Source: Vicinamibacteria bacterium (GTDB taxonomy: Bacteria; Acidobacteriota; Vicinamibacteria; Fen-336). From it: 64,000 nucleotides of DNA. The position numbers were made by a program, and so were the translations under genes. The notes below the pieces were generated by a model that saw only the letters and a list, made by a program, of their open reading frames with translations, did no database searches and had not been told where the DNA came from. Location: assembly GCA_041493035.1 (NCBI GenBank), contig JBGPYB010000001.1:22999-86998 (forward strand), given 5' to 3'. Position 1 is the stretch's first letter; each line of letters opens with the position of its first letter. Shown in pieces: positions 1 to 64,000 of this stretch.

Positions 1-68
1 GCAGCCCAGGCGGTGCCGTTCAGGGTCATCAGCACGAGCATGGAACGGACGATCCTCTTCATCTTCAT
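1..68 (-). CDS. N-terminal fragment (signal-peptide-like, MKMKRIVRSMLVLMTLNGTAWA...) of a secreted protein that continues off the left edge
   Basis: ATG at 68..66 is preceded by AAGGAGG (revcomp of 77..83) about 8 nt upstream. The translation is a basic n-region followed by a hydrophobic core. It is too short for the ORF track. Confidence 0.4.
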   Translation of the reverse strand, partial: MKMKRIVRSMLVLMTLNGTAWA

Positions 69-106
69 CGTGCGACCTCCTTCACCTCTCGGGATTCTAG
101 CTCCAG

Positions 107-1477
107 TCAGCGAGTCGCCGTCCGCGGGGTCGGAGACGGGAGTGCCGCAAAGGCCGGGTCATCGGCTCCTCCGCGGGTGAGAACCATGGCGTACAGGAAC
201 GGACCGAAGGCAGTACCGAGCCGACCGTTGACGAGGACGATGGGCGTCCCTTCGGGGTTGTATTCTCCGGCGTAGCGAACGTCGTCGCCCAGCTTCGTCG
301 CCGTGTCGGCGCTCTGGACGCAGGCGTCGAGATCTCCGCGCTTCCGATAGGGCTCAGCGAGGGCGTACACGCCATCGGGCTGGAGGCCCTTCTGGTTCTC
401 GAAGAGCGCCGCGGTCAGGTCCAGCTCTCCACGGCGACCCTCCATGCAGATCTTCACCTTCGAGGCCACGCAGCGCACCGGCTCGCCTGAGCGCCGCACC
501 AGAGGATTGCACTCGGCGTCCAAGGGAAACTGCCGCGACTCCACCGCGAAGCTCCCCTCGGGCAGGCTCTGGCGGAGAGACGCCAGCGTCTTGTGGAGCT
601 CCGCGCAGTGGGTGCAGAGGACGTCGGTGAACTCCGTGATTCGCACGGGCGCATCGGCTGGGCCGAGGAGCGTCCGCGGCGTCCGGACCGGCCTTGCCGT
701 GGAGCGCCGGTAGGCGTCAAGGGAATCGGCCAGGGCTTGCTTGAGCTGAGGGTCGAGCGAGGCCAACAGGCGTTGAAGGTCTCCGCCCCCACCTGGCTCG
801 GGCGCGGACGTTGGCGTGGCCGCGGGGATTGCGGCCCGGCCGGCTTCTTCTGCCGCGTGAGGCGTGTGGAGGCCGGGGTAGAGGAGCAGCGCCGCGGCAG
901 CGACCAGAACGCCGGCGGCGAGAGCGACGCCCCGGGGGAGGTCCGGCCAGCCGACCCGCTGCCACCCCAAGAGTGCTATACCGCCGTATCCCGCGACGAC
1001 GACATAGGTCCCGAAACAGCCGAGGCAAAATGCCCGTTCCGAAGCGCTCACCGCCAGCATCGAGAAGACGGTCAGCACACCCGCCGCTGCCGTGACGCGG
1101 GTGGCCGAGACGACGGCGGGCAGGGGATGGCCTTGAGCGGCGCGCAGCAGACCCAGGAGCGGAAGAACGAAAGCGACGATGCCCCAGGCGACGCCCCACG
1201 CCGCGACAGGGAGACCGGTGGCGCCGTGAACGGAGGACGCGAAGCCCGAGTCCCAGACGCGGGTGCAGTCGGAGGTCCCGCCGATGGCGCAGAAAGGCGT
1301 GCCGCCCGAGCGCGCGAGAACGAGCTCCCCCCAGAGGAAGAGCGCCCACAGCGACGCCAAGGCCCCGAGGGCGACGAGGCTCGCCCACGATCCGGGAGTC
1401 GGACCGCCCGGGTCCGGCATCGCCGCTGGCGCGTCCGTCAGCGGAACTTCGCCGTCTCTCTTCCGCCGCTTGCTCAT
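107..1477 (-). CDS. VKOR (vitamin K epoxide reductase-like) membrane domain fused to a DsbA/thioredoxin-like domain
   Basis: The N-terminal multi-TM region has a loop Cys pair (FCAIGGTSDC) and CXXC (CLGC). The C-terminal domain has a thioredoxin-type CXXC (FTDVLCTHCAEL). The ATG overlaps the ccmI stop (ATGA at 1474..1477). Confidence 0.8.
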   Translation of the reverse strand: MSKRRKRDGEVPLTDAPAAMPDPGGPTPGSWASLVALGALASLWALFLWGELVLARSGGTPFCAIGGTSDCTRVWDSGFASSVHGATGLPVAAWGVAWGIVAFVLPLLGLLRAAQGHPLPAVVSATRVTAAAGVLTVFSMLAVSASERAFCLGCFGTYVVVAGYGGIALLGWQRVGWPDLPRGVALAAGVLVAAAALLLYPGLHTPHAAEEAGRAAIPAATPTSAPEPGGGGDLQRLLASLDPQLKQALADSLDAYRRSTARPVRTPRTLLGPADAPVRITEFTDVLCTHCAELHKTLASLRQSLPEGSFAVESRQFPLDAECNPLVRRSGEPVRCVASKVKICMEGRRGELDLTAALFENQKGLQPDGVYALAEPYRKRGDLDACVQSADTATKLGDDVRYAGEYNPEGTPIVLVNGRLGTAFGPFLYAMVLTRGGADDPAFAALPSPTPRTATR

Positions 1478-2844
1478 CGCCGCCTCAGGACGAGACGCAC
1501 GTCGGTGGTGCCGATCTTGACGTCGTCTTGCCGCGCCGCCGGATCTTGCGGGGAGCGCGTGATGGGATCGCCGTCGCTATCGGCGCGCGCCTCGAGGAGC
1601 ACTTCCTTGGGTAATGGATCTCCTCGCATCGAGTCCGAGTCGCCGATCTCGAAAGCGATTGGGAATTGATTGGCGAGAAAGCGCTTCGCCGCGATGGGTG
1701 GCCCCGCGCCGAATCCCGCTTCGCGGAGGGTCACAAAAACGACCGTGCCCGGTGCCAGCTGTCCCTTGAGCGACGGGTCGAGATCCACGACGCCGGCGAC
1801 GTGATGGCTGCTCGTCGCCGAGGCAGGCGCCGTCAGGGGAGGCTCGCCAGGGGGCGCGGAGCCGTCGCTCTCGGCCGAAGCCACGCGGGCATGAGGGTTC
1901 TCCCCTCCCGCCGGTGCCTGAGCCTCGACGGGAGCGTTCTTGATCTCCTGCTGCACCTGCCGCAGCATCGCCGCCTGATCGGGGAAGCGCCGGATCGCAT
2001 CGGCGATGGTCCCGTCCGATTCCTTGCCGCGCCCCATCCGGGCGTAGACCAGGCTCATGTGGATATAGCCTTCGATGAGGTCCGGGTCCTTCTGGATCGC
2101 CTTCTTGAGCATGTCGAGGGCGACATCGGCTTGACCCATGGCGAGGCGGACGAGCGATTGATAGGTCAAGGCCCGCGGATGACCCGGGGATCGCGTGAGG
2201 ACTTCCTGGGTCTCGCGCCAGACACCCATCATGTCCTGGCGGCCCACGTAGAAGCGGGCAAGGTCGAGGCGAGCCTCGAGATCCGCCGGGTTGCGAGCGA
2301 CCGCGGCCTTGAGGTTGGACTCCTCGGCTCCCTGGGCCTTCCCTTCGGCCGGTCGGCTCTTGGGTGTGTTGCCCGTCACCGTCGCGCCTTCGTCGCGAGG
2401 CCGAGCGCTCGCCGAGACGAAGTACAGGAGGAGACCCACGGCAACGGCACTCCCCGTGCCCCACAGGAAACCGCTCAGCGCCGGACGGGACGGACTCACC
2501 GCGGGCGCCGGCGCCGCTGCGGTCGTACTCGGGGGCGTCGCGGGTTCCGCGCGGGCGACATCGAGAGCTAGCAGCACGCGCGCCGCTTCGATCTCGAGAG
2601 AGTAGCGCTCGGACGCCAGCTGTTCGGGGCTGCGTTTTGCCCCGGTGTCTTCGAGTTCGCGCAATTGGCGGAGAAGTGCGTCCCGCTTTTCCGTGAGGTC
2701 GCGTCGTTCGAGCGGCTCAGCGACGGGCGCCGGCTGCCCGACGCCGCGACGGCGCAGGAGCCAGAGCGCGAGCCCGCCCAGAACGAGACCCACCGCGAGG
2801 AAAGCCAACGGGGGAAGCCATTGGACGGGCCCGCTTCCTTCCAT
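1474..2844 (-). CDS. ccmI: Cytochrome c-type biogenesis protein CcmI/CycH-like (TM + TPR + C-terminal CcmI domain)
   Basis: Start chosen at internal ATG 2844..2842 (MEGSGPVQWLPPLAFLAVGLVLGG...), which overlaps the ccmH stop. Supported by a TM helix, TPR-like repeats (ARFYVGRQD..., IEGYIHMSLVYARMG) and operon position. Confidence 0.7.
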   Translation of the reverse strand: MEGSGPVQWLPPLAFLAVGLVLGGLALWLLRRRGVGQPAPVAEPLERRDLTEKRDALLRQLRELEDTGAKRSPEQLASERYSLEIEAARVLLALDVARAEPATPPSTTAAAPAPAVSPSRPALSGFLWGTGSAVAVGLLLYFVSASARPRDEGATVTGNTPKSRPAEGKAQGAEESNLKAAVARNPADLEARLDLARFYVGRQDMMGVWRETQEVLTRSPGHPRALTYQSLVRLAMGQADVALDMLKKAIQKDPDLIEGYIHMSLVYARMGRGKESDGTIADAIRRFPDQAAMLRQVQQEIKNAPVEAQAPAGGENPHARVASAESDGSAPPGEPPLTAPASATSSHHVAGVVDLDPSLKGQLAPGTVVFVTLREAGFGAGPPIAAKRFLANQFPIAFEIGDSDSMRGDPLPKEVLLEARADSDGDPITRSPQDPAARQDDVKIGTTDVRLVLRRR

Positions 2845-3422
2845 CAGGAGGGCTCCGCCTTCGGCCGGACGCCGGCAGGCCAGCCGTAGGCCAGCTCCCG
2901 AACCTTCAACACGTAGGGAACGAGGGCCGGATCCTCCGGGAGCGCGTCGACGTCGAGCGGCGCCGATGTCGTCGTTCGTGGCGCTCCGTCCTTCGGACCT
3001 CGGAGCGCCCACGCCACGACGCCGCCGCCCACGAGAAGGCCCATGAGCGGTGCGAACCAAACGAGCCAGTTGACGCCACGCAGCGGAGGCTTGAGGCGGA
3101 CGAACTCACCGTAGGACCGCTCGAAATAGGCCAGCACCTGGTCCTGGTCGTAGCCTGCCGCCACCATCTCTCGCACCTCGGCCTTCATCTTCATGGCCAT
3201 GGTTGCAGGGGAATCGGCGACCGAAAGGCCTTGGCAGACCGGGCAGCGCAGGAGCGCCGCGACCTCCTTGGTGCGCGCATCGAGGTCGGATGCCGTGACG
3301 GGTCCGCCGCGCGGAGCGCCCACGACCGCGCGAACGCCATCGGTTGCGTCACGCCCTCCGGATGACGGTCCAGGAGTCGCTGTCGCCGCCGCCAGCAGGA
3401 GCGCGGGGAAGAGGCGCGTCAA
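2844..3422 (-). CDS. ccmH: Cytochrome c-type biogenesis protein CcmH
   Basis: LRCPVCQGLSVADS motif (CXXC of CcmH) and a C-terminal TM. The TTG start overlaps the ccmG stop (TTGA). Confidence 0.8.
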   Translation of the reverse strand: MTRLFPALLLAAATATPGPSSGGRDATDGVRAVVGAPRGGPVTASDLDARTKEVAALLRCPVCQGLSVADSPATMAMKMKAEVREMVAAGYDQDQVLAYFERSYGEFVRLKPPLRGVNWLVWFAPLMGLLVGGGVVAWALRGPKDGAPRTTTSAPLDVDALPEDPALVPYVLKVRELAYGWPAGVRPKAEPS

Positions 3423-3946
3423 GGCTTCTGGCCTCGAGCCAGGGCCAGATGGGCTTCTAGCGTGGGTGGATCCAGGGGCCCGACGAACTTTGCCACGATC
3501 GTTCCTTGCGTATCGATGAAGTACGTCTCCGGGACGCCGTAGACGCCGTAAGCGATGGCCGTCTTTCCGTCGCCGTCCAGCAGCGACGGGTAGGCCTTGC
3601 CGTGTTGCTCCAGGAAGCGCTGGACCTGGGGGGCCTCGTCCTCATAGACCACGCCGAGAAACTGCGCGTCGTTCCCGGTGCGCTCTGCCGCGCTCGCCAG
3701 AGCCGCGTGCTCTTCGATGCACGGGATGCACCACGTGGCCCAGAAATTCAGGACCACCGGCCGACCCTTCAAGCTGGCAAGAAAGACGGGCGGCCCGCCC
3801 TCGACCGGGGAAAGGGAGAACGGGGGAGCCGGGTGGCCGATGAGGGGGGATTCCACCGCATGCGGATCCCGCCCCAGGTTCGCGAAGAGAATCACGAGCA
3901 GAGGAAGGGCCAGCGCGAGGCCCGCCCCCAGGACCTTACGGTTCAT
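3419..3946 (-). CDS. ccmG: Thiol:disulfide oxidoreductase CcmG/DsbE (membrane-anchored thioredoxin)
   Basis: N-terminal anchor, WATWCIPC active site and a GVYGVPETYFID motif. There is an ATGA overlap with the ccmF stop. Confidence 0.85.
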   Translation of the reverse strand: MNRKVLGAGLALALPLLVILFANLGRDPHAVESPLIGHPAPPFSLSPVEGGPPVFLASLKGRPVVLNFWATWCIPCIEEHAALASAAERTGNDAQFLGVVYEDEAPQVQRFLEQHGKAYPSLLDGDGKTAIAYGVYGVPETYFIDTQGTIVAKFVGPLDPPTLEAHLALARGQKP

Positions 3947-5955
3947 CGGCGCCCGGCCACCGTCCCGACAGCCGCCGCCGGAGACGCAGCCCGAACGAAC
4001 GCAACCGAGCCTTCTCGCCGGGGGACGAGGGCGACGATGCCGCCGAGCGCCATGAGCGCCGTGGCTCCCCAGATCCAGCCGACCATGGGATTCACGAGAG
4101 CATGGAGGCTCAGCGTGGCCCCGTCGGCGTCCAGGTTCAGGATCGAAAGGTAAAGGTCTTCGAACGGGAAGGTGCGAACGTCGGGTGTCCCCACGGGCTC
4201 ACGCTGTCGCTCGTACTGGTTCATCCGCGGGGTCATGGTCCCGATGTCCTTCCCTCCGCGGCTCACGGCGACGAGGGCCACCATCGATTGGCGATGAGGC
4301 TCGTCCCGTGCTTCCGTCCTGAGGAACGTCAGCGTGTACGCTCCAATCCCCGCCGATTCGCCCGTACGCAGGGTGAATTCCTTGGAGACGCCCATGGTGC
4401 TGCTTACCGCGATCGCCACGATCACGAGGGTCGCCCCGGAATGGACCACGTACGCGCCGAACCGCCTCCGGCCGCGGCGCAGGTTCGCCTCAGCAAAGGC
4501 TTCCAACGGTCCTTCGTTGTGGTCCCGCATCCGTTGCCGCAGCGGCAACCCGATCTCGGACAGGGTCACCCAGGCGGTGTAGCCGCCGAAGGCCAGCGTG
4601 ACGACCGTCCACGGGCTGCGCGCCCCCGCCGCGAATCCGATGGCCGCCGCGAGCGCGGCTCCTGCAAGGGGCGGCAGAAGAGCGCGCCGCATCTGCTCCG
4701 GCGTGGCGCGCCCCCACGGGAGCGCCGGGCCGACACCCATGAGGAAGAGCAGGGCTGCCCCGATCGGCACCGCCATAGCATCGAAGTAGGGGCGCCCTAC
4801 GCTCATTCGCACGCCTCGAAGCGCCTCCACGACCAAAGGGAAGACCGTTCCCACGAGGACCGTGAAGGTGAGGAGCACGAACAGGAGGTTGTTCAGCAGG
4901 AACATGCCGTCGCGACTCGCCGCCCCTTCCAGCCGACCCTCGGGTGCGAGCGTGTCGACGCGTGTCGCGAGGAGGGTGACGGAAAAGAGCAACGCCGCCG
5001 CGAGAAAGCCCAGAATCGTCGGCCCGATGGCGCTCTGGGTGAAGGAGTGAACCGAGTTGAAGACGCCCGACCGCGTCATGAAGGTGCCCAGGATCGTCAG
5101 CAGGAAGGACGCGGCGACGAGCGTCACGGTCCATCCTTTCAGGATCCCCTTGCGCTCCATCAGGACCGCCGAGTGGACGGCGGCCGTCGCGGTCAGCCAG
5201 GGAAGGAGCGAGGCGTTCTCGACGGGGTCCCAGGCCCAGTACCCCCCCCAACCCAGAACCTCGTAGGCCCACCAGCCGCCGAGAACGATGGCGCACGTCA
5301 GAAAGACCCAGGGAACGAGAAGCCAGGTCCGGAGCGGGCGGATGAAGCCATGACCGAGGTGGCCGGTGAAGAGCGCCGCGCAGGCCAAGCCGAAAGGGAT
5401 CGTCATCCCCACGTATCCCGAATAGAGGAAGGGTGGGTGGATGGCCATCAAGACGTGGTTTTGAAGGAGCGGGTTCGGCCCAGGTCCGTCGGGCGGGACG
5501 GGGAAGACCGTATGGAACGGCTGAGCGGGCCCGGCCAGCAGGAAGCTGAAGAAGGCTCCGCACGCGAGCCACACCGCGGTCGCGTACGGCATGTACTCGG
5601 GGTGACTATTGCGGTTTGCCCACGTGGCTGCGGCGATGTAGGCGCCGAGGACAAGGCCCCAGAAGAGGATGGATCCCTCAAGGGAGGACCAGAGGCTCAC
5701 GAAGGACACCCACGTCGGGACCGATCGCGAACCGACTTGCGCGACGTAGCTCACGCTGAAGTCGTGCGTCAGCAGAGCGTAGAGCATCACGGCATTGGCC
5801 GCAGCCATGAGTCCCGCGAAGGCGAACGCGAGACGTCGCGTCCAGGCGGAGCCTTCGACGGAGGGCCGCCTTCCTATCGCGAAACCGACGACGGTCCCCG
5901 TCGTGGCCACCAGGAGCGCCAGAAGGACGAGGGTGCGGCCGAGTAGCGGTGTCAC
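3943..5955 (-). CDS. ccmF: Cytochrome c heme lyase subunit CcmF
   Basis: 670-aa polytopic protein with a W-rich motif (GGWWAYEVLGWGGYWAWDPVEN) and operon context. The GTG start overlaps the ccmE stop (GTGA). Confidence 0.9.
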   Translation of the reverse strand: MTPLLGRTLVLLALLVATTGTVVGFAIGRRPSVEGSAWTRRLAFAFAGLMAAANAVMLYALLTHDFSVSYVAQVGSRSVPTWVSFVSLWSSLEGSILFWGLVLGAYIAAATWANRNSHPEYMPYATAVWLACGAFFSFLLAGPAQPFHTVFPVPPDGPGPNPLLQNHVLMAIHPPFLYSGYVGMTIPFGLACAALFTGHLGHGFIRPLRTWLLVPWVFLTCAIVLGGWWAYEVLGWGGYWAWDPVENASLLPWLTATAAVHSAVLMERKGILKGWTVTLVAASFLLTILGTFMTRSGVFNSVHSFTQSAIGPTILGFLAAALLFSVTLLATRVDTLAPEGRLEGAASRDGMFLLNNLLFVLLTFTVLVGTVFPLVVEALRGVRMSVGRPYFDAMAVPIGAALLFLMGVGPALPWGRATPEQMRRALLPPLAGAALAAAIGFAAGARSPWTVVTLAFGGYTAWVTLSEIGLPLRQRMRDHNEGPLEAFAEANLRRGRRRFGAYVVHSGATLVIVAIAVSSTMGVSKEFTLRTGESAGIGAYTLTFLRTEARDEPHRQSMVALVAVSRGGKDIGTMTPRMNQYERQREPVGTPDVRTFPFEDLYLSILNLDADGATLSLHALVNPMVGWIWGATALMALGGIVALVPRREGSVAFVRAASPAAAVGTVAGRR

Positions 5956-6449
5956 CGTCCGGCTCCGTCGCCCGAATCCTTCATCGTCCGCATCATCTCC
6001 TTCACGTCCACCTTGGTCTTGTCTCCAGGGACGCGGTACTCGTTGCTATGGGAGATCATGAGGCGATTCCCCTGGAAGTACCCTGCCGGAGTCATCGTCC
6101 CCTCGACGACGACACCGATCCGCTCGCGGAAGAGCTGGGGCGGCACGCCCGTCGCCTTTACGTGGACGGTGCCGCCCTGCCGATCGATGACGTCGAAGTC
6201 CAGACTCGAGGCCCCTTCGCTGCGGACGATGCTGCCCGGCGCCACGAGACCTCCGAGGCGGATCGTCGCTCCCATGGCCTTGTCGCCGGCGGCGTGCAGC
6301 TCCGTCGGGCCCCAGTAGTAGACGAGATTGCGGCCGATTCCGCCGACGGTGATGACGAGGAGCGCCGCGAGCGCCACGGCCAGGGCGCCGAAGGCGAACC
6401 ATCGTGAGCGCTGGGGCCCCAGCGTCGATGAGGGCATCGTCGTGCTCAT
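5952..6449 (-). CDS. ccmE: Heme chaperone CcmE
   Basis: Internal ATG 6449..6447 (MSTTMPSS...). Single TM followed by an OB-like domain, with a heme-binding-type HxxxY region (ISHSNEYRVP). Upstream residues of the listed ORF overlap ccmD/ccmC and are rejected. Confidence 0.8.
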   Translation of the reverse strand: MSTTMPSSTLGPQRSRWFAFGALAVALAALLVITVGGIGRNLVYYWGPTELHAAGDKAMGATIRLGGLVAPGSIVRSEGASSLDFDVIDRQGGTVHVKATGVPPQLFRERIGVVVEGTMTPAGYFQGNRLMISHSNEYRVPGDKTKVDVKEMMRTMKDSGDGAGR

Positions 6450-6586
6450 GGTCGCTGGCTCCGCTTTCGTTCTGCGCGATAGCGCACGTGGACCGAGACG
6501 GCATAGCCGAATAGCACCACGGCAGAGACGACGTAGGCTGCGACCACGAAGCCCCAACCCCCCTCGATGACTCCCGTCGGCGTCAT
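6446..6586 (-). CDS. ccmD: Heme exporter protein CcmD (46 aa, not in the ORF track)
   Basis: My own translation: MTPTGVIEGGWGFVVAAYVVSAVVLFGYAVSVHVRYRAERKRSQRP. It has one TM and a basic tail. The ATG overlaps the ccmC stop (ATGA at 6583..6586), and its TGA overlaps the ccmE ATG (6446..6449). Confidence 0.6.
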   Translation of the reverse strand: MTPTGVIEGGWGFVVAAYVVSAVVLFGYAVSVHVRYRAERKRSQRP

Positions 6587-7302
6587 CGGTCGCCTCGTGT
6601 CGAGGCAGGGGCGACCGCTGCCGGTGGTGGCAGCGGGGGCGCCAGTTCGCTTTCAAGCCTCAGAACGGCCAACCGCGTCCTCAGACCGATGAGCCCGGAC
6701 ATGAGGAAGAGGATGCCGAAGGCATTGATCCGAAGCGGCCAGTGAAACGCCTTCGAGACCGTTTCGGGGGAGGACTGGACTTGATGGAGGGAGTTCCACC
6801 ACCGCACGGAAAAATAGACGATCGGGACGTCCACGTACGCGATGATCGTGGCGACCGCCGACCACACCGCTCGCTTCACCGGATCATCGACGAAGCGGCG
6901 CAAGACCAAGATGCCCGCAAATGCGAAGACGAGTACTGCCGTGGTCGTGAGGCGTGGATCCCAGTCCCACCAGACGCCCCACGTGGGCTTCGCCCAGATG
7001 GCGCCCTGCATGCACAACAGGGTCGAGAGCACGACGCCCACTTCCATGCCCGCCTCGAGGCGCGCGTCCCAGCGCCATCCGCCCTTGAAGAGCGACACGA
7101 GAGCGCAGCCGAAGGCGAATGTGAGGGCGAGCATCGCGTTCCAGGCCGTGGGGACGTGGACATACATGATCCGTTGGACGTCTCCCATGTACGTCTCGCC
7201 CGGCGCAGCAAACAGGCCCCACGAGGACCCCCAGGCCAGGAGAGCGAGGCCCAGGGCCGCGAGAGCATATGGGACCACAGCGCCTTGCCGATCCGCGGAC
7301 AT
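6583..7302 (-). CDS. ccmC: Heme exporter/heme handling protein CcmC
   Basis: Internal ATG 7302..7300 (MSADRQGAVV...). WWD signature WGVWWDWDPRL. There is an ATGA overlap with the ccmB stop. Confidence 0.9.
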   Translation of the reverse strand: MSADRQGAVVPYALAALGLALLAWGSSWGLFAAPGETYMGDVQRIMYVHVPTAWNAMLALTFAFGCALVSLFKGGWRWDARLEAGMEVGVVLSTLLCMQGAIWAKPTWGVWWDWDPRLTTTAVLVFAFAGILVLRRFVDDPVKRAVWSAVATIIAYVDVPIVYFSVRWWNSLHQVQSSPETVSKAFHWPLRINAFGILFLMSGLIGLRTRLAVLRLESELAPPLPPPAAVAPASTRGDR

Positions 7303-7961
7303 CAGTCCTCCACCACGCGGCCGAAAAGCAAGCCACAGAGAGACCAATATATCAGGTCGAAACAGACAAGGAGCAGTGACCAGGATCGCACCTGACCCAT
7401 GGGATCTCCCAGGATGATCAGGGATGTGGCCTTTGCCGAGGCCAAGAGTACGGGGACCACGAGTGGAAAAAGCAGGAGCGGCAGCAACGTCTGCCTCGCT
7501 CGAGCCTGGGAGGTCATGGCGGCATAGAGCGTCCCCGGCGCCGACAGGCCTGCGGTTCCGAGAAGGATGATCCCCACGAGGGCGCCGATGTTCGTCGTCC
7601 CGGCGTCGTAGAGGACGATCATCACCGGAACGAGTGCCAGACCGAGGAAGGCGAGCTGCCCCCAATTGGCCAGAGCCTTGCCGTAGTACAGGGCTCGCGC
7701 CGAGGCTGGCAAGAGGAGGAGCCCCTCGAGGGCTCGCTGTTCCATCTCGGCCTGGAAGCTCTCGGCGAGGCTCAAGGTCGAGGAGAGGAGCAAGGCCAGC
7801 CATAGGAAACCCGCGGCGTGCTGGCGGAGGGCAAGGGCGTTAGGTCCGATGGCGAAGCTGAAGAGCAGGAGGGACGTCGCCCCGAAGATCAAGATGGCGA
7901 GTACCTGCGCCCGGGTCCGCCACTGGAGCAGGAAATCCTTGCGGAGCGCCGCGAGGAGCAT
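7302..7961 (-). CDS. ccmB: Heme exporter permease CcmB
   Basis: Internal ATG 7961..7959 (MLLAALRKDFLLQWRT...). About six hydrophobic segments. There is an ATGA overlap with the ccmA stop. Confidence 0.85.
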   Translation of the reverse strand: MLLAALRKDFLLQWRTRAQVLAILIFGATSLLLFSFAIGPNALALRQHAAGFLWLALLLSSTLSLAESFQAEMEQRALEGLLLLPASARALYYGKALANWGQLAFLGLALVPVMIVLYDAGTTNIGALVGIILLGTAGLSAPGTLYAAMTSQARARQTLLPLLLFPLVVPVLLASAKATSLIILGDPMGQVRSWSLLLVCFDLIYWSLCGLLFGRVVED

Positions 7962-8674
7962 CAGTTGCCTTCCGCGGCGGGGCCGAAGCTCGCGTGGCTC
8001 GGGAGCTGGGCCGCGGGGCCGAACCACTGAAGGCGCCCTTCCTCCAGGACCACACCCAGGTCGCAGAGCTCGCTGCCACGCTCCAACAGGTGGGTAGCCA
8101 TGAGAACGGTGGCTCCTCGCCGGCGCAGGCGGTCCAGCAGGGAGTCGACAAGACGAAACCCGGGAGGGTCAAGCTGGCCGTAGGGCTCGTCGAGGAGCAC
8201 GACCGACGCCTCCTGGAGCAGCGTGCGAGCCAGACTCAGGCGCTTTCGCATTCCCGCCGAGAAGGTCTCGACACTGTCGTCCGCCCGGTGGGCCAGCCCC
8301 ACTTCTTCCAGCAGAGGAAGAAGCGCCTTGCGATCGGAATCTCGCCCCAGAAAACGCGCCTCCACCTGCATGTTTTCGAGCGCGCTCAGCGCCTCGTAGA
8401 GATAGGAAGAGTGCGACAGGAGGGCGACGTGCTCGCGCACCTTCTGGGTTGCCGTTCTGAGGTCGAATCCCGCCAGGCGCGCCGTGCCGCGATCGGCTCG
8501 AATAGCCGTGGACAGTACCCGCAGCAGCGTGGACTTTCCCGAGCCGTTGCGGCCCGTGACCATGACGACGGTTCCGGTCGGAACTCGCAGGCTCACGTCG
8601 ACGAGGGCCCACCGACGCCCGTAGCGTCGGCAGAGTCCCGACGCGTCCACCGCAAGGAGAGGCTGGTCCGTCAT
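7961..8674 (-). CDS. ccmA: Heme exporter ATP-binding protein CcmA
   Basis: Walker A GRNGSGKST, signature-like FSAGMRKRLSLAR and Walker B VVLLDEP. It is the first gene of the ccm operon. Confidence 0.85.
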   Translation of the reverse strand: MTDQPLLAVDASGLCRRYGRRWALVDVSLRVPTGTVVMVTGRNGSGKSTLLRVLSTAIRADRGTARLAGFDLRTATQKVREHVALLSHSSYLYEALSALENMQVEARFLGRDSDRKALLPLLEEVGLAHRADDSVETFSAGMRKRLSLARTLLQEASVVLLDEPYGQLDPPGFRLVDSLLDRLRRRGATVLMATHLLERGSELCDLGVVLEEGRLQWFGPAAQLPSHASFGPAAEGN

Positions 8675-8792
8675 GAGACGCGGTTTTACTCGCTGCCCCG
8701 ACGGGCGTCAAACGGGAGCCCTCCCTCAGGAGCGTGCTAGAATCCCGGCCGGCTCCGGCTCCGGCCTCGGCTTCATCCAAGGAGGAACCCAC

Positions 8793-9815
8793 GTGGCGAC
8801 GCTGCGCCTTGTCCCCGCTTCGGGTAGCCCGATAGAGATCACGCAGGACCAGGTTCTCCTCGGCCGCGATCCCGGTTGTGACTTCGTGCTCAACGACGGC
8901 TCGGTTTCGCGGCGACATGCCCGCATCGAAAGGCGCGGCGCGGGCTGGGCCGTCGTGGACCAGGGGAGCGCCAACGGTACGTTCGTCGACAGCAATCGTG
9001 TCGCCGACGCGGCGCTGCGGAGCGGACAGGACGTGCGCTTCGGCTCGCTAAGCTATCGCGTCGAGATCCAGGGCGAAGTCGACACGGGCGCGACACTGGC
9101 CGGCGCCTCCTCTGATGCGACCGTCGTCCAGGCGGCGCCGGTCGTTGCCCCATCTCCGCCGCCTCGGCCTGCGGCTCCGCCCCCGCCGCCGCCTCGTCCA
9201 CCCGCTCCGGCCTCCCCTGGTCCTCCGCGTGCCGCCGCGGTGCCGCCCCCGCCACCTCCTCCGCTCCACACGGCCGGGCGCACGTCTCCTCCTTCCCCTG
9301 TCCCCGCGATGGCCGCCGGCCCCCCTCCACCCCAGAAGAAGGGCAAGGGGCCGTTCTTCTGGCTGGCCACGGGCTGCTTCGGTTGCCTGACGATGGTGGT
9401 CCTCGCGATCGCTCTCATCGGCGGCGGCGTGTATTTTTCGACGCGCGGGCCTGTCGATGCGGTGAAGGCGGAGCTTGGCGACATTCGTCAGGGCAAGCTG
9501 GACGACGCCTACGCGCGGCTCAGCGAGGACTACAAGGCCCGCTTGGCGCGAGAGGACTTCGAGCGCGCGGTTGCGGCCCACCCGGGGCTGAAGGACAGTC
9601 CCGATGCAAAGTTCTGGTCATGGAGCGTCCACGTCGTCAACGACAGGGGACGCGTCTCTGGCAAGGTCGGTGGAGCCTCCGGACCCAGAGAGGACGCTGG
9701 CTTCGGCCTGAAGAAAGAGTCGGGTCAGTGGAAGATCTCGTCCTTCGACGTGGGTGGCACCGACCTCACGGGCGCTGAAGCCGCACCCCAGGATCCGGCT
9801 TCCGAGTCGCCGTGA
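8793..9815 (+). CDS. FHA-domain protein with Pro-rich linker, one TM and a C-terminal DUF4864-like domain
   Basis: GTG at 8793 lies 7 nt after AAGGAGG. FHA motifs GRDPGCDFVL..VSRRHARI..GSANGTFV, a PPPPPRP-type linker and a TM (FFWLATGCFGCLTMVVLAIALIGGGVYF). The listed ATG at 8673 would abut ccmA and lacks an SD. Confidence 0.75.
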   Translation: MATLRLVPASGSPIEITQDQVLLGRDPGCDFVLNDGSVSRRHARIERRGAGWAVVDQGSANGTFVDSNRVADAALRSGQDVRFGSLSYRVEIQGEVDTGATLAGASSDATVVQAAPVVAPSPPPRPAAPPPPPPRPPAPASPGPPRAAAVPPPPPPPLHTAGRTSPPSPVPAMAAGPPPPQKKGKGPFFWLATGCFGCLTMVVLAIALIGGGVYFSTRGPVDAVKAELGDIRQGKLDDAYARLSEDYKARLAREDFERAVAAHPGLKDSPDAKFWSWSVHVVNDRGRVSGKVGGASGPREDAGFGLKKESGQWKISSFDVGGTDLTGAEAAPQDPASESP

Positions 9816-10132
9816 CCACTCCGTACCCGGAGCCTGTCGAGATCCGTCACGAGAAGTCCGCGCGCCGCGTCATCCTGACGTGGGACGACGGCCACGTGTC
9901 CACCTATCCTCTCGACTACCTCCGAAGCTGGTGCCCCTGCGCCGGCTGCCAGGGCCACGCGCCCGTGGCGAAGTACCTCGACCGAACCGGCGAGGAGATG
10001 GTGCACCTCGAAGCGGTGGGGAACTACGCGATAGCGCCCACCTGGGCCGACGGCCACAGCACCGGCATCTACAGCTTCCGGCTCTTGCGCGGCCTCTGTC
10101 CCTGCGACGACTGCGGCGGCGAGAGGCGCTAG
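9812..10132 (+). CDS. DUF971 domain protein (gamma-butyrobetaine hydroxylase-like N-terminal fold, Zn-Cys)
   Basis: ILTWDDGHVSTYPLDYLRSWCPCAGC...LLRGLCPCDDC. There is a GTGA overlap with the FHA gene stop. Confidence 0.7.
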   Translation: MTTPYPEPVEIRHEKSARRVILTWDDGHVSTYPLDYLRSWCPCAGCQGHAPVAKYLDRTGEEMVHLEAVGNYAIAPTWADGHSTGIYSFRLLRGLCPCDDCGGERR

Positions 10133-11010
10133 AACGGCTCGAGGTGGACGACGACGTCCACGATACTCGGATGAGCCTTCTTGAGGGCGTCCTCGATGCG
10201 GTCCGCCACGTCGTGAGCGGCCCGTAGGGAGACCCCACCGTCCACGAAGGCGACGAGGTCCACGTAGACGGCGTCGGCGCCTCCGCGGCTTCGCACATCG
10301 CGGTACCCCTTCACGCCGTCGACCCCCTCCACGACCGACGCGATGGCCGCCGCAGGGAGGACCACGCGATCCGTCAGCACATGGAACGATCCCACCAGGA
10401 TCTTGACCGCCTGGACGGCGATCACCACCGCGATAGCGACGGCCACCGTAGCGTCGGCCCAGGGGAATCCGGCCTTGGCACCGGCAAAAGAAGCTATGAC
10501 CCCGAGCGACACGTACAGATCCGACCGCGTGTGCATCGCATCGGCCACGAGGTAGTCGCTCCCCAGGCGCCGTCCTTCGCGAGCCTCGTACCAGGAGACG
10601 AAGACGTTCATGGCGATGGTGGCGAGCATCACCGTCCAGTTGAGGGCGCCTATCACCGGGAGGTGAGCCCCCGAAGCCTGGACGAGCGCTCCCTGGACGA
10701 CGCTATACGAAAGGGCCAGGAGAGCGACTCCGATGAGGGTCGTCGCGGCCGTTTCGAATTTGCGATGGCCGTAGGGATGTCCTGAGTCGGGAGGGGCGTA
10801 GGCGAATGCGGCCACGAGCAGGCCAATGACGTTGTTCGAACCGTCCACGAGGCTGTGATAGCCGTCGGCCACCATCGAGACGCTTCCCGAGAGCGTGCCG
10901 ACGACGATCTTGCCCCCGCTCACGACGAGGTTCAGGGCAAGGGTGATCCAGAGGACGCGGCGTACGGCGGCGCCCAGGGCGGCGGGGGAGTCGGCGAGTG
11001 CGGACGTCAT
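10129..11010 (-). CDS. Cation diffusion facilitator (CDF) family metal efflux transporter
   Basis: Six TM segments, HSLVDGSNN and HTRSDLYVS metal-site motifs, and a C-terminal cytoplasmic domain (VHLEP). Confidence 0.85.
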   Translation of the reverse strand: MTSALADSPAALGAAVRRVLWITLALNLVVSGGKIVVGTLSGSVSMVADGYHSLVDGSNNVIGLLVAAFAYAPPDSGHPYGHRKFETAATTLIGVALLALSYSVVQGALVQASGAHLPVIGALNWTVMLATIAMNVFVSWYEAREGRRLGSDYLVADAMHTRSDLYVSLGVIASFAGAKAGFPWADATVAVAIAVVIAVQAVKILVGSFHVLTDRVVLPAAAIASVVEGVDGVKGYRDVRSRGGADAVYVDLVAFVDGGVSLRAAHDVADRIEDALKKAHPSIVDVVVHLEPF

Positions 11011-11023
11011 GGGCGCTCGCGAC

Positions 11024-12706
11024 TCATTTCATCCGCGCGCCCTTGTCCTCGGTGGCGAACACCCATCCCACGACTTTCCCGGGCTGGATCAGCCCTTCGG
11101 CGCTCCAGAACTGACGATCACGGAGAAACCGCGACGACGTTTCGGCGGCCGGAATGGCGTCGATCTCCTTGGCGATCGTCTCGAACCGTTCCTTCCACAG
11201 GGCCATGTTTGCCTCGCGAAGGTCCACCCACCCCGCCTTGGCCCAGGCCTCGACCCGCTCCGGCGAGATCTCGATGGAATTTCCGGCGGTGGTGATGGGC
11301 GGAATCTTGCATTCGGGCCCGCGGAGAAGCCGCCCATCGGGGAGCAGCACCGGGATCCCGATCGAGAGGATGGGGCGTCGCACCTCGGGTCGGTCCACCT
11401 CGGCCAAGAGCCGCCGGCTCATCTCCGCCGGCGCCGACTCTCGTACCTTGCCCATCGTGCCGTAGGCGCGTCGCAGTAGATCGGCCTCGTGGAGGAGCTT
11501 CGATAGCCGCGGCGGCCCGAGGTTCTCGAAGGCCACGCTTCGCACGTCGTGCTGCTTCTCCAGATCCCGGAGCTTCTCGAGGGCCCAGTGGCGCATGAGG
11601 CCGGCGCGATAGGTCGGTCCCATGACGGCGTTGTCGAGGGCGTTGATGACGTCGTGACCAGTGTTTCCGCCCACCAATTCCCGGACGACGACGTCGGCGA
11701 TCTCCTCGGGCGTCACGAACTCCATCTGCTCGCTCGTCGTGATCGCGCTGAACTCCTCCAGGGAGAAGATGCCGTTCTCGCCGGTGTCGATGAAGACGTT
11801 CTGGAGGGTCTGTCCCGTGGCTCGTCCCCGGTTCGGATCCACGGGACGGAACGAGTCGCCAGGGCGAATAGCCTCCGCCTCGTCGACCTCTACGTCGTAG
11901 AGGGGAACCGGGTGGCCTCCGCGAAGGATCTCGCCGAAGCCGATTCGCTTCCACGCGATGGCGGCGGCGGGCTTGATCTCCTTGATGATCGGTCCGTCGG
12001 GTGTCCTGGCCATCAAGAAGAGGAGAAGCGTGTGGGCGCCGGCCAGGGCGCTCTTCGAGAGGAGGACGCGGGACGGCTTCTCCTCCGAGTGCGTGTACGG
12101 GATGTTGAGACCCATCCCGCCGGTCCCCGACGTGCCGATCTTGATGTACACCTTCGTCCCCGCCTTGACCATCGAAAGGTAGAGAACCTGAACGTGACGG
12201 ATGAGCTGCGGAACGTAGTCGGTGACGAGGAGCATCTCCAGGCTCTCGCGGAGATCGGCCTTCGCCTGGAGGGCCTGGTAGGCCAACCGGCTCGTCTTGT
12301 AGACGTCCTGGTACGCGATCCCGGTGGCGGTATTGACGGCGTCCACGATGATGTCGGGGCGCTCCTCGGTCACGAGCTGGAAGAGGAAGTATTGGCGCGC
12401 CGCCGCCTCCGAGAGCGGGTCGAGAAGGCTCTCGATGATCCGGCCTCTGAGCTCGGCGTCGGAGAAGACCTCGCGGCGCGGTCGGTCCTTGAGGTCGGCG
12501 AAGGTGAAGACGTCCCCCCAGGCGGCGGCGAGCTCGACGCTCTCGCGCTCGGGGGTGAGGGCAAGGACGGCGGCTTCGGCCTCCTCGCGTTTCAGCGAGA
12601 GAAGGGTGATCCGTCGCGGCCCTTCCCGGACGAGGCGCCGAGCGACGGCCTGCCCCACGAGGCCGTACCCGCCGAGGACGAGGACGGACTTTCCGCGGAT
12701 GTCCAT
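11024..12706 (-). CDS. Unknown 560-aa protein with an N-terminal NAD(P)-binding Rossmann motif
   Basis: KSVLVLGGYGLVGQAV (GxGxxG). The rest is not recognised. Coding is supported by clean codon bias and length. Confidence 0.6.
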   Translation of the reverse strand: MDIRGKSVLVLGGYGLVGQAVARRLVREGPRRITLLSLKREEAEAAVLALTPERESVELAAAWGDVFTFADLKDRPRREVFSDAELRGRIIESLLDPLSEAAARQYFLFQLVTEERPDIIVDAVNTATGIAYQDVYKTSRLAYQALQAKADLRESLEMLLVTDYVPQLIRHVQVLYLSMVKAGTKVYIKIGTSGTGGMGLNIPYTHSEEKPSRVLLSKSALAGAHTLLLFLMARTPDGPIIKEIKPAAAIAWKRIGFGEILRGGHPVPLYDVEVDEAEAIRPGDSFRPVDPNRGRATGQTLQNVFIDTGENGIFSLEEFSAITTSEQMEFVTPEEIADVVVRELVGGNTGHDVINALDNAVMGPTYRAGLMRHWALEKLRDLEKQHDVRSVAFENLGPPRLSKLLHEADLLRRAYGTMGKVRESAPAEMSRRLLAEVDRPEVRRPILSIGIPVLLPDGRLLRGPECKIPPITTAGNSIEISPERVEAWAKAGWVDLREANMALWKERFETIAKEIDAIPAAETSSRFLRDRQFWSAEGLIQPGKVVGWVFATEDKGARMK

Positions 12707-12730
12707 GCGGGCCCTCGGGCCCCTCCGGCC

Positions 12731-14218
12731 TTAGGCCTCTTGCTCGCGGACGAGGTCCAGCTTGCCGACGTTCTGGAAGAGCGAGAGGGCCGCGGCGTAG
12801 AGGAAGCCGAACTGGAAAAGGAAGATGAACGGAAGCGTTCCGTAGATCTCGTTCACCAAGGCGTAGCCTGCCATCGCCGTGAAGTACAACCCGAGAAGGA
12901 GCTCGACGAAGGGAAGAAAGCTCAGGGTTCCGCGGTAGCGCTTCTGTTTCCACTCATCGCCTGCCCCTTCGACCCGGTACTTCGGCGTGCGTGTGAACTC
13001 CGACTCGTGGCCCAGGAGCGCCTCGATGACGGCCTTGGCGTTGTTGACCGAGAGTCCGATGCCGACGGCGAGGACCGCGGGCAAGTACTTGATCCGGCTT
13101 CGCCAGGCCTCTCCGAAGATCTCTCGCTGGCTCACCAGGTAGAAGGAGCAGACGCTCATGGTTGCGCCGAGGAAGAGTGGGACGTCCACGATCATCATCT
13201 CGTACCACCCCATGTTGTAGCGGATGACCATGGCCGGGAACATGAGAACCGAGAGGAGCACCATCAGGGGATAGGCGAAATTGGCTGTCAAGTGGAACGC
13301 CGCTTCGACCTTCAAGGGTAGAGGCAGCTTGGACGCCAGAATCCCGGGAAGGAGCTTCCGGCAGGTTTGGATCGACCCCTTCGCCCAGCGGTGCTGCTGG
13401 CTCTTGAAGGCATTCATCTCGACGGGGACCTCGGCAGGCGAAACGACGTCTTGCACGAATACGAACCGCCAGCCCTTCATCTGGGCGCGGTACGACAGGT
13501 CCAGGTCTTCCGTCAGCGTGTCGTGTTGCCAACCCCCGGCGTCGGCGATGGCGCTCGTTCGCCACACGCCCGCCGTGCCGTTGAAGTTGAAGAAGCGCCC
13601 GGCGCGGTTCCGGCCGCCGTGCTCGAGAATGAAGTGGCCGTCCAGGAGCACCGACTGCACCTGGGTGAGGAGCGAGTAGTCCCGGTTGACGTGTCCCCAC
13701 CGGACCTGCACCATCCCCACCTGCGGGTCCTGGAAGTGGCCCACGGTCTTCTCGAGAATATCGGCGGGAGCCACGAAATCGGCGTCGAAGATCAGGATGA
13801 ACTCTCCGCTCGCCACTCCGAGGCCCGCTTCGAGGGCCCCCGCCTTGTACCCGGTGCGATTGTCCCGATGGATGTAGTGGATGTCGAAGCCCTGGTCGCG
13901 ATAGCGGTCGACCGCGGTCGCCGCGATCGTCGTGGTCTCATCGGTGGAGTCGTCGAGAACCTGGATCTCGAGTAGCTCTTTCGGATAGCTGATCTTCGTC
14001 ACCGATTCGAGAAGCCGATCCACGACGTACATTTCGTTGTAGAGAGGCAGTTGGACCGTGACGCGTGGGAGGTGAGCGGGAGGGGCCGCCGGCAACGCTC
14101 GCCGGTCTCGGTGGCGAAAGTAGAGATAGACCATCACGTAGCGATGAAGGCCGAAGACGGCCAGGATCACCAGAGTCAGGAAATACAGACCTAGAACGGC
14201 GATTTCGAAAGGACTCAT
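12731..14218 (-). CDS. Processive family-2 glycosyltransferase (CesA/CslA-like beta-glycan synthase)
   Basis: Motifs VLDDSTDET, FDADF, LTEDLDLSYR and QQHRWAKG (QxxRW), with flanking TM helices. Start chosen at internal ATG 14218 (MSPFEIAVLGLYFL...). Confidence 0.85.
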   Translation of the reverse strand: MSPFEIAVLGLYFLTLVILAVFGLHRYVMVYLYFRHRDRRALPAAPPAHLPRVTVQLPLYNEMYVVDRLLESVTKISYPKELLEIQVLDDSTDETTTIAATAVDRYRDQGFDIHYIHRDNRTGYKAGALEAGLGVASGEFILIFDADFVAPADILEKTVGHFQDPQVGMVQVRWGHVNRDYSLLTQVQSVLLDGHFILEHGGRNRAGRFFNFNGTAGVWRTSAIADAGGWQHDTLTEDLDLSYRAQMKGWRFVFVQDVVSPAEVPVEMNAFKSQQHRWAKGSIQTCRKLLPGILASKLPLPLKVEAAFHLTANFAYPLMVLLSVLMFPAMVIRYNMGWYEMMIVDVPLFLGATMSVCSFYLVSQREIFGEAWRSRIKYLPAVLAVGIGLSVNNAKAVIEALLGHESEFTRTPKYRVEGAGDEWKQKRYRGTLSFLPFVELLLGLYFTAMAGYALVNEIYGTLPFIFLFQFGFLYAAALSLFQNVGKLDLVREQEA

Positions 14219-14409
14219 GATCGCGAAACGCAGCCTCCGTCGTGCCGTGGCAAACACCCCGGCAACCCCAAACCCCGCGCATTCCGTCGCTCCGGTGAAG
14301 GGCGCCGAGGCCGCGGCGCTCCCAAACGAGCTAGGGGATGCTTGCGCCACGTTGGCACAAGCTGTAATAGTCTATACAAACCCTTGACCATGTCAACGTT
14401 AGAGGCGAT

Positions 14410-15171
14410 TTGAACCCGCAGGATCTGATCGACCTCCTGCGGCGGGTCAAGGAGGGGGACGTCACCCCCGAGGACGCTGTCGAACGGCTGAAAAGCCTTC
14501 CCTACGAGGACATCGAGTTCGCCAAGATCGATCACCATCGTGCCCTGCGCCGCGGCTTTCCCGAGGTGATCTACGGCGGCGGGAAGACCCCCGAGCACAT
14601 CGTCGCCATCGTCGAACGCATCGTGGCCCACGACCAGAACGTGCTCGTGACGCGGACGACACCCGAGGTCCATTCCCTGCTCTCGAGATCTCGGGCCGAA
14701 GCGCGCTATCACGAGGTCTCGCGTTGCATCACCGTTTCGGTACGGCCTGCCCCCCCGCTTGTCGGGCGCGTGGCCGTGGTCTCGGCGGGGACCTCCGACC
14801 TTCCGGTTGCCGAGGAAGCCGCCGTGACAGCGGAGTTTCACGGCGCCACCGTCGACCGCGTCCACGATGTCGGCGTTGCGGGCCTCCACCGCCTCTTGGC
14901 TCAGGGACCCACCCTCCGCGATGCCCATGTGGTTATCGTCGTCGCAGGGATGGAAGGGGCCCTCCCCTCGGTCGTGGGGGGGCTGGTCGACGCCCCTGTG
15001 ATCGCGGTCCCGACCAGCGTCGGCTACGGCGCGTCGTTTCATGGGCTCGCGGCGCTCCTGGCCATGCTCAACTCCTGTGCGTCGGGGGTCGCCGTCGTGA
15101 ACATCGACAACGGCTTCGGTGCCGGGTATCTGGCCAGCGCCATTCTGAGAAAACGAGTCGCCGGTCCTTGA
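14410..15171 (+). CDS. larB: LarB-type (PurE-like) nickel-pincer cofactor biosynthesis carboxylase/hydrolase
   Basis: TTG start. N-terminal LLRRVKEGDVTPEDAVERLKSLPYEDIEFAKIDHHRALRRGFPEVIYGGGKT followed by a PurE-like fold (VAVVSAGTSDLPVAEEA, VVAGMEGALPSVVGG). Confidence 0.8.
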   Translation: MNPQDLIDLLRRVKEGDVTPEDAVERLKSLPYEDIEFAKIDHHRALRRGFPEVIYGGGKTPEHIVAIVERIVAHDQNVLVTRTTPEVHSLLSRSRAEARYHEVSRCITVSVRPAPPLVGRVAVVSAGTSDLPVAEEAAVTAEFHGATVDRVHDVGVAGLHRLLAQGPTLRDAHVVIVVAGMEGALPSVVGGLVDAPVIAVPTSVGYGASFHGLAALLAMLNSCASGVAVVNIDNGFGAGYLASAILRKRVAGP

Positions 15172-15342
15172 CAAACTCGTTGACAGTCCACATCTTGTAA
15201 GCGGTCCTGTCCCCGGCCTCGCGGTCCGGAGGACGACACGGACAGGCGCAGAGGGCGCGGGCAGGGTTCCCCATCGCGTTCCTCTCCCTAAAGTGCGCAT
15301 TGTGAGTGGGTTACGTCTCCTCTCGCGAGGAGAGGGAGTCTC

Positions 15343-17766
15343 TTGAACGCGAACACCTTCCGAATCCTCGAGTTCGAGTCGATTCGGGAACTTCTCCTGG
15401 CGCGGGCGGGCTCCGCGGTCGGGAAGTCCCGCCTGCGAGCCCTCCGCCCGCTTCAAGAGCCAGCCGAGGTTCGCCGGGCACTGGTCCGGACCACCGAGGG
15501 GGTTGCGCTCCTTGGCGCCATCGGGCGGCAGCCGTACCACGACCTGCCGGACCTCACCGAGATCCTTCCGGCCGCGCGTGTGTCGGGATTCCACCTGGAG
15601 CCGACCGCCCTCCTCGACGTGGCGTCTTTCATCGAAGGGGGAGTCGAGATCGCCCGGCGCATCGCCACCGTCGAAGCCGCGCCGGCTCTGGCTCGTCGGG
15701 CCTCCCAGATCGTCCTGCGCAGCGACCTCGCGGTGGCGATTCGTCGCGCGATCCTGCCTTCGCGGGAAGTAGCCGACGACGCGTCTCCGAAACTCCTGGA
15801 GACGCGCCGCGCCATCGCGCGTGTCAAGACCGAGCTCCAGTCGGTGATGGAGTCGTTCTTGCGGGGGAAAGACGCCGAGCGTCTCCTGCAGGATCGGCTC
15901 GTGACGACGCGCAACGACCGCTGCGTGCTCTTGCTGAAGGCCGAGCACCGCGGCCAGCTCCCCGGCATCGTCCACGGCAGCTCCGGCTCCGGCGCGAGTC
16001 TCTTCGTGGAGCCGATGCCGGCGGTCGAGCTGAACAACGACATCGTGGCCAAGGGCGACGAGGAGCGCGCCGAGGTGGTCCGAATCCTGAAGACGCTGAC
16101 CGCGCTCGTCGGAGACCACTCGGCGGATCTCGGGAAGGCCACCGACGTTCTGGGCGAGCTGGACGCCGTTCAGGCCATGGCGCTCCTCGCGCGCGACACG
16201 AGCGCCGTGCAGCCCGAGATCGCTGACGGTCAGGAGCTCGATCTCGACCTCGTCGAGGCCCGACATCCGCTCTTGATGGGGGCGCTGGCGGAAGCGCTAG
16301 GCGTGTCGCGGCGGGGGCGCCGGGAGCCGGTACCGGTCAGCCTGCGCGTCGGCTTCGGCGAGCCTGTCCTCGTGATCAGCGGCCCCAACACCGGCGGCAA
16401 GACCGTGGCCCTCAAGACGCTGGGGCTCCTCGCTCTCATGGCCCAGAGTGGCCTCCACATCCCTGTCGCAGCCGGCAGCCGTCTGCCCGTCTTCCGGCGT
16501 ATCTACGCCGACATTGGTGACGATCAGTCGATCGCCGAGAGCCTGTCGACCTTCTCCGCCCATCTGGCGTCGATCGTCGAGATGACACACGACCTGGAGG
16601 CTCCGGCCCTGGTCCTTCTGGACGAAGTGGGAGCGGGCACGGATCCCACCGAAGGGGGCGGCCTTGGCGTTGCCATCGTGGATCATTTCAGGAGCCGCGG
16701 AGCGATGGTGGTGGCGACGACCCACCACGGCCTGATGAAGGCTTATGCCCAGTCGACGCCCGGCGTCTCCTGCGCCTCTTTCGGCTACGACCCCTCGACC
16801 TACGAGCCGACGTACCGTCTGGCCCTGGGAGTGCCGGGGCGCAGCCTCGCCCTCGAGATGGCCGAGAGGCTCGGCCTCCCCGCAGCCGTCGTGGCCGACG
16901 CACGGGCTCGTGTGAACGCCAAGGAAGCCCAGGCGGAGGCCCTCCTGAAGCGCCTGGAGGACGATCGGGCCAACCTAGCGAGCGAGACACGGCGTTTCGC
17001 CGAGGAGCGTCAGGCCTTGGCCGCAGCGCAGGAGCGGCAGCGCGCCGCGGAAGCGGACCTCGTCGGGCGCCAGCGGGCGGAAGGGGAGGCTTTCTCGAAG
17101 GAGCTCAGACGTCGGGGAGAAGAGGCCGCTCGCAAGGCCGCCGACGCGATCCGCGAGGCCGTGCAGCGCGTCGAAACGTCGCGCCGGTCGGCGGTGAACG
17201 AAGGGGCCCGCGCTCGAACCGAGGTCGTGCGCCAGATCCGCATGGCGCAAGACGAGGCGTTGCAGAACGTCGCTCCTGTCCTCGCGGAGGAAGCGGAGGT
17301 TGCCGGAAGCGAGATCCGAGTCGGGGGCCGGGTACGCGTCCGCTCCCTGGGCGTCATCGGCGAGGTGCTGTCCATCGGTGGGCAGGGAGACGTCGAGCTC
17401 GCGGTCGGAGGCAAGCGGATGTGGGCGCCGCGCGTCGAGCTCGTCTCTCTCGGCGCCTCGAAGCCCTCGTCCTCCTCGGCTCAGAATCTTTCGTCCCGCC
17501 CGAGAGTCCAAGACGAAGGGGCCACTGCTGAGATCAACCTCGTCGGCTTGACCGTGGACGAAGCCCTACCGCAGGTGGACAAGTTCCTGGACAACGCGGC
17601 GATCTCCGAGCGACGGGAAGTGCGCGTCATCCACGGCTTTGGCCAGGGAAGGCTCCGAAAGGCAGTGGCGGGGCTTCTGGAGGGGCATCCCCATGTCGCC
17701 GCTTTCCACCTGGGGGAAGGCCGTGAAGGCGGCGCGGGCGCCACGATCGTGGAGCTGAAGGACTGA
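15343..17766 (+). CDS. mutS2: Endonuclease MutS2 (MutS ATPase + C-terminal Smr domain)
   Basis: GPNTGGKTVALKT Walker A, coiled-coil middle region, and an Smr domain (VRVIHGFGQGRLRKAV). The TTG start follows GGAGAGGGAG. Confidence 0.9.
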   Translation: MNANTFRILEFESIRELLLARAGSAVGKSRLRALRPLQEPAEVRRALVRTTEGVALLGAIGRQPYHDLPDLTEILPAARVSGFHLEPTALLDVASFIEGGVEIARRIATVEAAPALARRASQIVLRSDLAVAIRRAILPSREVADDASPKLLETRRAIARVKTELQSVMESFLRGKDAERLLQDRLVTTRNDRCVLLLKAEHRGQLPGIVHGSSGSGASLFVEPMPAVELNNDIVAKGDEERAEVVRILKTLTALVGDHSADLGKATDVLGELDAVQAMALLARDTSAVQPEIADGQELDLDLVEARHPLLMGALAEALGVSRRGRREPVPVSLRVGFGEPVLVISGPNTGGKTVALKTLGLLALMAQSGLHIPVAAGSRLPVFRRIYADIGDDQSIAESLSTFSAHLASIVEMTHDLEAPALVLLDEVGAGTDPTEGGGLGVAIVDHFRSRGAMVVATTHHGLMKAYAQSTPGVSCASFGYDPSTYEPTYRLALGVPGRSLALEMAERLGLPAAVVADARARVNAKEAQAEALLKRLEDDRANLASETRRFAEERQALAAAQERQRAAEADLVGRQRAEGEAFSKELRRRGEEAARKAADAIREAVQRVETSRRSAVNEGARARTEVVRQIRMAQDEALQNVAPVLAEEAEVAGSEIRVGGRVRVRSLGVIGEVLSIGGQGDVELAVGGKRMWAPRVELVSLGASKPSSSSAQNLSSRPRVQDEGATAEINLVGLTVDEALPQVDKFLDNAAISERREVRVIHGFGQGRLRKAVAGLLEGHPHVAAFHLGEGREGGAGATIVELKD

Positions 17767-19547
17767 TGGCCTTTCCCGACAGCTTCGTCGACGAGGTCCG
17801 GCGGACGGCCGACATCGTGCGCTTCATCTCCGACCACGTCAGCCTGAAGAAGGCTGGGGTCTCCTGGAAGGGGCTCTGCCCTTTCCATCAGGAGAAGACG
17901 CCCTCTTTCAACGTTCGATCGGAGCCTCCCCTCTTCCACTGTTTCGGCTGCGGTGAGGGCGGGGACGTCTTCAAGTTCGTGATGCTCCGTGAACGTGCGA
18001 GCTTCCCCGAAGCCGTGGAGGTCGTGGCGCGTCGTTTTGGGATCGCGGTTCCCGAGAACCGCTACGAGATGGGGCCCGACCGCAAGGAGCGTGAGGAGAT
18101 CCTCGCCCTCATGGAGGCCGCCACCGATCACTTTGGCCGTTGTCTCTGGACGGCTCCCGGAACGCGGGCGCGCGACTACCTTCTCGGCCGCGGCTTCAAG
18201 AAGGAGACGCTGGAGCGGATCCGCGCCGGCGCGGCTCCCGACGCCTGGAGCAGCCTCTTCGACGCCCTGCGCCGCAAGTTCTCGGAGGCCACGCTGCAGA
18301 TCGCGGGCCTCGTGATCGCAAAGCCGGAGACCAAGAGCTACTACGACCGCTTCCGCAACCGCGCGATCTTCCCGATCTTGAACGAATCGGGGAAGGTGGT
18401 GGCCTTCGGCGCTCGAAGCCTCGACGGCTCGGAACCCAAGTACCTGAACTCTCCCGAGACGCCCGTCTACCAGAAGAGCCGCGTCCTCTACGGCCTCTCG
18501 TGGGCGCGCGACCCGATCCGGCAGCAGGGTCACGCCGTGCTGATGGAGGGGTATCTCGATGTCGCTCGGGCGCTCGAAGCGGGGGTCGGCGAAGCCGTTG
18601 CGACCTGCGGCACCGCCATGACGTCGGCCCACGCCCGGCTCCTGCACCGCTTCACCGAGAAGATCGTCGTGAACTTCGATCAGGACGAGGCCGGCCAGAA
18701 GGCCGCGCGCAAGAGCCTCGACATCCTCGTGGCAGAGGGGCTCGCGGTCCATATCGTGGAGCTGCCCGAGGGAGAAGACCCGGACACCTATCTGAAGGCG
18801 TTCGGGGCCGAGGCATACCGCGAGCGGCTGGGCCAGGCGCCTCCCTACATGGAGTGGCTGATCCGGCGCGCGGCAGCGCAGCACGACACGCGGACGCCCG
18901 CCGGGAAGGCCGCCTACATCGAGGCTCTGCTGCCGTCCCTTGTGGCCATCGAGAGCGCCGTCGAGCGGGCCGCCTGGCTGGAGGCGTTGGCGGAACGAGG
19001 CGGTCTCGACGAAGCAGCGGCGCGGGACGAGCTGCGCCGAGCCATGAGCGGGCGACCGGCACTACCGGCTCGGCCCACAGAGTCCGCCCCCTCGACCAAC
19101 ACTCGACCCACGCTGGCCCTGCAACCCGCCGAGAAGTTGCTCCTGGCCCTGATCGTGCGCGAATCGGAAGGGGTCGAGGAAGCGCTTAGGGAGCTGTCCG
19201 ACGCCGACCTGGCGGGCCTCGGCAGCGCCGAGCTGCTGCAAGGGGTGAGGGCACTCATCCTGCGTGGCGAGCGCGTGACGGCGTCGTCACTGGACGCCGA
19301 GATCACGAGCGACGAATCGCGACGGTTCCTCACGCAGACCGCCGTCGAAGAGGTTCCCACGGGCGACGCGACGCCGATGAGGTGCGTGCTGGAGATCAAG
19401 TGCTGGCCGTTGGAAGCCCGGATCTCCGAGATTCAGAGACAGCTTCCGAAGGCCGAAGACGAGAACCTGAATATGCTCTTCCGGGAGCAGCTCAGCCTGA
19501 AACAACAGATTGCAGACCTGTCCCGTTCCATAGCGGCAAGCGACTAG
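17766..19547 (+). CDS. dnaG: DNA primase DnaG
   Basis: Zinc ribbon [22 protein letters not shown] and TOPRIM ([17 protein letters not shown]). The ATG overlaps the mutS2 stop. Confidence 0.9.
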
Positions 19548-19569
19548 AGCGCGAGGAGAGAAAGATCCC

Positions 19570-21240
<1,671 letters not shown>

Positions 21241-21267
21241 ACGGGCTGGGCGTCCCAATCCCACGTT

Positions 21268-21289
21268 CTTGACGCCGCGCGGCGTCAAG
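21268..21289 (+). terminator. Hairpin 28 nt downstream of the rpoD stop (possible terminator without U-tract)
   Basis: CTTGACGCC-gcgc-GGCGTCAAG: perfect 9-bp stem with a 4-nt loop. No T-run follows, so function is uncertain. Confidence 0.35.
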
Positions 21290-21357
21290 CCGATGAGGCT
21301 TGCCGCCCGCTTCCGTCACAGACCCTGGGCCGAGGCCAGGAAAGGCTCCTCATGACT

Positions 21358-21388
21358 TGCAATACAGAAGGCGGCCTTCTATATTGCA
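21358..21388. promoter_or_regulatory. AT-rich 15-1-15 inverted repeat abutting the start codon of the DUF4143 ATPase gene
   Basis: TGCAATAcAGAAGGC g GCCTTCTaTATTGCA, with one mismatch between the arms. It ends 4 nt before ATG 21392 and is markedly lower in GC than its surroundings. Confidence 0.3.
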
Positions 21389-21391
21389 TGG

Positions 21392-22573
21392 ATGGTGATC
21401 CGCGGTTATCGGACCTCGCTGAAGGGCCTCCTGCGGCGGTTTCCCGCCGTCACGATCCTGGGCCCCCGCCAATGCGGCAAGACCACCTTCATCCGCCAGG
21501 CGCTGCCGGGCTGGACCTATCTCGATCTGGAGAGGCCCCGAGATCTTGCTCCCCTGATGGCCGATCCCGAAGCGCGCCTCGAACAGCTGGGCGACCGGGT
21601 CATCCTCGACGAAGCCCAACGGGCGCCGGAGCTGTTCCCCGTGCTGCGCGGCCTGATCGACCGCCGGCGCGGCGTCAAGAGCCGCTTCGTGCTCCTGGGA
21701 TCCGCTTCGCCCGCTCTCGTGCGCGGCATTTCGGAAAGCCTGGCCGGCCGGACCGCTTTCCTCGACCTGCCTCCGTTTCGCTGGGACGAGGTCCGTCGGC
21801 GGCGCCCCAGGGAGGATCTGGCCGCTCTCTGGTTCCGCGGTGCCTTTCCCGAGGCCTATCTCGAAAGGAGCGACGGAAGGCGCGCGGACTGGTTCGAGGC
21901 CTACACCCGGGCCTTCATCGAGCGGGACCTGCCCGGCCTCGGCATCGACGTGTCGGCTCCGCAGATGCGCAGACTCTGGATGATGCTCGCGCACGTGAAC
22001 GGGGGGCTCTGGAACGCCTCCAGCGTGGCCGCGGCCCTGGGCACGAGCTACCACACGGTCAACCGGTACGTCGAGATTCTCGAGCAGACCTTCCTTCTCC
22101 GGAGGCTGCCGCCTTTCTTCGCCAACATCGGGAAGCGGCTGGTGAAGAGCCCGAAGGTCTACTTCCGGGACACGGGTCTCCTGCACCACTTCCTCGGCAT
22201 CCCCTCCCTCTCCGCCCTCGACACCCATCCCGGCCGCGGCACGAGCTTCGAGGCCTTCGTCATCGATCAGGTCGTCGCCGCGTACAAGCGCGTGGCGCCC
22301 AATAGCCAGCCGTACTTCTGGCGCACGGCGCAGGGAGACGAGGTGGACCTCCTCATCGACCTGGGTTCGCGGCGCATTCCTTTCGAGATCAAGCTGCACT
22401 CGGCTCCCGCCGGGGAGGACGTGCCCGGCCTGAGGCGGTGCCTGCGCGACCTCGGTCTGTCTCGCGGCTACGTCCTCTATCCTGGTCGCGAACGCTATTC
22501 ACTGGGGGAAGGAGTAGTCGCCCTTCCGGCGGAGTCGACCCTCGCTCGACCCGGCGAGTTGGCCCGGCTGTAG
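21392..22573 (+). CDS. AAA-type ATPase with C-terminal DUF4143-like domain
   Basis: Walker A ILGPRQCGKTT and Walker B-like VILDEAQ. The overall layout matches the common ATP-binding protein/DUF4143 family. Confidence 0.75.
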   Translation: MVIRGYRTSLKGLLRRFPAVTILGPRQCGKTTFIRQALPGWTYLDLERPRDLAPLMADPEARLEQLGDRVILDEAQRAPELFPVLRGLIDRRRGVKSRFVLLGSASPALVRGISESLAGRTAFLDLPPFRWDEVRRRRPREDLAALWFRGAFPEAYLERSDGRRADWFEAYTRAFIERDLPGLGIDVSAPQMRRLWMMLAHVNGGLWNASSVAAALGTSYHTVNRYVEILEQTFLLRRLPPFFANIGKRLVKSPKVYFRDTGLLHHFLGIPSLSALDTHPGRGTSFEAFVIDQVVAAYKRVAPNSQPYFWRTAQGDEVDLLIDLGSRRIPFEIKLHSAPAGEDVPGLRRCLRDLGLSRGYVLYPGRERYSLGEGVVALPAESTLARPGELARL

Positions 22574-22823
22574 AGCGATTCGGCTACAGCTGGGAGCCGA
22601 GGACTACGCCTACCTCGGCACGGTCCTGCACTGCATCCCGGCCGCCGCGACTGGGGGGCGTGATGGATGCCTCTGAGATCTGCCATTCCCGGGGGCACGC
22701 CGGCGAGGACCCGTGCAAAGAGTCTATTGACTTCCGCGACCGCGGGAGCAGAATCGGTGTTACGTGCGCCGTTCCGCCGGAGGCTCGAGCCCCCGGCCCC
22801 AAAACCTCCAGCAGGTGGAGCCA

Positions 22824-23444
22824 ATGGCCAGGAAACCCTCCCCCCCCACCGACGGGGACGTGACTACCGCGTTCTCGCGCCGCAGCTTCCTCAAGACGGC
22901 CGGCGTGGGCGCCGCCGCCACCACCATGGTGGGGGTCGGCGCGAAGAGTCAGGCCGCCCAGGTCCTCGGTCCCGACGCTGTCACCCTCAGCCTGAAGGTG
23001 AACGGCGCGGTCCAAAGAGTCACCGTCGAGCCGCGGGTGACTGTGCTCGACGCCCTCCGCAACCACCTCGACCTGACCGGCGCCAAGCAGGTCTGCGACC
23101 GAGGTAGCTGCGGGGCGTGCACCGTGCTCTTCGACGGCCAGCCCGTGAACTCGTGCATGCTCCTCGCGGCCGACGCCGAGGGCCACGAGATCACGACCGT
23201 CGAGGGCCTCGGGACCCCGGAAAAGTTGAGCCCCCTGCAGGCCGCCTTCGTCGAGAAGGACGCCCTGCAGTGCGGCTTCTGCACTCCGGGCTTCGTGGTG
23301 TCTGGCACCGCGCTCCTCGCGAGGACTCCCAACCCGACGCTCGACCAGATCAAGGCCGGCCTCGCCGGCAACCTCTGCCGGTGCGGCACCTACGGCCGGG
23401 TGTTCGAGGCCGTCCAAGCCGCCGCCAAGGCGAAGAGGGGGTAG
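22824..23444 (+). CDS. Molybdenum hydroxylase (xanthine dehydrogenase family) 2Fe-2S subunit with TAT signal
   Basis: Internal ATG 22824 follows GGTGGAG. Twin-arginine motif SRRSFLKTAGVGAAA. Two [2Fe-2S] motifs (CDRGSCGACTV; CGFCTPG...CRCGTY). Confidence 0.85.
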   Translation: MARKPSPPTDGDVTTAFSRRSFLKTAGVGAAATTMVGVGAKSQAAQVLGPDAVTLSLKVNGAVQRVTVEPRVTVLDALRNHLDLTGAKQVCDRGSCGACTVLFDGQPVNSCMLLAADAEGHEITTVEGLGTPEKLSPLQAAFVEKDALQCGFCTPGFVVSGTALLARTPNPTLDQIKAGLAGNLCRCGTYGRVFEAVQAAAKAKRG

Positions 23445-23447
23445 GCC

Positions 23448-25775
23448 ATGGCACAAGAAGAGAAGGCCAAGGAACCCGCCGTCACCTTTATCGCCAAGGC
23501 CGGTCTCATTGCCGACCCGAAGTCCATGGAGATCCACGCCGGCGTCGGCGACGTCAAGCCCTGGGATGCCGACAGCTGGCCTCGGTTCGAGCAGATGGGC
23601 AAGCCCCGCCCGCGGGTCGAGGGGCCCCTCAAGGTCACGGGCCGCGCCAGGTACACCTACGACGTGAGGCTGCCGGGCATGCTCTACGGCCGGATGGTCG
23701 GCGCGGAAGTCCCGGCCGGCGAAATTCTCTCGATCGACACCTCCAAGGCGGAGGTGCTGCCCGGCGTGAAAGCCGTCTGGACGACCGACTCGCGCACCGT
23801 CCGCTTCGCGGGGCAGGACGTGGCCGCTGTGGCCGCGGTCTCGCCCGAGATCGCCATGGACGCCGCCCGGCTCGTGAAGGTCGCCTACAAGGAGAGGCCG
23901 TTCACCCACGAGCTGCGCGCGGCGATGGAAGGCGATGCGCCGCTCGTCTACGACCTCGACAAGAGCCCGGTGGGACCGGGTGTCCCCCGCAAGGGCAACG
24001 TGTTCGGCCCCTCCCCAGGCCCGGCCGGGCGCGGCGACGTCGAGAAAGGCCTGGCCGAGGCCGAGGTGGTCCACGAGGGGACCTACTACTGCCCGGTGCA
24101 CACCCACTCCTGCCTCGAGACCCACGGCGTCGTGGCCTCGTGGGAGGGCGACCAGCTCACCGTTCACGCCTCGACCCAGGGGCTCTTCGCGGTGCGCGAG
24201 GGCATCGCCGAAGCGCTCGGGATCGACCGCAAGAACGTGCGGGTGCTCTGCGAGCACATGGGCGGCGGCTTCGGCAGCAAGCTCGGCCCCTCCGCGACCG
24301 GCAGCGCCTTCGCCATGGTCGCTTGCCGGCTCGCGAAGAGGGCCGGGGCGCCGGTCAAGCTGATGCTCGACCGGAAGCAGGAGCAGCTGTGCACGGGCAA
24401 CGCCCCGAGCGCTCTCATGACCGTCAAGGTGGGCGCGAAGAAGGACGGGACCATCACCGCCGTGCACTACATCTCCTACGGTTCGGCCGGCGTCGCGGGC
24501 GGGGCGGGGACGGCGGGTCCGGCCGGCTCGCTCCACGGCAAGAACCCGAACCTGAAGGTCGAGGGGTACGACGTCTTCACGAATGCGGGCCCGGCGGCGC
24601 CGCTGCGCGCCCCCGGCCACTCGCAGGGGGCCTTCGGCATCGAATCGGCGGTGGACGAGCTGGCCGACAAGCTCGGGATGGACCCCCTCGAGCTACGGAA
24701 GAAGAACGAGGCAAGTCCCGTCCGCCTGGCCGAGTACGACCCCGGCGCCAAGGAGATCGGCTGGGAGCGCCGCAACAAGAAGGCCGGCGACATGTCCTCC
24801 GGAGGCCTCGGCCCCGCGCGGGGCGCGAAGAAGCGCGGCATCGGCATGGCCAACGGGAACTGGTACGTGTTCGCGTCCCAGAACTCGAACGCCCAGGTGA
24901 GGGTCCACCGCGACGGCTCGGTGGAGGTCGTCACCGGTTGTCAGGACATCGGCACTGGCTACCGCACCGCGATGATGGTGGTGGCGGCCGAGGAGCTCGG
25001 CATAGCACCCGCGGACGTCACCATGCGCCTGGGCGACACGCAGTTCCCCGAGGGGCCCTCCTCCGGCGGCAGCGTGACCACCAACTCGATGGCTCCGGTC
25101 GTCCGGCTCGCCGCGCACGAGGCCCGCACCAAGCTGTTCGCCCTCGCCGCGCCACTCCTCGGCGTGATGACCGAGGATCTCGACGCCGCGAACGGGAAGA
25201 TCTTCGTGGCGAAGGACCCGACCAAGTCCGTCACTTTCAAGCAGGCCGCGGCGAAGATGTCGGGCGAGACGATCGACTGCCTGGCGAAGCGCAGCAAGCA
25301 GTACGAGACCTTCCGGGGCGACCTCGCGGGCACCCAGTTCGCCGAGGTCGAGGTGGACACCGAGACCGGCGAGGTGCGGGTCGTCAAAATGGTGTCGGTG
25401 AACGACTGCGGGTTCCCGGTGAACCCTCTCACCGTGGAGAGCCAGGTCATCGGAGCGATGATCCAGGGCGCGTCGTGGGCGCTCCTCGAGAACCGCATCC
25501 TCGACCGCAACATGGGCACGATGGTGAACCCCAACCTCGAGTGGTACAAGATCCTCGGCCCCGCCGACATGTTCGAGGCGAAGTCGATCCTCATCCCCGT
25601 CGCCAACCTCGGCAACAACACCTCGGTCGCCGGCATCGGCGAGCCGCCGATCGTGCCCACCCTCGCGGCGATCGCGAACGCCGTCCACAACGCGATCGGC
25701 GTCCGCATCCGCGAGCTGCCCATCACCCCCGACCGGGTCCTCGCCGCCTTGGCCGAAGCGAGGAGGAGGGCCTAG
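23448..25775 (+). CDS. Molybdenum hydroxylase large (molybdopterin-binding) subunit
   Basis: 775 aa. a/b-hammerhead plus Moco-binding motifs (GGGFGSK, QGLFAVREG, GIGEPPIVPT). Confidence 0.9.
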   Translation: MAQEEKAKEPAVTFIAKAGLIADPKSMEIHAGVGDVKPWDADSWPRFEQMGKPRPRVEGPLKVTGRARYTYDVRLPGMLYGRMVGAEVPAGEILSIDTSKAEVLPGVKAVWTTDSRTVRFAGQDVAAVAAVSPEIAMDAARLVKVAYKERPFTHELRAAMEGDAPLVYDLDKSPVGPGVPRKGNVFGPSPGPAGRGDVEKGLAEAEVVHEGTYYCPVHTHSCLETHGVVASWEGDQLTVHASTQGLFAVREGIAEALGIDRKNVRVLCEHMGGGFGSKLGPSATGSAFAMVACRLAKRAGAPVKLMLDRKQEQLCTGNAPSALMTVKVGAKKDGTITAVHYISYGSAGVAGGAGTAGPAGSLHGKNPNLKVEGYDVFTNAGPAAPLRAPGHSQGAFGIESAVDELADKLGMDPLELRKKNEASPVRLAEYDPGAKEIGWERRNKKAGDMSSGGLGPARGAKKRGIGMANGNWYVFASQNSNAQVRVHRDGSVEVVTGCQDIGTGYRTAMMVVAAEELGIAPADVTMRLGDTQFPEGPSSGGSVTTNSMAPVVRLAAHEARTKLFALAAPLLGVMTEDLDAANGKIFVAKDPTKSVTFKQAAAKMSGETIDCLAKRSKQYETFRGDLAGTQFAEVEVDTETGEVRVVKMVSVNDCGFPVNPLTVESQVIGAMIQGASWALLENRILDRNMGTMVNPNLEWYKILGPADMFEAKSILIPVANLGNNTSVAGIGEPPIVPTLAAIANAVHNAIGVRIRELPITPDRVLAALAEARRRA

Positions 25776-25777
25776 CC

Positions 25778-26749
25778 ATGAACCGCTTCGAGCTTGCCCG
25801 CGCCACGAGCGCCGCCCAGGCCCGTGAGCTTCTCGCCGAGAAGGCGGGCAGCGTCTTCAAGGCGGGCGGCATCGACCTCGTCGATCACCTGAAGGAGTAC
25901 CTCATCGAGCCGCCGCGGGTCGTGGACCTGAAGACGATCCCCGGCCTCGACCGGATCGTCGTCGACTCCGACGGCTCGCTCCGCATCGGCACCCTCGCGA
26001 CGCTCGCCAAGGTGGCGGCGCACGAGGGGATCCGCAAGACCCACCCCGCTCTCGCGCGCGCGTGCGGAGTGGCCGCCTCGCCCCAGGTGAGGAATGTGGC
26101 GACGATCGGCGGCAACGTTCTGCAGCGCCCGCGGTGCTGGTACTACCGCCTCGAGTCGTACAGGTGCCAGAAGAAGGGCGGCGACGTCTGCTTCGCGGTG
26201 GCCGGCGAGAACCGCTACCACGTGATTTTCGGCGGCGGGCCCGTCTATGCCCCGCACCCGTCGAACGCGGCGGTGCCGCTCTTGGCCTACGGGGCTTCGT
26301 TCGTCCTCGACGGGCCCAAGGGCGCGCGCACGGTGCCGGCGGGAGAGTTCTTCGTTCTGCCCGCCAACGACCCGACGCGCGAGAACGTGCTCCAGCCGGG
26401 CGAGGTGCTGCTCGAGCTCCGCGTCCCCGCGACGAAGGGCGGGAAGTCGGCCTACTACGAGGTGCGTGAGCGCGCGGACTTCGACTGGCCCCTGGTCTCC
26501 GCCGCCATCGCGGTCAAGACCGAGGGCGGGATCGTGAGGGAAGCCCGTGTCGTCCTCGGCCAGGTGGCCACGATCCCGTGGCGCTCGGCCGCGGCCGAGA
26601 AGGCCCTCGTGGGCAAGCCCGTCGGCGCCGCGAGCGCCGAGGCCGCGGGCAAGGCCGCGGTCGAGGGGGCCGAGCCGATGACCGACAACTCCTACAAGGT
26701 CGACCTGGTGACGACGCTCGTGCGCCGCACGGTCGCGTCTCTCGCGTGA
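25778..26749 (+). CDS. Molybdenum hydroxylase FAD-binding subunit (CoxM/PaoB-like)
   Basis: ATG 25778 lies in the frame of the 23117..26749 ORF. FKAGGIDLVDHLK, ATIGGNV and a C-terminal CO-dehydrogenase-flavoprotein-like domain. Confidence 0.85.
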   Translation: MNRFELARATSAAQARELLAEKAGSVFKAGGIDLVDHLKEYLIEPPRVVDLKTIPGLDRIVVDSDGSLRIGTLATLAKVAAHEGIRKTHPALARACGVAASPQVRNVATIGGNVLQRPRCWYYRLESYRCQKKGGDVCFAVAGENRYHVIFGGGPVYAPHPSNAAVPLLAYGASFVLDGPKGARTVPAGEFFVLPANDPTRENVLQPGEVLLELRVPATKGGKSAYYEVRERADFDWPLVSAAIAVKTEGGIVREARVVLGQVATIPWRSAAAEKALVGKPVGAASAEAAGKAAVEGAEPMTDNSYKVDLVTTLVRRTVASLA

Positions 26750-26757
26750 GGACCGCC

Positions 26758-26970
26758 ATGGAAAACCGCGAACTCGCCTCCATCCCGGTCTGCCGCCGGC
26801 TGCGGACCCGGATGTACTACGTGGTCGGGCGCGACCACGTGGACTTGCGCGTCTCCTCGCCCAACGCCCAGTATTGGTGCTCGCGCACGACCACGGTCAT
26901 GGGGCCGGACGAGGTACCCTGCAACCCGGAGACGTGCCAGCCGCAGCGGGGGTGCTTCGAGACGGAGTAG
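26758..26970 (+). CDS. Small (70 aa) five-Cys protein of unknown function, coupled to the Mo-hydroxylase operon
   Basis: ATG 26758 lies 9 nt after the upstream stop, with GAGGA 5 nt upstream. Sequence: MENRELASIPVCRRLRTRMYY...YWCSRTTTVMGPDEVPCNPETCQPQRGCFETE. Confidence 0.5.
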   Translation: MENRELASIPVCRRLRTRMYYVVGRDHVDLRVSSPNAQYWCSRTTTVMGPDEVPCNPETCQPQRGCFETE

Positions 26971-26978
26971 GTGTGCTG

Positions 26979-27005
26979 GAAAGAGCTGCCGCAGGCCTCT
27001 TTTCA
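26979..27005. terminator. Possible bidirectional hairpin between convergent genes
   Basis: AAAGAG-ct-GCC-gca-GGC-CTCTTT followed by TTC. It sits between the small Cys ORF stop (26970) and the YcaQ stop (27003). The stem is imperfect. Confidence 0.3.
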
Positions 27006-28286
27006 GCGGCGGCCTTTCACCGCGCGCTTGAGGGCTGGGCCCAGCGCCACCGGTGTCACGCGTCCCACGGTGACGTCTTCGGCGCCGACGAACGCCGCCA
27101 GCGATCTGAGCGCCTCGCCGACGCCCGCGAGGGCGGCGCCCTGGTCCACGGCTTCCCAGGAGGCGGCGGGAGGGGCGGCCCCCTTCGCGAACCAGGGCTC
27201 GAAGTGGACCGCCTTCACCTCCAGCCGCTTCTCGGCGCGGTGGGTCTTGGGATCGAGGCGGCCGATGAGCTGGCCGTCGTGGAACATCGGCAGCGAGTAG
27301 TAGCCGTGCACCCGCTTGGGACCGGGCGTGTAGACCTCGAGGGTGTAGTCGTAGCCAAACAGCTGGCGCGTGCGTTCGCGATGCCAGAGGAACGAATCGA
27401 AGGGCGAAAGGAGCGTGGTGCCCGTGGCAGCTCGGCGCTTTCGATGGGCCGCGGCCAGAGCGGGCAGGTCCTCGGCGAGAGCCAGCCAAAGGCCGCGCGC
27501 ACCTCTGACCTCGACTTCGACGATCTCGCCCGAACCCAGCGCCGCGCACAGGGCGTGGCGCCTTTCGCTCGCGGCGGTGCGCGGATAGGTGAGGTACATG
27601 CGCAGGTCGCTTTCGCTCGCGGCTCCCATGGCGCGGAGCGACTGCCGCAGGTGCCACCGGCGGAACCCCGCAAGCGTGAGGGGCTCCCGGGCCAAGGCTT
27701 CGGGCATCATCCGCTCGGTGAGATCGAAGCGCTTCTGGAAGTGCCTGCGCGAATGGACCAAGGTGCGGCCGCTCATCCAGAGGAAGTCGAGCGCGTGCGC
27801 GGCGGGCTTCCAGTTCCACCATCCCCCGGCCGAGCTGGGCGCTCGACGGTGCTCAAAGTCGGCGCCGCCCATCGGGCCGTTGGTGGTGATCGCCTCCTCG
27901 ACCGCCCGCAAGACGGCGCGGTTCTTCTTGAGCCACTTGCCCCAGGCTCGACTACGGAGCGAGTAGTCGAGCATCACCCGTCGCCAGGCCGGGAAGTGCG
28001 AGGCGGGCACCAGGCAGGCGGCGTGGGCCCAGTACTCGAACAGCAACCGCCGGCGGTAGGCGATCCGCTCGACCGTCCGGCGCTCGTACGGCCCGAAGCG
28101 GCTCCACAGGGTGAGGTGGTGGCCGCGCTCGACCACGTTGATCGAATCGAGCTGAAGGCCCCCTACATCCTCCACAAAGGCCAAGAGCGACCGGGCGGTG
28201 AGGCGCCGGGTCCTCGGCCGGGCGAGGTGCTGGCGGGCTATGAACAGCGCGGCGACGGCGCGTTGACTGAAGACCGGCGGGGCCAT
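27003..28286 (-). CDS. YcaQ/AlkZ-like winged-helix DNA glycosylase (interstrand crosslink repair family)
   Basis: N-terminal RQHLARP...VGGLQLDSINVVERGHHLTLWSRF...LFEYWAHAACLVP and C-terminal YTPGPKRVHGYYSLP, both typical of the family. Confidence 0.8.
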   Translation of the reverse strand: MAPPVFSQRAVAALFIARQHLARPRTRRLTARSLLAFVEDVGGLQLDSINVVERGHHLTLWSRFGPYERRTVERIAYRRRLLFEYWAHAACLVPASHFPAWRRVMLDYSLRSRAWGKWLKKNRAVLRAVEEAITTNGPMGGADFEHRRAPSSAGGWWNWKPAAHALDFLWMSGRTLVHSRRHFQKRFDLTERMMPEALAREPLTLAGFRRWHLRQSLRAMGAASESDLRMYLTYPRTAASERRHALCAALGSGEIVEVEVRGARGLWLALAEDLPALAAAHRKRRAATGTTLLSPFDSFLWHRERTRQLFGYDYTLEVYTPGPKRVHGYYSLPMFHDGQLIGRLDPKTHRAEKRLEVKAVHFEPWFAKGAAPPAASWEAVDQGAALAGVGEALRSLAAFVGAEDVTVGRVTPVALGPALKRAVKGRR

Positions 28287-28539
28287 GGGTCGGGGGCTCG
28301 GGTTGGACCTCGCGCAATCCTAACCCCTGGAGCCGCAAACCCGAGATCGTGCGCGATCGCCCGCGGTCGGGCTGGCCAGGCCACCCCGAGCATTGACGCC
28401 CCGCGTCGGAAGGCCGTAGGCTCGCGCCCGAGTGTTTCTCTTTTGACACGACGTCAAAGAGGCGGCTACTCTGCCGCCGCACGCCTGCAAGAGACGGACG
28501 AACCAAGCGGAATCGCGGCGAACCGTCCAGGAGAACTCG

Positions 28540-29943
28540 ATGAAACGCTCCGGCAATTCTGACCCCAATACCAATGCCTCGGTTCCCCGGAGGAGCTTCC
28601 TGGCGAGCGCGGCCACCGTCGCGGCCGGATTCACTATCGTCCCGCGACACGTCCTGGGCGGCCAGGACACGCCGGCCCCAAGTGACAAGCTCAACATTGC
28701 GGCCGTCGGCGTCGGCGGAATGGGAAAGACGAACCTCGGCAAGTGCGAGGCCGAGAACATCGTCGCTCTGTGCGACGTCGACTTCGCCTTGGCCGACCCG
28801 GTCTTCAAGAAGTACCCAAACGCCCAGACGTACAAAGACTTTCGCGTCATGCTGGACGAGCAGAAGGACATCGACGCGGTCATCGTTGCGACACCCGATC
28901 ACACCCACGCCGTGATCGCCATGGCCGTCATGGAACGAAAGAAGCACGTCTACGTGCAGAAGCCGTTGACCCATTCCGTCTACGAAGCCCGCCTCCTGAC
29001 CGAGACCGCCCGCAAATGCGGGGTCGCGACCCAGATGGGTAACCAGGGGCATTCGGGAGAAGGCATCCGCCTTCTGTGCGAATGGGTGTGGGACGGCGCC
29101 ATCGGCCCCATCCGTGAGGCGCACGCCTGGACCAACCGGCCGGTGTGGCCTTCGGGCAGCGAGGTGGACAGGCCCGGGGACACTCCCCCGATTCCTCCCG
29201 GCCTCGATTGGGACCTGTGGCTGGGCCCCGCCCACGCCCGCCCCTATCACCCCACCTATCACCCCGCCAAGTGGCGCGCCTGGTGGGATTTCGGGACCGG
29301 CTCGCTCGGAGACATGGCCTGCCACATCGTCGACCCGCTCTTCTGGGCACTGAAGCTCAAGTATCCGGTGAGCGTGGAGGCCAGCGTCTCGAAGTACTGG
29401 AAGGCCTTCTTCGAGGAAGCGCAACCGAAGAACGAGATGTTTCCCCGGTCCACCATCGTGCGCTTCAAGTTTCCGGCTCGGGAGGGGATGCCCGAGCTCG
29501 ATCTGACGTGGTGGGACGGGGGGCTGATGCCGGCGCGCCCCGCCGGGCTCGAACCGGGCCGTCGCATGGGCGACCTCGATGGCGGGATTCTGCTGATTGG
29601 GGACAAGGGCGCCATATCGGCCGGCTGCTACGGCGAGTCGCCGCGGCTCGTTCCGGAATCCAGGATGAAGGAGTACAAGCGACCTCGCAAGACGCTGGAA
29701 CGGATCCCGGAGGGCTCCGACGGTCATGAAAAGGACTGGATTCGCGCCTGCAAAGGGGGCAAGCCCGCGAGCTCCAGCTTCGAGTATTCCGGCCCCTTGT
29801 CGGAAACGGTCCTGATGGGCAACTTGGCTGTGCGGTTCCCTGGCCGGGAGTTGTTCTGGAATGGCGAGGCCATGGAAGTGACCAACGACACGGAGGCAAA
29901 CGCCTACGTCAGGCGGGAGTACCGGGAAGGTTGGCACCTATAG
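28540..29943 (+). CDS. Gfo/Idh/MocA family oxidoreductase with TAT signal
   Basis: RRSFLASAATVAAGFT twin-arginine signal, a Rossmann motif (LNIAAVGVGGMG) and an EKP-type motif (YVQKPLTHS). Confidence 0.85.
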   Translation: MKRSGNSDPNTNASVPRRSFLASAATVAAGFTIVPRHVLGGQDTPAPSDKLNIAAVGVGGMGKTNLGKCEAENIVALCDVDFALADPVFKKYPNAQTYKDFRVMLDEQKDIDAVIVATPDHTHAVIAMAVMERKKHVYVQKPLTHSVYEARLLTETARKCGVATQMGNQGHSGEGIRLLCEWVWDGAIGPIREAHAWTNRPVWPSGSEVDRPGDTPPIPPGLDWDLWLGPAHARPYHPTYHPAKWRAWWDFGTGSLGDMACHIVDPLFWALKLKYPVSVEASVSKYWKAFFEEAQPKNEMFPRSTIVRFKFPAREGMPELDLTWWDGGLMPARPAGLEPGRRMGDLDGGILLIGDKGAISAGCYGESPRLVPESRMKEYKRPRKTLERIPEGSDGHEKDWIRACKGGKPASSSFEYSGPLSETVLMGNLAVRFPGRELFWNGEAMEVTNDTEANAYVRREYREGWHL

Positions 29944-29961
29944 AAACCGATCGGCGGCTCC

Positions 29962-30588
29962 CTATCGCGAGACGTTGACTGAACGCTGCCAGTGACCCCG
30001 GCCATCCGGATCGCTGTCGACCCGGACGACAGACCCATCGGGTCCTCGCACGACCCGTCGGTCCCAGCGCCCCGCACCCGCGGTGTCGAACTCCTCGGCG
30101 ATGACCGCGCCGTCGAGCAGATCCTCGGCCCGCTCGGCCCGCCCGTCGCCGTCGTCGTCGTACTCGCGGCGGCTCACGCCGCCAAAGCCATCGGGGTACG
30201 ACCACATGTCCGGTGCGCCAGGAGTGCGCCTCGATGTCCCCAACTTGGCCAGTCTGCCGTCGGGGCCGTAGTACTCCCACCGGTCCACGACGCCGTCCTT
30301 GTTGGAGTCGATCTGCGCGCGGGCGGGAGCCCCGTTTGCCCCGAAGAACGTGACCACCTCGGCGCGCCCATCGCCGTCAGCATCGTAAGCGACGCGATCC
30401 AGGTGACCTTCACCGTCATACAGAGCCTGGAAGCGCCCTTTCTCCACGAGGTGGGGGCGTCCCTTCCGGGGCGGCGCGGGCACAACACCGCATCCCGGCA
30501 GCAGCGCGACGAGCAGGACGGCCGTTCGAAGGCGCACGCGACTCCTGGCCAGAAAGCGTTCCGCTAAACCCTTGGACCCTCTTGGCAA
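29962..30588 (-). CDS. Lipoprotein with repeated DxDxDG-like (Ca-binding-like) segments
   Basis: Lipobox LLPGCG. Repeats: DADGDGRAE, DSNKDGVVDRWEYY, DDDGDGRAERAE, DSDPDGRGHW. Confidence 0.6.
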   Translation of the reverse strand: MPRGSKGLAERFLARSRVRLRTAVLLVALLPGCGVVPAPPRKGRPHLVEKGRFQALYDGEGHLDRVAYDADGDGRAEVVTFFGANGAPARAQIDSNKDGVVDRWEYYGPDGRLAKLGTSRRTPGAPDMWSYPDGFGGVSRREYDDDGDGRAERAEDLLDGAVIAEEFDTAGAGRWDRRVVRGPDGSVVRVDSDPDGRGHWQRSVNVSR

Positions 30589-30636
30589 TGCCGGTGGCTT
30601 CCGCTACCATTCTACTGGCTCCTTCCGAGCGCGGGG

Positions 30637-31509
30637 GTGTTATTGATCGTCAGGCGCTTCACGGCCGCCTGTCTGATAGGTTTTCTTTCGACGTCGCCGC
30701 TGCTGAGCGCTTCCCCTCTCTCCACGCTCCGTGGGTCGCTTCGTCTCGAAAACGGGAAGCCACCGACAGGTCTCGATCTTCGCCTGGTTCAACTCGACAC
30801 CGGTCGTGTCGTGACGCCCCTCGTTGACGCCCACGGGGGTTTCGAGGTGGCCCTCGAGCCCGGCCTCTACGGCATCGACGTGGGCCGACGAGGCTACGAG
30901 ATCGTCGAAGGCCCCAGGGTAGTGTCCGCGGCCGCCGGTCAGATCGTCTCGGCAGCACTGCATGTTGCGCCGGCGGCGGCGGCGCCCCCGGTCGGACCCC
31001 GCATCGCCCATGACGCGGTCGGCTGCATGGCGGCGAGGGAGAATCCCGAGATCGAGGCAGTGATCGAGCCGGCCTCGCTCGTGACGCGCCCCCGCGTCTA
31101 TTTCAAGTCCTCGCGCGAGAACCGATTTCACTACGTCGAGATGCTTCCCGAGATCGGCCGCTTCGTCGCGTGCCTTCCCGAACCCAAGGCGGACGCGGGG
31201 CCCGTAACCTATTACGTTTCCGCTTTCGCCCAGGGCACCGAGAGCCGCACGGCGGACGTCGCGGCGGACGTCGTGACTCGCGCGTCCACGTGTCCGGAAG
31301 GCCGCCGCATGGCCTTGGCCTGTCCCTGCGCCGGCCCCGTCGCGGCGTACCTTCCCGGTGGCGTCCCCTCGGCGCCCGCGGGCTTCTCGGGCGCCCTCGG
31401 TGGAATCCCCGGGGCTACGACGACCGCCGCCGGGATTGTCATCGGTATCACGGCAATCGGGATCGGCATCATGATCTCCGACGCCGGACCGGCGAGCCCC
31501 AGCCGCTGA
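30637..31509 (+). CDS. Secreted hypothetical protein (carboxypeptidase-regulatory-like N-domain, C-terminal hydrophobic segment)
   Basis: GTG start and signal-like N-terminus. LRLENGKPPTGLDLRLV...GGFEVALEPGLYGIDV and a C-terminal GIVIGITAIGIGIMI segment. Confidence 0.5.
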   Translation: MLLIVRRFTAACLIGFLSTSPLLSASPLSTLRGSLRLENGKPPTGLDLRLVQLDTGRVVTPLVDAHGGFEVALEPGLYGIDVGRRGYEIVEGPRVVSAAAGQIVSAALHVAPAAAAPPVGPRIAHDAVGCMAARENPEIEAVIEPASLVTRPRVYFKSSRENRFHYVEMLPEIGRFVACLPEPKADAGPVTYYVSAFAQGTESRTADVAADVVTRASTCPEGRRMALACPCAGPVAAYLPGGVPSAPAGFSGALGGIPGATTTAAGIVIGITAIGIGIMISDAGPASPSR

Positions 31510-31533
31510 GGCCACCACTCCCGCGGGGGTGTC

Positions 31534-33078
31534 GTGCCGGAAATTGACGCCGAAGGCGAGCCCCGGACAGGCGTTCTCTCCGACGCTGCCGCCATGGGCG
31601 GCGCTCGGCGCCTGAGAGCGATCTCATGGTCCCTGGAGATCGGCATCGCCCTGATCGTCGCGCTGTCCGTGATCGCCATCGGATCGGTTCATCCCTGGGC
31701 CTATGTGCCGCTGTGGATCGCCTCGCTGCTCTCGGGCGTTTTTCTGGTATTGCGCGCCGCGGCCATCCGTTCCCTGCGCCGCGTGCTCGGAGGTCGGCGC
31801 TTCGCCTTCCATCCTTCCGACCGCTGGCTTGCCCTCGACGCCCAGTCGTCCTACGGCCTGACGGGTTGGACCTTCGATCTCTCGCGACCGATCTTTCCGA
31901 GAGCCTGCCTGTTCCGCCCAGGGCTCGTGTTCTTGATTTGGGTGGCGCTCCAACTGGTGCCGCTCCCCTTCGACTGGCGACCGGTTTCGGTCTCTCCGCC
32001 CGACACGACGAGAGGCGCTCTCTTCCTCGCGACGGCGCTGCTCATCCATGTCGCGGCCGTGGCCGTGCTCGACCAGCGCGAGGCCCGGGAACGACTCCGA
32101 AGGGTTGTGGCCGTCTTGGGTTTGGCGATATCGCTGGTCGCTATCCTTCAGCTCGGGGCGGGAGCGCGGCGCATCTATGGCCTCTTCGAGCCGCAAGAGC
32201 CTGGCCTCGTCTTTGGCCCTTTCGTGAATCGAAATCACTTCGCCGGTTACATGCTCATGGTCGTGCCGACGTGTCTCGCGCTTCTCGCCCACGCGTGGCG
32301 TCGCTACGACGAAAGGGTCGGCGAGGCGCCCAACTCACGCCGGCGGCTTCTGGCGCTCACCTCGGCCCAGGGCACGGCGCTCCTCTATGCGGCGATCCCG
32401 GTGTCGGTGAGCATCTCGGCGCTCGTCGCCACGACCTCCCGGGGAGCCCTCACGGCCTTTGCGGCGAGCCTGGCCCTGGCGGCGCTGGGGCTCAGGAGGC
32501 GCGAGCGGGGAGTCCCCGTCTGGGCGATCGCCCTTGCATTCGCGGCCATGGCCGTCTCGTGGTTCGGCTTCGAGCGGCTCGAGATCCGCTTCCAGAACGC
32601 GGCCGCGGACGCTCCCGGTCGGACCCTGGTCTGGAGGGACGCCCTTCATCGTATGGACGGCCGTTGGCTCCGCGGGGCAGGCTTCAACGCCTTCGCCTCG
32701 GCGATGAGTGGCGCCACGCCCTGGGCGTTGCCCCTCGGGGCCGAGGCCTGGCCTAGCGAGATCGAGGGGGCCCGCAGGGCCGGCCGGCCGGCCGGCACCC
32801 GCGTTGCCGAGGGAGTAGCGGGCCTCACCTGGTACCGCGAAGCCCACAACGACTACCTCCAGGTGCTCGTGGAAACCGGGGTGCTAGGGCTCGCGTTGGC
32901 TCTCTGGGCCGCGGTGGAAGTTCTGGCCGCAGCCCGGCGCGACCCGTGGCTCATCATGGCGATGTCCGGTATCCTCATGCACTCCACCGTCGATTTCGAC
33001 CTCCAGATACCCGCCATCGGCGTGCTTTTTGTCGTTCTCGCGGCATCTCGGGTGCGTTCGCGACTCCCACCGTGCTAG
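31534..33078 (+). CDS. O-antigen ligase/Wzy_C-like polytopic membrane protein
   Basis: More than 10 TM segments and the periplasmic-loop motif YREAHNDYLQVLVETGVLG. The true start may be the internal Met near 31594. Confidence 0.7.
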   Translation: MPEIDAEGEPRTGVLSDAAAMGGARRLRAISWSLEIGIALIVALSVIAIGSVHPWAYVPLWIASLLSGVFLVLRAAAIRSLRRVLGGRRFAFHPSDRWLALDAQSSYGLTGWTFDLSRPIFPRACLFRPGLVFLIWVALQLVPLPFDWRPVSVSPPDTTRGALFLATALLIHVAAVAVLDQREARERLRRVVAVLGLAISLVAILQLGAGARRIYGLFEPQEPGLVFGPFVNRNHFAGYMLMVVPTCLALLAHAWRRYDERVGEAPNSRRRLLALTSAQGTALLYAAIPVSVSISALVATTSRGALTAFAASLALAALGLRRRERGVPVWAIALAFAAMAVSWFGFERLEIRFQNAAADAPGRTLVWRDALHRMDGRWLRGAGFNAFASAMSGATPWALPLGAEAWPSEIEGARRAGRPAGTRVAEGVAGLTWYREAHNDYLQVLVETGVLGLALALWAAVEVLAAARRDPWLIMAMSGILMHSTVDFDLQIPAIGVLFVVLAASRVRSRLPPC

Positions 33079-33118
33079 CCTCTTGCCCACGAAGGCGATC
33101 GCTTCCAGGAGAAACTCG

Positions 33119-33727
33119 ATGATCCGACGCCTCGCTCCCTACGTGGTTGCCCTTTGCGTGTCGACGGCCGGCGCCGCACTGGCCGACGAGGAACGGGCAG
33201 TCCCCTCGGACGAGGGGAAGCCCTGGGCGCTGGGCCTCGGTCTCGGTCTGGTGCGTTCCAACGACGAGGGAAGCCTCTACCTTTCGGCCAACCTGCGCCG
33301 ACGGATCCATTTCAGCCCCCGGCCTGACGACACACAGAGCGCCTCCACCTCCACGGAGCCGGACCAGGGGCGCCACGGTCGAGTGTACGTGGAGCCGGAG
33401 ATCGGGTACTGGAGGCGTACCTCTGACGACGGCTCGCGCGAGAAGGACCTTCTGCTCGGAGTGAACCTCGTGGGCGTTGTGCCGACCCGGGTCTTCGACC
33501 TCTTTGTGGGCGCCGGCTTTGGCGCGCATTTCTTGGACGTGGGCGTGCTTCAGAACGGAGTGGTCGCCAGCCAAACGTCGACTCGATTCGGAGCCAACAT
33601 TCAGTTTGGTGTCGAGGCCGATCTGGCTCGCAACGTGGGTATCTTTGGTCAGGGTCGCGTCGACTTGCTCGACAAGAAACCCAGCCAACAGTCCAAGGTC
33701 TGGGCGGGTCTGCGCTTCCGCTTCTAG
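33119..33727 (+). CDS. Small outer-membrane beta-barrel protein (OmpW/porin-like)
   Basis: ATG 33119 follows AGGAG. Signal peptide (VALCVSTAGAALA), alternating beta-strand pattern and a terminal aromatic residue (GLRFRF). Confidence 0.65.
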   Translation: MIRRLAPYVVALCVSTAGAALADEERAVPSDEGKPWALGLGLGLVRSNDEGSLYLSANLRRRIHFSPRPDDTQSASTSTEPDQGRHGRVYVEPEIGYWRRTSDDGSREKDLLLGVNLVGVVPTRVFDLFVGAGFGAHFLDVGVLQNGVVASQTSTRFGANIQFGVEADLARNVGIFGQGRVDLLDKKPSQQSKVWAGLRFRF

Positions 33728-34305
33728 TCGAGCAGCCGAACCTTCATCTCGACGCGCCGCCGCGGATGGCCGTCGTCACCGCCCAGCTCGCTGATCGAGT
33801 CCGCGACGGTAAGGCCGGAGACCACCTCGCCGAAGATCGTGTAGTGCCCATGAAGCGAGGGCTGATCCGTGAGGACGACGAAGAACTGGGTTCCGGAGCT
33901 GTCCTTGTTCGTCGGGCAGCGTGCGGCCACCACGGTGCCGCGAGTGAAACTTCGCTTCGAGATCTCGGCCCGCAGGGCTCCGAAGCCGCCGCGGCCGTAT
34001 TCGGCCTGTCGCGCAGGATCCTTGGAGTAGGGATCTCCCCCCTGGATGACCTGTCCGGGCAGGATGCGGTGGAACGTCGTGCCATCGTATCCGCCGCTTC
34101 GGGCCGTCTCGAGGAAATAGCGGACCTGCCCGGGGGCCAGATCCGGAAGGAGACGGATCACGAAAGATCCCACCTCCGTCTCGACGACCGCATCGGGGAC
34201 CTTTCGGGTTTCGGCCGACGCGGCCCAAACCGAAGCGGGCAGAGCCGTGAGCCCGAGGCACGCGACCAGCACCAGGGCTCCGCGCTTCGAGATCATTTCC
34301 AACAT
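33724..34305 (-). CDS. Secreted cyclophilin-type peptidyl-prolyl cis-trans isomerase
   Basis: Signal peptide followed by FHRILPGQVIQGGDP, GTQFFV and FGEVVSG motifs. The start lies 2 nt after the stop of the upstream nucleotidyltransferase gene. Confidence 0.9.
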   Translation of the reverse strand: MLEMISKRGALVLVACLGLTALPASVWAASAETRKVPDAVVETEVGSFVIRLLPDLAPGQVRYFLETARSGGYDGTTFHRILPGQVIQGGDPYSKDPARQAEYGRGGFGALRAEISKRSFTRGTVVAARCPTNKDSSGTQFFVVLTDQPSLHGHYTIFGEVVSGLTVADSISELGGDDGHPRRRVEMKVRLLD

Positions 34306-34306
34306 T

Positions 34307-35557
34307 CTAGCGTAGGCCGGCTGGGAACGTCCGCGGGCGGGCGCGAATCGCCACGCGGCTCCGAGCGGCTCTCAGCAGCCGTCGGGCGAGGTCGAAGGGT
34401 CGAGCGATGCGGAGGGCGGTCGCCCGAAGCGGCGACAAGGGCCGCCCATGAAGAGCCTCGATCTGCCCGCGTCGCGGCCAGACCGCGCCGGCCGCGTCCC
34501 GCACCCATGCGAGAGGCCAGGGAAGGAGCGAAGGTCCGCTCCCGAGAACTCGAAGCTTCAAGGCCCCGCGGTACGTCGGGTCGAGCGCGCCGGCCAGGAC
34601 ATGGGCGAGAAGCGCGTCGGCCGGCCGTCGGCCGGGGCGAAGGGGCCCAGAAAGAATGTCCCCCAGACGAAGACCCGCGCAGAGACCCCAGGCGGCTTCG
34701 GCTTCGCCAGGGCGCACGTAGGCCGATGTGAAACCCACGCCTTCCCCCCAGAGGTCCCGGTTACGTTCGTCACCGACGCCGAGGTCGAGGAGATCCGCCA
34801 GCATCCGCGTCGACGGATAGCTGCCAGGCGCAAAACCGTGCTGCGCGATACCATGGACGAGGGCGTGGGCCGCGAGCACGGCGGGAGTCGGAACGGAGAC
34901 ATCGCCAGGGAGGTTCGGGAGGCGCTGGAGCAGCCCTCGCCGACGAAGGCTCAGGGCACTGGCGAACTCCCGTTCGCCTGGGATCCGCACGCCCGGCAAG
35001 AAGCGGTGGACGTCCACGTTCTCGCCAGGACGCCGTTGGAGCGGAGGGAGCTGGTGTTCACACGGCGGCCCGCCCTGGTCCGAGCGGAAGCCCCGCTGCC
35101 GGAGGGCCTCGGCAACCACGCCGAGGTGAGCCTCGTCCACGAGAAAGTCCACGTCGCTGGCCGACCGCGCATGAAGCTCAGTACGTCCCGTGAGATGAAG
35201 CGCCATTCCCTTCAGGACAACAAGCGGCACTCCCGCCTCCGCAGCGCAGGAAGCCGCTTCCCGGCACACCTCCAGGAGACGCTCGTTGTCGAGAGCGGCA
35301 ACGCCCTGGGCCGCGACCAGGGCGCGCGCTCCATGAGGGCCGGCCTCCGCTTCGAGGCGCGGCCGAGGGGTCCGCGCCGCGATACGGGGCGCCAGGTCGA
35401 GGCGCCGTGCGAGCGCGGCCCCCTCCTCGGAGATCGCCGCGAACGCTCGCGCGTCCAGGGGGCTGAAAGCCCGGAGCAGGACCCAGGCTATCTCTTTGGA
35501 AACAACGACTTCCGGCGGACGGAACCGAAGCCCTCCAGGCACGTTTGCCTCAGGCAT
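34307..35557 (-). CDS. PF14907-like (NTP_transf_5) uncharacterised nucleotidyltransferase
   Basis: VVLKGMALHLTG...RSASDVDFLVDE core, typical of the family. 416 aa. Divergent from the C25 peptidase gene. Confidence 0.75.
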   Translation of the reverse strand: MPEANVPGGLRFRPPEVVVSKEIAWVLLRAFSPLDARAFAAISEEGAALARRLDLAPRIAARTPRPRLEAEAGPHGARALVAAQGVAALDNERLLEVCREAASCAAEAGVPLVVLKGMALHLTGRTELHARSASDVDFLVDEAHLGVVAEALRQRGFRSDQGGPPCEHQLPPLQRRPGENVDVHRFLPGVRIPGEREFASALSLRRRGLLQRLPNLPGDVSVPTPAVLAAHALVHGIAQHGFAPGSYPSTRMLADLLDLGVGDERNRDLWGEGVGFTSAYVRPGEAEAAWGLCAGLRLGDILSGPLRPGRRPADALLAHVLAGALDPTYRGALKLRVLGSGPSLLPWPLAWVRDAAGAVWPRRGQIEALHGRPLSPLRATALRIARPFDLARRLLRAARSRVAIRARPRTFPAGLR

Positions 35558-35638
35558 CGCCCTAGCTTATCATTGAGGATCTTGGCTCCCTCCAGAGCTT
35601 GGGGCCGGGGCCTCCCCGCTGCCCTTGGGAAGTGTGCA

Positions 35639-38600
35639 ATGCGGGGAATGGTTCCGAAACTCAAAGTCGCGGCCGCAGCTCTTCTCTTGGTCCTCGTTTC
35701 GCCGGCCTCTGGACGCGCGGGCAGCACCCTCACGACCGCCCCCTACACTCCGAACGGCAACCAGTCCGGCACCGCCAACGGCGACTACGTGAGCGAGGAC
35801 GCGGCCGGAGGAGGCCTGAACTTGCCCTACCACTTCTGGGTCGAGGTCCCGCCCGGGCTGGGCCGCCTCGTGGTGGACATCTGGGACGCCGACATCGGGG
35901 CCGGGGGTGCGGGCGAGGCGGCCGCGGGCCGCGATCGCGCGCGCAGCGTCTTCGACGTGAACGCGGTCTACACCCTCCTCGATCCAACGGGCGCTACCCG
36001 AGCGACGGTGAACGGCACCAATGCTCTGCCGGCATTGGCCGACAACGCGTGGTTCAACCTCTTCAATTCGGTGGTGGGTCTGACCGCCGGGCACTGGGAG
36101 GTTCGAATCGACCAGTCGACGCTCGTCGACGTGGCCGGCAACCGCGACGCCATCAACGCTTTCGGCGTTCGCGCCCACGACGGCACCGCTGGCGCCGGTG
36201 GGACCGAACTGAATGTGTACTACGATTCCATCACCGACGTCGGCGTCAACCCGCCCGCTGTGGCGGGGCTGATCAACACGAGGACCTACGTCGAGTACCC
36301 CTACATCGTCTCGGGCTGCTCGTTCTTCGAGAACGACTTCGACTTCGACACCAACAACGCGACCGGTCAGTCGATCGTCTACGCCAGCCGTACCCCGGCG
36401 ACTTCCGCTGCCTTCAGCCAGACCCTCGCCAATGCCACCCTCTCAGTGAACGATGTCTGGAATCGAGACGCCATCGCGGGCTGGACCAGCGACTCGAGGT
36501 CCACCGAGTACGGGATCTGGTCGCAGACCACCACCATGCGTTCGTATGTCGTTGGTGGCGCGAACAACGGCAACTACGGCAACCTCTACGTCGCCAACTT
36601 CCAGGCGGTCGCGGGCGCCCCGATCGCGAACCCGCCCGCGAACTCGTTCCGCACCTACATTGCCACCGACGCCGGTGGCGCCCCCGTGAAGCCCTATCTC
36701 GAGCAGTTTCTGGGGTATCTGTCGGGGCCACGGACCCCGACGGTGGGGCAGACCACGGTCTTCACGGTCACCGTACGTGTCGTCAACCCGACGCTCCTTC
36801 CCATCGCCTTTGGCGCTCCGGCCGCCGACATCGTGACGGCGAACGTGCTGAGACCCGTGGGCTCGTTGGGCTATCAGGGCGGCGCCCAGGTCACCCAAGG
36901 GACCATCCTCTCGGAGCCTGCCATCGGCGGAACCGGGAACGTGACCTGGAACCCTGGCCCGGTCGCCGCGGGTGCCACCGCGTTCCTCGCCTTCAACGTG
37001 GCCGTCACCCCCACCATGGCCGGCCAGAGGATTCCGGTCACGAACACGCCTGTTTCGGGGAACGGCACCCGCGCCACCTTCGTCGACGAAACCGGCAACA
37101 CCACACAGGCGCGCGCCACCTTCACCCTCGGGCCCGTCTGCGATCTCGCGGTGAACCTGGCCCTCGCCACCCCCGCCGTGGTGTCGTCCCTCCGCGCCCA
37201 CGACGGGCCGCGTGGTGTCGAGGTGGAGTGGGAGACGGCCTCCGAGGTCGGCACCGCCGGATTCGATCTCCTTCGGTGGGACCCCGAGACCGACGGCTAC
37301 GTGACGCTCAACAAGGGGTTGCTCCCGGGCCTCCAGGGCTCTCCTCAAGGGGGGCGGTATCGTTTCGTCGACGAGGGCGCGTCCGCCTCCGCCAAGCTCT
37401 GGTACGTCCTCTCGGAAGCCACGGCTTCGGGTGAGCGGCGCTTCCACGGTCCGTACGAGGTCCAGGTCGAGACAGCGTCCCCCTCAGCGTCGCTCCGCTC
37501 TCACTCGGCCGACGGCTACGATCGCACGGCTCGACGCCGCCCCGCCTCGCAACGAGCGGCCCGGGTGGCGTCGGCCCTGACGACTCTCCCGCTGGCGGCC
37601 CCCGTGGCCGGCGCCACCGCGGTCAAGATCGGCGTCGAGAAGGACGGCCTCTACTACGTTTCGGCGACCTCGATCGCCGCGGCCCTGGGCTGGCCCGCGG
37701 CGCAGGTCGGGGCCTTCCTGTCCACGCAGCGATTCGCGCTGTCCTCGCAAGGGAGGCCCGTGGCCTGGACGCCGTCTTCCGGCGGCCTCCTCTTCTACGG
37801 GCGCGGCGTCGACAGCATCTATACCCGCGACAACGTCTACTGGCTCGGGGTCGGCCACGGGACGATGATGACCACCGCCGACGGCCGCCGTCCGTCGCCG
37901 ACGGGGCCGGCGAGCTTCCTGGACCAGGTCCACGCAGAGGAGAACCGTCTGCCCGCCACGGCGGTCTCGACCGACCCGGAGTCCGACTATTGGTACTGGG
38001 ACTACCTGAGCGGCGGTCATCCCACCTACGGAAGCAGGAGCTTCCCCCTCGCCGCCGTCGCCGTGGATCATGGTGGCGCGCCGGCCCGGCTGACCATCCA
38101 TCTGCACGGGGCCACCACGACGGCCGTCACCGGCGAGCACCACGTCGTCGCACGGCTCAACGGAAGCCCCATCGGCGAGGTGCAGTGGGAAGGGGTCGTT
38201 CCAGCCACCATCGACGTGCCGGTGGGCGCATCGATGGTCCAGGAGGGACAGAACAGCGTGGAACTGGACGCGCTCCTGGACACCGCAGCGCCTTACAGCA
38301 TCGTCTACCTCGACAGCTTCGATCTCACATACCCACGACTCTATCAGGCCGCCGGCTCGGCGCTGTCGTTCCGCGGCGACGGTCATGGCGTCGTGACGGT
38401 CGCCGGGTTCCCGGATCCGGCCATCGGCGTCTTCGACGTGACTGACCCCGCGAACACTCACCGAGTGGCGCGGACCACCGTGACCGGCGCTCCCGGCGCC
38501 TTCCAGGTGAGCCTCGTCCCGGCCGGTCCGGACACTCGCTACGTCGCATCGACTCCGGCGGGCTGGCTCGCGCCGAAATGGATCCGGTCGTATCGCTCGG

Positions 38601-39733
38601 CCGGGCTCAAGTCGCGGCGGGGCGGGGCCGACTACATCGTGCTGACCACCTCCGACCTCATGGCGCCGGCTCGGCGCCTCGCTGCAATGCGCCAGAGGCA
38701 GGGGCTCGTCACTGCGGTGGTGGACGTGGCCGACGTCATGGACGAGTTCGACGCCGGGATCTCGACCCCGCACGCGGTGCAGGCTTTCCTGCGCTGGGCC
38801 GCGGCGCACTGGTCCCCGGCGCCCCGCTCCCTGCTCCTGGCCGGACTCGGCACCCTCGACTACAAGGATTACCTGGGCAACGGCGGCAACCTGCTTCCGC
38901 CCCTCATGGTGTCGACGCCATTCGGGCTCTTCGCCTCTGACAACGACCTCGTGGATCTGGACGGCGACGGCCTGCCCGATCTCGCCGTGGGCCGCGTGCC
39001 CGCCGTCACCGCCGCCGAGCTCGACGCCTACGTCTCCAAGATCGCCGCCTACGAAGCGTCGGACGGTGCCGACTGGAAGGGCCGCGCGGTCTGGGCCTCG
39101 GACAAGGTCGATCCCGGAGCGGACTTCCCGGCCGATGCAGAACGCCTCGTGTCGGGGCTTCCGACAGGGTACTCGGCCGACCGAGTGTACCTGGCCCCGG
39201 GCACTATCACCGCGAGCCGCGCGCAGCTCCTGGGAGACCTCCAGAGCGGGGCCGGCATCATGAACTACGTCGGCCACGGTGGCATCGATCGCCTGGCCGC
39301 CGAAGGACTGCTCGTTTCGACCGATGCCTCGTCCCTCACCAACGCCGAGCGCCTCCCGCTTCTCACGGCCCTGACGTGCACGATCAACCGTTTCGAGGTC
39401 CCGGGCTACGCGTCCCTCGGAGGGGAGCTGGTCAAGAGCCCGTCGGGAGGGTTCTCGGCGGTCTGGGCGCCCACCGGCCTTTCGCTGAACGCGGAGGCGA
39501 ACGCCCTGGGGGCACGCTTCTACGCCACTCTGGCCGGGAAACCCGGGAGCCGGGTCGGAGACCTCGTGAACGATACGCTGCGGGCCTATGCCGCCAGCGG
39601 CGACGAGCCGAGTCTCGTCAGCGTGTACAATCTCCTTGGCGATCCGGCGCTCGTCATGAAGCCGCCGGCATCCCCCGCGAGCCCGCCGCCGAGTGGCGAG
39701 CGGTCGCAGGGGTCGCTTCGACGGACCGAGTGA
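35639..39733 (+). CDS. Large secreted multidomain protein with C-terminal peptidase C25 (gingipain-like) domain
   Basis: Start at ATG 35639 (or 35648), followed by a signal peptide (KLKVAAAALLLVLVSPASG). The C25 region has ADYIVLTTSDL, a His motif (NYVGHGG) and a Cys motif (LLTALTCTIN). The 5' extension of the listed ORF (34448..) is antisense to the PF14907 gene and is rejected. Confidence 0.8.
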   Translation: MRGMVPKLKVAAAALLLVLVSPASGRAGSTLTTAPYTPNGNQSGTANGDYVSEDAAGGGLNLPYHFWVEVPPGLGRLVVDIWDADIGAGGAGEAAAGRDRARSVFDVNAVYTLLDPTGATRATVNGTNALPALADNAWFNLFNSVVGLTAGHWEVRIDQSTLVDVAGNRDAINAFGVRAHDGTAGAGGTELNVYYDSITDVGVNPPAVAGLINTRTYVEYPYIVSGCSFFENDFDFDTNNATGQSIVYASRTPATSAAFSQTLANATLSVNDVWNRDAIAGWTSDSRSTEYGIWSQTTTMRSYVVGGANNGNYGNLYVANFQAVAGAPIANPPANSFRTYIATDAGGAPVKPYLEQFLGYLSGPRTPTVGQTTVFTVTVRVVNPTLLPIAFGAPAADIVTANVLRPVGSLGYQGGAQVTQGTILSEPAIGGTGNVTWNPGPVAAGATAFLAFNVAVTPTMAGQRIPVTNTPVSGNGTRATFVDETGNTTQARATFTLGPVCDLAVNLALATPAVVSSLRAHDGPRGVEVEWETASEVGTAGFDLLRWDPETDGYVTLNKGLLPGLQGSPQGGRYRFVDEGASASAKLWYVLSEATASGERRFHGPYEVQVETASPSASLRSHSADGYDRTARRRPASQRAARVASALTTLPLAAPVAGATAVKIGVEKDGLYYVSATSIAAALGWPAAQVGAFLSTQRFALSSQGRPVAWTPSSGGLLFYGRGVDSIYTRDNVYWLGVGHGTMMTTADGRRPSPTGPASFLDQVHAEENRLPATAVSTDPESDYWYWDYLSGGHPTYGSRSFPLAAVAVDHGGAPARLTIHLHGATTTAVTGEHHVVARLNGSPIGEVQWEGVVPATIDVPVGASMVQEGQNSVELDALLDTAAPYSIVYLDSFDLTYPRLYQAAGSALSFRGDGHGVVTVAGFPDPAIGVFDVTDPANTHRVARTTVTGAPGAFQVSLVPAGPDTRYVASTPAGWLAPKWIRSYRSAGLKSRRGGADYIVLTTSDLMAPARRLAAMRQRQGLVTAVVDVADVMDEFDAGISTPHAVQAFLRWAAAHWSPAPRSLLLAGLGTLDYKDYLGNGGNLLPPLMVSTPFGLFASDNDLVDLDGDGLPDLAVGRVPAVTAAELDAYVSKIAAYEASDGADWKGRAVWASDKVDPGADFPADAERLVSGLPTGYSADRVYLAPGTITASRAQLLGDLQSGAGIMNYVGHGGIDRLAAEGLLVSTDASSLTNAERLPLLTALTCTINRFEVPGYASLGGELVKSPSGGFSAVWAPTGLSLNAEANALGARFYATLAGKPGSRVGDLVNDTLRAYAASGDEPSLVSVYNLLGDPALVMKPPASPASPPPSGERSQGSLRRTE

Positions 39734-39738
39734 GGGGC

Positions 39739-39903
39739 ATGGAACCACGAGACAACTCGAACGTCCCCCCGCCCGGCGGAAAGAAGCCCTACGAGCCTCC
39801 ACAGATAGTGAGCCGCGAGCCCCTCGAAGCTGTCGCCGCCGTCTGCTCGCCCCCCGGCAAGGCGAACCCTGGGGCGTGCCCCACGGGTCCACTCAACTCG
39901 TAG
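39739..39903 (+). CDS. Candidate 54-aa RiPP precursor-like peptide (unlisted small ORF)
   Basis: The ATG lies 5 nt after the C25 stop, with GAGG just upstream. Sequence: MEPRDNSNVPPPGGKKPYEPPQIVSREPLEAVAAVCSPPGKANPGACPTGPLNS. 13 Pro, 2 Cys, C-terminal Ser. Its stop is 3 nt from the stop of the convergent radical SAM gene. Confidence 0.4.
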   Translation: MEPRDNSNVPPPGGKKPYEPPQIVSREPLEAVAAVCSPPGKANPGACPTGPLNS

Positions 39904-39906
39904 GGT

Positions 39907-41010
39907 TCAGCGCCCAACGCCCGGAAGCACGCGGAGCGGGATCGCCTTCCGCCCCTGCCCCGCCTCGCGGGCGAGTGTCGCGCGCTGCCGGGCGCCTGGA
40001 TAGATCACTAGAGGGCTACCCGAGAGCGCCTCCGCCGTCCCGGGGCAGAAGGCGAGGAGGGGCCCGGCTTCCCCCTCTTTTCCGACGACGCCCTTCACTT
40101 CGGCGGAGAGTTCCCGCACTTCTTGAAGGCGCGGCGATCGTTCCCAGATCTCGCGGATCGACGAGTCGTGGAGGTTCCCCACGGCCCGCCGCCACTGGAC
40201 GCAGGGATACACGTTGCCGAAGGGGTCGACAGTGATTCCGGATGAACCCGCGCCGCAGTGCTTGCCGGCCTCCGCAGGTGCCATCAGCGCGTCAGCCTGA
40301 CGGCCCACCTCGGGAGCACTCCCGCCACCGAAGCGCGCGTACTCGAGGCGAAGGAGGTTGAGGACACCGTCGCGCGACGCCGTCAGCTCGAGGGGGCTCC
40401 GGTCGCCGTTGTCGCGGGGTGTCACCTCGGGGTCGAACTGCAACCGGACGCCGAGCCCGTCGGCGATGGCGAACATCCCCTCCACCTCGCCTTCGTTCCA
40501 CGCCGTCAGGGTCGCGTTCATCTTCACCCGCAGACCCAGGGCCACCATCCCGCCCACGTTTCGGAGGAGTCGCTCGAAGCTGCCGGCCACCCGAGTCTGC
40601 CGGTCGTGACTTCCCGCCTGCGACCCGTGGAGGCTCACCTCGACCATGTACGGATCCACTTCGTCCTTGAGCCGCCGCGCGGCCTCGCCGCTCAAGGCGT
40701 GGCCGTTGGACTTGACCCGGACGACGAAGCCGAGCTCTCTCGCTCGCTTCCCCAGGCGCAGGAAGTCCGGATGGGCCAGAGGCTCTCCCCCGGACAGGGT
40801 GAGGTTCAGTACCTCCAATTCCCTCAGATCCTCGAAGAAGCGGATCCATTCCTCCGCGGACATGGGGACGCCGGCGAGGCCGAGGTCGTTGTAACAGAAG
40901 ACGCAGTCGAGGTTGCAGCGGTACGTCAGCTCCACGAGGACGGAAAAGAGAACGTTCTCCCGCCACGTCCTTTGGACGAGACCGGCGAAGCTCGCAGCTT
41001 CAGGAGGCAT
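39907..41010 (-). CDS. Radical SAM enzyme with C-terminal SPASM/twitch-like domain
   Basis: CNLDCVFCYN (CX3CX2C), GGEP, and C-terminal HCGAGSSGITVDPFGNVYPCVQW...GNL...IREIW. Only three C-terminal Cys are seen, so it is twitch-like. Confidence 0.85.
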   Translation of the reverse strand: MPPEAASFAGLVQRTWRENVLFSVLVELTYRCNLDCVFCYNDLGLAGVPMSAEEWIRFFEDLRELEVLNLTLSGGEPLAHPDFLRLGKRARELGFVVRVKSNGHALSGEAARRLKDEVDPYMVEVSLHGSQAGSHDRQTRVAGSFERLLRNVGGMVALGLRVKMNATLTAWNEGEVEGMFAIADGLGVRLQFDPEVTPRDNGDRSPLELTASRDGVLNLLRLEYARFGGGSAPEVGRQADALMAPAEAGKHCGAGSSGITVDPFGNVYPCVQWRRAVGNLHDSSIREIWERSPRLQEVRELSAEVKGVVGKEGEAGPLLAFCPGTAEALSGSPLVIYPGARQRATLAREAGQGRKAIPLRVLPGVGR

Positions 41011-41293
41011 CGGCTGCCCCCACGCTCTCGATCACGCCGCCCGCCGCCAGCTCCTCGATGAAAGCCGCGACGTCGCTCTCGAGCCTCTTCGGTTCGACCT
41101 CGTATTCTTCTGCGAGACCGGCCACGAGGGTCACCATGTTCTCTCCCGAATCGATGCGCTCGAGGATCCGCGCACCGACCTCGTTGAGCACAAGGACCTC
41201 CGGTCCCGATTGGCGCACGACGATCGCCTCGGGCGCGATGATCCGAAAGCGGACATCGTCCTTTCGACGGAAGACCGCTTCGCCCGGAATCAA
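41000..41293 (-). CDS. PqqD family protein (RRE-type peptide chaperone)
   Basis: VFRRKDDVRFRIIAPEAIVVRQSGPEVLVLNEVGARILERIDSGENMVTLVAGLAEEYEVEPKRLESDVAAFIEELAAGGVI. The TTG start overlaps the kinase stop (TTGA). Its 3' end overlaps the rSAM start by 11 nt. Confidence 0.75.
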   Translation of the reverse strand: MIPGEAVFRRKDDVRFRIIAPEAIVVRQSGPEVLVLNEVGARILERIDSGENMVTLVAGLAEEYEVEPKRLESDVAAFIEELAAGGVIESVGAADAS

Positions 41294-42210
41294 GCGACCA
41301 CCGCTTCCGGAGCGAGTCGGTCCCAGACAGGCGCACCGAGGGCGATTGTGGCCGTGTGTCGCCGGCAGCCGGCGAGGAGCGCTTCGAGGTTCCGGAGCAG
41401 GGGCTCGAGTCGATGCCGATCCTGATTCACGAAGGGAGCGGCGGCGAGCATAGTGGCGAGTCCTTCGGCGGGGGAGAGAGGATCGAGGCGCGTCGCGCTC
41501 CCCTGACGAAGCTTGCAGATGGCCGTCAGACGGGGCCGCTCCGTCCCCAGCCCGCGGTGGTCTCCGGCGAAGGGGACGGGCGCCACGATGCACCTGTTGC
41601 CTTCCAGCACCACGGCGTTCAGGTCGTCGCTCAGCACCGATCGCCCTTCGTCCAGGCTGAGCCGAGCGAGGGTGCTCTTACCCGCCCCCGAGCGCCCCAG
41701 GAAGAGCCACGCGCCGTCCTCAGCCACGATGCCGGCGCTGTGGAGCAGCGCTCCGCCGACTTCGAGCAAACGATACGACACGATAGCGCGAAGGACGTTC
41801 TCGATGGCTCCGGCGAAGCCCGCTCCCGTCGCCGCCGTCCAGAACGCTGCCCGCAACGCCGGGCGCCACTCCAGACGGGCCATGAGGCCGAGTCCCGCGA
41901 TGCGCACCGAGTCCGGGGTCGGATCGAGGTCGAGGGTGAACTCCCACCCGCGCACGTCGAAGGTCGAGAACTCGTCGTCGACCACCCGCATGGCGTGGCA
42001 GTCCACGGCTCCGGCGACAGGGGCCCCGGCAGGCAGACAGAAGCCCGAGAAGTGCCCGCGCGCCAGGGCTTCCTGTTCGGCGCCCAAGCCTCGAAAGACA
42101 TAGGGCCCGCCCGCGAGGTCAAGGGCGAGGGTCCTCTCTCCCCACGGCTCCCCGGCCAGGCGAGCCGGGAAGAGATCGGGGTTCCGAAAAAACCGATCTC
42201 CGAAGCTCAT
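41290..42210 (-). CDS. HPr kinase/phosphorylase-like P-loop kinase (HprK-related)
   Basis: Internal ATG 42210 (MSFGDRFF...). LHSAGIVAEDGAWLFLGRSGAGKSTLA followed by SDD. There is an ATGA overlap with the upstream gene. Confidence 0.75.
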   Translation of the reverse strand: MSFGDRFFRNPDLFPARLAGEPWGERTLALDLAGGPYVFRGLGAEQEALARGHFSGFCLPAGAPVAGAVDCHAMRVVDDEFSTFDVRGWEFTLDLDPTPDSVRIAGLGLMARLEWRPALRAAFWTAATGAGFAGAIENVLRAIVSYRLLEVGGALLHSAGIVAEDGAWLFLGRSGAGKSTLARLSLDEGRSVLSDDLNAVVLEGNRCIVAPVPFAGDHRGLGTERPRLTAICKLRQGSATRLDPLSPAEGLATMLAAAPFVNQDRHRLEPLLRNLEALLAGCRRHTATIALGAPVWDRLAPEAVVA

Positions 42211-42596
42211 CGTCCCCGTGACTGGAGGCGCCACAGGAGATGTTGCGCCAGGCGCCCTGCCGCGCGGCACCGCTCCATGAGGCTGACGGGCATCACGACG
42301 CGGCCGAGGACGAGCCGAGGCGCCACCGGGGCGTCGGGATGAGACGCGCCATCCGCCTGGGTCCAGAGGCGAAACCCGCGGCGTCCCGGGCGATATCCGA
42401 TGACCCTGTGGGCCACGAGACGTCCTGCCTCGCTCACGAAGGCCACGACGTCTCCCGGCCAATAGACGGACGCGGGCGTCAAGGCTACGAGCGTATCGTC
42501 CTCCAGACGGGGGCTCATGCAGTCACCGCTGACGCGGACCCGCAACCCCTCCGCAGCGGCCAGCGAGCGGAGCGGTGCCACCAAACGGGGCGTCAT
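42207..42596 (-). CDS. Soluble S24/S26 (SipW/Sec11-type) signal-peptidase-like protein with Cys at the nucleophile position
   Basis: 129 aa from ATG 42596. VSGDCMSPRL (compare SGSMEP), GDVVAF, VAHRVIG (compare HRV) and WTQADGASHPDAPV...LGRVV (compare TKGDNN..D). No TM anchor. ATGA overlaps on both sides. Confidence 0.6.
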   Translation of the reverse strand: MTPRLVAPLRSLAAAEGLRVRVSGDCMSPRLEDDTLVALTPASVYWPGDVVAFVSEAGRLVAHRVIGYRPGRRGFRLWTQADGASHPDAPVAPRLVLGRVVMPVSLMERCRAAGRLAQHLLWRLQSRGR

Positions 42597-44782
42597 TGAA
42601 TCGTCGCGGTCTTCCCGGCGGTGGCGCCAGTCTCCCTGTGAGAATAGTCCCCATAGTAGTGGCCGTAGTAGTGGCCGTAATAGTAGGAGTGCTTTTCGAT
42701 TTGGGCGCGGTTCAAGACGATCCCCAGGATGCGCGCGCCGGTCTCGGAGATGCGCTCCAGGGTAAAGCGCACAGCCTTGCGGGGAACCATCTCGGCGCCG
42801 GCCACGACGATGACGCCGTCGGCGAACGAGGCCAGGCTCAAGGCGTCCGCCACGGCGCCCATGGGCGGCGTGTCGATCAAGATCCAGTTGTAGAGCCCCT
42901 TGAGGCTTCCCAGGAAGCCGCGCATCCCCTCGTCGGTCATCAGGTCGGCGGGGCTCGGCGCGTGAGTCCCGGACGGAAGGAAGCTCAGGTTGGGCCCCTT
43001 CACGTGCTGGATCGCCTCGAGGGGCTCGCATTTGCCCACGAGGATGTCGGAAAGACCGGGGGTCTTGCGGGCCCTGAGGATCGTGTGGGCGGTCGGCTTG
43101 CGGAGGTCGCCGTCGATGAGGAGCACGTTGCCGTCGAGGGCGGCGAGTGTCGACGCCAGGTTGACCGAGGTCAGGGTCTTTCCCTCTCCGGGGGCTGTCG
43201 AAGTCACGATGAGGACGCGCGGCGAGCGATCGGGCCACGAGTAACGAAGCGCCGTGCGCACGATCCGGTATCCCTCCGAGAAGGGGCCCGGAACGTTGGA
43301 GTTGACGCCCACGACTCTTCCGGCCTTCTTGTCGATCACCTCCGGGACGACGCCCAGGAGGGGGGCGCCCAGGTGTCGACGCACGTCGTCGGGTGTGCGC
43401 AGCGTGTTGTCGAGATACTCGAGAAAGAACGCGAGACCGATGCCAAGCCCCAGTCCCAACAGGAGGCCGTTCAGGATGTCGCGCATCTTCTTTGGACGCA
43501 CCGGCCCGCCTGGGATCACCGCCGCGTCGAGGATACGGATGTTCGTGGCCTTCAGTTCCTGGGCCACGTCGGTTTCCTTGTGGCGCGACAGGAGGCTGCT
43601 CAGGACGCCCTTGGCCGCCTCTAGCTCCCGCTTCCGTGTGTCGTAGGGTATCGCCCGCTGCTCCAGATCGAGGAGCTCGGCCTTCGTGGTTTCCAGGGCC
43701 TCAGAGATGCTCGCTTCCTTGGCCGCCGCCCCACGGTACTCGCTCTCCATTCCCCTTATCACCCGCTGAGCCTCGCGCTTGACTCTCTCGCGCATCTGGC
43801 GGATCTGCCCGCGGACTGTGACGACCTCGGGGTGCTGGTCGAGGTACGTATCGAGGAGCTGGGCCTCACGTCGCTCGAGGTTCGAGATCTCGAGAAGGTC
43901 GGCCTGGACGATGGGATTCCTCGTCACGTCGGGAAGCTCTTCGGGGTGGGAGGCCTTCCGGATCTGCTCGAAGACCGCCTGCTTTTCCAGGCGCTCCGTC
44001 TTCAGCTCGTTCAGCGCCGAGCCGAGCTGCGTGAGCTTCTGGTTCAGCAGTGTGCGGCGCTCTTCGATGTTGACGATGCCTTGTTTCTCCCGGACTTTCT
44101 CGAGGGCAAGCTCGGCCGCTTCGACTTTCTTGCGTTGGTCGTCGACCTGACCTCCCAGCCACTGCCCCGCCTCGGCCGAGGTCTGGTACCGGAGATCGAG
44201 AGCCTGCTCGATGTAGAGCTGCGAGAGGCGATTGGCGAGGCGGGCTGCGAGTTCGGAGCGAAAGGCTTCGGCACTCACGGCAACCACGCGGCTGTTCTTC
44301 GCGGGGCTCACGGAGATGCGCCCGAGGAAGGCGTCGATCATGCCTTCCATGGCCGGCAATTCTCCCGGCGGGGCGGCCAGCATCTCCTTGATTTGCTCAG
44401 GCTTCCGGGGCCCGCCGAACTCGGGATCGTCGAGGAGCCTCATGTCCTCGATGACCCGGCGGGCCAGGGCGCGGCTCTGGAGGATCTTGTACTGCGTTTC
44501 GAAGTATTCCTCTCCCCACCAGCCGGCGTTGACTTCGGAAACCTCCTTGAAGGCGATGACGCTCGGAGCTTGTCGCTCGATCAAGAGCTGGGCTGTGCCG
44601 CTGAAGACCGGACGCATGAGGTTGGTGCGGACGGTTGCGTGCACCGTCACCGCAAGGAAAATGGCCACGATCAGCCAGCGCCGCCGGACCAGGACGTGGA
44701 GATACTCCCAAAGCGCGGTCTCTGTCGAGGGATCAGTCTCCGAGCGGAGTCGCTGTTCGACCTCGGAGGAGGAGTCGATCAT
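42593..44782 (-). CDS. Polysaccharide co-polymerase / BY-kinase (Wzc/GumC-like tyrosine autokinase)
   Basis: Start at ATG 44782, after GGAAGG. Wzz-like N-terminal domain with 2 TM and a coiled coil. Kinase domain (SPRVLIVTSTAPGEGKT, LLIDGDLRKP, ILIDTPP). C-terminal Tyr cluster HSYYYGHYYGHYYGDY. Confidence 0.85.
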   Translation of the reverse strand: MIDSSSEVEQRLRSETDPSTETALWEYLHVLVRRRWLIVAIFLAVTVHATVRTNLMRPVFSGTAQLLIERQAPSVIAFKEVSEVNAGWWGEEYFETQYKILQSRALARRVIEDMRLLDDPEFGGPRKPEQIKEMLAAPPGELPAMEGMIDAFLGRISVSPAKNSRVVAVSAEAFRSELAARLANRLSQLYIEQALDLRYQTSAEAGQWLGGQVDDQRKKVEAAELALEKVREKQGIVNIEERRTLLNQKLTQLGSALNELKTERLEKQAVFEQIRKASHPEELPDVTRNPIVQADLLEISNLERREAQLLDTYLDQHPEVVTVRGQIRQMRERVKREAQRVIRGMESEYRGAAAKEASISEALETTKAELLDLEQRAIPYDTRKRELEAAKGVLSSLLSRHKETDVAQELKATNIRILDAAVIPGGPVRPKKMRDILNGLLLGLGLGIGLAFFLEYLDNTLRTPDDVRRHLGAPLLGVVPEVIDKKAGRVVGVNSNVPGPFSEGYRIVRTALRYSWPDRSPRVLIVTSTAPGEGKTLTSVNLASTLAALDGNVLLIDGDLRKPTAHTILRARKTPGLSDILVGKCEPLEAIQHVKGPNLSFLPSGTHAPSPADLMTDEGMRGFLGSLKGLYNWILIDTPPMGAVADALSLASFADGVIVVAGAEMVPRKAVRFTLERISETGARILGIVLNRAQIEKHSYYYGHYYGHYYGDYSHRETGATAGKTATIQ

Positions 44783-44894
44783 GAGCGCCTTCCGGGAGGG
44801 GAGAAAAACAACCAAAATTCTAACACGGGAACGTCATTCTCGGGCAGCATCCCTCGTCCCTGGTTGGAGATGCGGGCATCTGATACGCTTGGCC

Positions 44895-44970
44895 GGGCCT
44901 GTAGTTCAGCGGTCAGAACATCCGGCTCATAACCGGACAGTCGAAGGTTCGAATCCTTCCAGGCCCACCA
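44895..44970 (+). tRNA. tRNA with CAT anticodon (elongator Met type, or Ile2 if lysidinylated), encoded CCA
   Basis: Hand-folded cloverleaf: acceptor GGGCCTG/CAGGCCC, D arm GTTC-AGCGGTCA-GAAC, anticodon arm TCCGG-CTCATAA-CCGGA, T arm GAAGG-TTCGAAT-CCTTC, discriminator A, CCA. There is no initiator-type 3xGC anticodon stem and no 1:72 mismatch. Confidence 0.9.
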
Positions 44971-45003
44971 AGCCCACCGCGCTCGGCATGGGAGCGGCAA
45001 GGC

Positions 45004-45843
45004 TCAGAGGTCTACGGTCGCGAACATTCCCCCGGACGCCCAACGACGGAACCAGGCGAACAGGTCGTCTTCCTTTGGAGCGCGCCGACCGCCGCGCTTC
45101 AGGGCGGTGGCGGTGGCCGCGCCGAGGGGCTGACCGGAAGAAAGGTCTCTCAGGAGGTCATGTTCGGGACGTGTGAGGTCCAGCCTCCAGACGGAGTAGT
45201 CGTGGCGATATACGGCGGCCCATGAGCTCCGGACTCTCGGCTTGGGGTGGTCGTGGTCGTCGTCGCGGACCGTCTGCAAATAGGCGTTGACGGGATAGCG
45301 GAACGAGAGCAACTCGAAGCCTGGGACCGTGCGGAGACGCGCGCCCTCCCAGGCGGCTTCCGGGATCGCCGCCAGAGCCGCTTCCGAAAGCGGCGGCATC
45401 TCTGGAGCGTCGAACACCCGGGCGACGGCCCGCTCGAGCCGCGCCAGGTCGACCGAGAAGCCACGCCGCCTGATCCCGGAAGCCGTCTCGAGAAACTCCG
45501 GGAGATGGTCGCCGAGTCGATTCAGGCTGTAGCTTCGGGAGGGATGCTGCTTCACGTAGTCGCGGACGAGATCGATGAAACCGCGGTCCCCCAGGAAGTG
45601 CTTCAGGGCCTCGTAGTCGCCCGCCAGGCAATCGTGCATCCGCAGCAGGTACATGTCGTGGTAGACACCCACCCGCTCGACCGGGGAAAGCGTGGGGGAC
45701 GGCAGGATCACCTCCCCAAGCGCCTCCGCCGGGACCTCCCGCTGGGCGTCCGGAGAGGCAACGGCCTCGTCCGTCGTCCCCGGGTGTACGACGACGGCCT
45801 GCATCCAGCGCTGGAGGCCGTCGAGGGGAGTTTCAAGCGCCAT
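45004..45843 (-). CDS. DUF2063 protein (MbnC/BufC/HvfC-like partner of MNIO enzymes)
   Basis: Internal ATG 45843 (MALETPLDGLQRWMQAVVVHP...). VGVYHDMYLLRMHDCLAGDYEALKHFLGD is typical of DUF2063. It overlaps the DUF692 stop by 11 nt. Confidence 0.75.
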   Translation of the reverse strand: MALETPLDGLQRWMQAVVVHPGTTDEAVASPDAQREVPAEALGEVILPSPTLSPVERVGVYHDMYLLRMHDCLAGDYEALKHFLGDRGFIDLVRDYVKQHPSRSYSLNRLGDHLPEFLETASGIRRRGFSVDLARLERAVARVFDAPEMPPLSEAALAAIPEAAWEGARLRTVPGFELLSFRYPVNAYLQTVRDDDHDHPKPRVRSSWAAVYRHDYSVWRLDLTRPEHDLLRDLSSGQPLGAATATALKRGGRRAPKEDDLFAWFRRWASGGMFATVDL

Positions 45844-46687
45844 GGGTGGGAGCGGCGACCTCGGGCTCCTCGCGCCATGCGCGGGCCTTGAGCGCCTCGG
45901 AATGGACGACCTCCAGCTCCGGAATGTTTTCGTCCCATTCGTAGAGGGTCGCTGTGGCCCCCGTTCGGGCCCAGGCCCTGCGATAGAGCGTCCACACGGC
46001 TTCGATGGCGTGGTCGGAGTGGGTGTCGATGATGTGTGTCCCCTTATTGGTGTGGCCCGCAACGTGGTATTGGACCACGCGGTCCGCCGGGACCCTGTCG
46101 ATGTAGACGTCCGGGTCGAACCCGTGGTTGAAGGAGCTGACGTAAACGTTGTTCACGTCGAGGAGCAAGCCGCAGTCGGCGTCCTCGGCGAGGCGCGACA
46201 GAAATTCCCACTCGGGCATCGTCGACGCCACGAACTCGACGTACGACGACGGGTTCTCGAGAACCAGCGGCCGCTCGAGGAAATCCGAGACCTGCTTCAC
46301 CCTTTCGACCGTATGGCTGAGCGCCTCTTCGGTGTAAGGCATGGGGAGAAGATCGTGCGTGTTCCGCCCCAGGATTCCCGTCCAGCAGAGGTGGTCGGAG
46401 ACCCAGTGAGCCCGCGTCCGCTTCGCCAGGTCTTTGAGGTTCTGGAGGTGCTCACGGTTCAGCGGGTCCTTGTTTCCGATCCCGAGGGAAACGCCGTGGA
46501 GCGCCACCGGGTATCGCTCGGCCACCTGGTCGAGGATGTGCATCGGGCGGCCCCCGGTGTTCATGAAGTTCTCGGAAAGAACCTCGAACCAGTCGACGGG
46601 CGGGTTCTTGCCGAGGATGTGGCCGAAATGGACGGTACGGAGACCGATCCCGATGCCGAGATCCGGAAGTCTCCACCGATTGCTCAT
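45833..46687 (-). CDS. DUF692 multinuclear non-heme iron oxidase (MNIO; MbnB/BufB/HvfB-like)
   Basis: GIGIGLRTVHFGHIL..VDWFEVLSENFM..HGVSLGIG...WVSDHLCW...LENPSSY...VVQYHVAGH, covering the full family signature. Confidence 0.9.
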   Translation of the reverse strand: MSNRWRLPDLGIGIGLRTVHFGHILGKNPPVDWFEVLSENFMNTGGRPMHILDQVAERYPVALHGVSLGIGNKDPLNREHLQNLKDLAKRTRAHWVSDHLCWTGILGRNTHDLLPMPYTEEALSHTVERVKQVSDFLERPLVLENPSSYVEFVASTMPEWEFLSRLAEDADCGLLLDVNNVYVSSFNHGFDPDVYIDRVPADRVVQYHVAGHTNKGTHIIDTHSDHAIEAVWTLYRRAWARTGATATLYEWDENIPELEVVHSEALKARAWREEPEVAAPTHGA

Positions 46688-46705
46688 GGGGCTTCGTTCA
46701 GAGTT

Positions 46706-46734
46706 GAGAGGCCACGGCCTCGCCGTGGCCTCTC
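46706..46734 (-). terminator. Strong intercistronic hairpin between the precursor gene and the MNIO gene (attenuator/mRNA-stability element candidate)
   Basis: GAGAGGCCACGG-cctcg-CCGTGGCCTCTC: perfect 12-bp GC-rich stem (13 bp if C18:G22 pair). It sits in the 60-nt gap 46688..46747. No U-tract follows on the transcribed strand. Confidence 0.5.
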
Positions 46735-46747
46735 GGAAGACCGAGAC

Positions 46748-47101
46748 CTACTTCTGTGGCTTCAGCGGGACGGCGCAGCCGCCCTTGCCCTTGCAGGAGT
46801 TCTTTCCGCCGCAGCCGGCGTCGCCGGTCTTGCAGCCGCCCTGGCCCTTGCAGTCGTTCGCGCCCTTGCACTCGTGCTTGGCGGAGGTGGCGCAGCCGCC
46901 CTTGCCCTTGCAGGAGTTCTTTCCGCCGCAGCCGGCATCGCCGGTCTTGCAGCCGCCCTTGCCTTTACACGAGTTCATGCCCTTACAGACATGCTTTTCC
47001 TTCGCGTCGGGCGCTTTGTCGTCAGCCTTCGCCACCTTCGAGCCAGCGACCATGCCGGCCACAACGGCTCCCATGACCTTCGTGAATTTTCTTCGTTCCA
47101 T
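46748..47101 (-). CDS. Sec-exported 12-Cys precursor (bufferin-like / MNIO substrate candidate), 117 aa
   Basis: ATG 47101 follows GGAG. Signal peptide MERRKFTKVMGAVVAGMVAGSKVAKA. Two 39-aa repeats of H-x-CKGxNxCKGxGGCKTGDAGCGGKNSCKGKGGC. It lies immediately upstream of DUF692/DUF2063. Confidence 0.75.
   Translation of the reverse strand: MERRKFTKVMGAVVAGMVAGSKVAKADDKAPDAKEKHVCKGMNSCKGKGGCKTGDAGCGGKNSCKGKGGCATSAKHECKGANDCKGQGGCKTGDAGCGGKNSCKGKGGCAVPLKPQK
46772..47005. repeat. Tandem 117-bp in-frame duplication inside the 12-Cys precursor gene
   Basis: 46772..46888 versus 46889..47005. The first ~66 nt of each copy differ at only a few positions (for example gcgtcgcc/gcatcgcc). The period of 117 nt equals 39 codons. 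Confidence 0.7.
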
Positions 47102-47185
47102 GCTTTCTTGGCTCCTTGCAAAGAAGACACCGACCCCGCAAACAGGCGGGCCGACCGAACTACCAACTCTTTCGAGGCAAACTGC

Positions 47186-47214
47186 TTTATCCGCCCGTCG
47201 CAGGCCCTTGTCAA
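47186..47214 (-). promoter_or_regulatory. Candidate sigma-70 promoter for the precursor/MNIO operon
   Basis: On the minus strand: TTGACA (47214..47209), 17-nt spacer, GATAAA (47191..47186). The -35 element sits inside the palindrome CCTTGtCAAGG. It is about 85 nt upstream of ATG 47101. Confidence 0.35.
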
Positions 47215-47392
47215 GGAGGGATAGCACACCCCCCCTTCGGCGCGGGCCCCTTCGGCAACGAATGGAATACGCATGGGACCCGCCCCCTGGATGAGCGACC
47301 TCGGGCCCGTCCGACGAATAGATCGTCGCCGAGCCACGCGACATTCCCGAGACACGGCCCAGGAGCGTTCGAGGTGCTAGAATTCCCCATCG

Positions 47393-48121
47393 ATGAACCC
47401 CGACCTTGAACGTCTGGTCCACCTCCAGCGCTCCGAAACCGAGCTGAAGCGCGTGGATTCGGAGATGGCGGAGGCCCCCAAGCAGAAGGTTCTTCTCGAC
47501 GAACAGCTTGCCGAGGAGCGCGGTCGTCTGGACGCTGCCCGCGAGGCGCTCGCGGCCGCCCAGAAGGCCCGCCGGCACTTCGAGGGGGAGCTCCAGGACC
47601 TCGAGGCGAAGAGGTCCCGGTACAAGGGACAGCTGATGGAGGTCAAGACCAACAAGGAATACACGGCGATGCTCCACGAGATCGAAACGGTAGAACGCGA
47701 AATCCGCGGACGCGAGGACCTGATCCTGGGCGAGATGGAAAAGGCCGAGACGCTCACCTCCGAGACGAAGCGCGAAGAGGTGACGTTCAAGGAATTGGAG
47801 GCTCGCTACCGCGACGAGGGGCGCGCACTCGATGCGCGAACCGAAGCACTCAAGGCTGAATCGGCCCGGGTGGCCGCGGAGCGCGACGCCGTGGCAGCGA
47901 CGGTTCCGCAGGATCTCCGCGAGCTGTTCCAGCGCGTCGCCAGGCTTCGTGGCGCCGCTGTGGCCGTGGCGAGCGACGGCATGTGCCAACTCTGCCACAT
48001 GAAGCTCCGGGCCCAGATGTACCTCGACCTGAAGCGCAACGACGAGATCGTTCAGTGCCCGGCGTGCAGCCGCATTCTGTACTACGAACCGCCTGTTCCC
48101 GTCGTCGCCTCGCAGCCGTGA
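47393..48121 (+). CDS. COG1579-type coiled-coil protein with C-terminal C4 zinc ribbon
   Basis: Long heptad-like region followed by CQLCHMKL...VQCPACSRILYY. Confidence 0.75.
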   Translation: MNPDLERLVHLQRSETELKRVDSEMAEAPKQKVLLDEQLAEERGRLDAAREALAAAQKARRHFEGELQDLEAKRSRYKGQLMEVKTNKEYTAMLHEIETVEREIRGREDLILGEMEKAETLTSETKREEVTFKELEARYRDEGRALDARTEALKAESARVAAERDAVAATVPQDLRELFQRVARLRGAAVAVASDGMCQLCHMKLRAQMYLDLKRNDEIVQCPACSRILYYEPPVPVVASQP

Positions 48122-48549
48122 CGGGGGACGAGTCCGGGACCCTCCACATTCACATCGACGGCGCCAGCCGAGGCAACCCAGGCGAAGCCGGCTTCGGCGT
48201 GTTCGTCGCAGCAGCTGACGGCACGCCCATCGCGGAACTCTACGGTTACCTCGGCCGCGCCACGAACAACGTCGCCGAGTACCAGGCCCTGATCCACGCT
48301 CTCCGCTTTGCTCTTTCGCGGGGCGCGCGCGTGCTGCGGGTCTTTTCCGACTCCGAGCTCGTCGTGCGCCAGATGTCGGGGCAATACAAGGTCAAGCACC
48401 CCGACATGATTCCGCTTCACCGCGAGGCCGCGGGGCTCCTCCGAAAGATCGCCGACTCTCGGCTCACCCACGTTCGCCGCGAGGAAAACCGAGACGCCGA
48501 TCGCCTCGCCAACCGCGCCCTCGACGAGAAAGCCTCGAAGCTCGAGTAG
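48118..48549 (+). CDS. RNase H (RNase HI-fold, reverse-transcriptase-like subfamily)
   Basis: The GTG 48118 start overlaps the upstream stop (GTGA). IDGASRGNPGEAGFG, NNVAEYQALIHAL, SDSELVVRQM and ENRDADRLAN (DEDD residues). Confidence 0.85.
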   Translation: MTGDESGTLHIHIDGASRGNPGEAGFGVFVAAADGTPIAELYGYLGRATNNVAEYQALIHALRFALSRGARVLRVFSDSELVVRQMSGQYKVKHPDMIPLHREAAGLLRKIADSRLTHVRREENRDADRLANRALDEKASKLE

Positions 48550-48551
48550 CC

Positions 48552-49256
48552 CTATCCTTCCCAGCCCACGTAGCTGATCATTCGCCCGGCGCCCGCGCCG
48601 TCGCGGCGGAAGGAATGGTAGCGGTCGGCGCGGCAGAAGGTGCAGTCGTCCACGTGGTGGATCTGGCTCGTAAGGAGGCCCGCCTGCGTGAGCTGCGCCA
48701 CGTTGGCCGCCCGGACGTCGAGATGCGACCGGCCGGAAGGGCCGCGCCGGAAGAACCCCTCGCCGCCTGCGCCGAAGGCCTCGCGCAGTTCCTCTCCGAC
48801 TTCGTAGCAGCAGACGCCGATCCCGGGGCCCAGGGCGGCCACGAGATCACTGACCCGGGAGCCCCCGCGGACGAGCGCTTCGACGCTCCGGCCCGCTACC
48901 CCGGCCGCCGTGCCCCGCCAGCCGGCATGCACCGCGGCTGCGGCGCGGCGCACCGGGTCCACCAGGAGGACCGGGAGACAGTCCGCCGTCTCCACGCCGA
49001 CGAGGAGCCCATGGCCGGCGGCGATCCCCACGTCACCTTCGGCGCCCTCCTCCCACGGCGCCTCGCGGACGGCGGCGCCATGAACCTGCCGCAACAAGAA
49101 CAGATGACCGCGATCGGCCAGCGCACCCGCCACACGCCTACGGCTGCCCGCTCGCGTTTCCCAACCCGCCGGACCGAGCCGTTCCTCGAAGCCGTGGACG
49201 AGGCCTGGGACCTTCTCCAGGGGTGCTATGGTCACCACCCTCAACGTCTCACTCAC
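48552..49256 (-). CDS. pgeF: PgeF/YfiH (DUF152) purine nucleoside phosphorylase/peptidoglycan editing factor family
   Basis: VHGFEER, LRQVHG, TADCLPVLL, HAGWRGT, CCYEVG and CTFC...YHSFRRD motifs. The start (GTG 49256) is uncertain. Confidence 0.7.
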   Translation of the reverse strand: MSETLRVVTIAPLEKVPGLVHGFEERLGPAGWETRAGSRRRVAGALADRGHLFLLRQVHGAAVREAPWEEGAEGDVGIAAGHGLLVGVETADCLPVLLVDPVRRAAAAVHAGWRGTAAGVAGRSVEALVRGGSRVSDLVAALGPGIGVCCYEVGEELREAFGAGGEGFFRRGPSGRSHLDVRAANVAQLTQAGLLTSQIHHVDDCTFCRADRYHSFRRDGAGAGRMISYVGWEG

Positions 49257-49262
49257 GGCGCG

Positions 49263-49655
49263 ATGATCCACTGCTACACTCCTCTCGTGCAACGCGAGCA
49301 CCGGATCGTCGCGAGCGCTCGCGAGGTCGTGGCGATCGAAGAGGTCGGCCGCCTGGTCGCGTCGTCTTCCGTCTTCACGCCGGCGGAGCAGGCCTACGCC
49401 GAGTCCAAGTCCGATCCGGACCGTCGCCTCGCGGCGCGTCTCGCCGCCAAGCGCGCTGCTCTCCTTTTGTTGGGGGAGGGAATGGATGAGAGAGACGTCG
49501 AGGTCCTCCCAGCCCGTGGCGGGCCGCCCCGACTGTCGCTCTCGCCCCGCGCCTTGGCGCGCCTCCGCGTCCTCGGCGCCGCACGCGCACGGGTCAGCCT
49601 CACCCACGGCCGCACCCACGCCGCGGCGGCCGTCCTCTTCCTGGGGGCGGAGTGA
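49263..49655 (+). CDS. acpS: Holo-ACP synthase (4'-phosphopantetheinyl transferase AcpS-like)
   Basis: 130 aa from ATG 49263. VVAIEEV..VFTPAEQAYA...LAARLAAKRAALLLLG...DVEVL..GGPPRLSL...VSLTHGRTHAAAAV follows the AcpS layout, although it is divergent. Confidence 0.65.
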   Translation: MIHCYTPLVQREHRIVASAREVVAIEEVGRLVASSSVFTPAEQAYAESKSDPDRRLAARLAAKRAALLLLGEGMDERDVEVLPARGGPPRLSLSPRALARLRVLGAARARVSLTHGRTHAAAAVLFLGAE

Positions 49656-50656
49656 GTCGGATCCGGATCGCCGTCAGGGCCGGCGCCGGCGCCACGCTGC
49701 TGGCACTCGCGGCAGGTGCCTATCTGGTGGTCGCTCCATCGGGAGACGAGGCGCCTCATCCGTTCAACCAGGACCGGAATGCCGTGTGGCTGGAGCATCG
49801 GTGGCTGGAACGCGAGCACTCTGCGGCGGAGATGGACGGGCTCTTTGCCTCGCTCTCGCGCCACGGAATCCTCTATGCCTTCCCGCACCTCATCCCCTTC
49901 GCTTCCACCGGCCAGCTGCCCGTTCACAACCGGGATCAGATGCGTGCGTTTCTCCGGGCGGCCCGCCGCGCCGCCCCCGAGATGAAGGTGCTTCCGTGGG
50001 TGGGCGGCTTGCGCGTCGGCACCCGGCGCCAACGTCCGGGAACCCTCGATCTGGGCGACCTGGGGCAGCGGCAGCGAATCGTCGCGGAGTGCCGCGGGCT
50101 CATCGACGAAGGCTTCGACGGCATCCATCTGAACGTGGAACCCGTGGATGACGGCAACGACGACTACCTTGCGCTGCTGCGCGCGCTTCGTACCGCCGTG
50201 GGAGACCACACCCTCTCCCTCTCCGCGATACGCCCCGGGCCCTTCTCGCTGCCCGGGGCCCCGAACTTCCTCTGGACGCCGACGTACTACGGGCGAGTGG
50301 CTGCGACCGCGGATCAGGTCGTCGTGATGGGATACGACACCGGGCTCCCCACGGCGTCCCTGTACAAGCGGTACACCGCTTGGGCCGCGGCAACGGTCAC
50401 TTCGGAGCTCGTGGCGCGCCGCTCGCGGGCGCGCGTTCTCCTCGGCATCCCCACTTACGACGACACGAGCCTCATGCACCGAGCCGGGGTCGAAACGCCC
50501 GCCAACGCCATCTCAGGGATTGTGTCTGGGCTCCGAGGCCTCGGAGGGGGCGGCACGTTCGAGGGGGTCGCGCTGTATGCCGAGTGGACGACCGACACCG
50601 CCGATTGGGCCGTCTACGAACGGTTGTGGCGGGGGAGGAATCAGGCGGCGCGCTGA
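49652..50656 (+). CDS. Membrane-anchored hypothetical protein, possible GH18-like TIM barrel
   Basis: The GTG start overlaps the acpS stop. N-terminal anchor. [10 protein letters not shown] resembles the DGxDxDxE chitinase-type motif. The assignment is tentative. Confidence 0.45.
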
Positions 50657-51318
50657 TCCTCGACGATCTCCCCGTCGCGGATCTGAACCACTCGGGACGC
50701 GACCCGCGCGACGGCGGCGTCGTGGGTGATCATGACGATCGTCTGGCCCGAGGCATGCAGCTCGTCGAAGAGGCCGACGATGCCCTTTCCCGACGTGGAG
50801 TCGAGGTTCCCCGTCGGCTCGTCGGCCAGGATCATCGCCGGACGATTCACGAGCGCCCTGGCGATGGCGACGCGTTGCATCTCGCCTCCGGAGAGCTCTG
50901 TCGCCTTGTGGTCCATGCGGTCCTGGAGGTCGACGCGCTCCAGCATGGCTGCCGCCCTCTCATGACGCTCTTTCGTCGGCACCCCGGCGAAGAGGAGAGG
51001 AAGCTCCACGTTTTCGAGGGCGGAGGCGTAGGGAAGCAGGTTGAAGTTCTGGAACACGAAACCGATGCGCTTGTTGCGGATCTCGGCCAGGCGGTTCCGG
51101 TCCAAACCTCCCACCGTCTCCCCCGAGAGGACGTACTCGCCCGAGCTGGGGGTATCGAGACAGCCCAGGATGTTCATGAGTGTGGACTTTCCCGAACCCG
51201 AGGGCCCCACGATGGCCACGTACTCGTTCCCGCCGATGTCCAGGTCGACGCCGCGAAGCGCCTCCACCTCGACGCGCCCGGTGCTGTACACCTTGCGAAT
51301 GCTTCGCATGCGAATCAT
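50641..51318 (-). CDS. ABC transporter ATP-binding protein (MacB/LolD-type)
   Basis: [24 protein letters not shown] and [11 protein letters not shown]. Confidence 0.9.
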
Positions 51319-52575
51319 CTACTCGTACCTCAATGAGACCGCCGGATTGACCGACGCGGCCCGCCGGGCCGGGAAGTAGCCCGCCAGCATCCCGATCGTC
51401 CCGAGGACCATGGCCGTGGCCGCGGCAATCGCGGGGGAGAACGTGGGACGTCCCAGGAAGTCGAAAGCCTCGCCCTTGAGAGGAAGCACGGCGATCACTC
51501 CCATCAGGGCGAGGGCCGCGAGTGTGCCGAGCACGCCGCCGACCACCGTCATCATCAGCGCCTCCAATAGGAAGGGGGCCATTACCTGGCGCATCTTGGC
51601 CCCGAGGGCCATCTTCACGCCGATCTCCCGGGTCCGCTCCTTCACCACCGCGTACATGATGTTCGCGACGCCCATACCGCCCACGAAAAGCGTCAGCGCG
51701 CCGATGATCCCGAGAAACACCTGGATGCCGAGGGCGATATTGCCGACGATGCGCTGGTCCTCGCGGGTGTCCCAGACGCTCAGGGCTCGCGTGTCGTCGG
51801 GATCGAAGTGGTACTTGCCCGCCAGCACCCGATAGATCTCCGCCTTCGCCTCGTCGGCGACCTCCATCGAGACCGGCCGGTAGATGAAGTTCTGGACCTT
51901 CTGGCCCGTGAACATCGACTTGAACGTCGAAGCGGGTATGGTGGCCTGGTTCTTGTCGGGGCCGCTGTACATCCCCATCATGACCTTTGTCTGCATGACG
52001 CCGATCACCAGGAACGAGGACTGGTCGATGCGCACCGTTTTCCCCACCGGATCCACGTCCCCGAAGAGGTCGGTGGCGAGCGAGTCGCCGAGCACCACCA
52101 CTCGCCGTTTCGCGTCGAGGTCGAGATCATCGACGAAGCGGCCGCCGGTGCGCGGGATGATGTTCCGCAGCTCTCCGAAGGACGGGTCGACCCCTCGCGT
52201 CCTCGCGTTGACGAGCTTCGTCCCGGCGGTGAGGGAGCAGTACTTGGAGTACTCCCGGCTCACCGAAGCGATGCTCGGGATGCGCCCCTTCAGGATGTCG
52301 GCGTCCTCGTCGGTGAACGCGAGCGTGCGTCCCGAAGCAAGACCCATGTAGGCGCGGGTGGTGGACCCGGGCCAGAGGATGCCGATCCCCTCGCCCATGC
52401 CGCTCTTGCCCCTGTGAAAGGCCAGCTTCAGCCCTTCTCCGAACGACAACAGGAGCACGATCGACAGCGTCCCCCAGGCGATGGCCAGCACCGTCAAGGC
52501 GATGCGCTTGCGGTTCCTTGAGGCATCGTGCTGGAACAGGCGCCAGACGAGAGCGATCTCGGCTCGGGTCAACAT
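51319..52575 (-). CDS. ABC transporter permease, MacB_PCD + FtsX domain
   Basis: Internal ATG 52575 (MLTRAEIALVWRL...), with an ATGA overlap with the upstream permease. Periplasmic core domain followed by a 3-TM FtsX (REIGVKMALGA). Confidence 0.85.
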   Translation of the reverse strand: MLTRAEIALVWRLFQHDASRNRKRIALTVLAIAWGTLSIVLLLSFGEGLKLAFHRGKSGMGEGIGILWPGSTTRAYMGLASGRTLAFTDEDADILKGRIPSIASVSREYSKYCSLTAGTKLVNARTRGVDPSFGELRNIIPRTGGRFVDDLDLDAKRRVVVLGDSLATDLFGDVDPVGKTVRIDQSSFLVIGVMQTKVMMGMYSGPDKNQATIPASTFKSMFTGQKVQNFIYRPVSMEVADEAKAEIYRVLAGKYHFDPDDTRALSVWDTREDQRIVGNIALGIQVFLGIIGALTLFVGGMGVANIMYAVVKERTREIGVKMALGAKMRQVMAPFLLEALMMTVVGGVLGTLAALALMGVIAVLPLKGEAFDFLGRPTFSPAIAAATAMVLGTIGMLAGYFPARRAASVNPAVSLRYE

Positions 52576-53804
52576 CAGGAGAGCTTCAGCGCGACCACGG
52601 GATCGAGAAGCGAGGCCTTGCGCGCGGGGAAATATCCCGCGACGAGGCCAACGATGCCCAGGAGGAGCGTGGTCGTGACAATGGTCACCGGCGATGCCTC
52701 CGGCGTCCCCACGTACTCGTCGAGAGAGGCAGGGAAGACGGCCATGACGCCGAGGGTGATGAGAAAGCCGAGGGCACCGCCCACCGCCGTGAGGGTGAGC
52801 GTTTCGACCAGGAACTGCGTCTGGATGAACCGCGGCTTGGCGCCGACGGCGAGCTTGACGCCTATCTCCCGGGTCCGCTCCTCCACGACGACGTACATGA
52901 TGTTCGACACGCCGATTCCGCCGACGAGGAGCGTGAAGGATCCGATGATGGCGAGGAAGGCGCGGAAGACGCCGAAGAAGACCTTGAAGAACTTCTCCTG
53001 CTCGGTCGTGTCCCACATCCCGATGGCTTCCTTGTCCTTGGGGTCGAACCGATGTTTTCTCCCGAGGACCTCGTACACGCGCCGAATCACTTCGGGAACC
53101 AAGGGCGCCTCCCGCGCCTGGAAGATGAGGTCGCTCACGTAGCGCTCGCTGTAGAGCCCCTTGTAGGTCGTGTCGGGGATGAAGGCCTTGTCCTGGTCAC
53201 GGCCGCTGTAGCTCGAGTCCTGCGCCTTCTTCTCCATGACCCCGATGACCAGGAACGGAACGCTGTCGATCATCACCGTCTTCCCCACGGCGTCCTGCTC
53301 GCCGAAGAGGTCCGCCTTCAGCTTGTCGCCCAGGAAGACGACGCGCCTTCGCCGGTTGACATCCAGGTCGTTGACGTAGCGCCCTCCCGCGGCCGGGATG
53401 ATGTTGCGCATCGCCGCGAAGATCGGACTGTTGGCGGAGATCTGGGGCGAGATCCGGACGCGCTCCCTCCGGAAGGCGTTCTTCTCCTTCTCGTACTCCG
53501 CCGAGAACGTGGCCTCGGGGATCTCCCGGCGCAGGAGCTCCACGTCCTCCTCCGTCAGGCGGATCCGGCGGCCCTTGCCGAGGCCCTCGTAGGGGAGCGA
53601 TGTCCGCGAGGGCCATGCGATCACGATGTTCTCGCCGAGCCCCCGCTGGTTCTTGACGATCCGCTTCTGGAGCGCCTCGCCGAAGGAAACGAGGAGCGAG
53701 ACCGACACCGTTCCCCACGTGATCCCGAGGAGGGTCAGCAGCGTCCGGAGGCGCTGGTGGCGGACGTCCTGGAGGATCTGGCGGAGGAACGAGAGGTAGG
53801 TCAC
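52575..53804 (-). CDS. ABC transporter permease, MacB_PCD + FtsX domain (paralog)
   Basis: GTG 53804 (VTYLSFLRQILQDVRHQRLRT...). REIGVKLAVGA motif. Confidence 0.8.
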   Translation of the reverse strand: MTYLSFLRQILQDVRHQRLRTLLTLLGITWGTVSVSLLVSFGEALQKRIVKNQRGLGENIVIAWPSRTSLPYEGLGKGRRIRLTEEDVELLRREIPEATFSAEYEKEKNAFRRERVRISPQISANSPIFAAMRNIIPAAGGRYVNDLDVNRRRRVVFLGDKLKADLFGEQDAVGKTVMIDSVPFLVIGVMEKKAQDSSYSGRDQDKAFIPDTTYKGLYSERYVSDLIFQAREAPLVPEVIRRVYEVLGRKHRFDPKDKEAIGMWDTTEQEKFFKVFFGVFRAFLAIIGSFTLLVGGIGVSNIMYVVVEERTREIGVKLAVGAKPRFIQTQFLVETLTLTAVGGALGFLITLGVMAVFPASLDEYVGTPEASPVTIVTTTLLLGIVGLVAGYFPARKASLLDPVVALKLS

Positions 53805-53821
53805 GAGTGGCCTCTCGGGCG

Positions 53822-54913
53822 CTACTCGATCTTCTTGGGAGGCCGCTCGACCACGGACTCCTTCTCCTTGAGCCCGTCGGTCACCTCGACGTTGATGCCG
53901 TCGGAGAGCCCGACCTTGATCTCGCGCTTGGTGGGCTCCGCGTCGCCGACACCCGGGATCTCCACCGTGGACTTGCCGCTGGCGAACGTCACCAGCCGCT
54001 CCGGCACCAGGAGGACGTTGTCCTTCTCCCGCACCACGACGTCGGCGTTGGCGGAGTAGCCCGCCCGGAGGACGACCCCGGGGGACGGCAGCAGCGTGAT
54101 CTCGACGTCGAAGAGGGTGGCTCCTTCGGCAGTCTTCGATTTCGGGGAGATCTTGTAGACCTTGCCGTCCACCTTCGCATCGGGGAGCGCTCCGACCTTG
54201 ATCCGCGCCGGCATCCCCTCCTTCAGTTTGCCCACGTCGATCTCGTCGACGGTTCCCTTGAAGAGCAGCGTCGACATGTCGGCGAGGCTCGTGAGAGCCG
54301 TGCCGGCTTGATAGGAGGTGAGCGGAACGACAGGGTCCCCCTCGTGGACGAGCAACTCCAGGACGGTTCCCGTGATGGGCGCCCGGATGATCGACTCCAC
54401 GTTCATGTGCTCGCTCCGCACGTGCCCCTTCTCGACCAGCGCGAGGCGCTCCGTGGCCAGGGTCAGGCGGATCTTGGCGTCCTGGATTTCCTTGTCGGCG
54501 ACCTCCCACTCCTGGTTGGCGAGAATCCCCTGGTCCTTCAGGGCCTGGGAGCGGTCGGACTTCCTCTTCGCCTGCTCGAAGATGTTTTGCGCGATCTCGA
54601 CCTCGCGCCGGGCCTCGGTCAGCTCCAGAGGTGTCGGGTCGGGAAGAATCTCGAAGAGGGGATCGCCGGCTTGCACCCGGTCGCCCACCTCGCGATACGA
54701 CCTCTTCACGATCCCTGAGATCTTGCTCTTCACCGCGATCTCGCGATCGGGGCGGATCGAGCCAACGGCGAGAGCTTTCTCCACGACGATGCCGCGGACG
54801 ATGTCCACGGTCTTGAACGCCTTGTCCTTCTTCGAGAGGTTGTGGCTGTAGAGAGCCGCCGACAGCCCCGCGGCGATCACGACCACGGCGACGCCGACGA
54901 TGCCCTTGCGCAT
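53822..54913 (-). CDS. Periplasmic adaptor (HlyD/MacA family membrane fusion protein)
   Basis: N-terminal anchor, coiled-coil hairpin and beta-barrel/lipoyl-like motifs (SGIVKRSY.VGD.V..GDPLFEI). Confidence 0.85.
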   Translation of the reverse strand: MRKGIVGVAVVVIAAGLSAALYSHNLSKKDKAFKTVDIVRGIVVEKALAVGSIRPDREIAVKSKISGIVKRSYREVGDRVQAGDPLFEILPDPTPLELTEARREVEIAQNIFEQAKRKSDRSQALKDQGILANQEWEVADKEIQDAKIRLTLATERLALVEKGHVRSEHMNVESIIRAPITGTVLELLVHEGDPVVPLTSYQAGTALTSLADMSTLLFKGTVDEIDVGKLKEGMPARIKVGALPDAKVDGKVYKISPKSKTAEGATLFDVEITLLPSPGVVLRAGYSANADVVVREKDNVLLVPERLVTFASGKSTVEIPGVGDAEPTKREIKVGLSDGINVEVTDGLKEKESVVERPPKKIE

Positions 54914-54978
54914 CCCGCCTCCTCTGGCCCGCTACACCATGAGACGCACGCCGGGGAGCCAGGGTTCAAAAAAAGCGG

Positions 54979-56013
54979 TTACTTCCAGGCCACCTGATTC
55001 TTATAGACGTCTCCTCGATCCGAAGTGATGGTCACGTCCATGGCCCACACACCGACGGTTTCCTTCCAGGTATTGGAGAAGACGCCGATGACCTCCCGCT
55101 GGCGCGGGGCCACCTCACGCAACCGGGGGGCCACGGGCCCGGCCGAAAGCGCGCCGTTCGAAGTAGTGGCCACGAACATCTCTTTGATTCGGATGGGCTT
55201 GGAGCCGTCGTTGATGAGGAAGGCCTTGACGGCATAGCGGTCCCCCGTCTTGACGTGAGCAGGAGCGACCTCGAAGTCGATGCGCCCCACCACGTCCGGG
55301 GCGCGCTTCAGGTCCACGGTCGACGTGTCGAAGCCGGCCAAGCCGCCGGCGGCGCGCTTGTTGCTTTCGGCCGCCGTTCGATCGAAGACGAACTCCCGGC
55401 GTGTGGCCGGCACCGACTCGGTCGCCGGCGCTGGCTTGGGAGCCTCGGCTTGCGGCCGGGGCTCTGACAGGGACTGTGGCTCCGCGGCCCGCGCCGAGGC
55501 CGTGGTCATCCCCGGGAGTGGGCGGGGAGGTGGGGGAGCGGCGCCGCGCGTTGTCGGCGCCAACGGCGGTGGCGCCACCGGGATCGTTGCATCTGGCGCC
55601 GCGGCACCCCTCGAAATCGCCGCAGGCTCGCTCGTGGCCGTCTGCCGGTCGCGGTACACGGTGACGTCGAGTGGCGCCGAGGCTCGGTCTCCGGCCAGGA
55701 CGCGAACTGCGAGCCGCGACTCCCCACCCTCGGCGATGGCGAGTTGGGGGACCTCGACGCGCACCTCGTCGGCCTTGGCGCTCACGACCCGCCCCGTCTG
55801 GTCTCCGAAAAGCACGATGTTCGCCTGGGGCGTCGCCTCGAACAAAGAGCCTGTGAGGACGATGGTGTCGCCCGGATGGGCGCGCGCTGGCGTGACCGCT
55901 GTGACCACCGGCCCGCGTGTCCGAGTCAGCACGATCGTGGCGGGCACCGCGATCAGCACCCCCGCCAGAAGGGCGAGGACGACGGCACCGACACTGGATC
56001 GCGGCTCCGGCAT
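54979..56013 (-). CDS. Membrane-anchored IPT/TIG-domain protein, otherwise unknown
   Basis: N-terminal TM followed by PVVTAVTPARAHPGDTIVLTGSLF (IPT/TIG-like), a Pro/Ala-rich linker and a C-terminal beta-rich domain. Confidence 0.6.
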   Translation of the reverse strand: MPEPRSSVGAVVLALLAGVLIAVPATIVLTRTRGPVVTAVTPARAHPGDTIVLTGSLFEATPQANIVLFGDQTGRVVSAKADEVRVEVPQLAIAEGGESRLAVRVLAGDRASAPLDVTVYRDRQTATSEPAAISRGAAAPDATIPVAPPPLAPTTRGAAPPPPRPLPGMTTASARAAEPQSLSEPRPQAEAPKPAPATESVPATRREFVFDRTAAESNKRAAGGLAGFDTSTVDLKRAPDVVGRIDFEVAPAHVKTGDRYAVKAFLINDGSKPIRIKEMFVATTSNGALSAGPVAPRLREVAPRQREVIGVFSNTWKETVGVWAMDVTITSDRGDVYKNQVAWK

Positions 56014-56179
56014 GGGTCAGCGTGACACGAGGAGCGTCGCGACGAGTCCGATTCGTCGCCTCAGCGTCCGCGAAGGTGTGGCATGACTCCCTGGAGCGGG
56101 GGTGTTCATGAGATCTACAAGTCTACTCCTCTTGACGTGGCGCCGCGCGCAGACTTGGTGGCCGACGCCCTGACGCGCA

Positions 56180-57829
<1,650 letters not shown>

Positions 57830-57887
57830 CAGCAGGTTTCCATGCCGCGCATCCTAGCGGCGCCCTCCAGCGGCGGCAACCAGGGGA

Positions 57888-59027
57888 TCACCTCGGCTGG
57901 CGAAAGGCGCCGATGAGGCGCGCCACGGCCTCGGCCGCCCGGCACAGGTTGTCGTCAGCCGCCGACAACGCCTCGCCGAGGGATGCCGGTCCCGGCACGA
58001 GCGTCTGTACGGCCACCAGACCTCGCGCGTAGAGCGACTCGTAACCGGAAGAGACGCTTCCCGCAAAGGCGACGACGGGAACCCGCTGCCGGCCGGCTCT
58101 CTCGACAACCCCCGCGATCACCTTGCCGGAGGGCGTCTGAGCGTCGATGCGGCCTTCCCCCGTGAAGACGGCGGTGGCGCCCTGGATCGCCTGATCGAAG
58201 TTCAGGGCGTCCAGGACCAGGCCGATTCCGGGGACGAGCGTTGCGCCGCAGGCCGCGAGGCCGGCGCCCAGCCCGCCGGCCGCCCCCCCGCCGACGAGCG
58301 TCCCCACTTCGATCCCCGTGTCACGTCGGAGAACGCGAGCGAAATGCCGCAGGTTCTCGTCGAGACGCAAGACGATCTCAGGCGTCGCCCCCTTCTGCGG
58401 GCCGAACACGAAGCTCGCTCCCTGAGCGCCGTGGAGCAGGGTCGTGACGTCGCAGGCCACGCGCATCTCCACCGTGGCGAGGCGCGCATCGAGAGTACGG
58501 AGATCGATGCGTGAGAGGCTAGCCAGCGCTCCTCCCCCTCGGCCGATCGGGCGGCCGCTCTCATCCTGAAGCTGGGCTCCGAGAGCCTGGAGAGCACCCG
58601 CGCCCGCGTCGTTCGTGGCGCTCCCTCCGATCCCGACGATGAGGCGTGCCGCCCCGCGGTCGAGTGCCGCTCGGATCAGCTCTCCGGTCCCGTGGGTCGT
58701 CGTGAGCAGGGGGTCACGGCTCTCCGGCGCCACCAGGTGCAGGCCGCTCGCCTCCGCCATTTCCACCACCGCCGTGACGCCATCGCCGAGAACGCCGTAT
58801 CGGGCCACGACGGGTTTGCCGAGCGGCCCCGTGACCGTGACTTCGTGAAGCGTCCCGCCGGAGGCCCAGACCAGCGTCTCGGTCGTCCCCTCGCCGCCGT
58901 CCGCGACTGGAAGGAGGACGATCTCGGCCTCCGGAAGAGCCAAGCGAATCCCGCGTTCCATTGCCTCCGCCGCGCGCCGAGCCGTCAGGCTCTCCTTGAA
59001 GGAATCGGGAGCGAGAACGAATTTCAT
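57888..59027 (-). CDS. Glycerate kinase
   Basis: Internal ATG 59027 (MKFVLAPDSFKESLTA...). PVADGGEGT and GEGRIDAQTPSGKV motifs. Confidence 0.85.
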   Translation of the reverse strand: MKFVLAPDSFKESLTARRAAEAMERGIRLALPEAEIVLLPVADGGEGTTETLVWASGGTLHEVTVTGPLGKPVVARYGVLGDGVTAVVEMAEASGLHLVAPESRDPLLTTTHGTGELIRAALDRGAARLIVGIGGSATNDAGAGALQALGAQLQDESGRPIGRGGGALASLSRIDLRTLDARLATVEMRVACDVTTLLHGAQGASFVFGPQKGATPEIVLRLDENLRHFARVLRRDTGIEVGTLVGGGAAGGLGAGLAACGATLVPGIGLVLDALNFDQAIQGATAVFTGEGRIDAQTPSGKVIAGVVERAGRQRVPVVAFAGSVSSGYESLYARGLVAVQTLVPGPASLGEALSAADDNLCRAAEAVARLIGAFRQPR

Positions 59028-59103
59028 GAGCGGACCGAGGATACCTGTCTCCGCGTCGCGCGTGAAGCGTGCAAACCGGGTCGCCTCTCGCGTAGATTGG
59101 TGC

Positions 59104-59583
59104 GTGGACTCCGACCGGCTGAGACGGCTGATCCTGAGCCCGGTCGGGTTCTGGCTCTGGCGCTGGCGCAACCTGCCCCTCGCCGCCTTCGCCGGTCTTC
59201 GGGTCGAAAGCATCGACGATACGTCCGCCGTCGTGCGCCTTCCCGGCGGATGGCGCTCCCGGAATCCCTTCCGCTCGACCTACTTCGCCGCCCAGGCCAT
59301 GGCGGCCGAGATGTCCACTGGCGCCCCGCTCCTTGTCCTGGCGGCGGCGTCCGGCGCCTCCATCGCCACCCTCATCACGGGGATCGAGGGGGTCTTCGTC
59401 AAGAAGCTCGTCGGTCCTGGGCGCTTCACGTTCGACGATGTGGCGGGGATGCGCGCGGCGGTCTCGCGGGCCGCCGAGACCGGCAACCCCGAGGCGTTCA
59501 AGGCGCGCTCGGTGGCGCGCGACGCCGCGGGGGACGTCGTCTCGGAATGGACCCTGGCCTGGTCCCTGAAGCGCCGAGGCTGA
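59104..59583 (+). CDS. DUF4442-like hotdog-fold protein
   Basis: FAGLRVESIDDTSAVVRLPGGWRSRNPFRSTYFAAQAMAAE. The start is uncertain. GTG 59104 was chosen because the listed start overlaps the glycerate kinase start. Confidence 0.55.
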   Translation: MDSDRLRRLILSPVGFWLWRWRNLPLAAFAGLRVESIDDTSAVVRLPGGWRSRNPFRSTYFAAQAMAAEMSTGAPLLVLAAASGASIATLITGIEGVFVKKLVGPGRFTFDDVAGMRAAVSRAAETGNPEAFKARSVARDAAGDVVSEWTLAWSLKRRG

Positions 59584-59665
59584 TCAGCAGGTGTGCTTGA
59601 TGAGAAGGATGTGGTCCACGGCCGAGGTGTATGATACGCCCGGCGTGAGGACCGCAACTGAGGCT

Positions 59666-60289
59666 ATGAGATCGCGCGTCCGTTACCTCGCCCCCCTGGT
59701 CGGCGCCGCTCTCCTGGCGAGCGCCCATTCTCGAGCGGACGACTTCACCGAGCCCAAGAGCGGCGTCGCGTTTCCCCTGAAGCGCGACGGCGCCTCGCTC
59801 CTCGGGGCGGGCCTTCGGGTCAAGAAGATCGCCTTCGTCAAGGTCAAGGTCTACGCGGCGGCGCTCTACGTGGCCGACGACGCCCTCGCCGGACCACTCG
59901 CCGTACACAAGGGCAAGACCACCGAGGCGGCCTTCTTCAAGGACCTGGTCTGGGGGGACTTCCCGAAGGAAGTCGTCCTCCACTTCACCCGCGACCTGGG
60001 GCAGGGGCGGATTCAAGAAGCGATGCGCGAGGCGCTCTCGGGAGCGGAAAAGGAGCCCCTCGACACGTTCATCGGCTACTTCCCTCAGGTCCGGACGGGA
60101 GACGAGTGCGTCCTCCGCTGGGGATCCGGCGGCGTTCTCGAAGCGGTGATGGCGGGAAACCCAAGACCACCCATCGCCGACAAGACTTTCGCCGCTGCGG
60201 TCTTCGCTCTCTACGTGGGCGAGGCGCCGTTGCAGGAAGACCTGAAGGCCGACCTCGTCTCGCGCGCCGCTGCCCTGCTCAAGCCGTAG
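59666..60289 (+). CDS. Secreted chalcone-isomerase-like (CHI-fold) protein
   Basis: ATG 59666 followed by a signal peptide (LAPLVGAALLASAHS). GAGLRVKKIAFVKVKVYAAALYV is typical of CHI-like proteins. Confidence 0.65.
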   Translation: MRSRVRYLAPLVGAALLASAHSRADDFTEPKSGVAFPLKRDGASLLGAGLRVKKIAFVKVKVYAAALYVADDALAGPLAVHKGKTTEAAFFKDLVWGDFPKEVVLHFTRDLGQGRIQEAMREALSGAEKEPLDTFIGYFPQVRTGDECVLRWGSGGVLEAVMAGNPRPPIADKTFAAAVFALYVGEAPLQEDLKADLVSRAAALLKP

Positions 60290-60416
60290 TCGCAACGAAC
60301 CACAGAGACGCAGAGAAGGAAAACGGAAGGGACAACCACGGAGACACGGAGATCACGGAGAAAAGGGCGCGGACGAAGAGGCAAGTCAGACACTCGGGTC
60401 GCGCCCCGAGCGTCCG

Positions 60417-63400
60417 TCACCGAGCGGGCGTGACCTTGTCTCCAGGGGTCGCCGCCAGCACCCGGCCCGTCCCCTTCTCGAAGAGCACCAGCCGCGCACG
60501 CCCCGCGCCCACTGGAACGTCGAACGCGCGGCCGTCGACGGTCATGCGGCGCACGCCTGCGCCCGCCGTTTCGTTGGCGCAGACCGCGAGCGTGGCCCGG
60601 GGCGCCTTCAGCAGCCGGGCGACGATCCGCGTCTCCGAGGGCTGCGTCTCGACGCCGGCCGCCTGGAGCGCCGCGCCCAGAAGGGTCACCAGCGGCTCCG
60701 TCTCCCGGGCGAATTCGAGAGGGAGGGGCTCGTGCCAGACGGCGCCCTCGAGCTTCGTCGGCTCGGGGTTCGAGCTCCGGCGCATCTTCTCCGACAGCAG
60801 GCCTTCGAACGTCGCCCAGCGCCCGCCCCACGTCGTCGGCTCGTGGAGAGCGAGGGGGCGACCCGCGTCGAGGATGCCGAGGGCACGGAGGGACTCCGTA
60901 GACCGTCCGTAGGGATCTCCCTCGATCGCGCCCGTGACCAGGACCCGTGTCCCGGCCTTCGAGGCCTCGAGAAGTGCCTTGGCGGCCCCTTCTTCGAGCA
61001 CCTCGGGAGAGGGGACCACGATGAGACGCGCCCCTCGTAGGCGGTCGGCCGTCAAACGCAGTTCCGACAGCGCCGTCGGGACTACACCGTAGCGCTCGGC
61101 CAGAACCCGGACGACTCGCTTCGTGGCGTCCACGCCCCCCGGGCGTCCGGTGAAGAGGCGCGAGTGAGGGATCACGAGGACGACGGGGTCGACCTCGAAG
61201 TCGTCGAGGAAGGGGGCCGCGCCCTGGAAGAACGCCGCGAACTCCGACAGCACCTCCAGCTCGGGTTTCGCGGTGCCATCAACGCGGAAGATGCCGATCA
61301 CCGCCTCGTTGTCGATCGGCTGGTAGGGGTTGATGTTCCAGGCCCACTGGACGGCCCCGGCTCCGCGGGATGCGAAGGCGTAGGCGAACTTGCGCTCCAG
61401 GAGGTTGGCTGCGACTGCTGGCGTTCGCCAGTGGTTCCCGTCCAGATCCTCGAGGCGCATCAGGCCCGTCTCCTGATGCAGGCTCGCCTTTTCGGGCACC
61501 TTCGCCATGACACCGTCCCAGAGGAGATCGTCGTTGTTCCACCACGTGTGGACCGCCGTGTAGTCGAGGGCGTCGTAGTAGAGTTGTTGCGCCGGACGCG
61601 TCCCCGTTCCCCCTTCGTCCTGCCCGAGCGTGACGAGCACGTCTCCACCCGCTGCCCTCAAGGTATCGCGAAGCGTTCGCGCCCAACCCGCCACGACCCA
61701 CTGCGAGAACTCGGCGAAGTCGCGGGCCTTCCGGGGCCGGCGGTTTTCTCGGATGAAGTTCTGGCCGATCTCGTCCCCCTTTGGCATCGCCAGCAGGTCC
61801 CCCGACGCTTCACGCCAGAGATCACGGATCGCCCCTTCGTCGTCGCCGTGCTTGTTGCGCAGCCACTCGGCCCAGGCCCCGCGCTCGTTGTCGTCCCGGA
61901 TCGGGAGGTTGTGCCAGACCCCTTCCGGTGGAGCGTATGACGGCTCGTTGATCAAGTCCCAATGGATCCACGGCACGCCACGGTAGCGGCTGGCCAGGAG
62001 CGTCAGAAGCGCCTTCTGCCCTTCGAGCGCCCGCGGGTCCAGATAGGGATGGGTGCCGCCGTAGCTCGGAGGTATGAACGCGAAAAGGTTGAAGCAGACG
62101 GGAATGCCGTGCTTCGCCGCCGAGAGAACGTAGGCGTCGAGCGCCGAGAGGACGCCCTCGTCCAGCGCCCCCGGGTCGAGCATCGCCCGGACCCAACCGG
62201 TCCAGAGCCCGGTGCGGACGAAGTTCACGCCGCGCCGCGCCATCTCGGCGAAGTCCCGATCCCAGGCGTGGGGGTTCGGCTCGAAGAGGAACTTGCGATG
62301 CACGTCGGAAGCCATGTACGTCGTGCCGATGATCGGCGTCACGTGTCCGTCACGCCGGATCCAGTCGCGGGACGCGGAGAGCCGTGGGCCACTCGCCAGA
62401 AGCGCCGCGTCCTTCACCCAGAACCCGGTCGTCACGGTTCCCGGACGGAGGGCCCCGTCAGGAAGCCGCACCTCCGCGTGGTAGAGCCCAGCCGCCAGGG
62501 GAGCCGCGGTCGTCACGCGGACGGTGCCGGTCCGGAACTCCGCCGGTCCCTCGAGGAGCGCGTCTCCCTCGAAGACGACGCGCCCGTCGTCCCCTCGCAC
62601 CGCGACCGCGGCGCGCCTCGTCAGCGCCTCGCCCGCTCGAAGCCACGGACGTGACACGACAACTCGTATCGAGGTGGATTCCCCGGGCTCGACGCTGGCC
62701 CGCACGGGGCGCGCCTCCACCTGGCTCGGGCCTTCGAGGGCCCGCTCCACGGCCTCCCGGATTGCAGCAACAGGAAGTGTCGCGTCGGAGGGAGCCAGGA
62801 TCCAACGCCCTCCGGCTCCGTCCCCGCGGAGCCGATCGACCTCGAGGAGCGGGCAGGCCCGCGGCACGCCCGCGGCGTCGACGACGTGGACGAGGGGACG
62901 CACGACCGCATCCCGAGGGCCCGCCGTGCCTTGCTCCTCGGGAAGCTCAGGCCGCGTCGCCAGTCGGAACGTCAGCGCCCAAGCCCGCTTCGGCGCGGGG
63001 ATCGTCGTCGTCCATCCCGAGCCCTCGACGGGGCCGCTGCGCAGCGTGGCTCGAAGATCTTCTCTGCGGATCTCGTCGGCGGCGCCGATGAGCAATTCAT
63101 GGGCGAACGTCGGCTGGCGCGTGGCCGCCACGAAACGGGTCGTGCCGGTCGTCTCGCGGATCGGTTGTTGAAACGGGGCGCCCCCCAGGACCACGAGTCC
63201 TCCACCTCCGCGGACGAAAGCCCTAATGGCCGGCCAGGCGTCTACCGGAAAAGCGCTGCCGTACGGAAGGATCAGGAGGTCGACGCGGTCGAGGCGCAGG
63301 CCTTCGGCGAGCGCCGCCGAGGACGCGAGAGTTTCCACGGGCAGGCCGGAGAGAGCCGCGTCGAGTGCGGTGGCGTCGATGGCGGGAGCATCCACGGTGG

Positions 63401-63566
63401 GAAAACCTTCCGCCCGGAAGAGGACCGCCTTCTGCGGTCGGGCCGGGTCACGCCGGCCGGGAGCCTCTCCTTGCGCGGCCAGGAGCTTCGTCGGCCCGAG
63501 GGAAAGGAGGCCCGCACTGAAGACGAGGGCGGTCAGACGGATCCGGCAGTGGCGGAGAGGAAGCAT
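60417..63566 (-). CDS. Large secreted glycoside-hydrolase-like protein (TIM barrel with NEP motif, GH42/GH5-like, flanked by GATase1-like domains)
   Basis: Signal peptide. VNFVRTGLW...IHWDLINEPSY (acid/base-type NEP). The N- and C-terminal LILPYGS.../RLIVVPS... domains resemble GH42 trimerisation-type domains. Confidence 0.65.
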   Translation of the reverse strand: MLPLRHCRIRLTALVFSAGLLSLGPTKLLAAQGEAPGRRDPARPQKAVLFRAEGFPTVDAPAIDATALDAALSGLPVETLASSAALAEGLRLDRVDLLILPYGSAFPVDAWPAIRAFVRGGGGLVVLGGAPFQQPIRETTGTTRFVAATRQPTFAHELLIGAADEIRREDLRATLRSGPVEGSGWTTTIPAPKRAWALTFRLATRPELPEEQGTAGPRDAVVRPLVHVVDAAGVPRACPLLEVDRLRGDGAGGRWILAPSDATLPVAAIREAVERALEGPSQVEARPVRASVEPGESTSIRVVVSRPWLRAGEALTRRAAVAVRGDDGRVVFEGDALLEGPAEFRTGTVRVTTAAPLAAGLYHAEVRLPDGALRPGTVTTGFWVKDAALLASGPRLSASRDWIRRDGHVTPIIGTTYMASDVHRKFLFEPNPHAWDRDFAEMARRGVNFVRTGLWTGWVRAMLDPGALDEGVLSALDAYVLSAAKHGIPVCFNLFAFIPPSYGGTHPYLDPRALEGQKALLTLLASRYRGVPWIHWDLINEPSYAPPEGVWHNLPIRDDNERGAWAEWLRNKHGDDEGAIRDLWREASGDLLAMPKGDEIGQNFIRENRRPRKARDFAEFSQWVVAGWARTLRDTLRAAGGDVLVTLGQDEGGTGTRPAQQLYYDALDYTAVHTWWNNDDLLWDGVMAKVPEKASLHQETGLMRLEDLDGNHWRTPAVAANLLERKFAYAFASRGAGAVQWAWNINPYQPIDNEAVIGIFRVDGTAKPELEVLSEFAAFFQGAAPFLDDFEVDPVVLVIPHSRLFTGRPGGVDATKRVVRVLAERYGVVPTALSELRLTADRLRGARLIVVPSPEVLEEGAAKALLEASKAGTRVLVTGAIEGDPYGRSTESLRALGILDAGRPLALHEPTTWGGRWATFEGLLSEKMRRSSNPEPTKLEGAVWHEPLPLEFARETEPLVTLLGAALQAAGVETQPSETRIVARLLKAPRATLAVCANETAGAGVRRMTVDGRAFDVPVGAGRARLVLFEKGTGRVLAATPGDKVTPAR

Positions 63567-63599
63567 GGGGCGCAGGGTACGGGGAATCGCCCCGACCGG

Positions 63600-64000
63600 T
63601 CAATGCGGCAGACCCGCCGATCGCGCGACGGTCCTTATCGTCTCGGCGCTCTGGAGGAGGGCCTCCCGCTCCGCGTCGACGAGGCGCAGCGGTGCCAGAT
63701 CGAGGGCGCCTCTCCGGCTCACGAGGCGGGGGAGCGAGAGGGTGACCGGCGAGAGGCCGTGGGCTCCGTCCACGCGAGACGATACGGGCAGGACCGCGTG
63801 CTCGTCGCCCAGGATCGCCTCGAGGATCCGGGTGGTGGCGAGGCCGATGGCGTAGTGGGTCGCACCCTTGCCCCGGATCACTTCGTAGGCCGCGTCCCTC
63901 ACCGAGGCGAAGATCGCCTCCCGCTCTCCGTCCCGGAAAGGGCGCCCTCGGGACGCGAGCCAGTCCTCCACGGGGGCGCCCGCGATCGTCGCGCTCGACC
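63600..64000 (-). CDS. ldh: L-lactate dehydrogenase, C-terminal part (gene continues off the right edge)
   Basis: ...SSATIAGAPVEDW...VIRGKGATHYAIGLATTRILEAILGDEHAVLPVSS. The frame is open to position 64000. Confidence 0.75.
   Translation of the reverse strand, partial: SSATIAGAPVEDWLASRGRPFRDGEREAIFASVRDAAYEVIRGKGATHYAIGLATTRILEAILGDEHAVLPVSSRVDGAHGLSPVTLSLPRLVSRRGALDLAPLRLVDAEREALLQSAETIRTVARSAGLPH

Follow-up and report, generated by a model that had tools for sequence, protein, structure and literature searches.

A candidate radical SAM/PqqD RiPP locus related to the SynChlorMet cassette, with a conserved Ser-terminated precursor peptide, in a Vicinamibacteria bacterium

The SynChlorMet (SCM) cassette is composed of ScmC, the PqqD-like ScmD, and two radical SAM/SPASM proteins, ScmE and ScmF. 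To our knowledge it has only been defined bioinformatically (TIGRFAMs/NCBIfam entries), is uncharacterised, and has no identified precursor. Sactipeptides and ranthipeptides are matured by radical SAM/SPASM or twitch enzymes that form Cys thioethers, with an RRE. A third group of related systems is the tailoring of phosphorylated lasso peptides, where HprK-like kinases phosphorylate the C-terminal Ser of the lasso precursor and PsmN puts a hexose on that phosphate (PMC6993621). The targets of RiPP kinases vary, BsfK acting on Ser3, and phosphorylation is sped up by the RRE (PMC10368454).

A 64,000-nucleotide stretch of DNA from a Vicinamibacteria bacterium (the window, about 68% GC) was analysed. 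The best reading of the locus described here is that it is related to the uncharacterised SynChlorMet cassette and serves radical-SAM/PqqD RiPP biosynthesis. An initial annotation had described two gene arms meeting stop-to-stop, and its genes, junctions and coordinates all hold with few corrections. The features are listed below, with positions counted from the first letter of the window.

31510..33078, plus strand: associated Wzy_C (O-antigen ligase/polymerase-like) membrane protein (PF04932)
32888..33727, plus strand: outer-membrane beta-barrel-like protein, a clade-specific neighbour (PF13505, weak; stop-to-stop limits, start not fixed)
33724..34305, minus strand: secreted cyclophilin-type prolyl isomerase, a clade-specific neighbour (PF00160, E=3e-33; signal-like N-terminus)
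34307..35557, minus strand: PF14907 nucleotidyltransferase-fold enzyme (PsmN-like; 58.9 bits, cutoff 31.2), transcribed divergently from C25
35545..35573, plus strand: weak match to a sigma-70-like promoter, upstream of C25 in the intergenic region of the divergent pair
35639..39733, plus strand: secreted PorU-like C25 cysteine peptidase, 1364 aa (PF01364, E=3.8e-72)
39739..39903, plus strand: precursor peptide gene, 54 aa, with variable N-terminus, leader KKPYEPPQIVSREPLEAVA, core AVCSPPGKANPGACPTGPLNS and invariant final Ser
39907..41010, minus strand: radical SAM maturase with reduced SPASM (twitch-like) domain (PF04055, PF13186)
41000..41293, minus strand: PqqD-family leader-binding protein (RRE; PF05402, E=9.7e-15; TTG start)
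41290..42210, minus strand: ScmC-family P-loop peptide kinase of the PEPCK/HprK fold (precomputed match to Pfam PF27840 ScmC)
42207..42596, minus strand: soluble Sec11/SipW-type (S26B) peptidase with Cys replacing the Ser nucleophile (profile matches SEC11C, SEC11A)
42593..44782, minus strand: BY-kinase/Wzc-like polysaccharide co-polymerase (Wzz, GNVR and AAA_31 domains; C-terminal Tyr cluster YYYGHYYGHYYGDY)

The arm running from the BY-kinase to the radical SAM gene is chained by overlaps, read from the sequence, of ATGA, ATGA, TTGA and 11 nt. Three nucleotides (39904-39906) separate the precursor stop from the radical SAM stop, and the two genes are convergent in 40 of 61 loci. None of the modifying enzymes has a membrane segment, whereas the N-terminus of the C25 peptidase carries a hydrophobic signal-like segment. 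Catalytic residues are kept in every enzyme, as detailed below. For the promoter match, 1 site was observed versus 0.5 expected in shuffles.

The 54-codon ORF, present in single copy in the window, is a real and strongly conserved precursor-peptide gene under purifying selection. A search against 5.8 billion proteins returned 50 called homologues (best E=1.5e-17), and the gene is also carried by another 80 metagenome loci. More than 80 homologues share the motif K(K/R)PYxxPR(I/V)xxREPLEAVAAVC..K.NPG.CP.GPISS, with a near-invariant core, and ten alignment columns are invariant (P21, R26, E27, P28, L29, E30, A33, C36, K41 and S54). DNA differences are biased toward the third codon position (331, 243 and 888 at positions 1, 2 and 3). 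As the initial annotation anticipated, homologous loci do conserve a small Ser-terminated ORF; the final Ser is present in 82/82 homologues.

Co-conservation was assessed in 16 metagenome loci that were anchored on the peptide and flanked by at least 5 kb on each side. The radical SAM enzyme and PqqD were each present in 16/16, the ScmC-type kinase in 15, the Cys-variant Sec11-like peptidase in 14, the C25 peptidase (within 9 kb of the peptide) in 10 and the PF14907 enzyme in 9. Within these flanks, the last two are frequent without being universal. The expectation that the set is co-conserved outside this genome was met: it recurs in dozens of independent contigs, and Pfam-annotated contigs show the same operon. 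No ABC exporter and no immunity gene belongs to the conserved set. Two members of the arms as first described fared less well. The BY-kinase (TIGR01007, 161.5 bits, cutoff 108) is translationally coupled here through ATGA, but it was present in 0/16 long loci and is a clade-specific neighbour rather than a conserved member; it adjoins the set in loci L001, L021 and L055, and in L003, L088 and L090 it lies a few kb away. Similarly, the nucleotidyltransferase "plus cyclophilin" was right in its PF14907 match, but the cyclophilin is a separate, unfused gene, absent from all 16 long loci and found in L001 only.

The succession of an ScmC-family protein, PqqD and a PqqE-like radical SAM/SPASM enzyme resembles SynChlorMet, and both the kinase-like protein and its homologues match Pfam PF27840 "ScmC". 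Unlike SynChlorMet, however, the locus has one radical SAM protein instead of two, with SPASM reduced to three Cys, an identified precursor, and additional conserved partners (the Sec11-like Cys peptidase, TPR, Wzy_C, PF14907 and C25 proteins). The NCBIfam equivalog cutoffs were not met either (ScmE 84 versus 400, ScmD 16.8 versus 100, ScmC no match). The best solved relative of the radical SAM enzyme is PqqE (6c8v). Its Cys pattern, CX3CX2C plus three C-terminal Cys, is twitch-like, and C32, C36, C39, C252, C270 and C322 are invariant in 47/47 homologues. The enzyme scored below the NCBIfam cutoff of every non-peptide family, and PqqD and a Cys-containing peptide adjoin it, so that the test against non-peptide families, which could have refuted the initial annotation, came out in its favour. 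With sactipeptide and ranthipeptide systems the locus shares CX3CX2C with an auxiliary-cluster domain, a PqqD-type RRE and a short core with two conserved Cys, and the sactipeptide maturase StsB was among the NCBIfam matches. It differs from them in reaching no family cutoff, in having only three auxiliary Cys and a near-invariant core, and in its extra kinase, nucleotidyltransferase and glycan-machinery partners; its product is unknown. We know of no way to predict the products of radical SAM enzymes from sequence.

The kinase had been called HprK-like. It does carry the catalytic motif of lasso-peptide kinases, H-x14-G-x2-G-x-G-K-[ST]-x15-D-D, with spacing identical to that of BsfK, where the motif was tested by mutation (PMC10368454). 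H157, G172, G175, G177, K178 and D195 are invariant and D196 is near-invariant, and the AF2 model (pLDDT 89) matched PEPCK and HprK/P in Foldseek. Its family, however, is PF27840 ScmC and not TIGR04352, against which it scored only 17 bits. The proposed identity of the kinase, PqqD and PF14907 trio with the HPr-rel-A system has to be abandoned, as the core resembles the SynChlorMet cassette instead and does not fit HPr-rel-A. In the PF14907 enzyme, D135-x-D137 is conserved in 14/15 sequences; a DxD motif is required for PsmN activity (PMC6993621).

The Sec11-like protein has the fold of S26B signal peptidases and their motif order (GxSMxP, HRV, GDxxxxxD). The nucleophile is Cys26 in 28/31 members and Ser in 3/31, His63, Asp82 and Asp88 are present in 31/31, and this Cys/His/Asp/Asp set aligns to the Ser/His/Asp residues of Sec11. 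The top Foldseek matches of its AF2 model (pLDDT 88) were SEC11C/A, LexA and SpsB. It differs from S26B peptidases in its mostly Cys nucleophile, its small size and its place within a RiPP operon. No hydrophobic segment or membrane anchor was found in its 129 residues, and it is predicted to be cytoplasmic. It is the candidate leader peptidase; the precursor offers an A-x-A site, although cleavage there is inferred only from signal-peptidase rules.

Two conserved partners are missing from the initial annotation: an O-antigen-ligase-like Wzy_C protein and a small TPR protein. Each occurs in 24 loci, within the recurrent operon order NTase-Wzy_C-TPR-peptidase-ScmC-PqqD-rSAM. The PF14907 enzyme of the window is the ortholog of "NTase1" of this main-clade operon (42% identity). 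The Wzy_C protein lying between the NTase and TPR-peptidase genes in the 24 loci is a different one from that of the window, whose Wzy_C-OMP-NTase arrangement, with the beta-barrel-like protein beside Wzy_C, recurs in L001 and L011. In one genome (L003) PF14907 is fused to Wzy_C (NTP_transf_5::Wzy_C), and Bac_transf, Poly_export and Wzz genes also lie nearby. TfpO reportedly attaches a glycan to the C-terminal Ser of the pilin of Pseudomonas aeruginosa 1244. As with TfpO/PilO and PglL (Wzy_C family), a Wzy_C membrane protein is here linked genetically to a substrate whose C-terminal Ser is invariant. The proteins have no more than the Pfam domain in common, however; in the present locus the substrate is a small peptide modified in the cytoplasm, and transfer is hypothetical.

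The only solved relative of the C25 peptidase, and its sole PDB match, is PorU (6za2), the type IX secretion sortase. The catalytic residues H1213 and C1247 do not vary among 35 homologues, and the match to the PorU model NF033707 spans positions 171-736, past the catalytic domain. Unlike PorU, the protein ends directly after the C25 domain without a C-terminal sorting domain, and its score of 194.8 falls short of the cutoff, 420. The window showed no T9SS genes, and the lineage is apparently an Acidobacteria relative.

Biosynthesis of an uncharacterised, widely conserved RiPP, with the 54-aa ORF as precursor, is given a probability of roughly 0.6, with its chemistry inferred and not demonstrated. 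That the peptide is instead an ordinary secreted radical-SAM product (a sactipeptide/ranthipeptide-like bacteriocin or signal) with incidental polysaccharide and C25 neighbours is unlikely. A radical SAM/SPASM-type enzyme, PqqD, a Cys-containing precursor and a protease are usual cluster content, and the adjacency of BY-kinase and cyclophilin is not conserved. However, a core almost invariant over more than 80 loci is unlike diversifying antimicrobials, the conserved set lacks an ABC exporter and immunity gene, and Wzy_C is tied to the set by a shared operon (with TPR) and by the PF14907 fusion. QhpC of quinohemoprotein amine dehydrogenase is a small peptide that receives thioethers from a radical SAM/SPASM enzyme before being processed, exported and assembled into an enzyme. 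A comparable role here, with the peptide as a cross-linked small subunit of the secreted C25 peptidase or as its cofactor-bearing partner, seems quite unlikely. The peptide gene shares its strand with C25 and begins 5 nt past the C25 stop, C25 is immediately upstream of it in 28/63 loci, and the near-invariant core is what a structural partner would have. In an Anaerolineales genome, C25 also adjoins a distant radical SAM/PqqD/ScmC set with a different precursor, ending in Gly instead of Ser. Against such a partnership, C25 is missing from the flanks of 6/16 long loci, a whole extra module separates it from the peptide in several relatives, no exporter is present, and the kinase, PF14907, Wzy_C and TPR proteins are left unexplained.

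Clusters for phosphorylated lasso peptides typically carry PqqD, an HprK-fold kinase and PF14907 as accessories, and the likeness extends to the PadeK/PsmK/BsfK kinases (fold, motif and spacing), PsmN/BsfN (DxD), a discrete PqqD like B1, a Ser-terminated precursor and a YxxPx(I/V) element in the leader. The initial annotation's statement that the window lacks a lasso cyclase and B2 protease stands, with no match to Asn_synthase or Transglut_core3 among about 50 ORFs. The conserved core has no Asp/Glu, so that a lasso macrolactam cannot form, and there is no Thr at -2; the presumed macrocyclising enzyme here is a radical SAM protein. A lasso B2 protein does occur nearby in relatives, but within a true B1/B2/HprK-rel-A/PF14907 module that is a separate neighbour with its own 25-aa precursor, lacks a cyclase, and is absent from this window. 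As far as the sequence can tell, lasso biosynthesis is excluded, and a cyclase missed or located elsewhere in the genome is scarcely credible. Chance juxtaposition with a non-coding 54-codon artefact might be raised, since GC-rich DNA yields many spurious ORFs and this one is uncalled on the window's own contig. It is effectively refuted by the homologues with their invariant columns, the third-position bias, and the place kept beside the same enzymes in dozens of contigs.

Returning to the RiPP reading, the enzymes appear suited to cross-linking, phosphorylation, decoration and trimming of the precursor, the chemistry being inferred. PqqD would bind the conserved leader, (K/R)PYxxPx(I/V)xxREPLE, and hand the peptide to the radical SAM enzyme, whose single auxiliary cluster is a three-Cys one and which would most likely make thioether(s) from one or both of the invariant core residues C36 and C47. 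The ScmC-type kinase, assisted by PqqD, would then phosphorylate the peptide, the invariant C-terminal Ser being the likeliest target, as in paeninodin and pseudomycoidin; the Ser3 target of BsfK and the Gly-ending precursor of the Anaerolineales set speak against this reading. PF14907 may add a sugar or nucleotide-derived group onto the phosphate, after which the Sec11-like Cys/His/Asp peptidase would cleave off the leader at A31-x-A33, an invariant site that immediately precedes the first Cys. The product would go to the Wzy_C ligase-like and TPR proteins, and here also to the coupled BY-kinase, and meet the secreted PorU-like C25 peptidase outside the cytoplasm. The conserved set includes no exporter, and the way in which a product made in the cytoplasm would get to Wzy_C or C25 is unexplained. 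The inferred product is thus probably thioether-bridged, phosphorylated or glycosylated at its C-terminal Ser, and passed to envelope glycan/PorU-like machinery. The earlier proposal of a distinct, uncharacterised modified peptide is supported, while the thioether, phosphate and sugar remain inference.

The system is uncharacterised; it occurs commonly among soil Acidobacteria and is linked to genes for sugar polymers of the cell surface. The near-invariant core suggests that the peptide is not a diversifying antibiotic and has a fixed physiological role, for example as an envelope component, a cofactor-like molecule or a signal.

The 54-codon ORF at 39739-39903 on the plus strand is a gene, and it encodes the precursor peptide of the locus. 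Among 5.8 billion proteins searched, 50 called small proteins (51-72 aa) match the peptide, with E-values down to 1.5e-17, and a metagenome scan with the peptide alignment added 80 further loci. Differences in peptide-gene DNA relative to the window number 331, 243 and 888 at codon positions 1, 2 and 3, and 651 of the 1079 codons that differ from the window copy are synonymous. The gene is single-copy within the window. Its own copy is uncalled on its contig in the public protein collection despite the 50 called homologues; this peptide family is often missed by automated annotation.

In the alignment of the peptides the N-terminus varies and the remainder reads K(K/R)PYExPRILSREPLEAVAAVCSP..PPAKANPGxCPSGPISS; the leader is KKPYEPPQIVSREPLE. 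Positions P21, R26, E27, P28, L29, E30, A33, C36, K41 and the C-terminal S54 are invariant, and C47 is nearly so in the alignment of called homologues. A C-terminal Ser is present in all 82 complete copies (71 SS, 5 NS, 5 AS and 1 LS). A canonical small-x-small site, with A33 invariant and A31 at least 90% conserved, is located two residues ahead of the first Cys.

Every coordinate in the initial annotation was recovered when ORFs were listed and the junctions read directly. The genes of the two convergent arms and the adjoining cyclophilin gene are listed below.

Genes at the locus (window coordinates)
33724-34305: cyclophilin gene, secreted product; a separate gene
34307-35557, minus strand: PF14907 nucleotidyltransferase gene; 58.9 bits against the Pfam gathering score of 31.2
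35639-39733, plus strand: C25 peptidase gene, 1364 aa; PF01364, E=3.8e-72
39739-39903, plus strand: peptide ORF, 54 codons, starting 5 nt past the C25 gene
39907-41010, minus strand: radical SAM gene; PF04055 and PF13186
41000-41293, minus strand: PqqD gene, TTG start; PF05402, E=9.7e-15
41290-42210, minus strand: kinase gene, 306 aa; weak HprK/PEPCK family match
42207-42596, minus strand: peptidase gene, 129 aa; weak signal-peptidase I family match
42593-44782, minus strand: BY-kinase gene, first of the minus-strand chain

The ATGA, ATGA and TTGA junctions, the 11-nt overlap and the 3-nt stop-to-stop gap were as previously described. The cyclophilin, which had been listed together with the nucleotidyltransferase, is encoded by a gene of its own and is not fused to that enzyme. 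Every gene of the locus has a GC3-rich, coding-type composition (the window is ~68% GC). The convergent ends of the peptide and radical SAM genes (39901-39909) are 3 nt apart with no terminator-like hairpin between them, so both transcripts must overlap or end inside the opposing gene. There could be antisense coupling between the two convergent transcripts.

Conservation of the gene set was assessed by tblastn of the window proteins against peptide-anchored loci, 16 of which extend at least 5 kb on each side of the peptide; the flanks compared reach 10 kb at most. Gene content rests on targeted tblastn and Pfam, as all-against-all ORF clustering was swamped by shadow ORFs in this GC-rich DNA.

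Partners of the peptide gene in the 16 long loci
Radical SAM enzyme: 16/16
PqqD: 16/16
Kinase-like protein: 15/16
Small peptidase-like protein: 14/16
C25 peptidase: 10/16
PF14907 enzyme: 9/16
BY-kinase: 0/16
Cyclophilin: 0/16

Precomputed Pfam annotation of the contigs agrees with the tblastn gene set. The usual operon runs PF14907 - Wzy_C - small TPR protein - peptidase - ScmC - PqqD - radical SAM and faces the peptide gene, beyond which lie C25 and a Bac_transf phosphoglycosyl transferase. Wzz/BY-kinase, Poly_export and a second Wzy_C are often found upstream of the operon. Peptide and radical SAM genes are convergent in 40/61 loci, and C25 is directly upstream of the peptide on the same strand in 28/63. 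The BY-kinase and cyclophilin, absent from all 16 long loci, were rejected as components of the system. The boundaries first drawn around the locus are therefore only partly retained: these two do not belong to its core, and Wzy_C and TPR, each found in 24 loci, are to be added. In a sub-clade formed by the window and two related loci (L001 and L011), a different Wzy_C gene (31510-33078) and an OMP-like gene adjoin the PF14907 gene, and in the window and L001 the BY-kinase stands at the operon head in place of Wzy_C-TPR. The window PF14907 protein is an ortholog of the usual-operon enzyme (42% identity). In another relative (L003:6556-9132), PF14907 and a Wzy_C O-antigen-ligase-like domain are contained in a single 858-aa polypeptide, a Rosetta-stone hint of joint action.

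The window BY-kinase itself is well supported as such, with PF02706, PF13807 and PF13614 (Wzz/GNVR/AAA_31), a P-loop kinase domain, a C-terminal Tyr cluster within the tail YYYGHYYGHYYGDY and a TIGR01007 score of 161.5 bits against 108. Past this gene and a tRNA lies a second, unrelated RiPP-type pair (45007-46747, minus strand), which is conserved in L001.

Genes past the BY-kinase
44895-44970, plus strand: tRNA-Met
45007-46062, minus strand: DUF2063 partner of the same pair
45833-46747, minus strand: DUF692/MbnB-TglH-ChrH (MNIO) enzyme, E=1e-106

The pairing of MNIO with DUF2063 is that of bufferin-like systems, and a small precursor ORF would be expected immediately upstream, at ~46750-47000. 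Elsewhere in the window, two long GC3-rich ORFs, 60420-63599 (minus strand, 1060 aa) and 11027-12730 (minus strand, 568 aa), had no Pfam match at E<=1e-4.

The closest solved relative of the radical SAM enzyme is PqqE. Its six Cys residues, the only ones in the protein, do not vary among 47 homologues: C32, C36 and C39 (CX3CX2C), and C252, C270 and C322. This pattern implies one auxiliary cluster with three protein ligands, and the initial designation of the enzyme as twitch-like is borne out. With the CX3CX2C motif, an auxiliary domain, and PqqD and a Cys-containing peptide adjacent in 16/16 long loci, the enzyme fits the description of a radical SAM/SPASM-twitch RiPP maturase.

More than 500 homologues of the kinase were found, and the family comprises 516 clusters at 50% identity (E<=1e-30); homologues with a named source are mostly from Thermoanaerobaculia/Acidobacteria assemblies, from soil. 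Matches to Pfam PF27840 (ScmC) were weak for the window kinase and not marked so for its homologues; TIGR04249 gave no match at E<=0.01. The AF2 model (pLDDT 89) is matched by Foldseek to PEPCK and HPr kinase/phosphorylase. Residues H157, G172, G175, G177, K178, S179/T180, D195 and D196 are fully or almost fully conserved, and the motif they form, H-x14-G-x2-G-x-G-K-S/T-x15-D-D, has spacing identical to that of the lasso-peptide kinase BsfK, in which H148-G163-G166-G168-K169-S170-D186-D187 were shown by mutagenesis to be important (PMC10368454). A PqqD-type RRE speeds phosphorylation (PMC10368454). By motif and predicted fold, the protein qualifies as an HprK/PEPCK-fold RiPP peptide kinase; phosphorylation of the precursor is inferred.

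A profile search with the small peptidase placed SEC11C (E=2.6e-5) and SEC11A first, and Foldseek with its AF2 model (pLDDT 88) returned SEC11C/A followed by LexA and SpsB. The TIGR02228 score is 29.7 bits against a cutoff of 51.85. The residue aligned with the Sec11 Ser is Cys26 (GxCMxP), a position occupied by Cys in 28/31 members and by Ser in the other 3, while His63 (HRV), Asp82 and Asp88 are present in 31/31. The fold and the His/Asp partners are common to S26B signal peptidase I (Sec11/SipW/archaeal). However, the S26B enzymes have a Ser nucleophile and a membrane anchor, whereas the window protein has neither, and no hydrophobic segment was found in it. We read it, on alignment and model, as a putative soluble Cys/His/Asp version of S26B signal peptidase.

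The PF14907 enzyme passes the gathering score and retains D135-x-D137 in 14/15 sequences. In pseudomycoidin, the related PsmN attaches hexose to the C-terminal Ser once this is phosphorylated, and it needs the equivalent DxD to do so (PMC6993621). The C25 protein has a signal-like N-terminus and carries its C25 domain at the extreme C-terminus. Among solved structures PorU, the T9SS sortase, is its sole relative. All of 35 homologues keep His1213 and Cys1247, and the score against NF033707 (PorU equivalog) is 194.8 against a cutoff of 420. Secreted proteins of ~1000 aa with DUF7948/SBBP-repeat/DUF11 domains adjoin the C25 gene in L008 (2-2923) and L045 (6731-9730) and recur in several loci; the PorU-like enzyme may use them as substrates.

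A lasso peptide was considered, and is rejected. No Asn-synthetase-like cyclase (PF00733) was found in the ~50 window ORFs or in annotated relatives, and no B2 leader protease (PF13471/NF033537) in the window by Pfam on those ORFs or by tblastn with the B2 protein of the relative L088, in keeping with the absence of both noted initially; a B2 protease is confined to a separate module that neighbours the locus in some relatives. Acidic residues are missing from the conserved core, (A)VCSP..PPAKANPGxCPSGPISS, and with them an Asp/Glu acceptor at 7-9, and leader position -2 is V/M/A with no Thr. PqqD does match the general PF05402 model (E=9.7e-15), and scores 32 bits on NF033536 and NF033530, the models specific to lasso clusters (cutoffs 80 and 70). 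A sulfatase-maturase (anSME) or cofactor-type role for the radical SAM enzyme was also set aside as the primary reading: it reached no NCBIfam cutoff and in every case accompanies PqqD and the peptide. On informal comparison, the C-S-P motif of the peptide core also lacks the Arg that the sulfatase motif contains.

Of the catalogued systems, HPr-rel-A (TIGR04352 and TIGR04353), to which the initial annotation linked the tailoring trio, does not accommodate the locus: the kinase scores 17.2 bits against 200 and PqqD 22.2 against 35. The catalogued system closest to the locus is SynChlorMet, an uncharacterised cassette. That cassette has two PqqE-like radical SAM/SPASM enzymes (ScmE and ScmF) with ScmD, whereas the locus has a single radical SAM gene, low scores (ScmE 84 against 400, ScmF 69 against 400 and ScmD 16.8 against 100 bits) and five extra conserved partners. 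The locus resembles a radical-SAM/RRE RiPP pathway to which the kinase/PF14907 tailoring of phosphorylated lasso peptides has been added. A full-text literature search found no paper describing a system of this type. The initial interpretation was essentially right and the finding is real; the product and its role remain unproven.

Two other arrangements were seen among the loci compared. Anaerolineales bacterium UBA6128 (L004:7862-14079), from another phylum, has a distant version of the system, in which PqqD, a radical SAM enzyme with full SPASM, a precursor, a ScmC-like protein and a 1180-aa C25 follow one another in that order, with a ParA/BY-kinase-like ATPase nearby. This indicates that the C25 association is older than the acidobacterial family. 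The precursor there (MEKKQAYQKPELRKVRLDVKTSVLNVCNTSMVNVEPMNQCQTMIGGCWYAVTG; 53 aa, three Cys) ends in Gly, so a C-terminal Ser is not universal to ScmC systems. Separately, L088 (13132-17648) has a second module between the peptide gene and C25, also present in L090, L022, L027, L037, L039, L040 and L069 and absent from the window. It includes a lasso-like PqqD, an HprK_rel_A-like kinase, a second PF14907 enzyme, a lasso B2 protease (NF033537, 55.6 bits against 33), a secreted ~494-aa protein and a conserved 25-aa ORF, M(V/K)KKAYRKPSLRRLGLLRQVTRFSF; no cyclase was found in the module. The ORF has a perfect lasso-type leader motif, YxxPxLx3Gx5T, with only ~3 residues (FSF) after it, and may be an unknown substrate type of HPr-rel-A-like systems, a tiny phosphorylated or decorated peptide.

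In the pathway we propose, which is inferred throughout, PqqD would bind the conserved leader, and the radical SAM enzyme would cross-link the precursor via C36 and/or C47, presumably giving a thioether. The kinase would phosphorylate the precursor, most plausibly at the invariant terminal Ser, the PF14907 enzyme would decorate that phosphate, and the Sec11-like peptidase would cut after A33. All five proteins are predicted to be cytoplasmic since they lack TM segments. That Wzy_C, TPR and polysaccharide genes are constantly linked to the locus, as is the gene for a secreted PorU-like enzyme, argues for a product in or on the envelope; the near-invariant core points the same way. The conserved gene set includes no transporter, which leaves export as a gap in the mechanism.

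One specific role is offered as a long shot, namely that the modified peptide is an envelope linker or primer and not a free natural product. By analogy with undecaprenyl phosphate, the phosphate that the ScmC kinase places on the C-terminal Ser, once lengthened by the PF14907 enzyme, would carry a glycan, and the Wzy_C ligase would join the peptide to surface polysaccharide. The PorU of type IX secretion links its cargo to a sugar of A-LPS that bears an amino acid. The PorU-like C25 would here attach secreted proteins, with a free amine of the peptide (its new N-terminus or Lys41) as nucleophile. If this were true, a RiPP would be a covalent adaptor between proteins and polysaccharide.

These results give the orphan ScmC/PqqD/radical-SAM type of cassette a concrete, testable precursor, and put forward a new candidate leader peptidase, a cytoplasmic Sec11-like enzyme whose nucleophile would be Cys. 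Peptide phosphorylation and PF14907 decoration, hitherto documented in lasso peptides alone, are linked to radical SAM chemistry and also to O-antigen-ligase-like proteins and a PorU-like protease. The locus family is widespread, and several of the proposed features lend themselves to direct test: the Cys-type Sec11-like leader peptidase, the phospho-Ser terminus, and the link to a glycan ligase and a PorU-like protease. With 516 kinase clusters, whose named members come mostly from soil Acidobacteria, the trait is common yet unstudied in a phylum that is abundant but poorly cultured. Should the envelope link hold, the peptide would be a case of a RiPP put to use in cell-surface assembly, not in warfare or signalling.

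Follow-up and report, generated by a model that had tools for sequence, protein, structure and literature searches.

A conserved 54-residue peptide, probably the precursor of a ribosomally made and modified product, encoded beside radical-SAM, PqqD, kinase and signal-peptidase-like genes in Acidobacteriota

All genes between 31534 and 44815 of the window (the whole stretch of DNA analysed, 64,000 nt from contig JBGPYB010000001.1 of a Vicinamibacteria bacterium) could be assigned, and they encode a Wzy_C protein, an OMP, a PPIase, an NTP_transf_5 protein, a C25 peptidase, a short peptide, a radical-SAM (rSAM) enzyme, a PqqD protein, a kinase, a signal-peptidase-I-like protease and a Wzc-type protein (Table 1). 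The peptide frame translates as MEPRDNSNVPPPGGKKPYEPPQIVSREPLEAVAAVCSPPGKANPGACPTGPLNS (54 aa; ATG 39739, TAG 39901-39903) and contains 13 Pro, Cys36, Cys47 and a terminal Ser54. Its ATG lies 5 nt (GGGGC) past the TGA of the C25 gene (39731-39733), with a GAGG at 39732-39735, 3 nt 5′ of the ATG, and its stop converges on that of the rSAM gene (39907-39909, minus strand) with 3 nt between them. The initial annotation had given this start, spacing, GAGG, residue content and stop arrangement, all of which proved correct in every detail on rereading, and had also remarked that the peptide frame is antisense to a long spurious ORF; we see this overlap with the minus-strand ORF 37484..39892 (802 aa), which is antisense to the C25 gene as well and looks spurious. 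The peptide frame stays open 5′ of the ATG, and the ORF listing starts it at GTG 39376, a start that we rejected because it falls inside the C25 gene and gene callers annotate homologues of the peptide as proteins of 51-72 aa. ATG 39739 is favoured by these called lengths, by the initial Met of the called homologues, which stands ~17-25 residues before the Tyr motif described below, and by its position after the C25 stop.

Table 1. Features of the peptide locus, in window coordinates
Feature	Position	Strand	Basis or remark
Wzy_C (O-antigen-ligase-like) membrane protein	31534..33078	+	Pfam Wzy_C 5.8e-12
NTP_transf_5 (PF14907) nucleotidyltransferase	34307..35557	-	Pfam 7.5e-16; divergent from C25 gene
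Secreted C25-family (gingipain/PorU-like) cysteine peptidase	35639..39733	+	Pfam Peptidase_C25 6e-72
Peptide gene (probable precursor)	39739..39903	+	54 aa plus stop; homology, conservation
Predicted leader, residues 1-33	39739..39837	+	Y18-x-x-P21-x-I23; A31-V32-A33 at -3..-1
Predicted core, residues 34-54	39838..39900	+	AVCSPPGKANPGACPTGPLNS; Cys36, Lys41, Asn43, Cys47, Ser54
rSAM enzyme, 367 aa	39907..41010	-	Pfam Radical_SAM 1.9e-17, SPASM 4e-9
Discrete PqqD-family RRE, ~97 aa	41000..41293	-	PF05402, E 9e-15, 55 bits
P-loop kinase, PEPCK/HPr-kinase fold (superfamily-level assignment), 306 aa	41290..42210	-	Pfam ScmC (PF27840)
Archaeal/ER-type signal-peptidase-I-like protease, 129 aa	42207..42596	-	S24, sigpep_I_arch, fold
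Wzc/EpsF-like chain-length determinant + tyrosine autokinase	42593..44815	-	Stop overlaps protease start

The peptide matched no Pfam or NCBIfam model, and a family without such a model is one that annotation pipelines miss or label hypothetical. An HMM of the peptide finds a single match in the window (E 1e-22) and homologues beside the orthologous rSAM gene in 69 of 80 related loci, which were fetched with the rSAM protein (57-67% identity); this is the search near rSAM/PqqD/kinase loci that the initial annotation had proposed as a check. The peptide is absent from some loci that do include downstream sequence (L044, L060, L066, L070, L076), and L048 carries a different Y..P..L peptide. Across the 45 homologues of equal length, pS is 0.51 and pN 0.15 with a median dN/dS of 0.18, the entropy of codon positions 1/2/3 amounts to 0.46/0.30/1.07 at the nucleotide level, and invariant residues are encoded by several synonymous codons, the final Ser by TCG, TCC, TCT, TCA and AGC. 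The wider family comprises 556 representative clusters in a library of 1.84 billion proteins. A chance frame that encodes nothing, against which the initial annotation had cautioned given the GC-rich DNA, would fit the several long spurious ORFs of the region, the minus-strand one above among them, and a GC3 of only 0.76 against ~0.83 in neighbouring genes, composition alone being weak evidence of coding here; this explanation is refuted by the conservation data, since a dN/dS of ~0.18, a threefold excess of third-position variation, recurrence in syntenic loci, the protein-library clusters and the gene-called homologues leave it with practically no probability. The 54-codon frame is a real, conserved gene under purifying selection that is genetically linked to the cluster enzymes.

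The family consensus consists of a variable N-terminus followed by [Y/W]ExPRILxREPLEAVA|AVC...K-x-[N/D]-P-G-x-C-P-x-G-P-I-x-S. The match to YxxPx(L/I) noticed at Y18/P21/I23 belongs to a conserved [Y/W]xxPx[I/V/L] motif, with Tyr in 177 and Trp in 16 (193 together), Pro in 194 and Ile or Val in 189 of 194 sequences. A PqqD-linked small gene with a conserved [Y/W]xxPx[L/V/I] leader motif is what is generally sought as the precursor of an RRE-dependent RiPP, and the peptide gene shows both features. Ala occupies the predicted -1 position of cleavage in 194/194, a Glu is kept in 193/194, the -3 residue is A/V/G/S in 179/194, and the -2 residue is Val, Met or Leu. The two Cys and the terminal Ser had likewise been singled out in advance and hold across the family: 188 of 197 sequences have exactly two Cys, 10-12 residues apart in 156, both near-invariant although the surrounding residues vary, and the last residue is Ser in 195 of 199. 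Relative to the second Cys (Cys47 in the window), Lys is found at -6 in 165/194 and Asn or Asp at -4 in 137/194. The core is rich in Pro and Gly with few classic acceptor residues; Asp and Glu make up 2.7% of family cores and do not occur in the window core, and the residue that follows the invariant Cys at core position 3 is S/A/T/N and not conserved.

The neighbours named in the initial annotation are real, namely the PqqD protein, the radical-SAM enzyme with a SPASM-type domain, the PEPCK/HPr-fold kinase and the NTP_transf_5 protein. The rSAM enzyme carries CX3CX2C at Cys32/36/39 and lacks an N-terminal RRE. Its C-terminal SPASM-type domain has only three invariant Cys in an 81-sequence alignment (252, 270, 322), arranged as CX12GX4C plus one further Cys. 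It scores under the cut-off of every NCBIfam equivalog (StsB, 82 bits against 625), and no characterised thioether synthase was matched above any cut-off. The PqqD gene, which probably starts at a TTG overlapping the kinase stop (TTGA), overlaps the rSAM gene by 11 nt, and its product matches lasso and PQQ PqqD models at 1e-7 to 3e-8, below their cut-offs. The kinase has a GRSGAGKS P-loop followed by LSDD, and scores 14-20 bits against NCBIfam HprK_rel_A, HprK_rel_B and ScmC (cut-offs 125-200). Because single-sequence and profile searches of PDB chains gave only P-loop-level matches (PEPCK ~0.05, HprK 0.33), a fold search was needed: the AlphaFold2 model (pLDDT 88.6) retrieved ATP-PEPCK (E 5e-8) and the HPr kinases 1knx (E 4e-6) and 3tqf (E 2e-4) with Foldseek, at TM-scores of 0.3-0.47, which limits the assignment to superfamily level. 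The protease matches Pfam S24 at 0.012 and NCBIfam sigpep_I_arch and SipW at 5e-7 and 4e-3, and its AlphaFold2 model (pLDDT 89.9) retrieved human SEC11C and SEC11A, then LexA, lambda cI, UmuD and SpsB. Cys26 sits at the nucleophile position, and of the 69 sequences aligned there 54 have Cys and 13 have Ser; this alternation beside an invariant His (His63, 69/69) makes the column catalytic-like, and Asp82 and Asp88 are invariant in 28-sequence alignment A3. We regard this protein as the candidate leader peptidase, and its use of Cys where signal-peptidase folds have Ser is an unusual protease variant. The C25 protein scores 194 bits against NCBIfam PorU, below the 420 cut-off. The Wzc/EpsF-like gene is grouped with the protease operon on account of its overlap with the protease start; it is part of the operon in the window only, with no tblastn match in the 80 loci.

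In the 69 loci the order is protease-kinase-PqqD-rSAM followed by the peptide. Acidobacteriota of soils and sediments carry the gene set, which is common in those of soils, and it has relatives in Contendobacter, Casimicrobiaceae and other Proteobacteria. Although order and orientation of the partner genes vary, they are still linked to the peptide, of which the rSAM gene is the most constant neighbour. Searches from divergent peptides retrieved the same partners in four independent contexts with other gene orders: rSAM-pep in L081, a fully co-directional locus in L082 where the peptide is last in the protease-kinase-PqqD-rSAM operon, C25-pep-x-protease-kinase-PqqD in L083, and protease-PqqD-C25-pep facing the rSAM gene in L084. 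Of the 80 loci, 40 carry a homologue of NTP_transf_5, as a rule on the strand of the protease gene and two genes upstream of it, and a Wzy_C gene (L011-type) in 50 of 80, lying in most relatives between the NTP_transf_5 and protease genes. Readthrough from the rSAM operon into the convergent peptide gene had been suggested as antisense regulation, which the other loci do not support as a general feature: peptide and operon run in the same direction in L081, L082 and L083, and the gap between peptide and rSAM stop in convergent loci ranges from -14 to >3000 nt. Within 39300..40400 of the window, a promoter scan found no promoter-like site and a terminator scan picked up two weak, mutually overlapping hairpins of terminator type within the rSAM gene (2 vs 0.7 +/- 0.8 in shuffles, not above shuffles). 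A specific convergent-transcription device at the peptide/rSAM junction thus has no support.

The gene arrangement also bears on whether the peptide serves the C25 peptidase, as a substrate, inhibitor or sorting partner, and is no substrate of the PqqD/rSAM/kinase operon. The window peptide starts just past the C25 stop on the same strand, and roughly half of the loci have C25 immediately upstream of the peptide, to which it is also adjacent in L082-L084 (directly upstream in L083 and L084). Against such a partnership, in at least 25 loci the gene just upstream of the peptide is a Bac_transf or a divergent DUF3344 gene, and here C25 is several kb off or missing from the flank whereas rSAM adjacency stays. 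In addition, the peptide closes the operon in L082 and follows rSAM in L081, it lacks a signal sequence whereas the C25 protein has one, and its conserved [Y/W]xxP is a known RRE-binding motif (PMC13381572). We therefore consider a dedicated C25 partner very unlikely, but the two roles are not exclusive, and C25 may act late on an exported product.

The best explanation for these observations is that the ORF product is a RiPP precursor, made by ribosomes and modified after translation, which the opposite-strand cluster processes, a reading to which sequence and analogy lead us to assign a probability of roughly 0.7. Comparison across loci supports the leader/core reading of the initial annotation. 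Among the observations that weigh against it, NTP_transf_5 occurs in only 40/80 flanks, a few loci lack the peptide as listed above, and the window peptide lies on the strand opposite the operon, after C25. The closest described system is that of the linear polyphosphorylated peptides (LPP) of Bacillota, to which it is described as restricted, where LppA/LppB/LppK/LppS/LppN/LppD, a kinase/RRE/NTP-transferase/signal-peptidase set, make phosphorylated linear peptides from precursors with YxxP leaders (Popov et al., Nat Commun 2026, PMC13381572). Both systems have a discrete PqqD-type RRE, an HprK-like kinase and an uncharacterised NTP transferase (LppK and LppN being compared by description, not by sequence), and both are embedded in polysaccharide-synthesis loci. 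The LPP leader, YxxPxVLxHQxIxFETxxS, is cut after T-1 (PMC13381572); it shares YxxPx[V/I]L with ours and small residues at -1 and -3, and the Tyr-to-cut spacing of Y..P.IL.RE.LEAVA|AVC equals that of the LPP leader, where the cut was mapped experimentally, whereas here it is predicted. From this spacing, the invariant Ala at -1 and the small -3 residues, we infer a leader/core boundary after Ala33. Relative to the LppS triad S29/H68/D93, His63 and Asp82/Asp88 of the protease are similarly spaced, but its nucleophile is Cys in ~80% of members. Further differences are the conserved core of ~21 aa with two Cys and a fixed C-terminal Ser, where LPP cores are long and variable; the linked Wzy_C and C25 genes; hosts that are Acidobacteriota and some Proteobacteria; and the added radical-SAM/Twitch enzyme, a type of enzyme with no mention in the LPP paper (PMC13381572). 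An MsbA-like exporter belongs to the LPP core set, and no ABC exporter was found in 31534-44815; an ABC ATPase first appears past an unrelated bufferin cluster, at 50641..51318.

Other known systems share parts of this set. Phosphorylated and phosphoglycosylated lasso peptides (paeninodin, pseudomycoidin) likewise rely on a discrete PqqD (B1) that binds a [Y/W]xxP leader; there, HPr-kinase homologues place a phosphate on the C-terminal Ser of linear lasso precursors, to which an NTP transferase adds a hexose (PMC8498205), the latter being of the phosphate-extending NTP_transf_5 type. We rejected a lasso peptide because neither an Asn-synthetase-like cyclase nor a transglutaminase-like B2 peptidase is found among the genes of 31534-44815, a radical-SAM enzyme standing in the cyclase's place, and the window core has no Asp/Glu acceptor, which lasso cores have at position 7-9; there is also no Thr at -2. 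With sactipeptides and ranthipeptides the locus shares an rSAM enzyme with a SPASM/Twitch-type domain, a discrete RRE here, and a small Cys-containing core after the leader, but the enzyme falls far under every curated maturase model with only three auxiliary-domain Cys, and those systems include no kinase, nucleotidyltransferase or signal-peptidase-like protease. HprK-related proteins, PqqD homologues and PqqE-like radical-SAM/SPASM proteins also occur in the SynChlorMet (ScmC/ScmD/ScmE/ScmF) and HPr-rel-A (HprK_rel_A + PqqD_rel_X) cassettes. Pfam places the window kinase in family ScmC, yet there is one radical-SAM gene here rather than two, and membership of either equivalog group was rejected on scores far below cut-offs (in bits, score/cut-off: ScmC 14.3/125, ScmD 17/100, ScmE 84/400, HprK_rel_A 17.2/200, PqqD_rel_X 22.4/35). 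Literature searches on HPr kinase+PqqD+radical SAM, Thermoanaerobaculia RiPP, PF14907, SynChlorMet and Acidobacteri SPASM RiPP PqqD returned nothing relevant.

For the proposed route, we suggest that the discrete PqqD protein would bind the leader through Y18-x-x-P21-x-I23 plus R26-E27-x-L29-E30, and that the rSAM/Twitch enzyme, which would depend on PqqD as it has no recognition domain of its own, would act on the core, either on Cys36 and Cys47 or by way of them, and most likely form thioether cross-links, with the Lys at -6 and the Asn/Asp at -4 from Cys47 as candidate partners. With only three C-terminal Cys and no characterised thioether synthase above cut-off, its chemistry may also be of another kind. 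The signal-peptidase-I-like protease, with its Cys/Ser nucleophile and His, would cut after Ala33 (A-V-A|A-V-C) and free a Pro/Gly-rich core of ~21 residues. By analogy with the lasso precursors the C-terminal Ser may be the site that the kinase phosphorylates, and the NTP_transf_5 enzyme could extend this phosphate, for example with a sugar or nucleotide; this placement can only be inferred here because LPP are phosphorylated at core Ser3 (PMC13381572) and not at the C-terminal residue, and the aligned core position 3 is the invariant Cys. The linkage to Wzy_C, C25, Bac_transf and Wzc genes makes it probable that the product is handled further outside the cytoplasm, tied to exopolysaccharide synthesis. 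A variant of this route in which the product is a linear phosphorylated peptide of LPP type, the Cys pair serves as a disulfide or metal ligand and the rSAM enzyme acts elsewhere or by non-thioether chemistry (epimerisation, a C-C link) would agree with the presence of the LPP core set of protease, RRE, kinase and NTP transferase, with the reduced, Twitch-like auxiliary domain of an enzyme that has no close characterised relative, and with the scarcity of acceptor residues in the core. We judge it rather unlikely, as the rSAM gene keeps closest to the peptide, overlaps the PqqD gene and encodes no RRE, both Cys persist amid varying residues, and no described LPP cluster contains a radical-SAM enzyme.

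The peptide provides a concrete candidate substrate for a gene set that is widespread in Acidobacteriota of soils and sediments yet unannotated, and its fixed C-terminal Ser, invariant -1 Ala and two Cys are handles for mutational tests. If modified by the route that we prefer, it would indicate that the kinase/NTP-transferase/signal-peptidase path to phosphorylated peptides is not limited to Bacillota and may here be combined with radical-SAM chemistry. We further speculate, as an unlikely extension, that the matured peptide is a cell-envelope building block, an rSAM-cross-linked, phosphodiester-linked peptide-polysaccharide conjugate: if so, the C-terminal Ser phosphate, extended by the nucleotidyltransferase, would anchor polysaccharide from the surrounding EPS genes, the co-operonic Wzy_C protein (O-antigen-ligase/O-oligosaccharyltransferase-like) would join peptide and polysaccharide, and trimming or anchoring of the conjugate would fall to the secreted PorU-like C25 peptidase. 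Such clusters are found inside polysaccharide loci repeatedly, in Bacillota as well as here, which suggests that they have a role in common in the cell envelope or biofilm.

Read and translated, the peptide ORF runs from an ATG at 39739 to a TAG at 39901–39903 and encodes 54 residues, 13 of them Pro, with Cys36, Cys47 and Ser54 as the final residue. The TGA stop of the C25 gene, which encodes a gingipain/PorU-like cysteine peptidase directly upstream, lies at 39731–39733, a GAGG lies at 39732–39735, and 3 bases separate the peptide stop from the stop codon of the radical-SAM enzyme (rSAM) at 39907–39909 on the minus strand, all exactly as the initial annotation had described. Window G+C is 67.6% and there are many spurious long ORFs, so that composition alone (GC3 of 0.76) is indecisive on whether the ORF is real, and a chance ORF in GC-rich DNA had been raised as a caveat. 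Conservation refutes this explanation. With the rSAM protein as bait we fetched 80 loci from species-level genomes (rSAM identity 57–67%), nearly all from Thermoanaerobaculia, Holophagales or other Acidobacteriota MAGs and a few from Contendobacter, Casimicrobiaceae and Gammaproteobacteria, and the homologue search beside rSAM loci that had been suggested at the outset (tblastn, then a profile HMM) found the peptide in 69/80. Of the 11 loci that lack it, at least four (L021, L027, L040, L069) stop at the rSAM gene or within about 40 bases of it, and the sequence of another (L068) runs out 195 bases past it. Synonymous changes greatly exceed non-synonymous ones across 45 equal-length homologues (pS 0.51, pN 0.15, median dN/dS 0.18), in which nucleotide entropy at codon positions 1, 2 and 3 is 0.46, 0.30 and 1.07 and several codons are used for invariant residues. 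Gene callers had already predicted homologues as hypothetical proteins of 51–72 aa with no Pfam domain, and 556 clusters came back at E ≤ 1e-3 when 1.84 billion representative proteins were searched with a profile. The peptide is a real gene, under selection and linked to the enzymes encoded around it.

In the family alignment the N-terminus, with a median of 21 residues, is variable and hydrophilic; next comes the consensus [Y/W]-E-x-P-R-I-L-x-R-E-P-L-E-A-V-A-A-V-C, then 10–12 mainly Pro, Gly, Ala or Ser residues that include K-x-[N/D]-P-G-x, and finally C-P-x-G-P-I-x-S before the stop; a signal sequence is absent from the family. The Y..P motif, Cys pair and terminal Ser singled out in the initial annotation are all conserved: the motif Pro is found in 194/194 sequences and the Glu in 193/194, exactly two Cys in 188/197, and a C-terminal Ser in 195/199, the exceptions being one Thr and three apparently extended or frameshifted sequences. 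Equally fixed is the Ala three residues ahead of the first Cys (194/194). Distant proteobacterial peptides keep the leader motif, two Cys and final Ser, with the segments between and after the Cys altered. In one Contendobacter variant (L052, 10355..10537, minus strand) the two-Cys core is shorter and the C-terminal residues are ...SGTSET, with Thr and not Ser in last place.

Genes flanking the peptide in the window
Feature	Coordinates	Strand	Remark
Wzc-like tyrosine kinase/chain-length determinant	42593..44815	-	minus-strand operon
Protease, 129 aa	42207..42596	-	minus-strand operon
Kinase, 306 aa	41290..42210	-	minus-strand operon
PqqD	41000..41293	-	minus-strand operon
Radical-SAM enzyme	39907..41010	-	minus-strand operon
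NTP_transf_5 nucleotidyltransferase	34307..35557	-	other side of peptide
Wzy_C protein	31534..33078	+	other side of peptide
PPIase and outer-membrane beta-barrel protein			other side of peptide, alongside Wzy_C
C25 peptidase	start most likely ATG 35639, end 39733	+	signal peptide
DUF2063/HvfC-like partner	45004..46062	-	bufferin-type cluster
MNIO enzyme BufB	45833..46687	-	356.8 bits vs cut-off 310
BufA2-like precursor segment	~46868..47068, inside ORF 46748..47998	-	52.6 bits vs cut-off 60

Adjacent genes of the minus-strand operon overlap by 1–11 nt, and the neighbouring nucleotidyltransferase noted earlier is real, corresponding to NTP_transf_5. The listed C25 ORF (34448..39733, plus strand, 1761 codons) is about 397 codons too long; its first 397 codons overlap this NTP_transf_5 gene on the opposite strand. 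The gene for the Wzc/EpsF-like tyrosine autokinase, whose tail is rich in Tyr (YYYGHYYGHYYGDY), runs into the start codon of the protease gene and thus heads the same operon in the window genome; no counterpart was found in the 80 related loci. An unrelated bufferin-type RiPP cluster adjoins at 45004..47070 on the minus strand.

Across the 80 loci the genes most often run NTP_transf_5, Wzy_C, protease, kinase, PqqD, rSAM and then the convergent peptide. In loci having a tblastn match, the peptide and rSAM genes converge, with a median stop-to-stop gap of 21.5 nt, and the gap is at most 300 nt in 63/68. The peptide's upstream neighbour varies between C25 (about half of loci), Bac_transf (an initiating sugar transferase) and a DUF3344-like gene in divergent orientation; the last, encoding a secreted protein of ~520–560 aa, is found in 24 loci (e.g. 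L006, L008, L014–L018), where it takes the place that C25 has in other loci, on the plus strand ~500 nt beyond the peptide start. A second retrieval, started from divergent peptides and not from the enzyme, recovered the same partners in other arrangements: protease-kinase-PqqD-rSAM-peptide on a single strand with C25 convergent (L082), C25-peptide-x-protease-kinase-PqqD on a single strand (L083), protease-PqqD-C25-peptide facing the rSAM gene (L084), and rSAM-peptide-ECF sigma (L081). Nothing argues more strongly for the peptide being part of the enzyme set than this linkage, which persists through rearrangement. That the peptide is instead a specific partner of C25, its direct neighbour in the window, is weakened by the many loci in which C25 is not adjacent and by the co-directional operon arrangements. 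Those arrangements also mean that the system is not defined by a convergent orientation, and the antisense regulation that had been proposed from it found no support, as no terminator or promoter signal rises above background and orientation differs among relatives. An ECF-type sigma factor gene lies directly 3′ of the peptide on two unrelated short contigs (L081, 598..1056, and the JGI contig carrying P0293), which hints that some lineages have dedicated regulation. In L048, whose protease-kinase-PqqD-rSAM operon is complete, the family peptide is missing, and a different small ORF about 1 kb downstream (10137..10361, minus strand), whose leader is lasso-like (RRPYVSPRLTELGDLRSITLGG), may be a swapped precursor.

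Confidence in the predicted enzyme folds is good. The CX3CX2C motif of rSAM lies at residues 32–39, too near the N-terminus for a recognition domain to precede it, and just three Cys are invariant in the C-terminal domain (252, 270 and 322; CX12GX4C plus one), so that despite a Pfam SPASM match it looks nearer to Twitch (a single auxiliary cluster) than to seven-Cys SPASM; rSAM reached the cut-off of none of the curated maturase models. PqqD is a clear PF05402 member whose nearest models, PQQ and lasso PqqD, score under their cut-offs. The kinase, of Pfam family ScmC (PF27840), has a GRSGAGKS P-loop followed by LSDD, and its confident AlphaFold2 model (pLDDT 88.6) matched ATP-dependent PEP carboxykinases (E 5e-8) and HPr kinase/phosphorylases (1knx, 4e-6; 3tqf, 2e-4) in Foldseek, with modest TM-scores. 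In NCBIfam the protease best matches signal peptidase I of the archaeal type (5e-7), with SipW second, and its confident model (pLDDT 89.9) comes closest to SEC11C and SEC11A, which are catalytic subunits in the human signal peptidase complex, followed by LexA, lambda repressor, UmuD and SpsB. The Cys in GDCMSP of the window protease replaces the family's nucleophilic Ser. In 69 homologues the nucleophile column holds Cys in 54 and Ser in 13, with His at the general-base position in all, and Asp82 and Asp88 are invariant in a 28-sequence alignment; this suggests an S24/S26-fold enzyme of a Cys/His type.

At the predicted peptide cut the −1 residue is the invariant Ala and −3 is A, V, G or S in 179/194, in agreement with the −3/−1 rule classical for type I signal peptidases. 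The closest comparison is with the linear polyphosphorylated peptides (LPPs) that Popov et al. 2026 described in Bacillota; their clusters sit within capsule loci, and the core set comprises LppS (an SpI-like leader peptidase of archaeal type; Ser29/His68/Asp93), LppB (a discrete RiPP recognition element, RRE), LppK (an HprK-like kinase), LppN (an NTP transferase) and an exporter similar to MsbA (PMC13381572). The LPP leader, YxxPxVLxHQxIxFETxxS, is cleaved after T-1, a cut for which the RRE is needed, and the core is polyphosphorylated on Ser3 (PMC13381572). Placed side by side, the two consensus leaders appear equally spaced, giving Y-x-x-P-x-[V/I]-L-x-[H/R]-[Q/E]-x-[I/L]-x-[F/A]-[E/V]-[T/A] and, after the cut, x-x-[S/C]; the LPP cut site would match the Ala33–Ala34 bond of the window peptide, and where LPPs carry phosphoserine at +3 the peptide family has its invariant first Cys. 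LPPs are called restricted to Bacillota, with radical-SAM enzymes and Acidobacteria unmentioned (PMC13381572). A typical LPP was ruled out: the peptide system adds a radical-SAM enzyme, Cys at core position 3 and a fixed terminal Ser, lacks an exporter, has a mostly Cys protease nucleophile and belongs to a different phylum. A lasso peptide was also ruled out (no cyclase, B2 peptidase, Thr at −2 or acidic acceptor), as was a curated SynChlorMet or HPr-rel-A equivalog, all cut-offs being missed. We found no description of the system in the searchable literature, itself incomplete.

We propose that the leader is bound by PqqD, that Ser54 would be phosphorylated by the kinase and the phosphate then extended by NTP_transf_5, and that rSAM, recruited via PqqD, would alter the two-Cys core. 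According to a review of lasso tailoring, homologues of HPr kinase phosphorylate linear lasso precursors on their C-terminal Ser, and in pseudomycoidin a nucleotidyltransferase puts a hexose on that phosphate (PMC8498205). Thioether formation is the most economical guess for the rSAM reaction, with the conserved Lys and Asn/Asp ahead of the second Cys as candidate partner positions; a purely LPP-like linear phosphopeptide, in which the Cys pair forms a disulfide or rSAM does other chemistry, seems to us unlikely. The SpI-like Cys/Ser-His protease would cut off the leader after Ala33, and the Wzy_C, C25 and EPS genes suggest a later extracytoplasmic step; C25 could act late. As proposed, the system would be a hybrid, joining the tailoring module of LPPs and phospho-lasso peptides to a radical-SAM module that modifies Cys.
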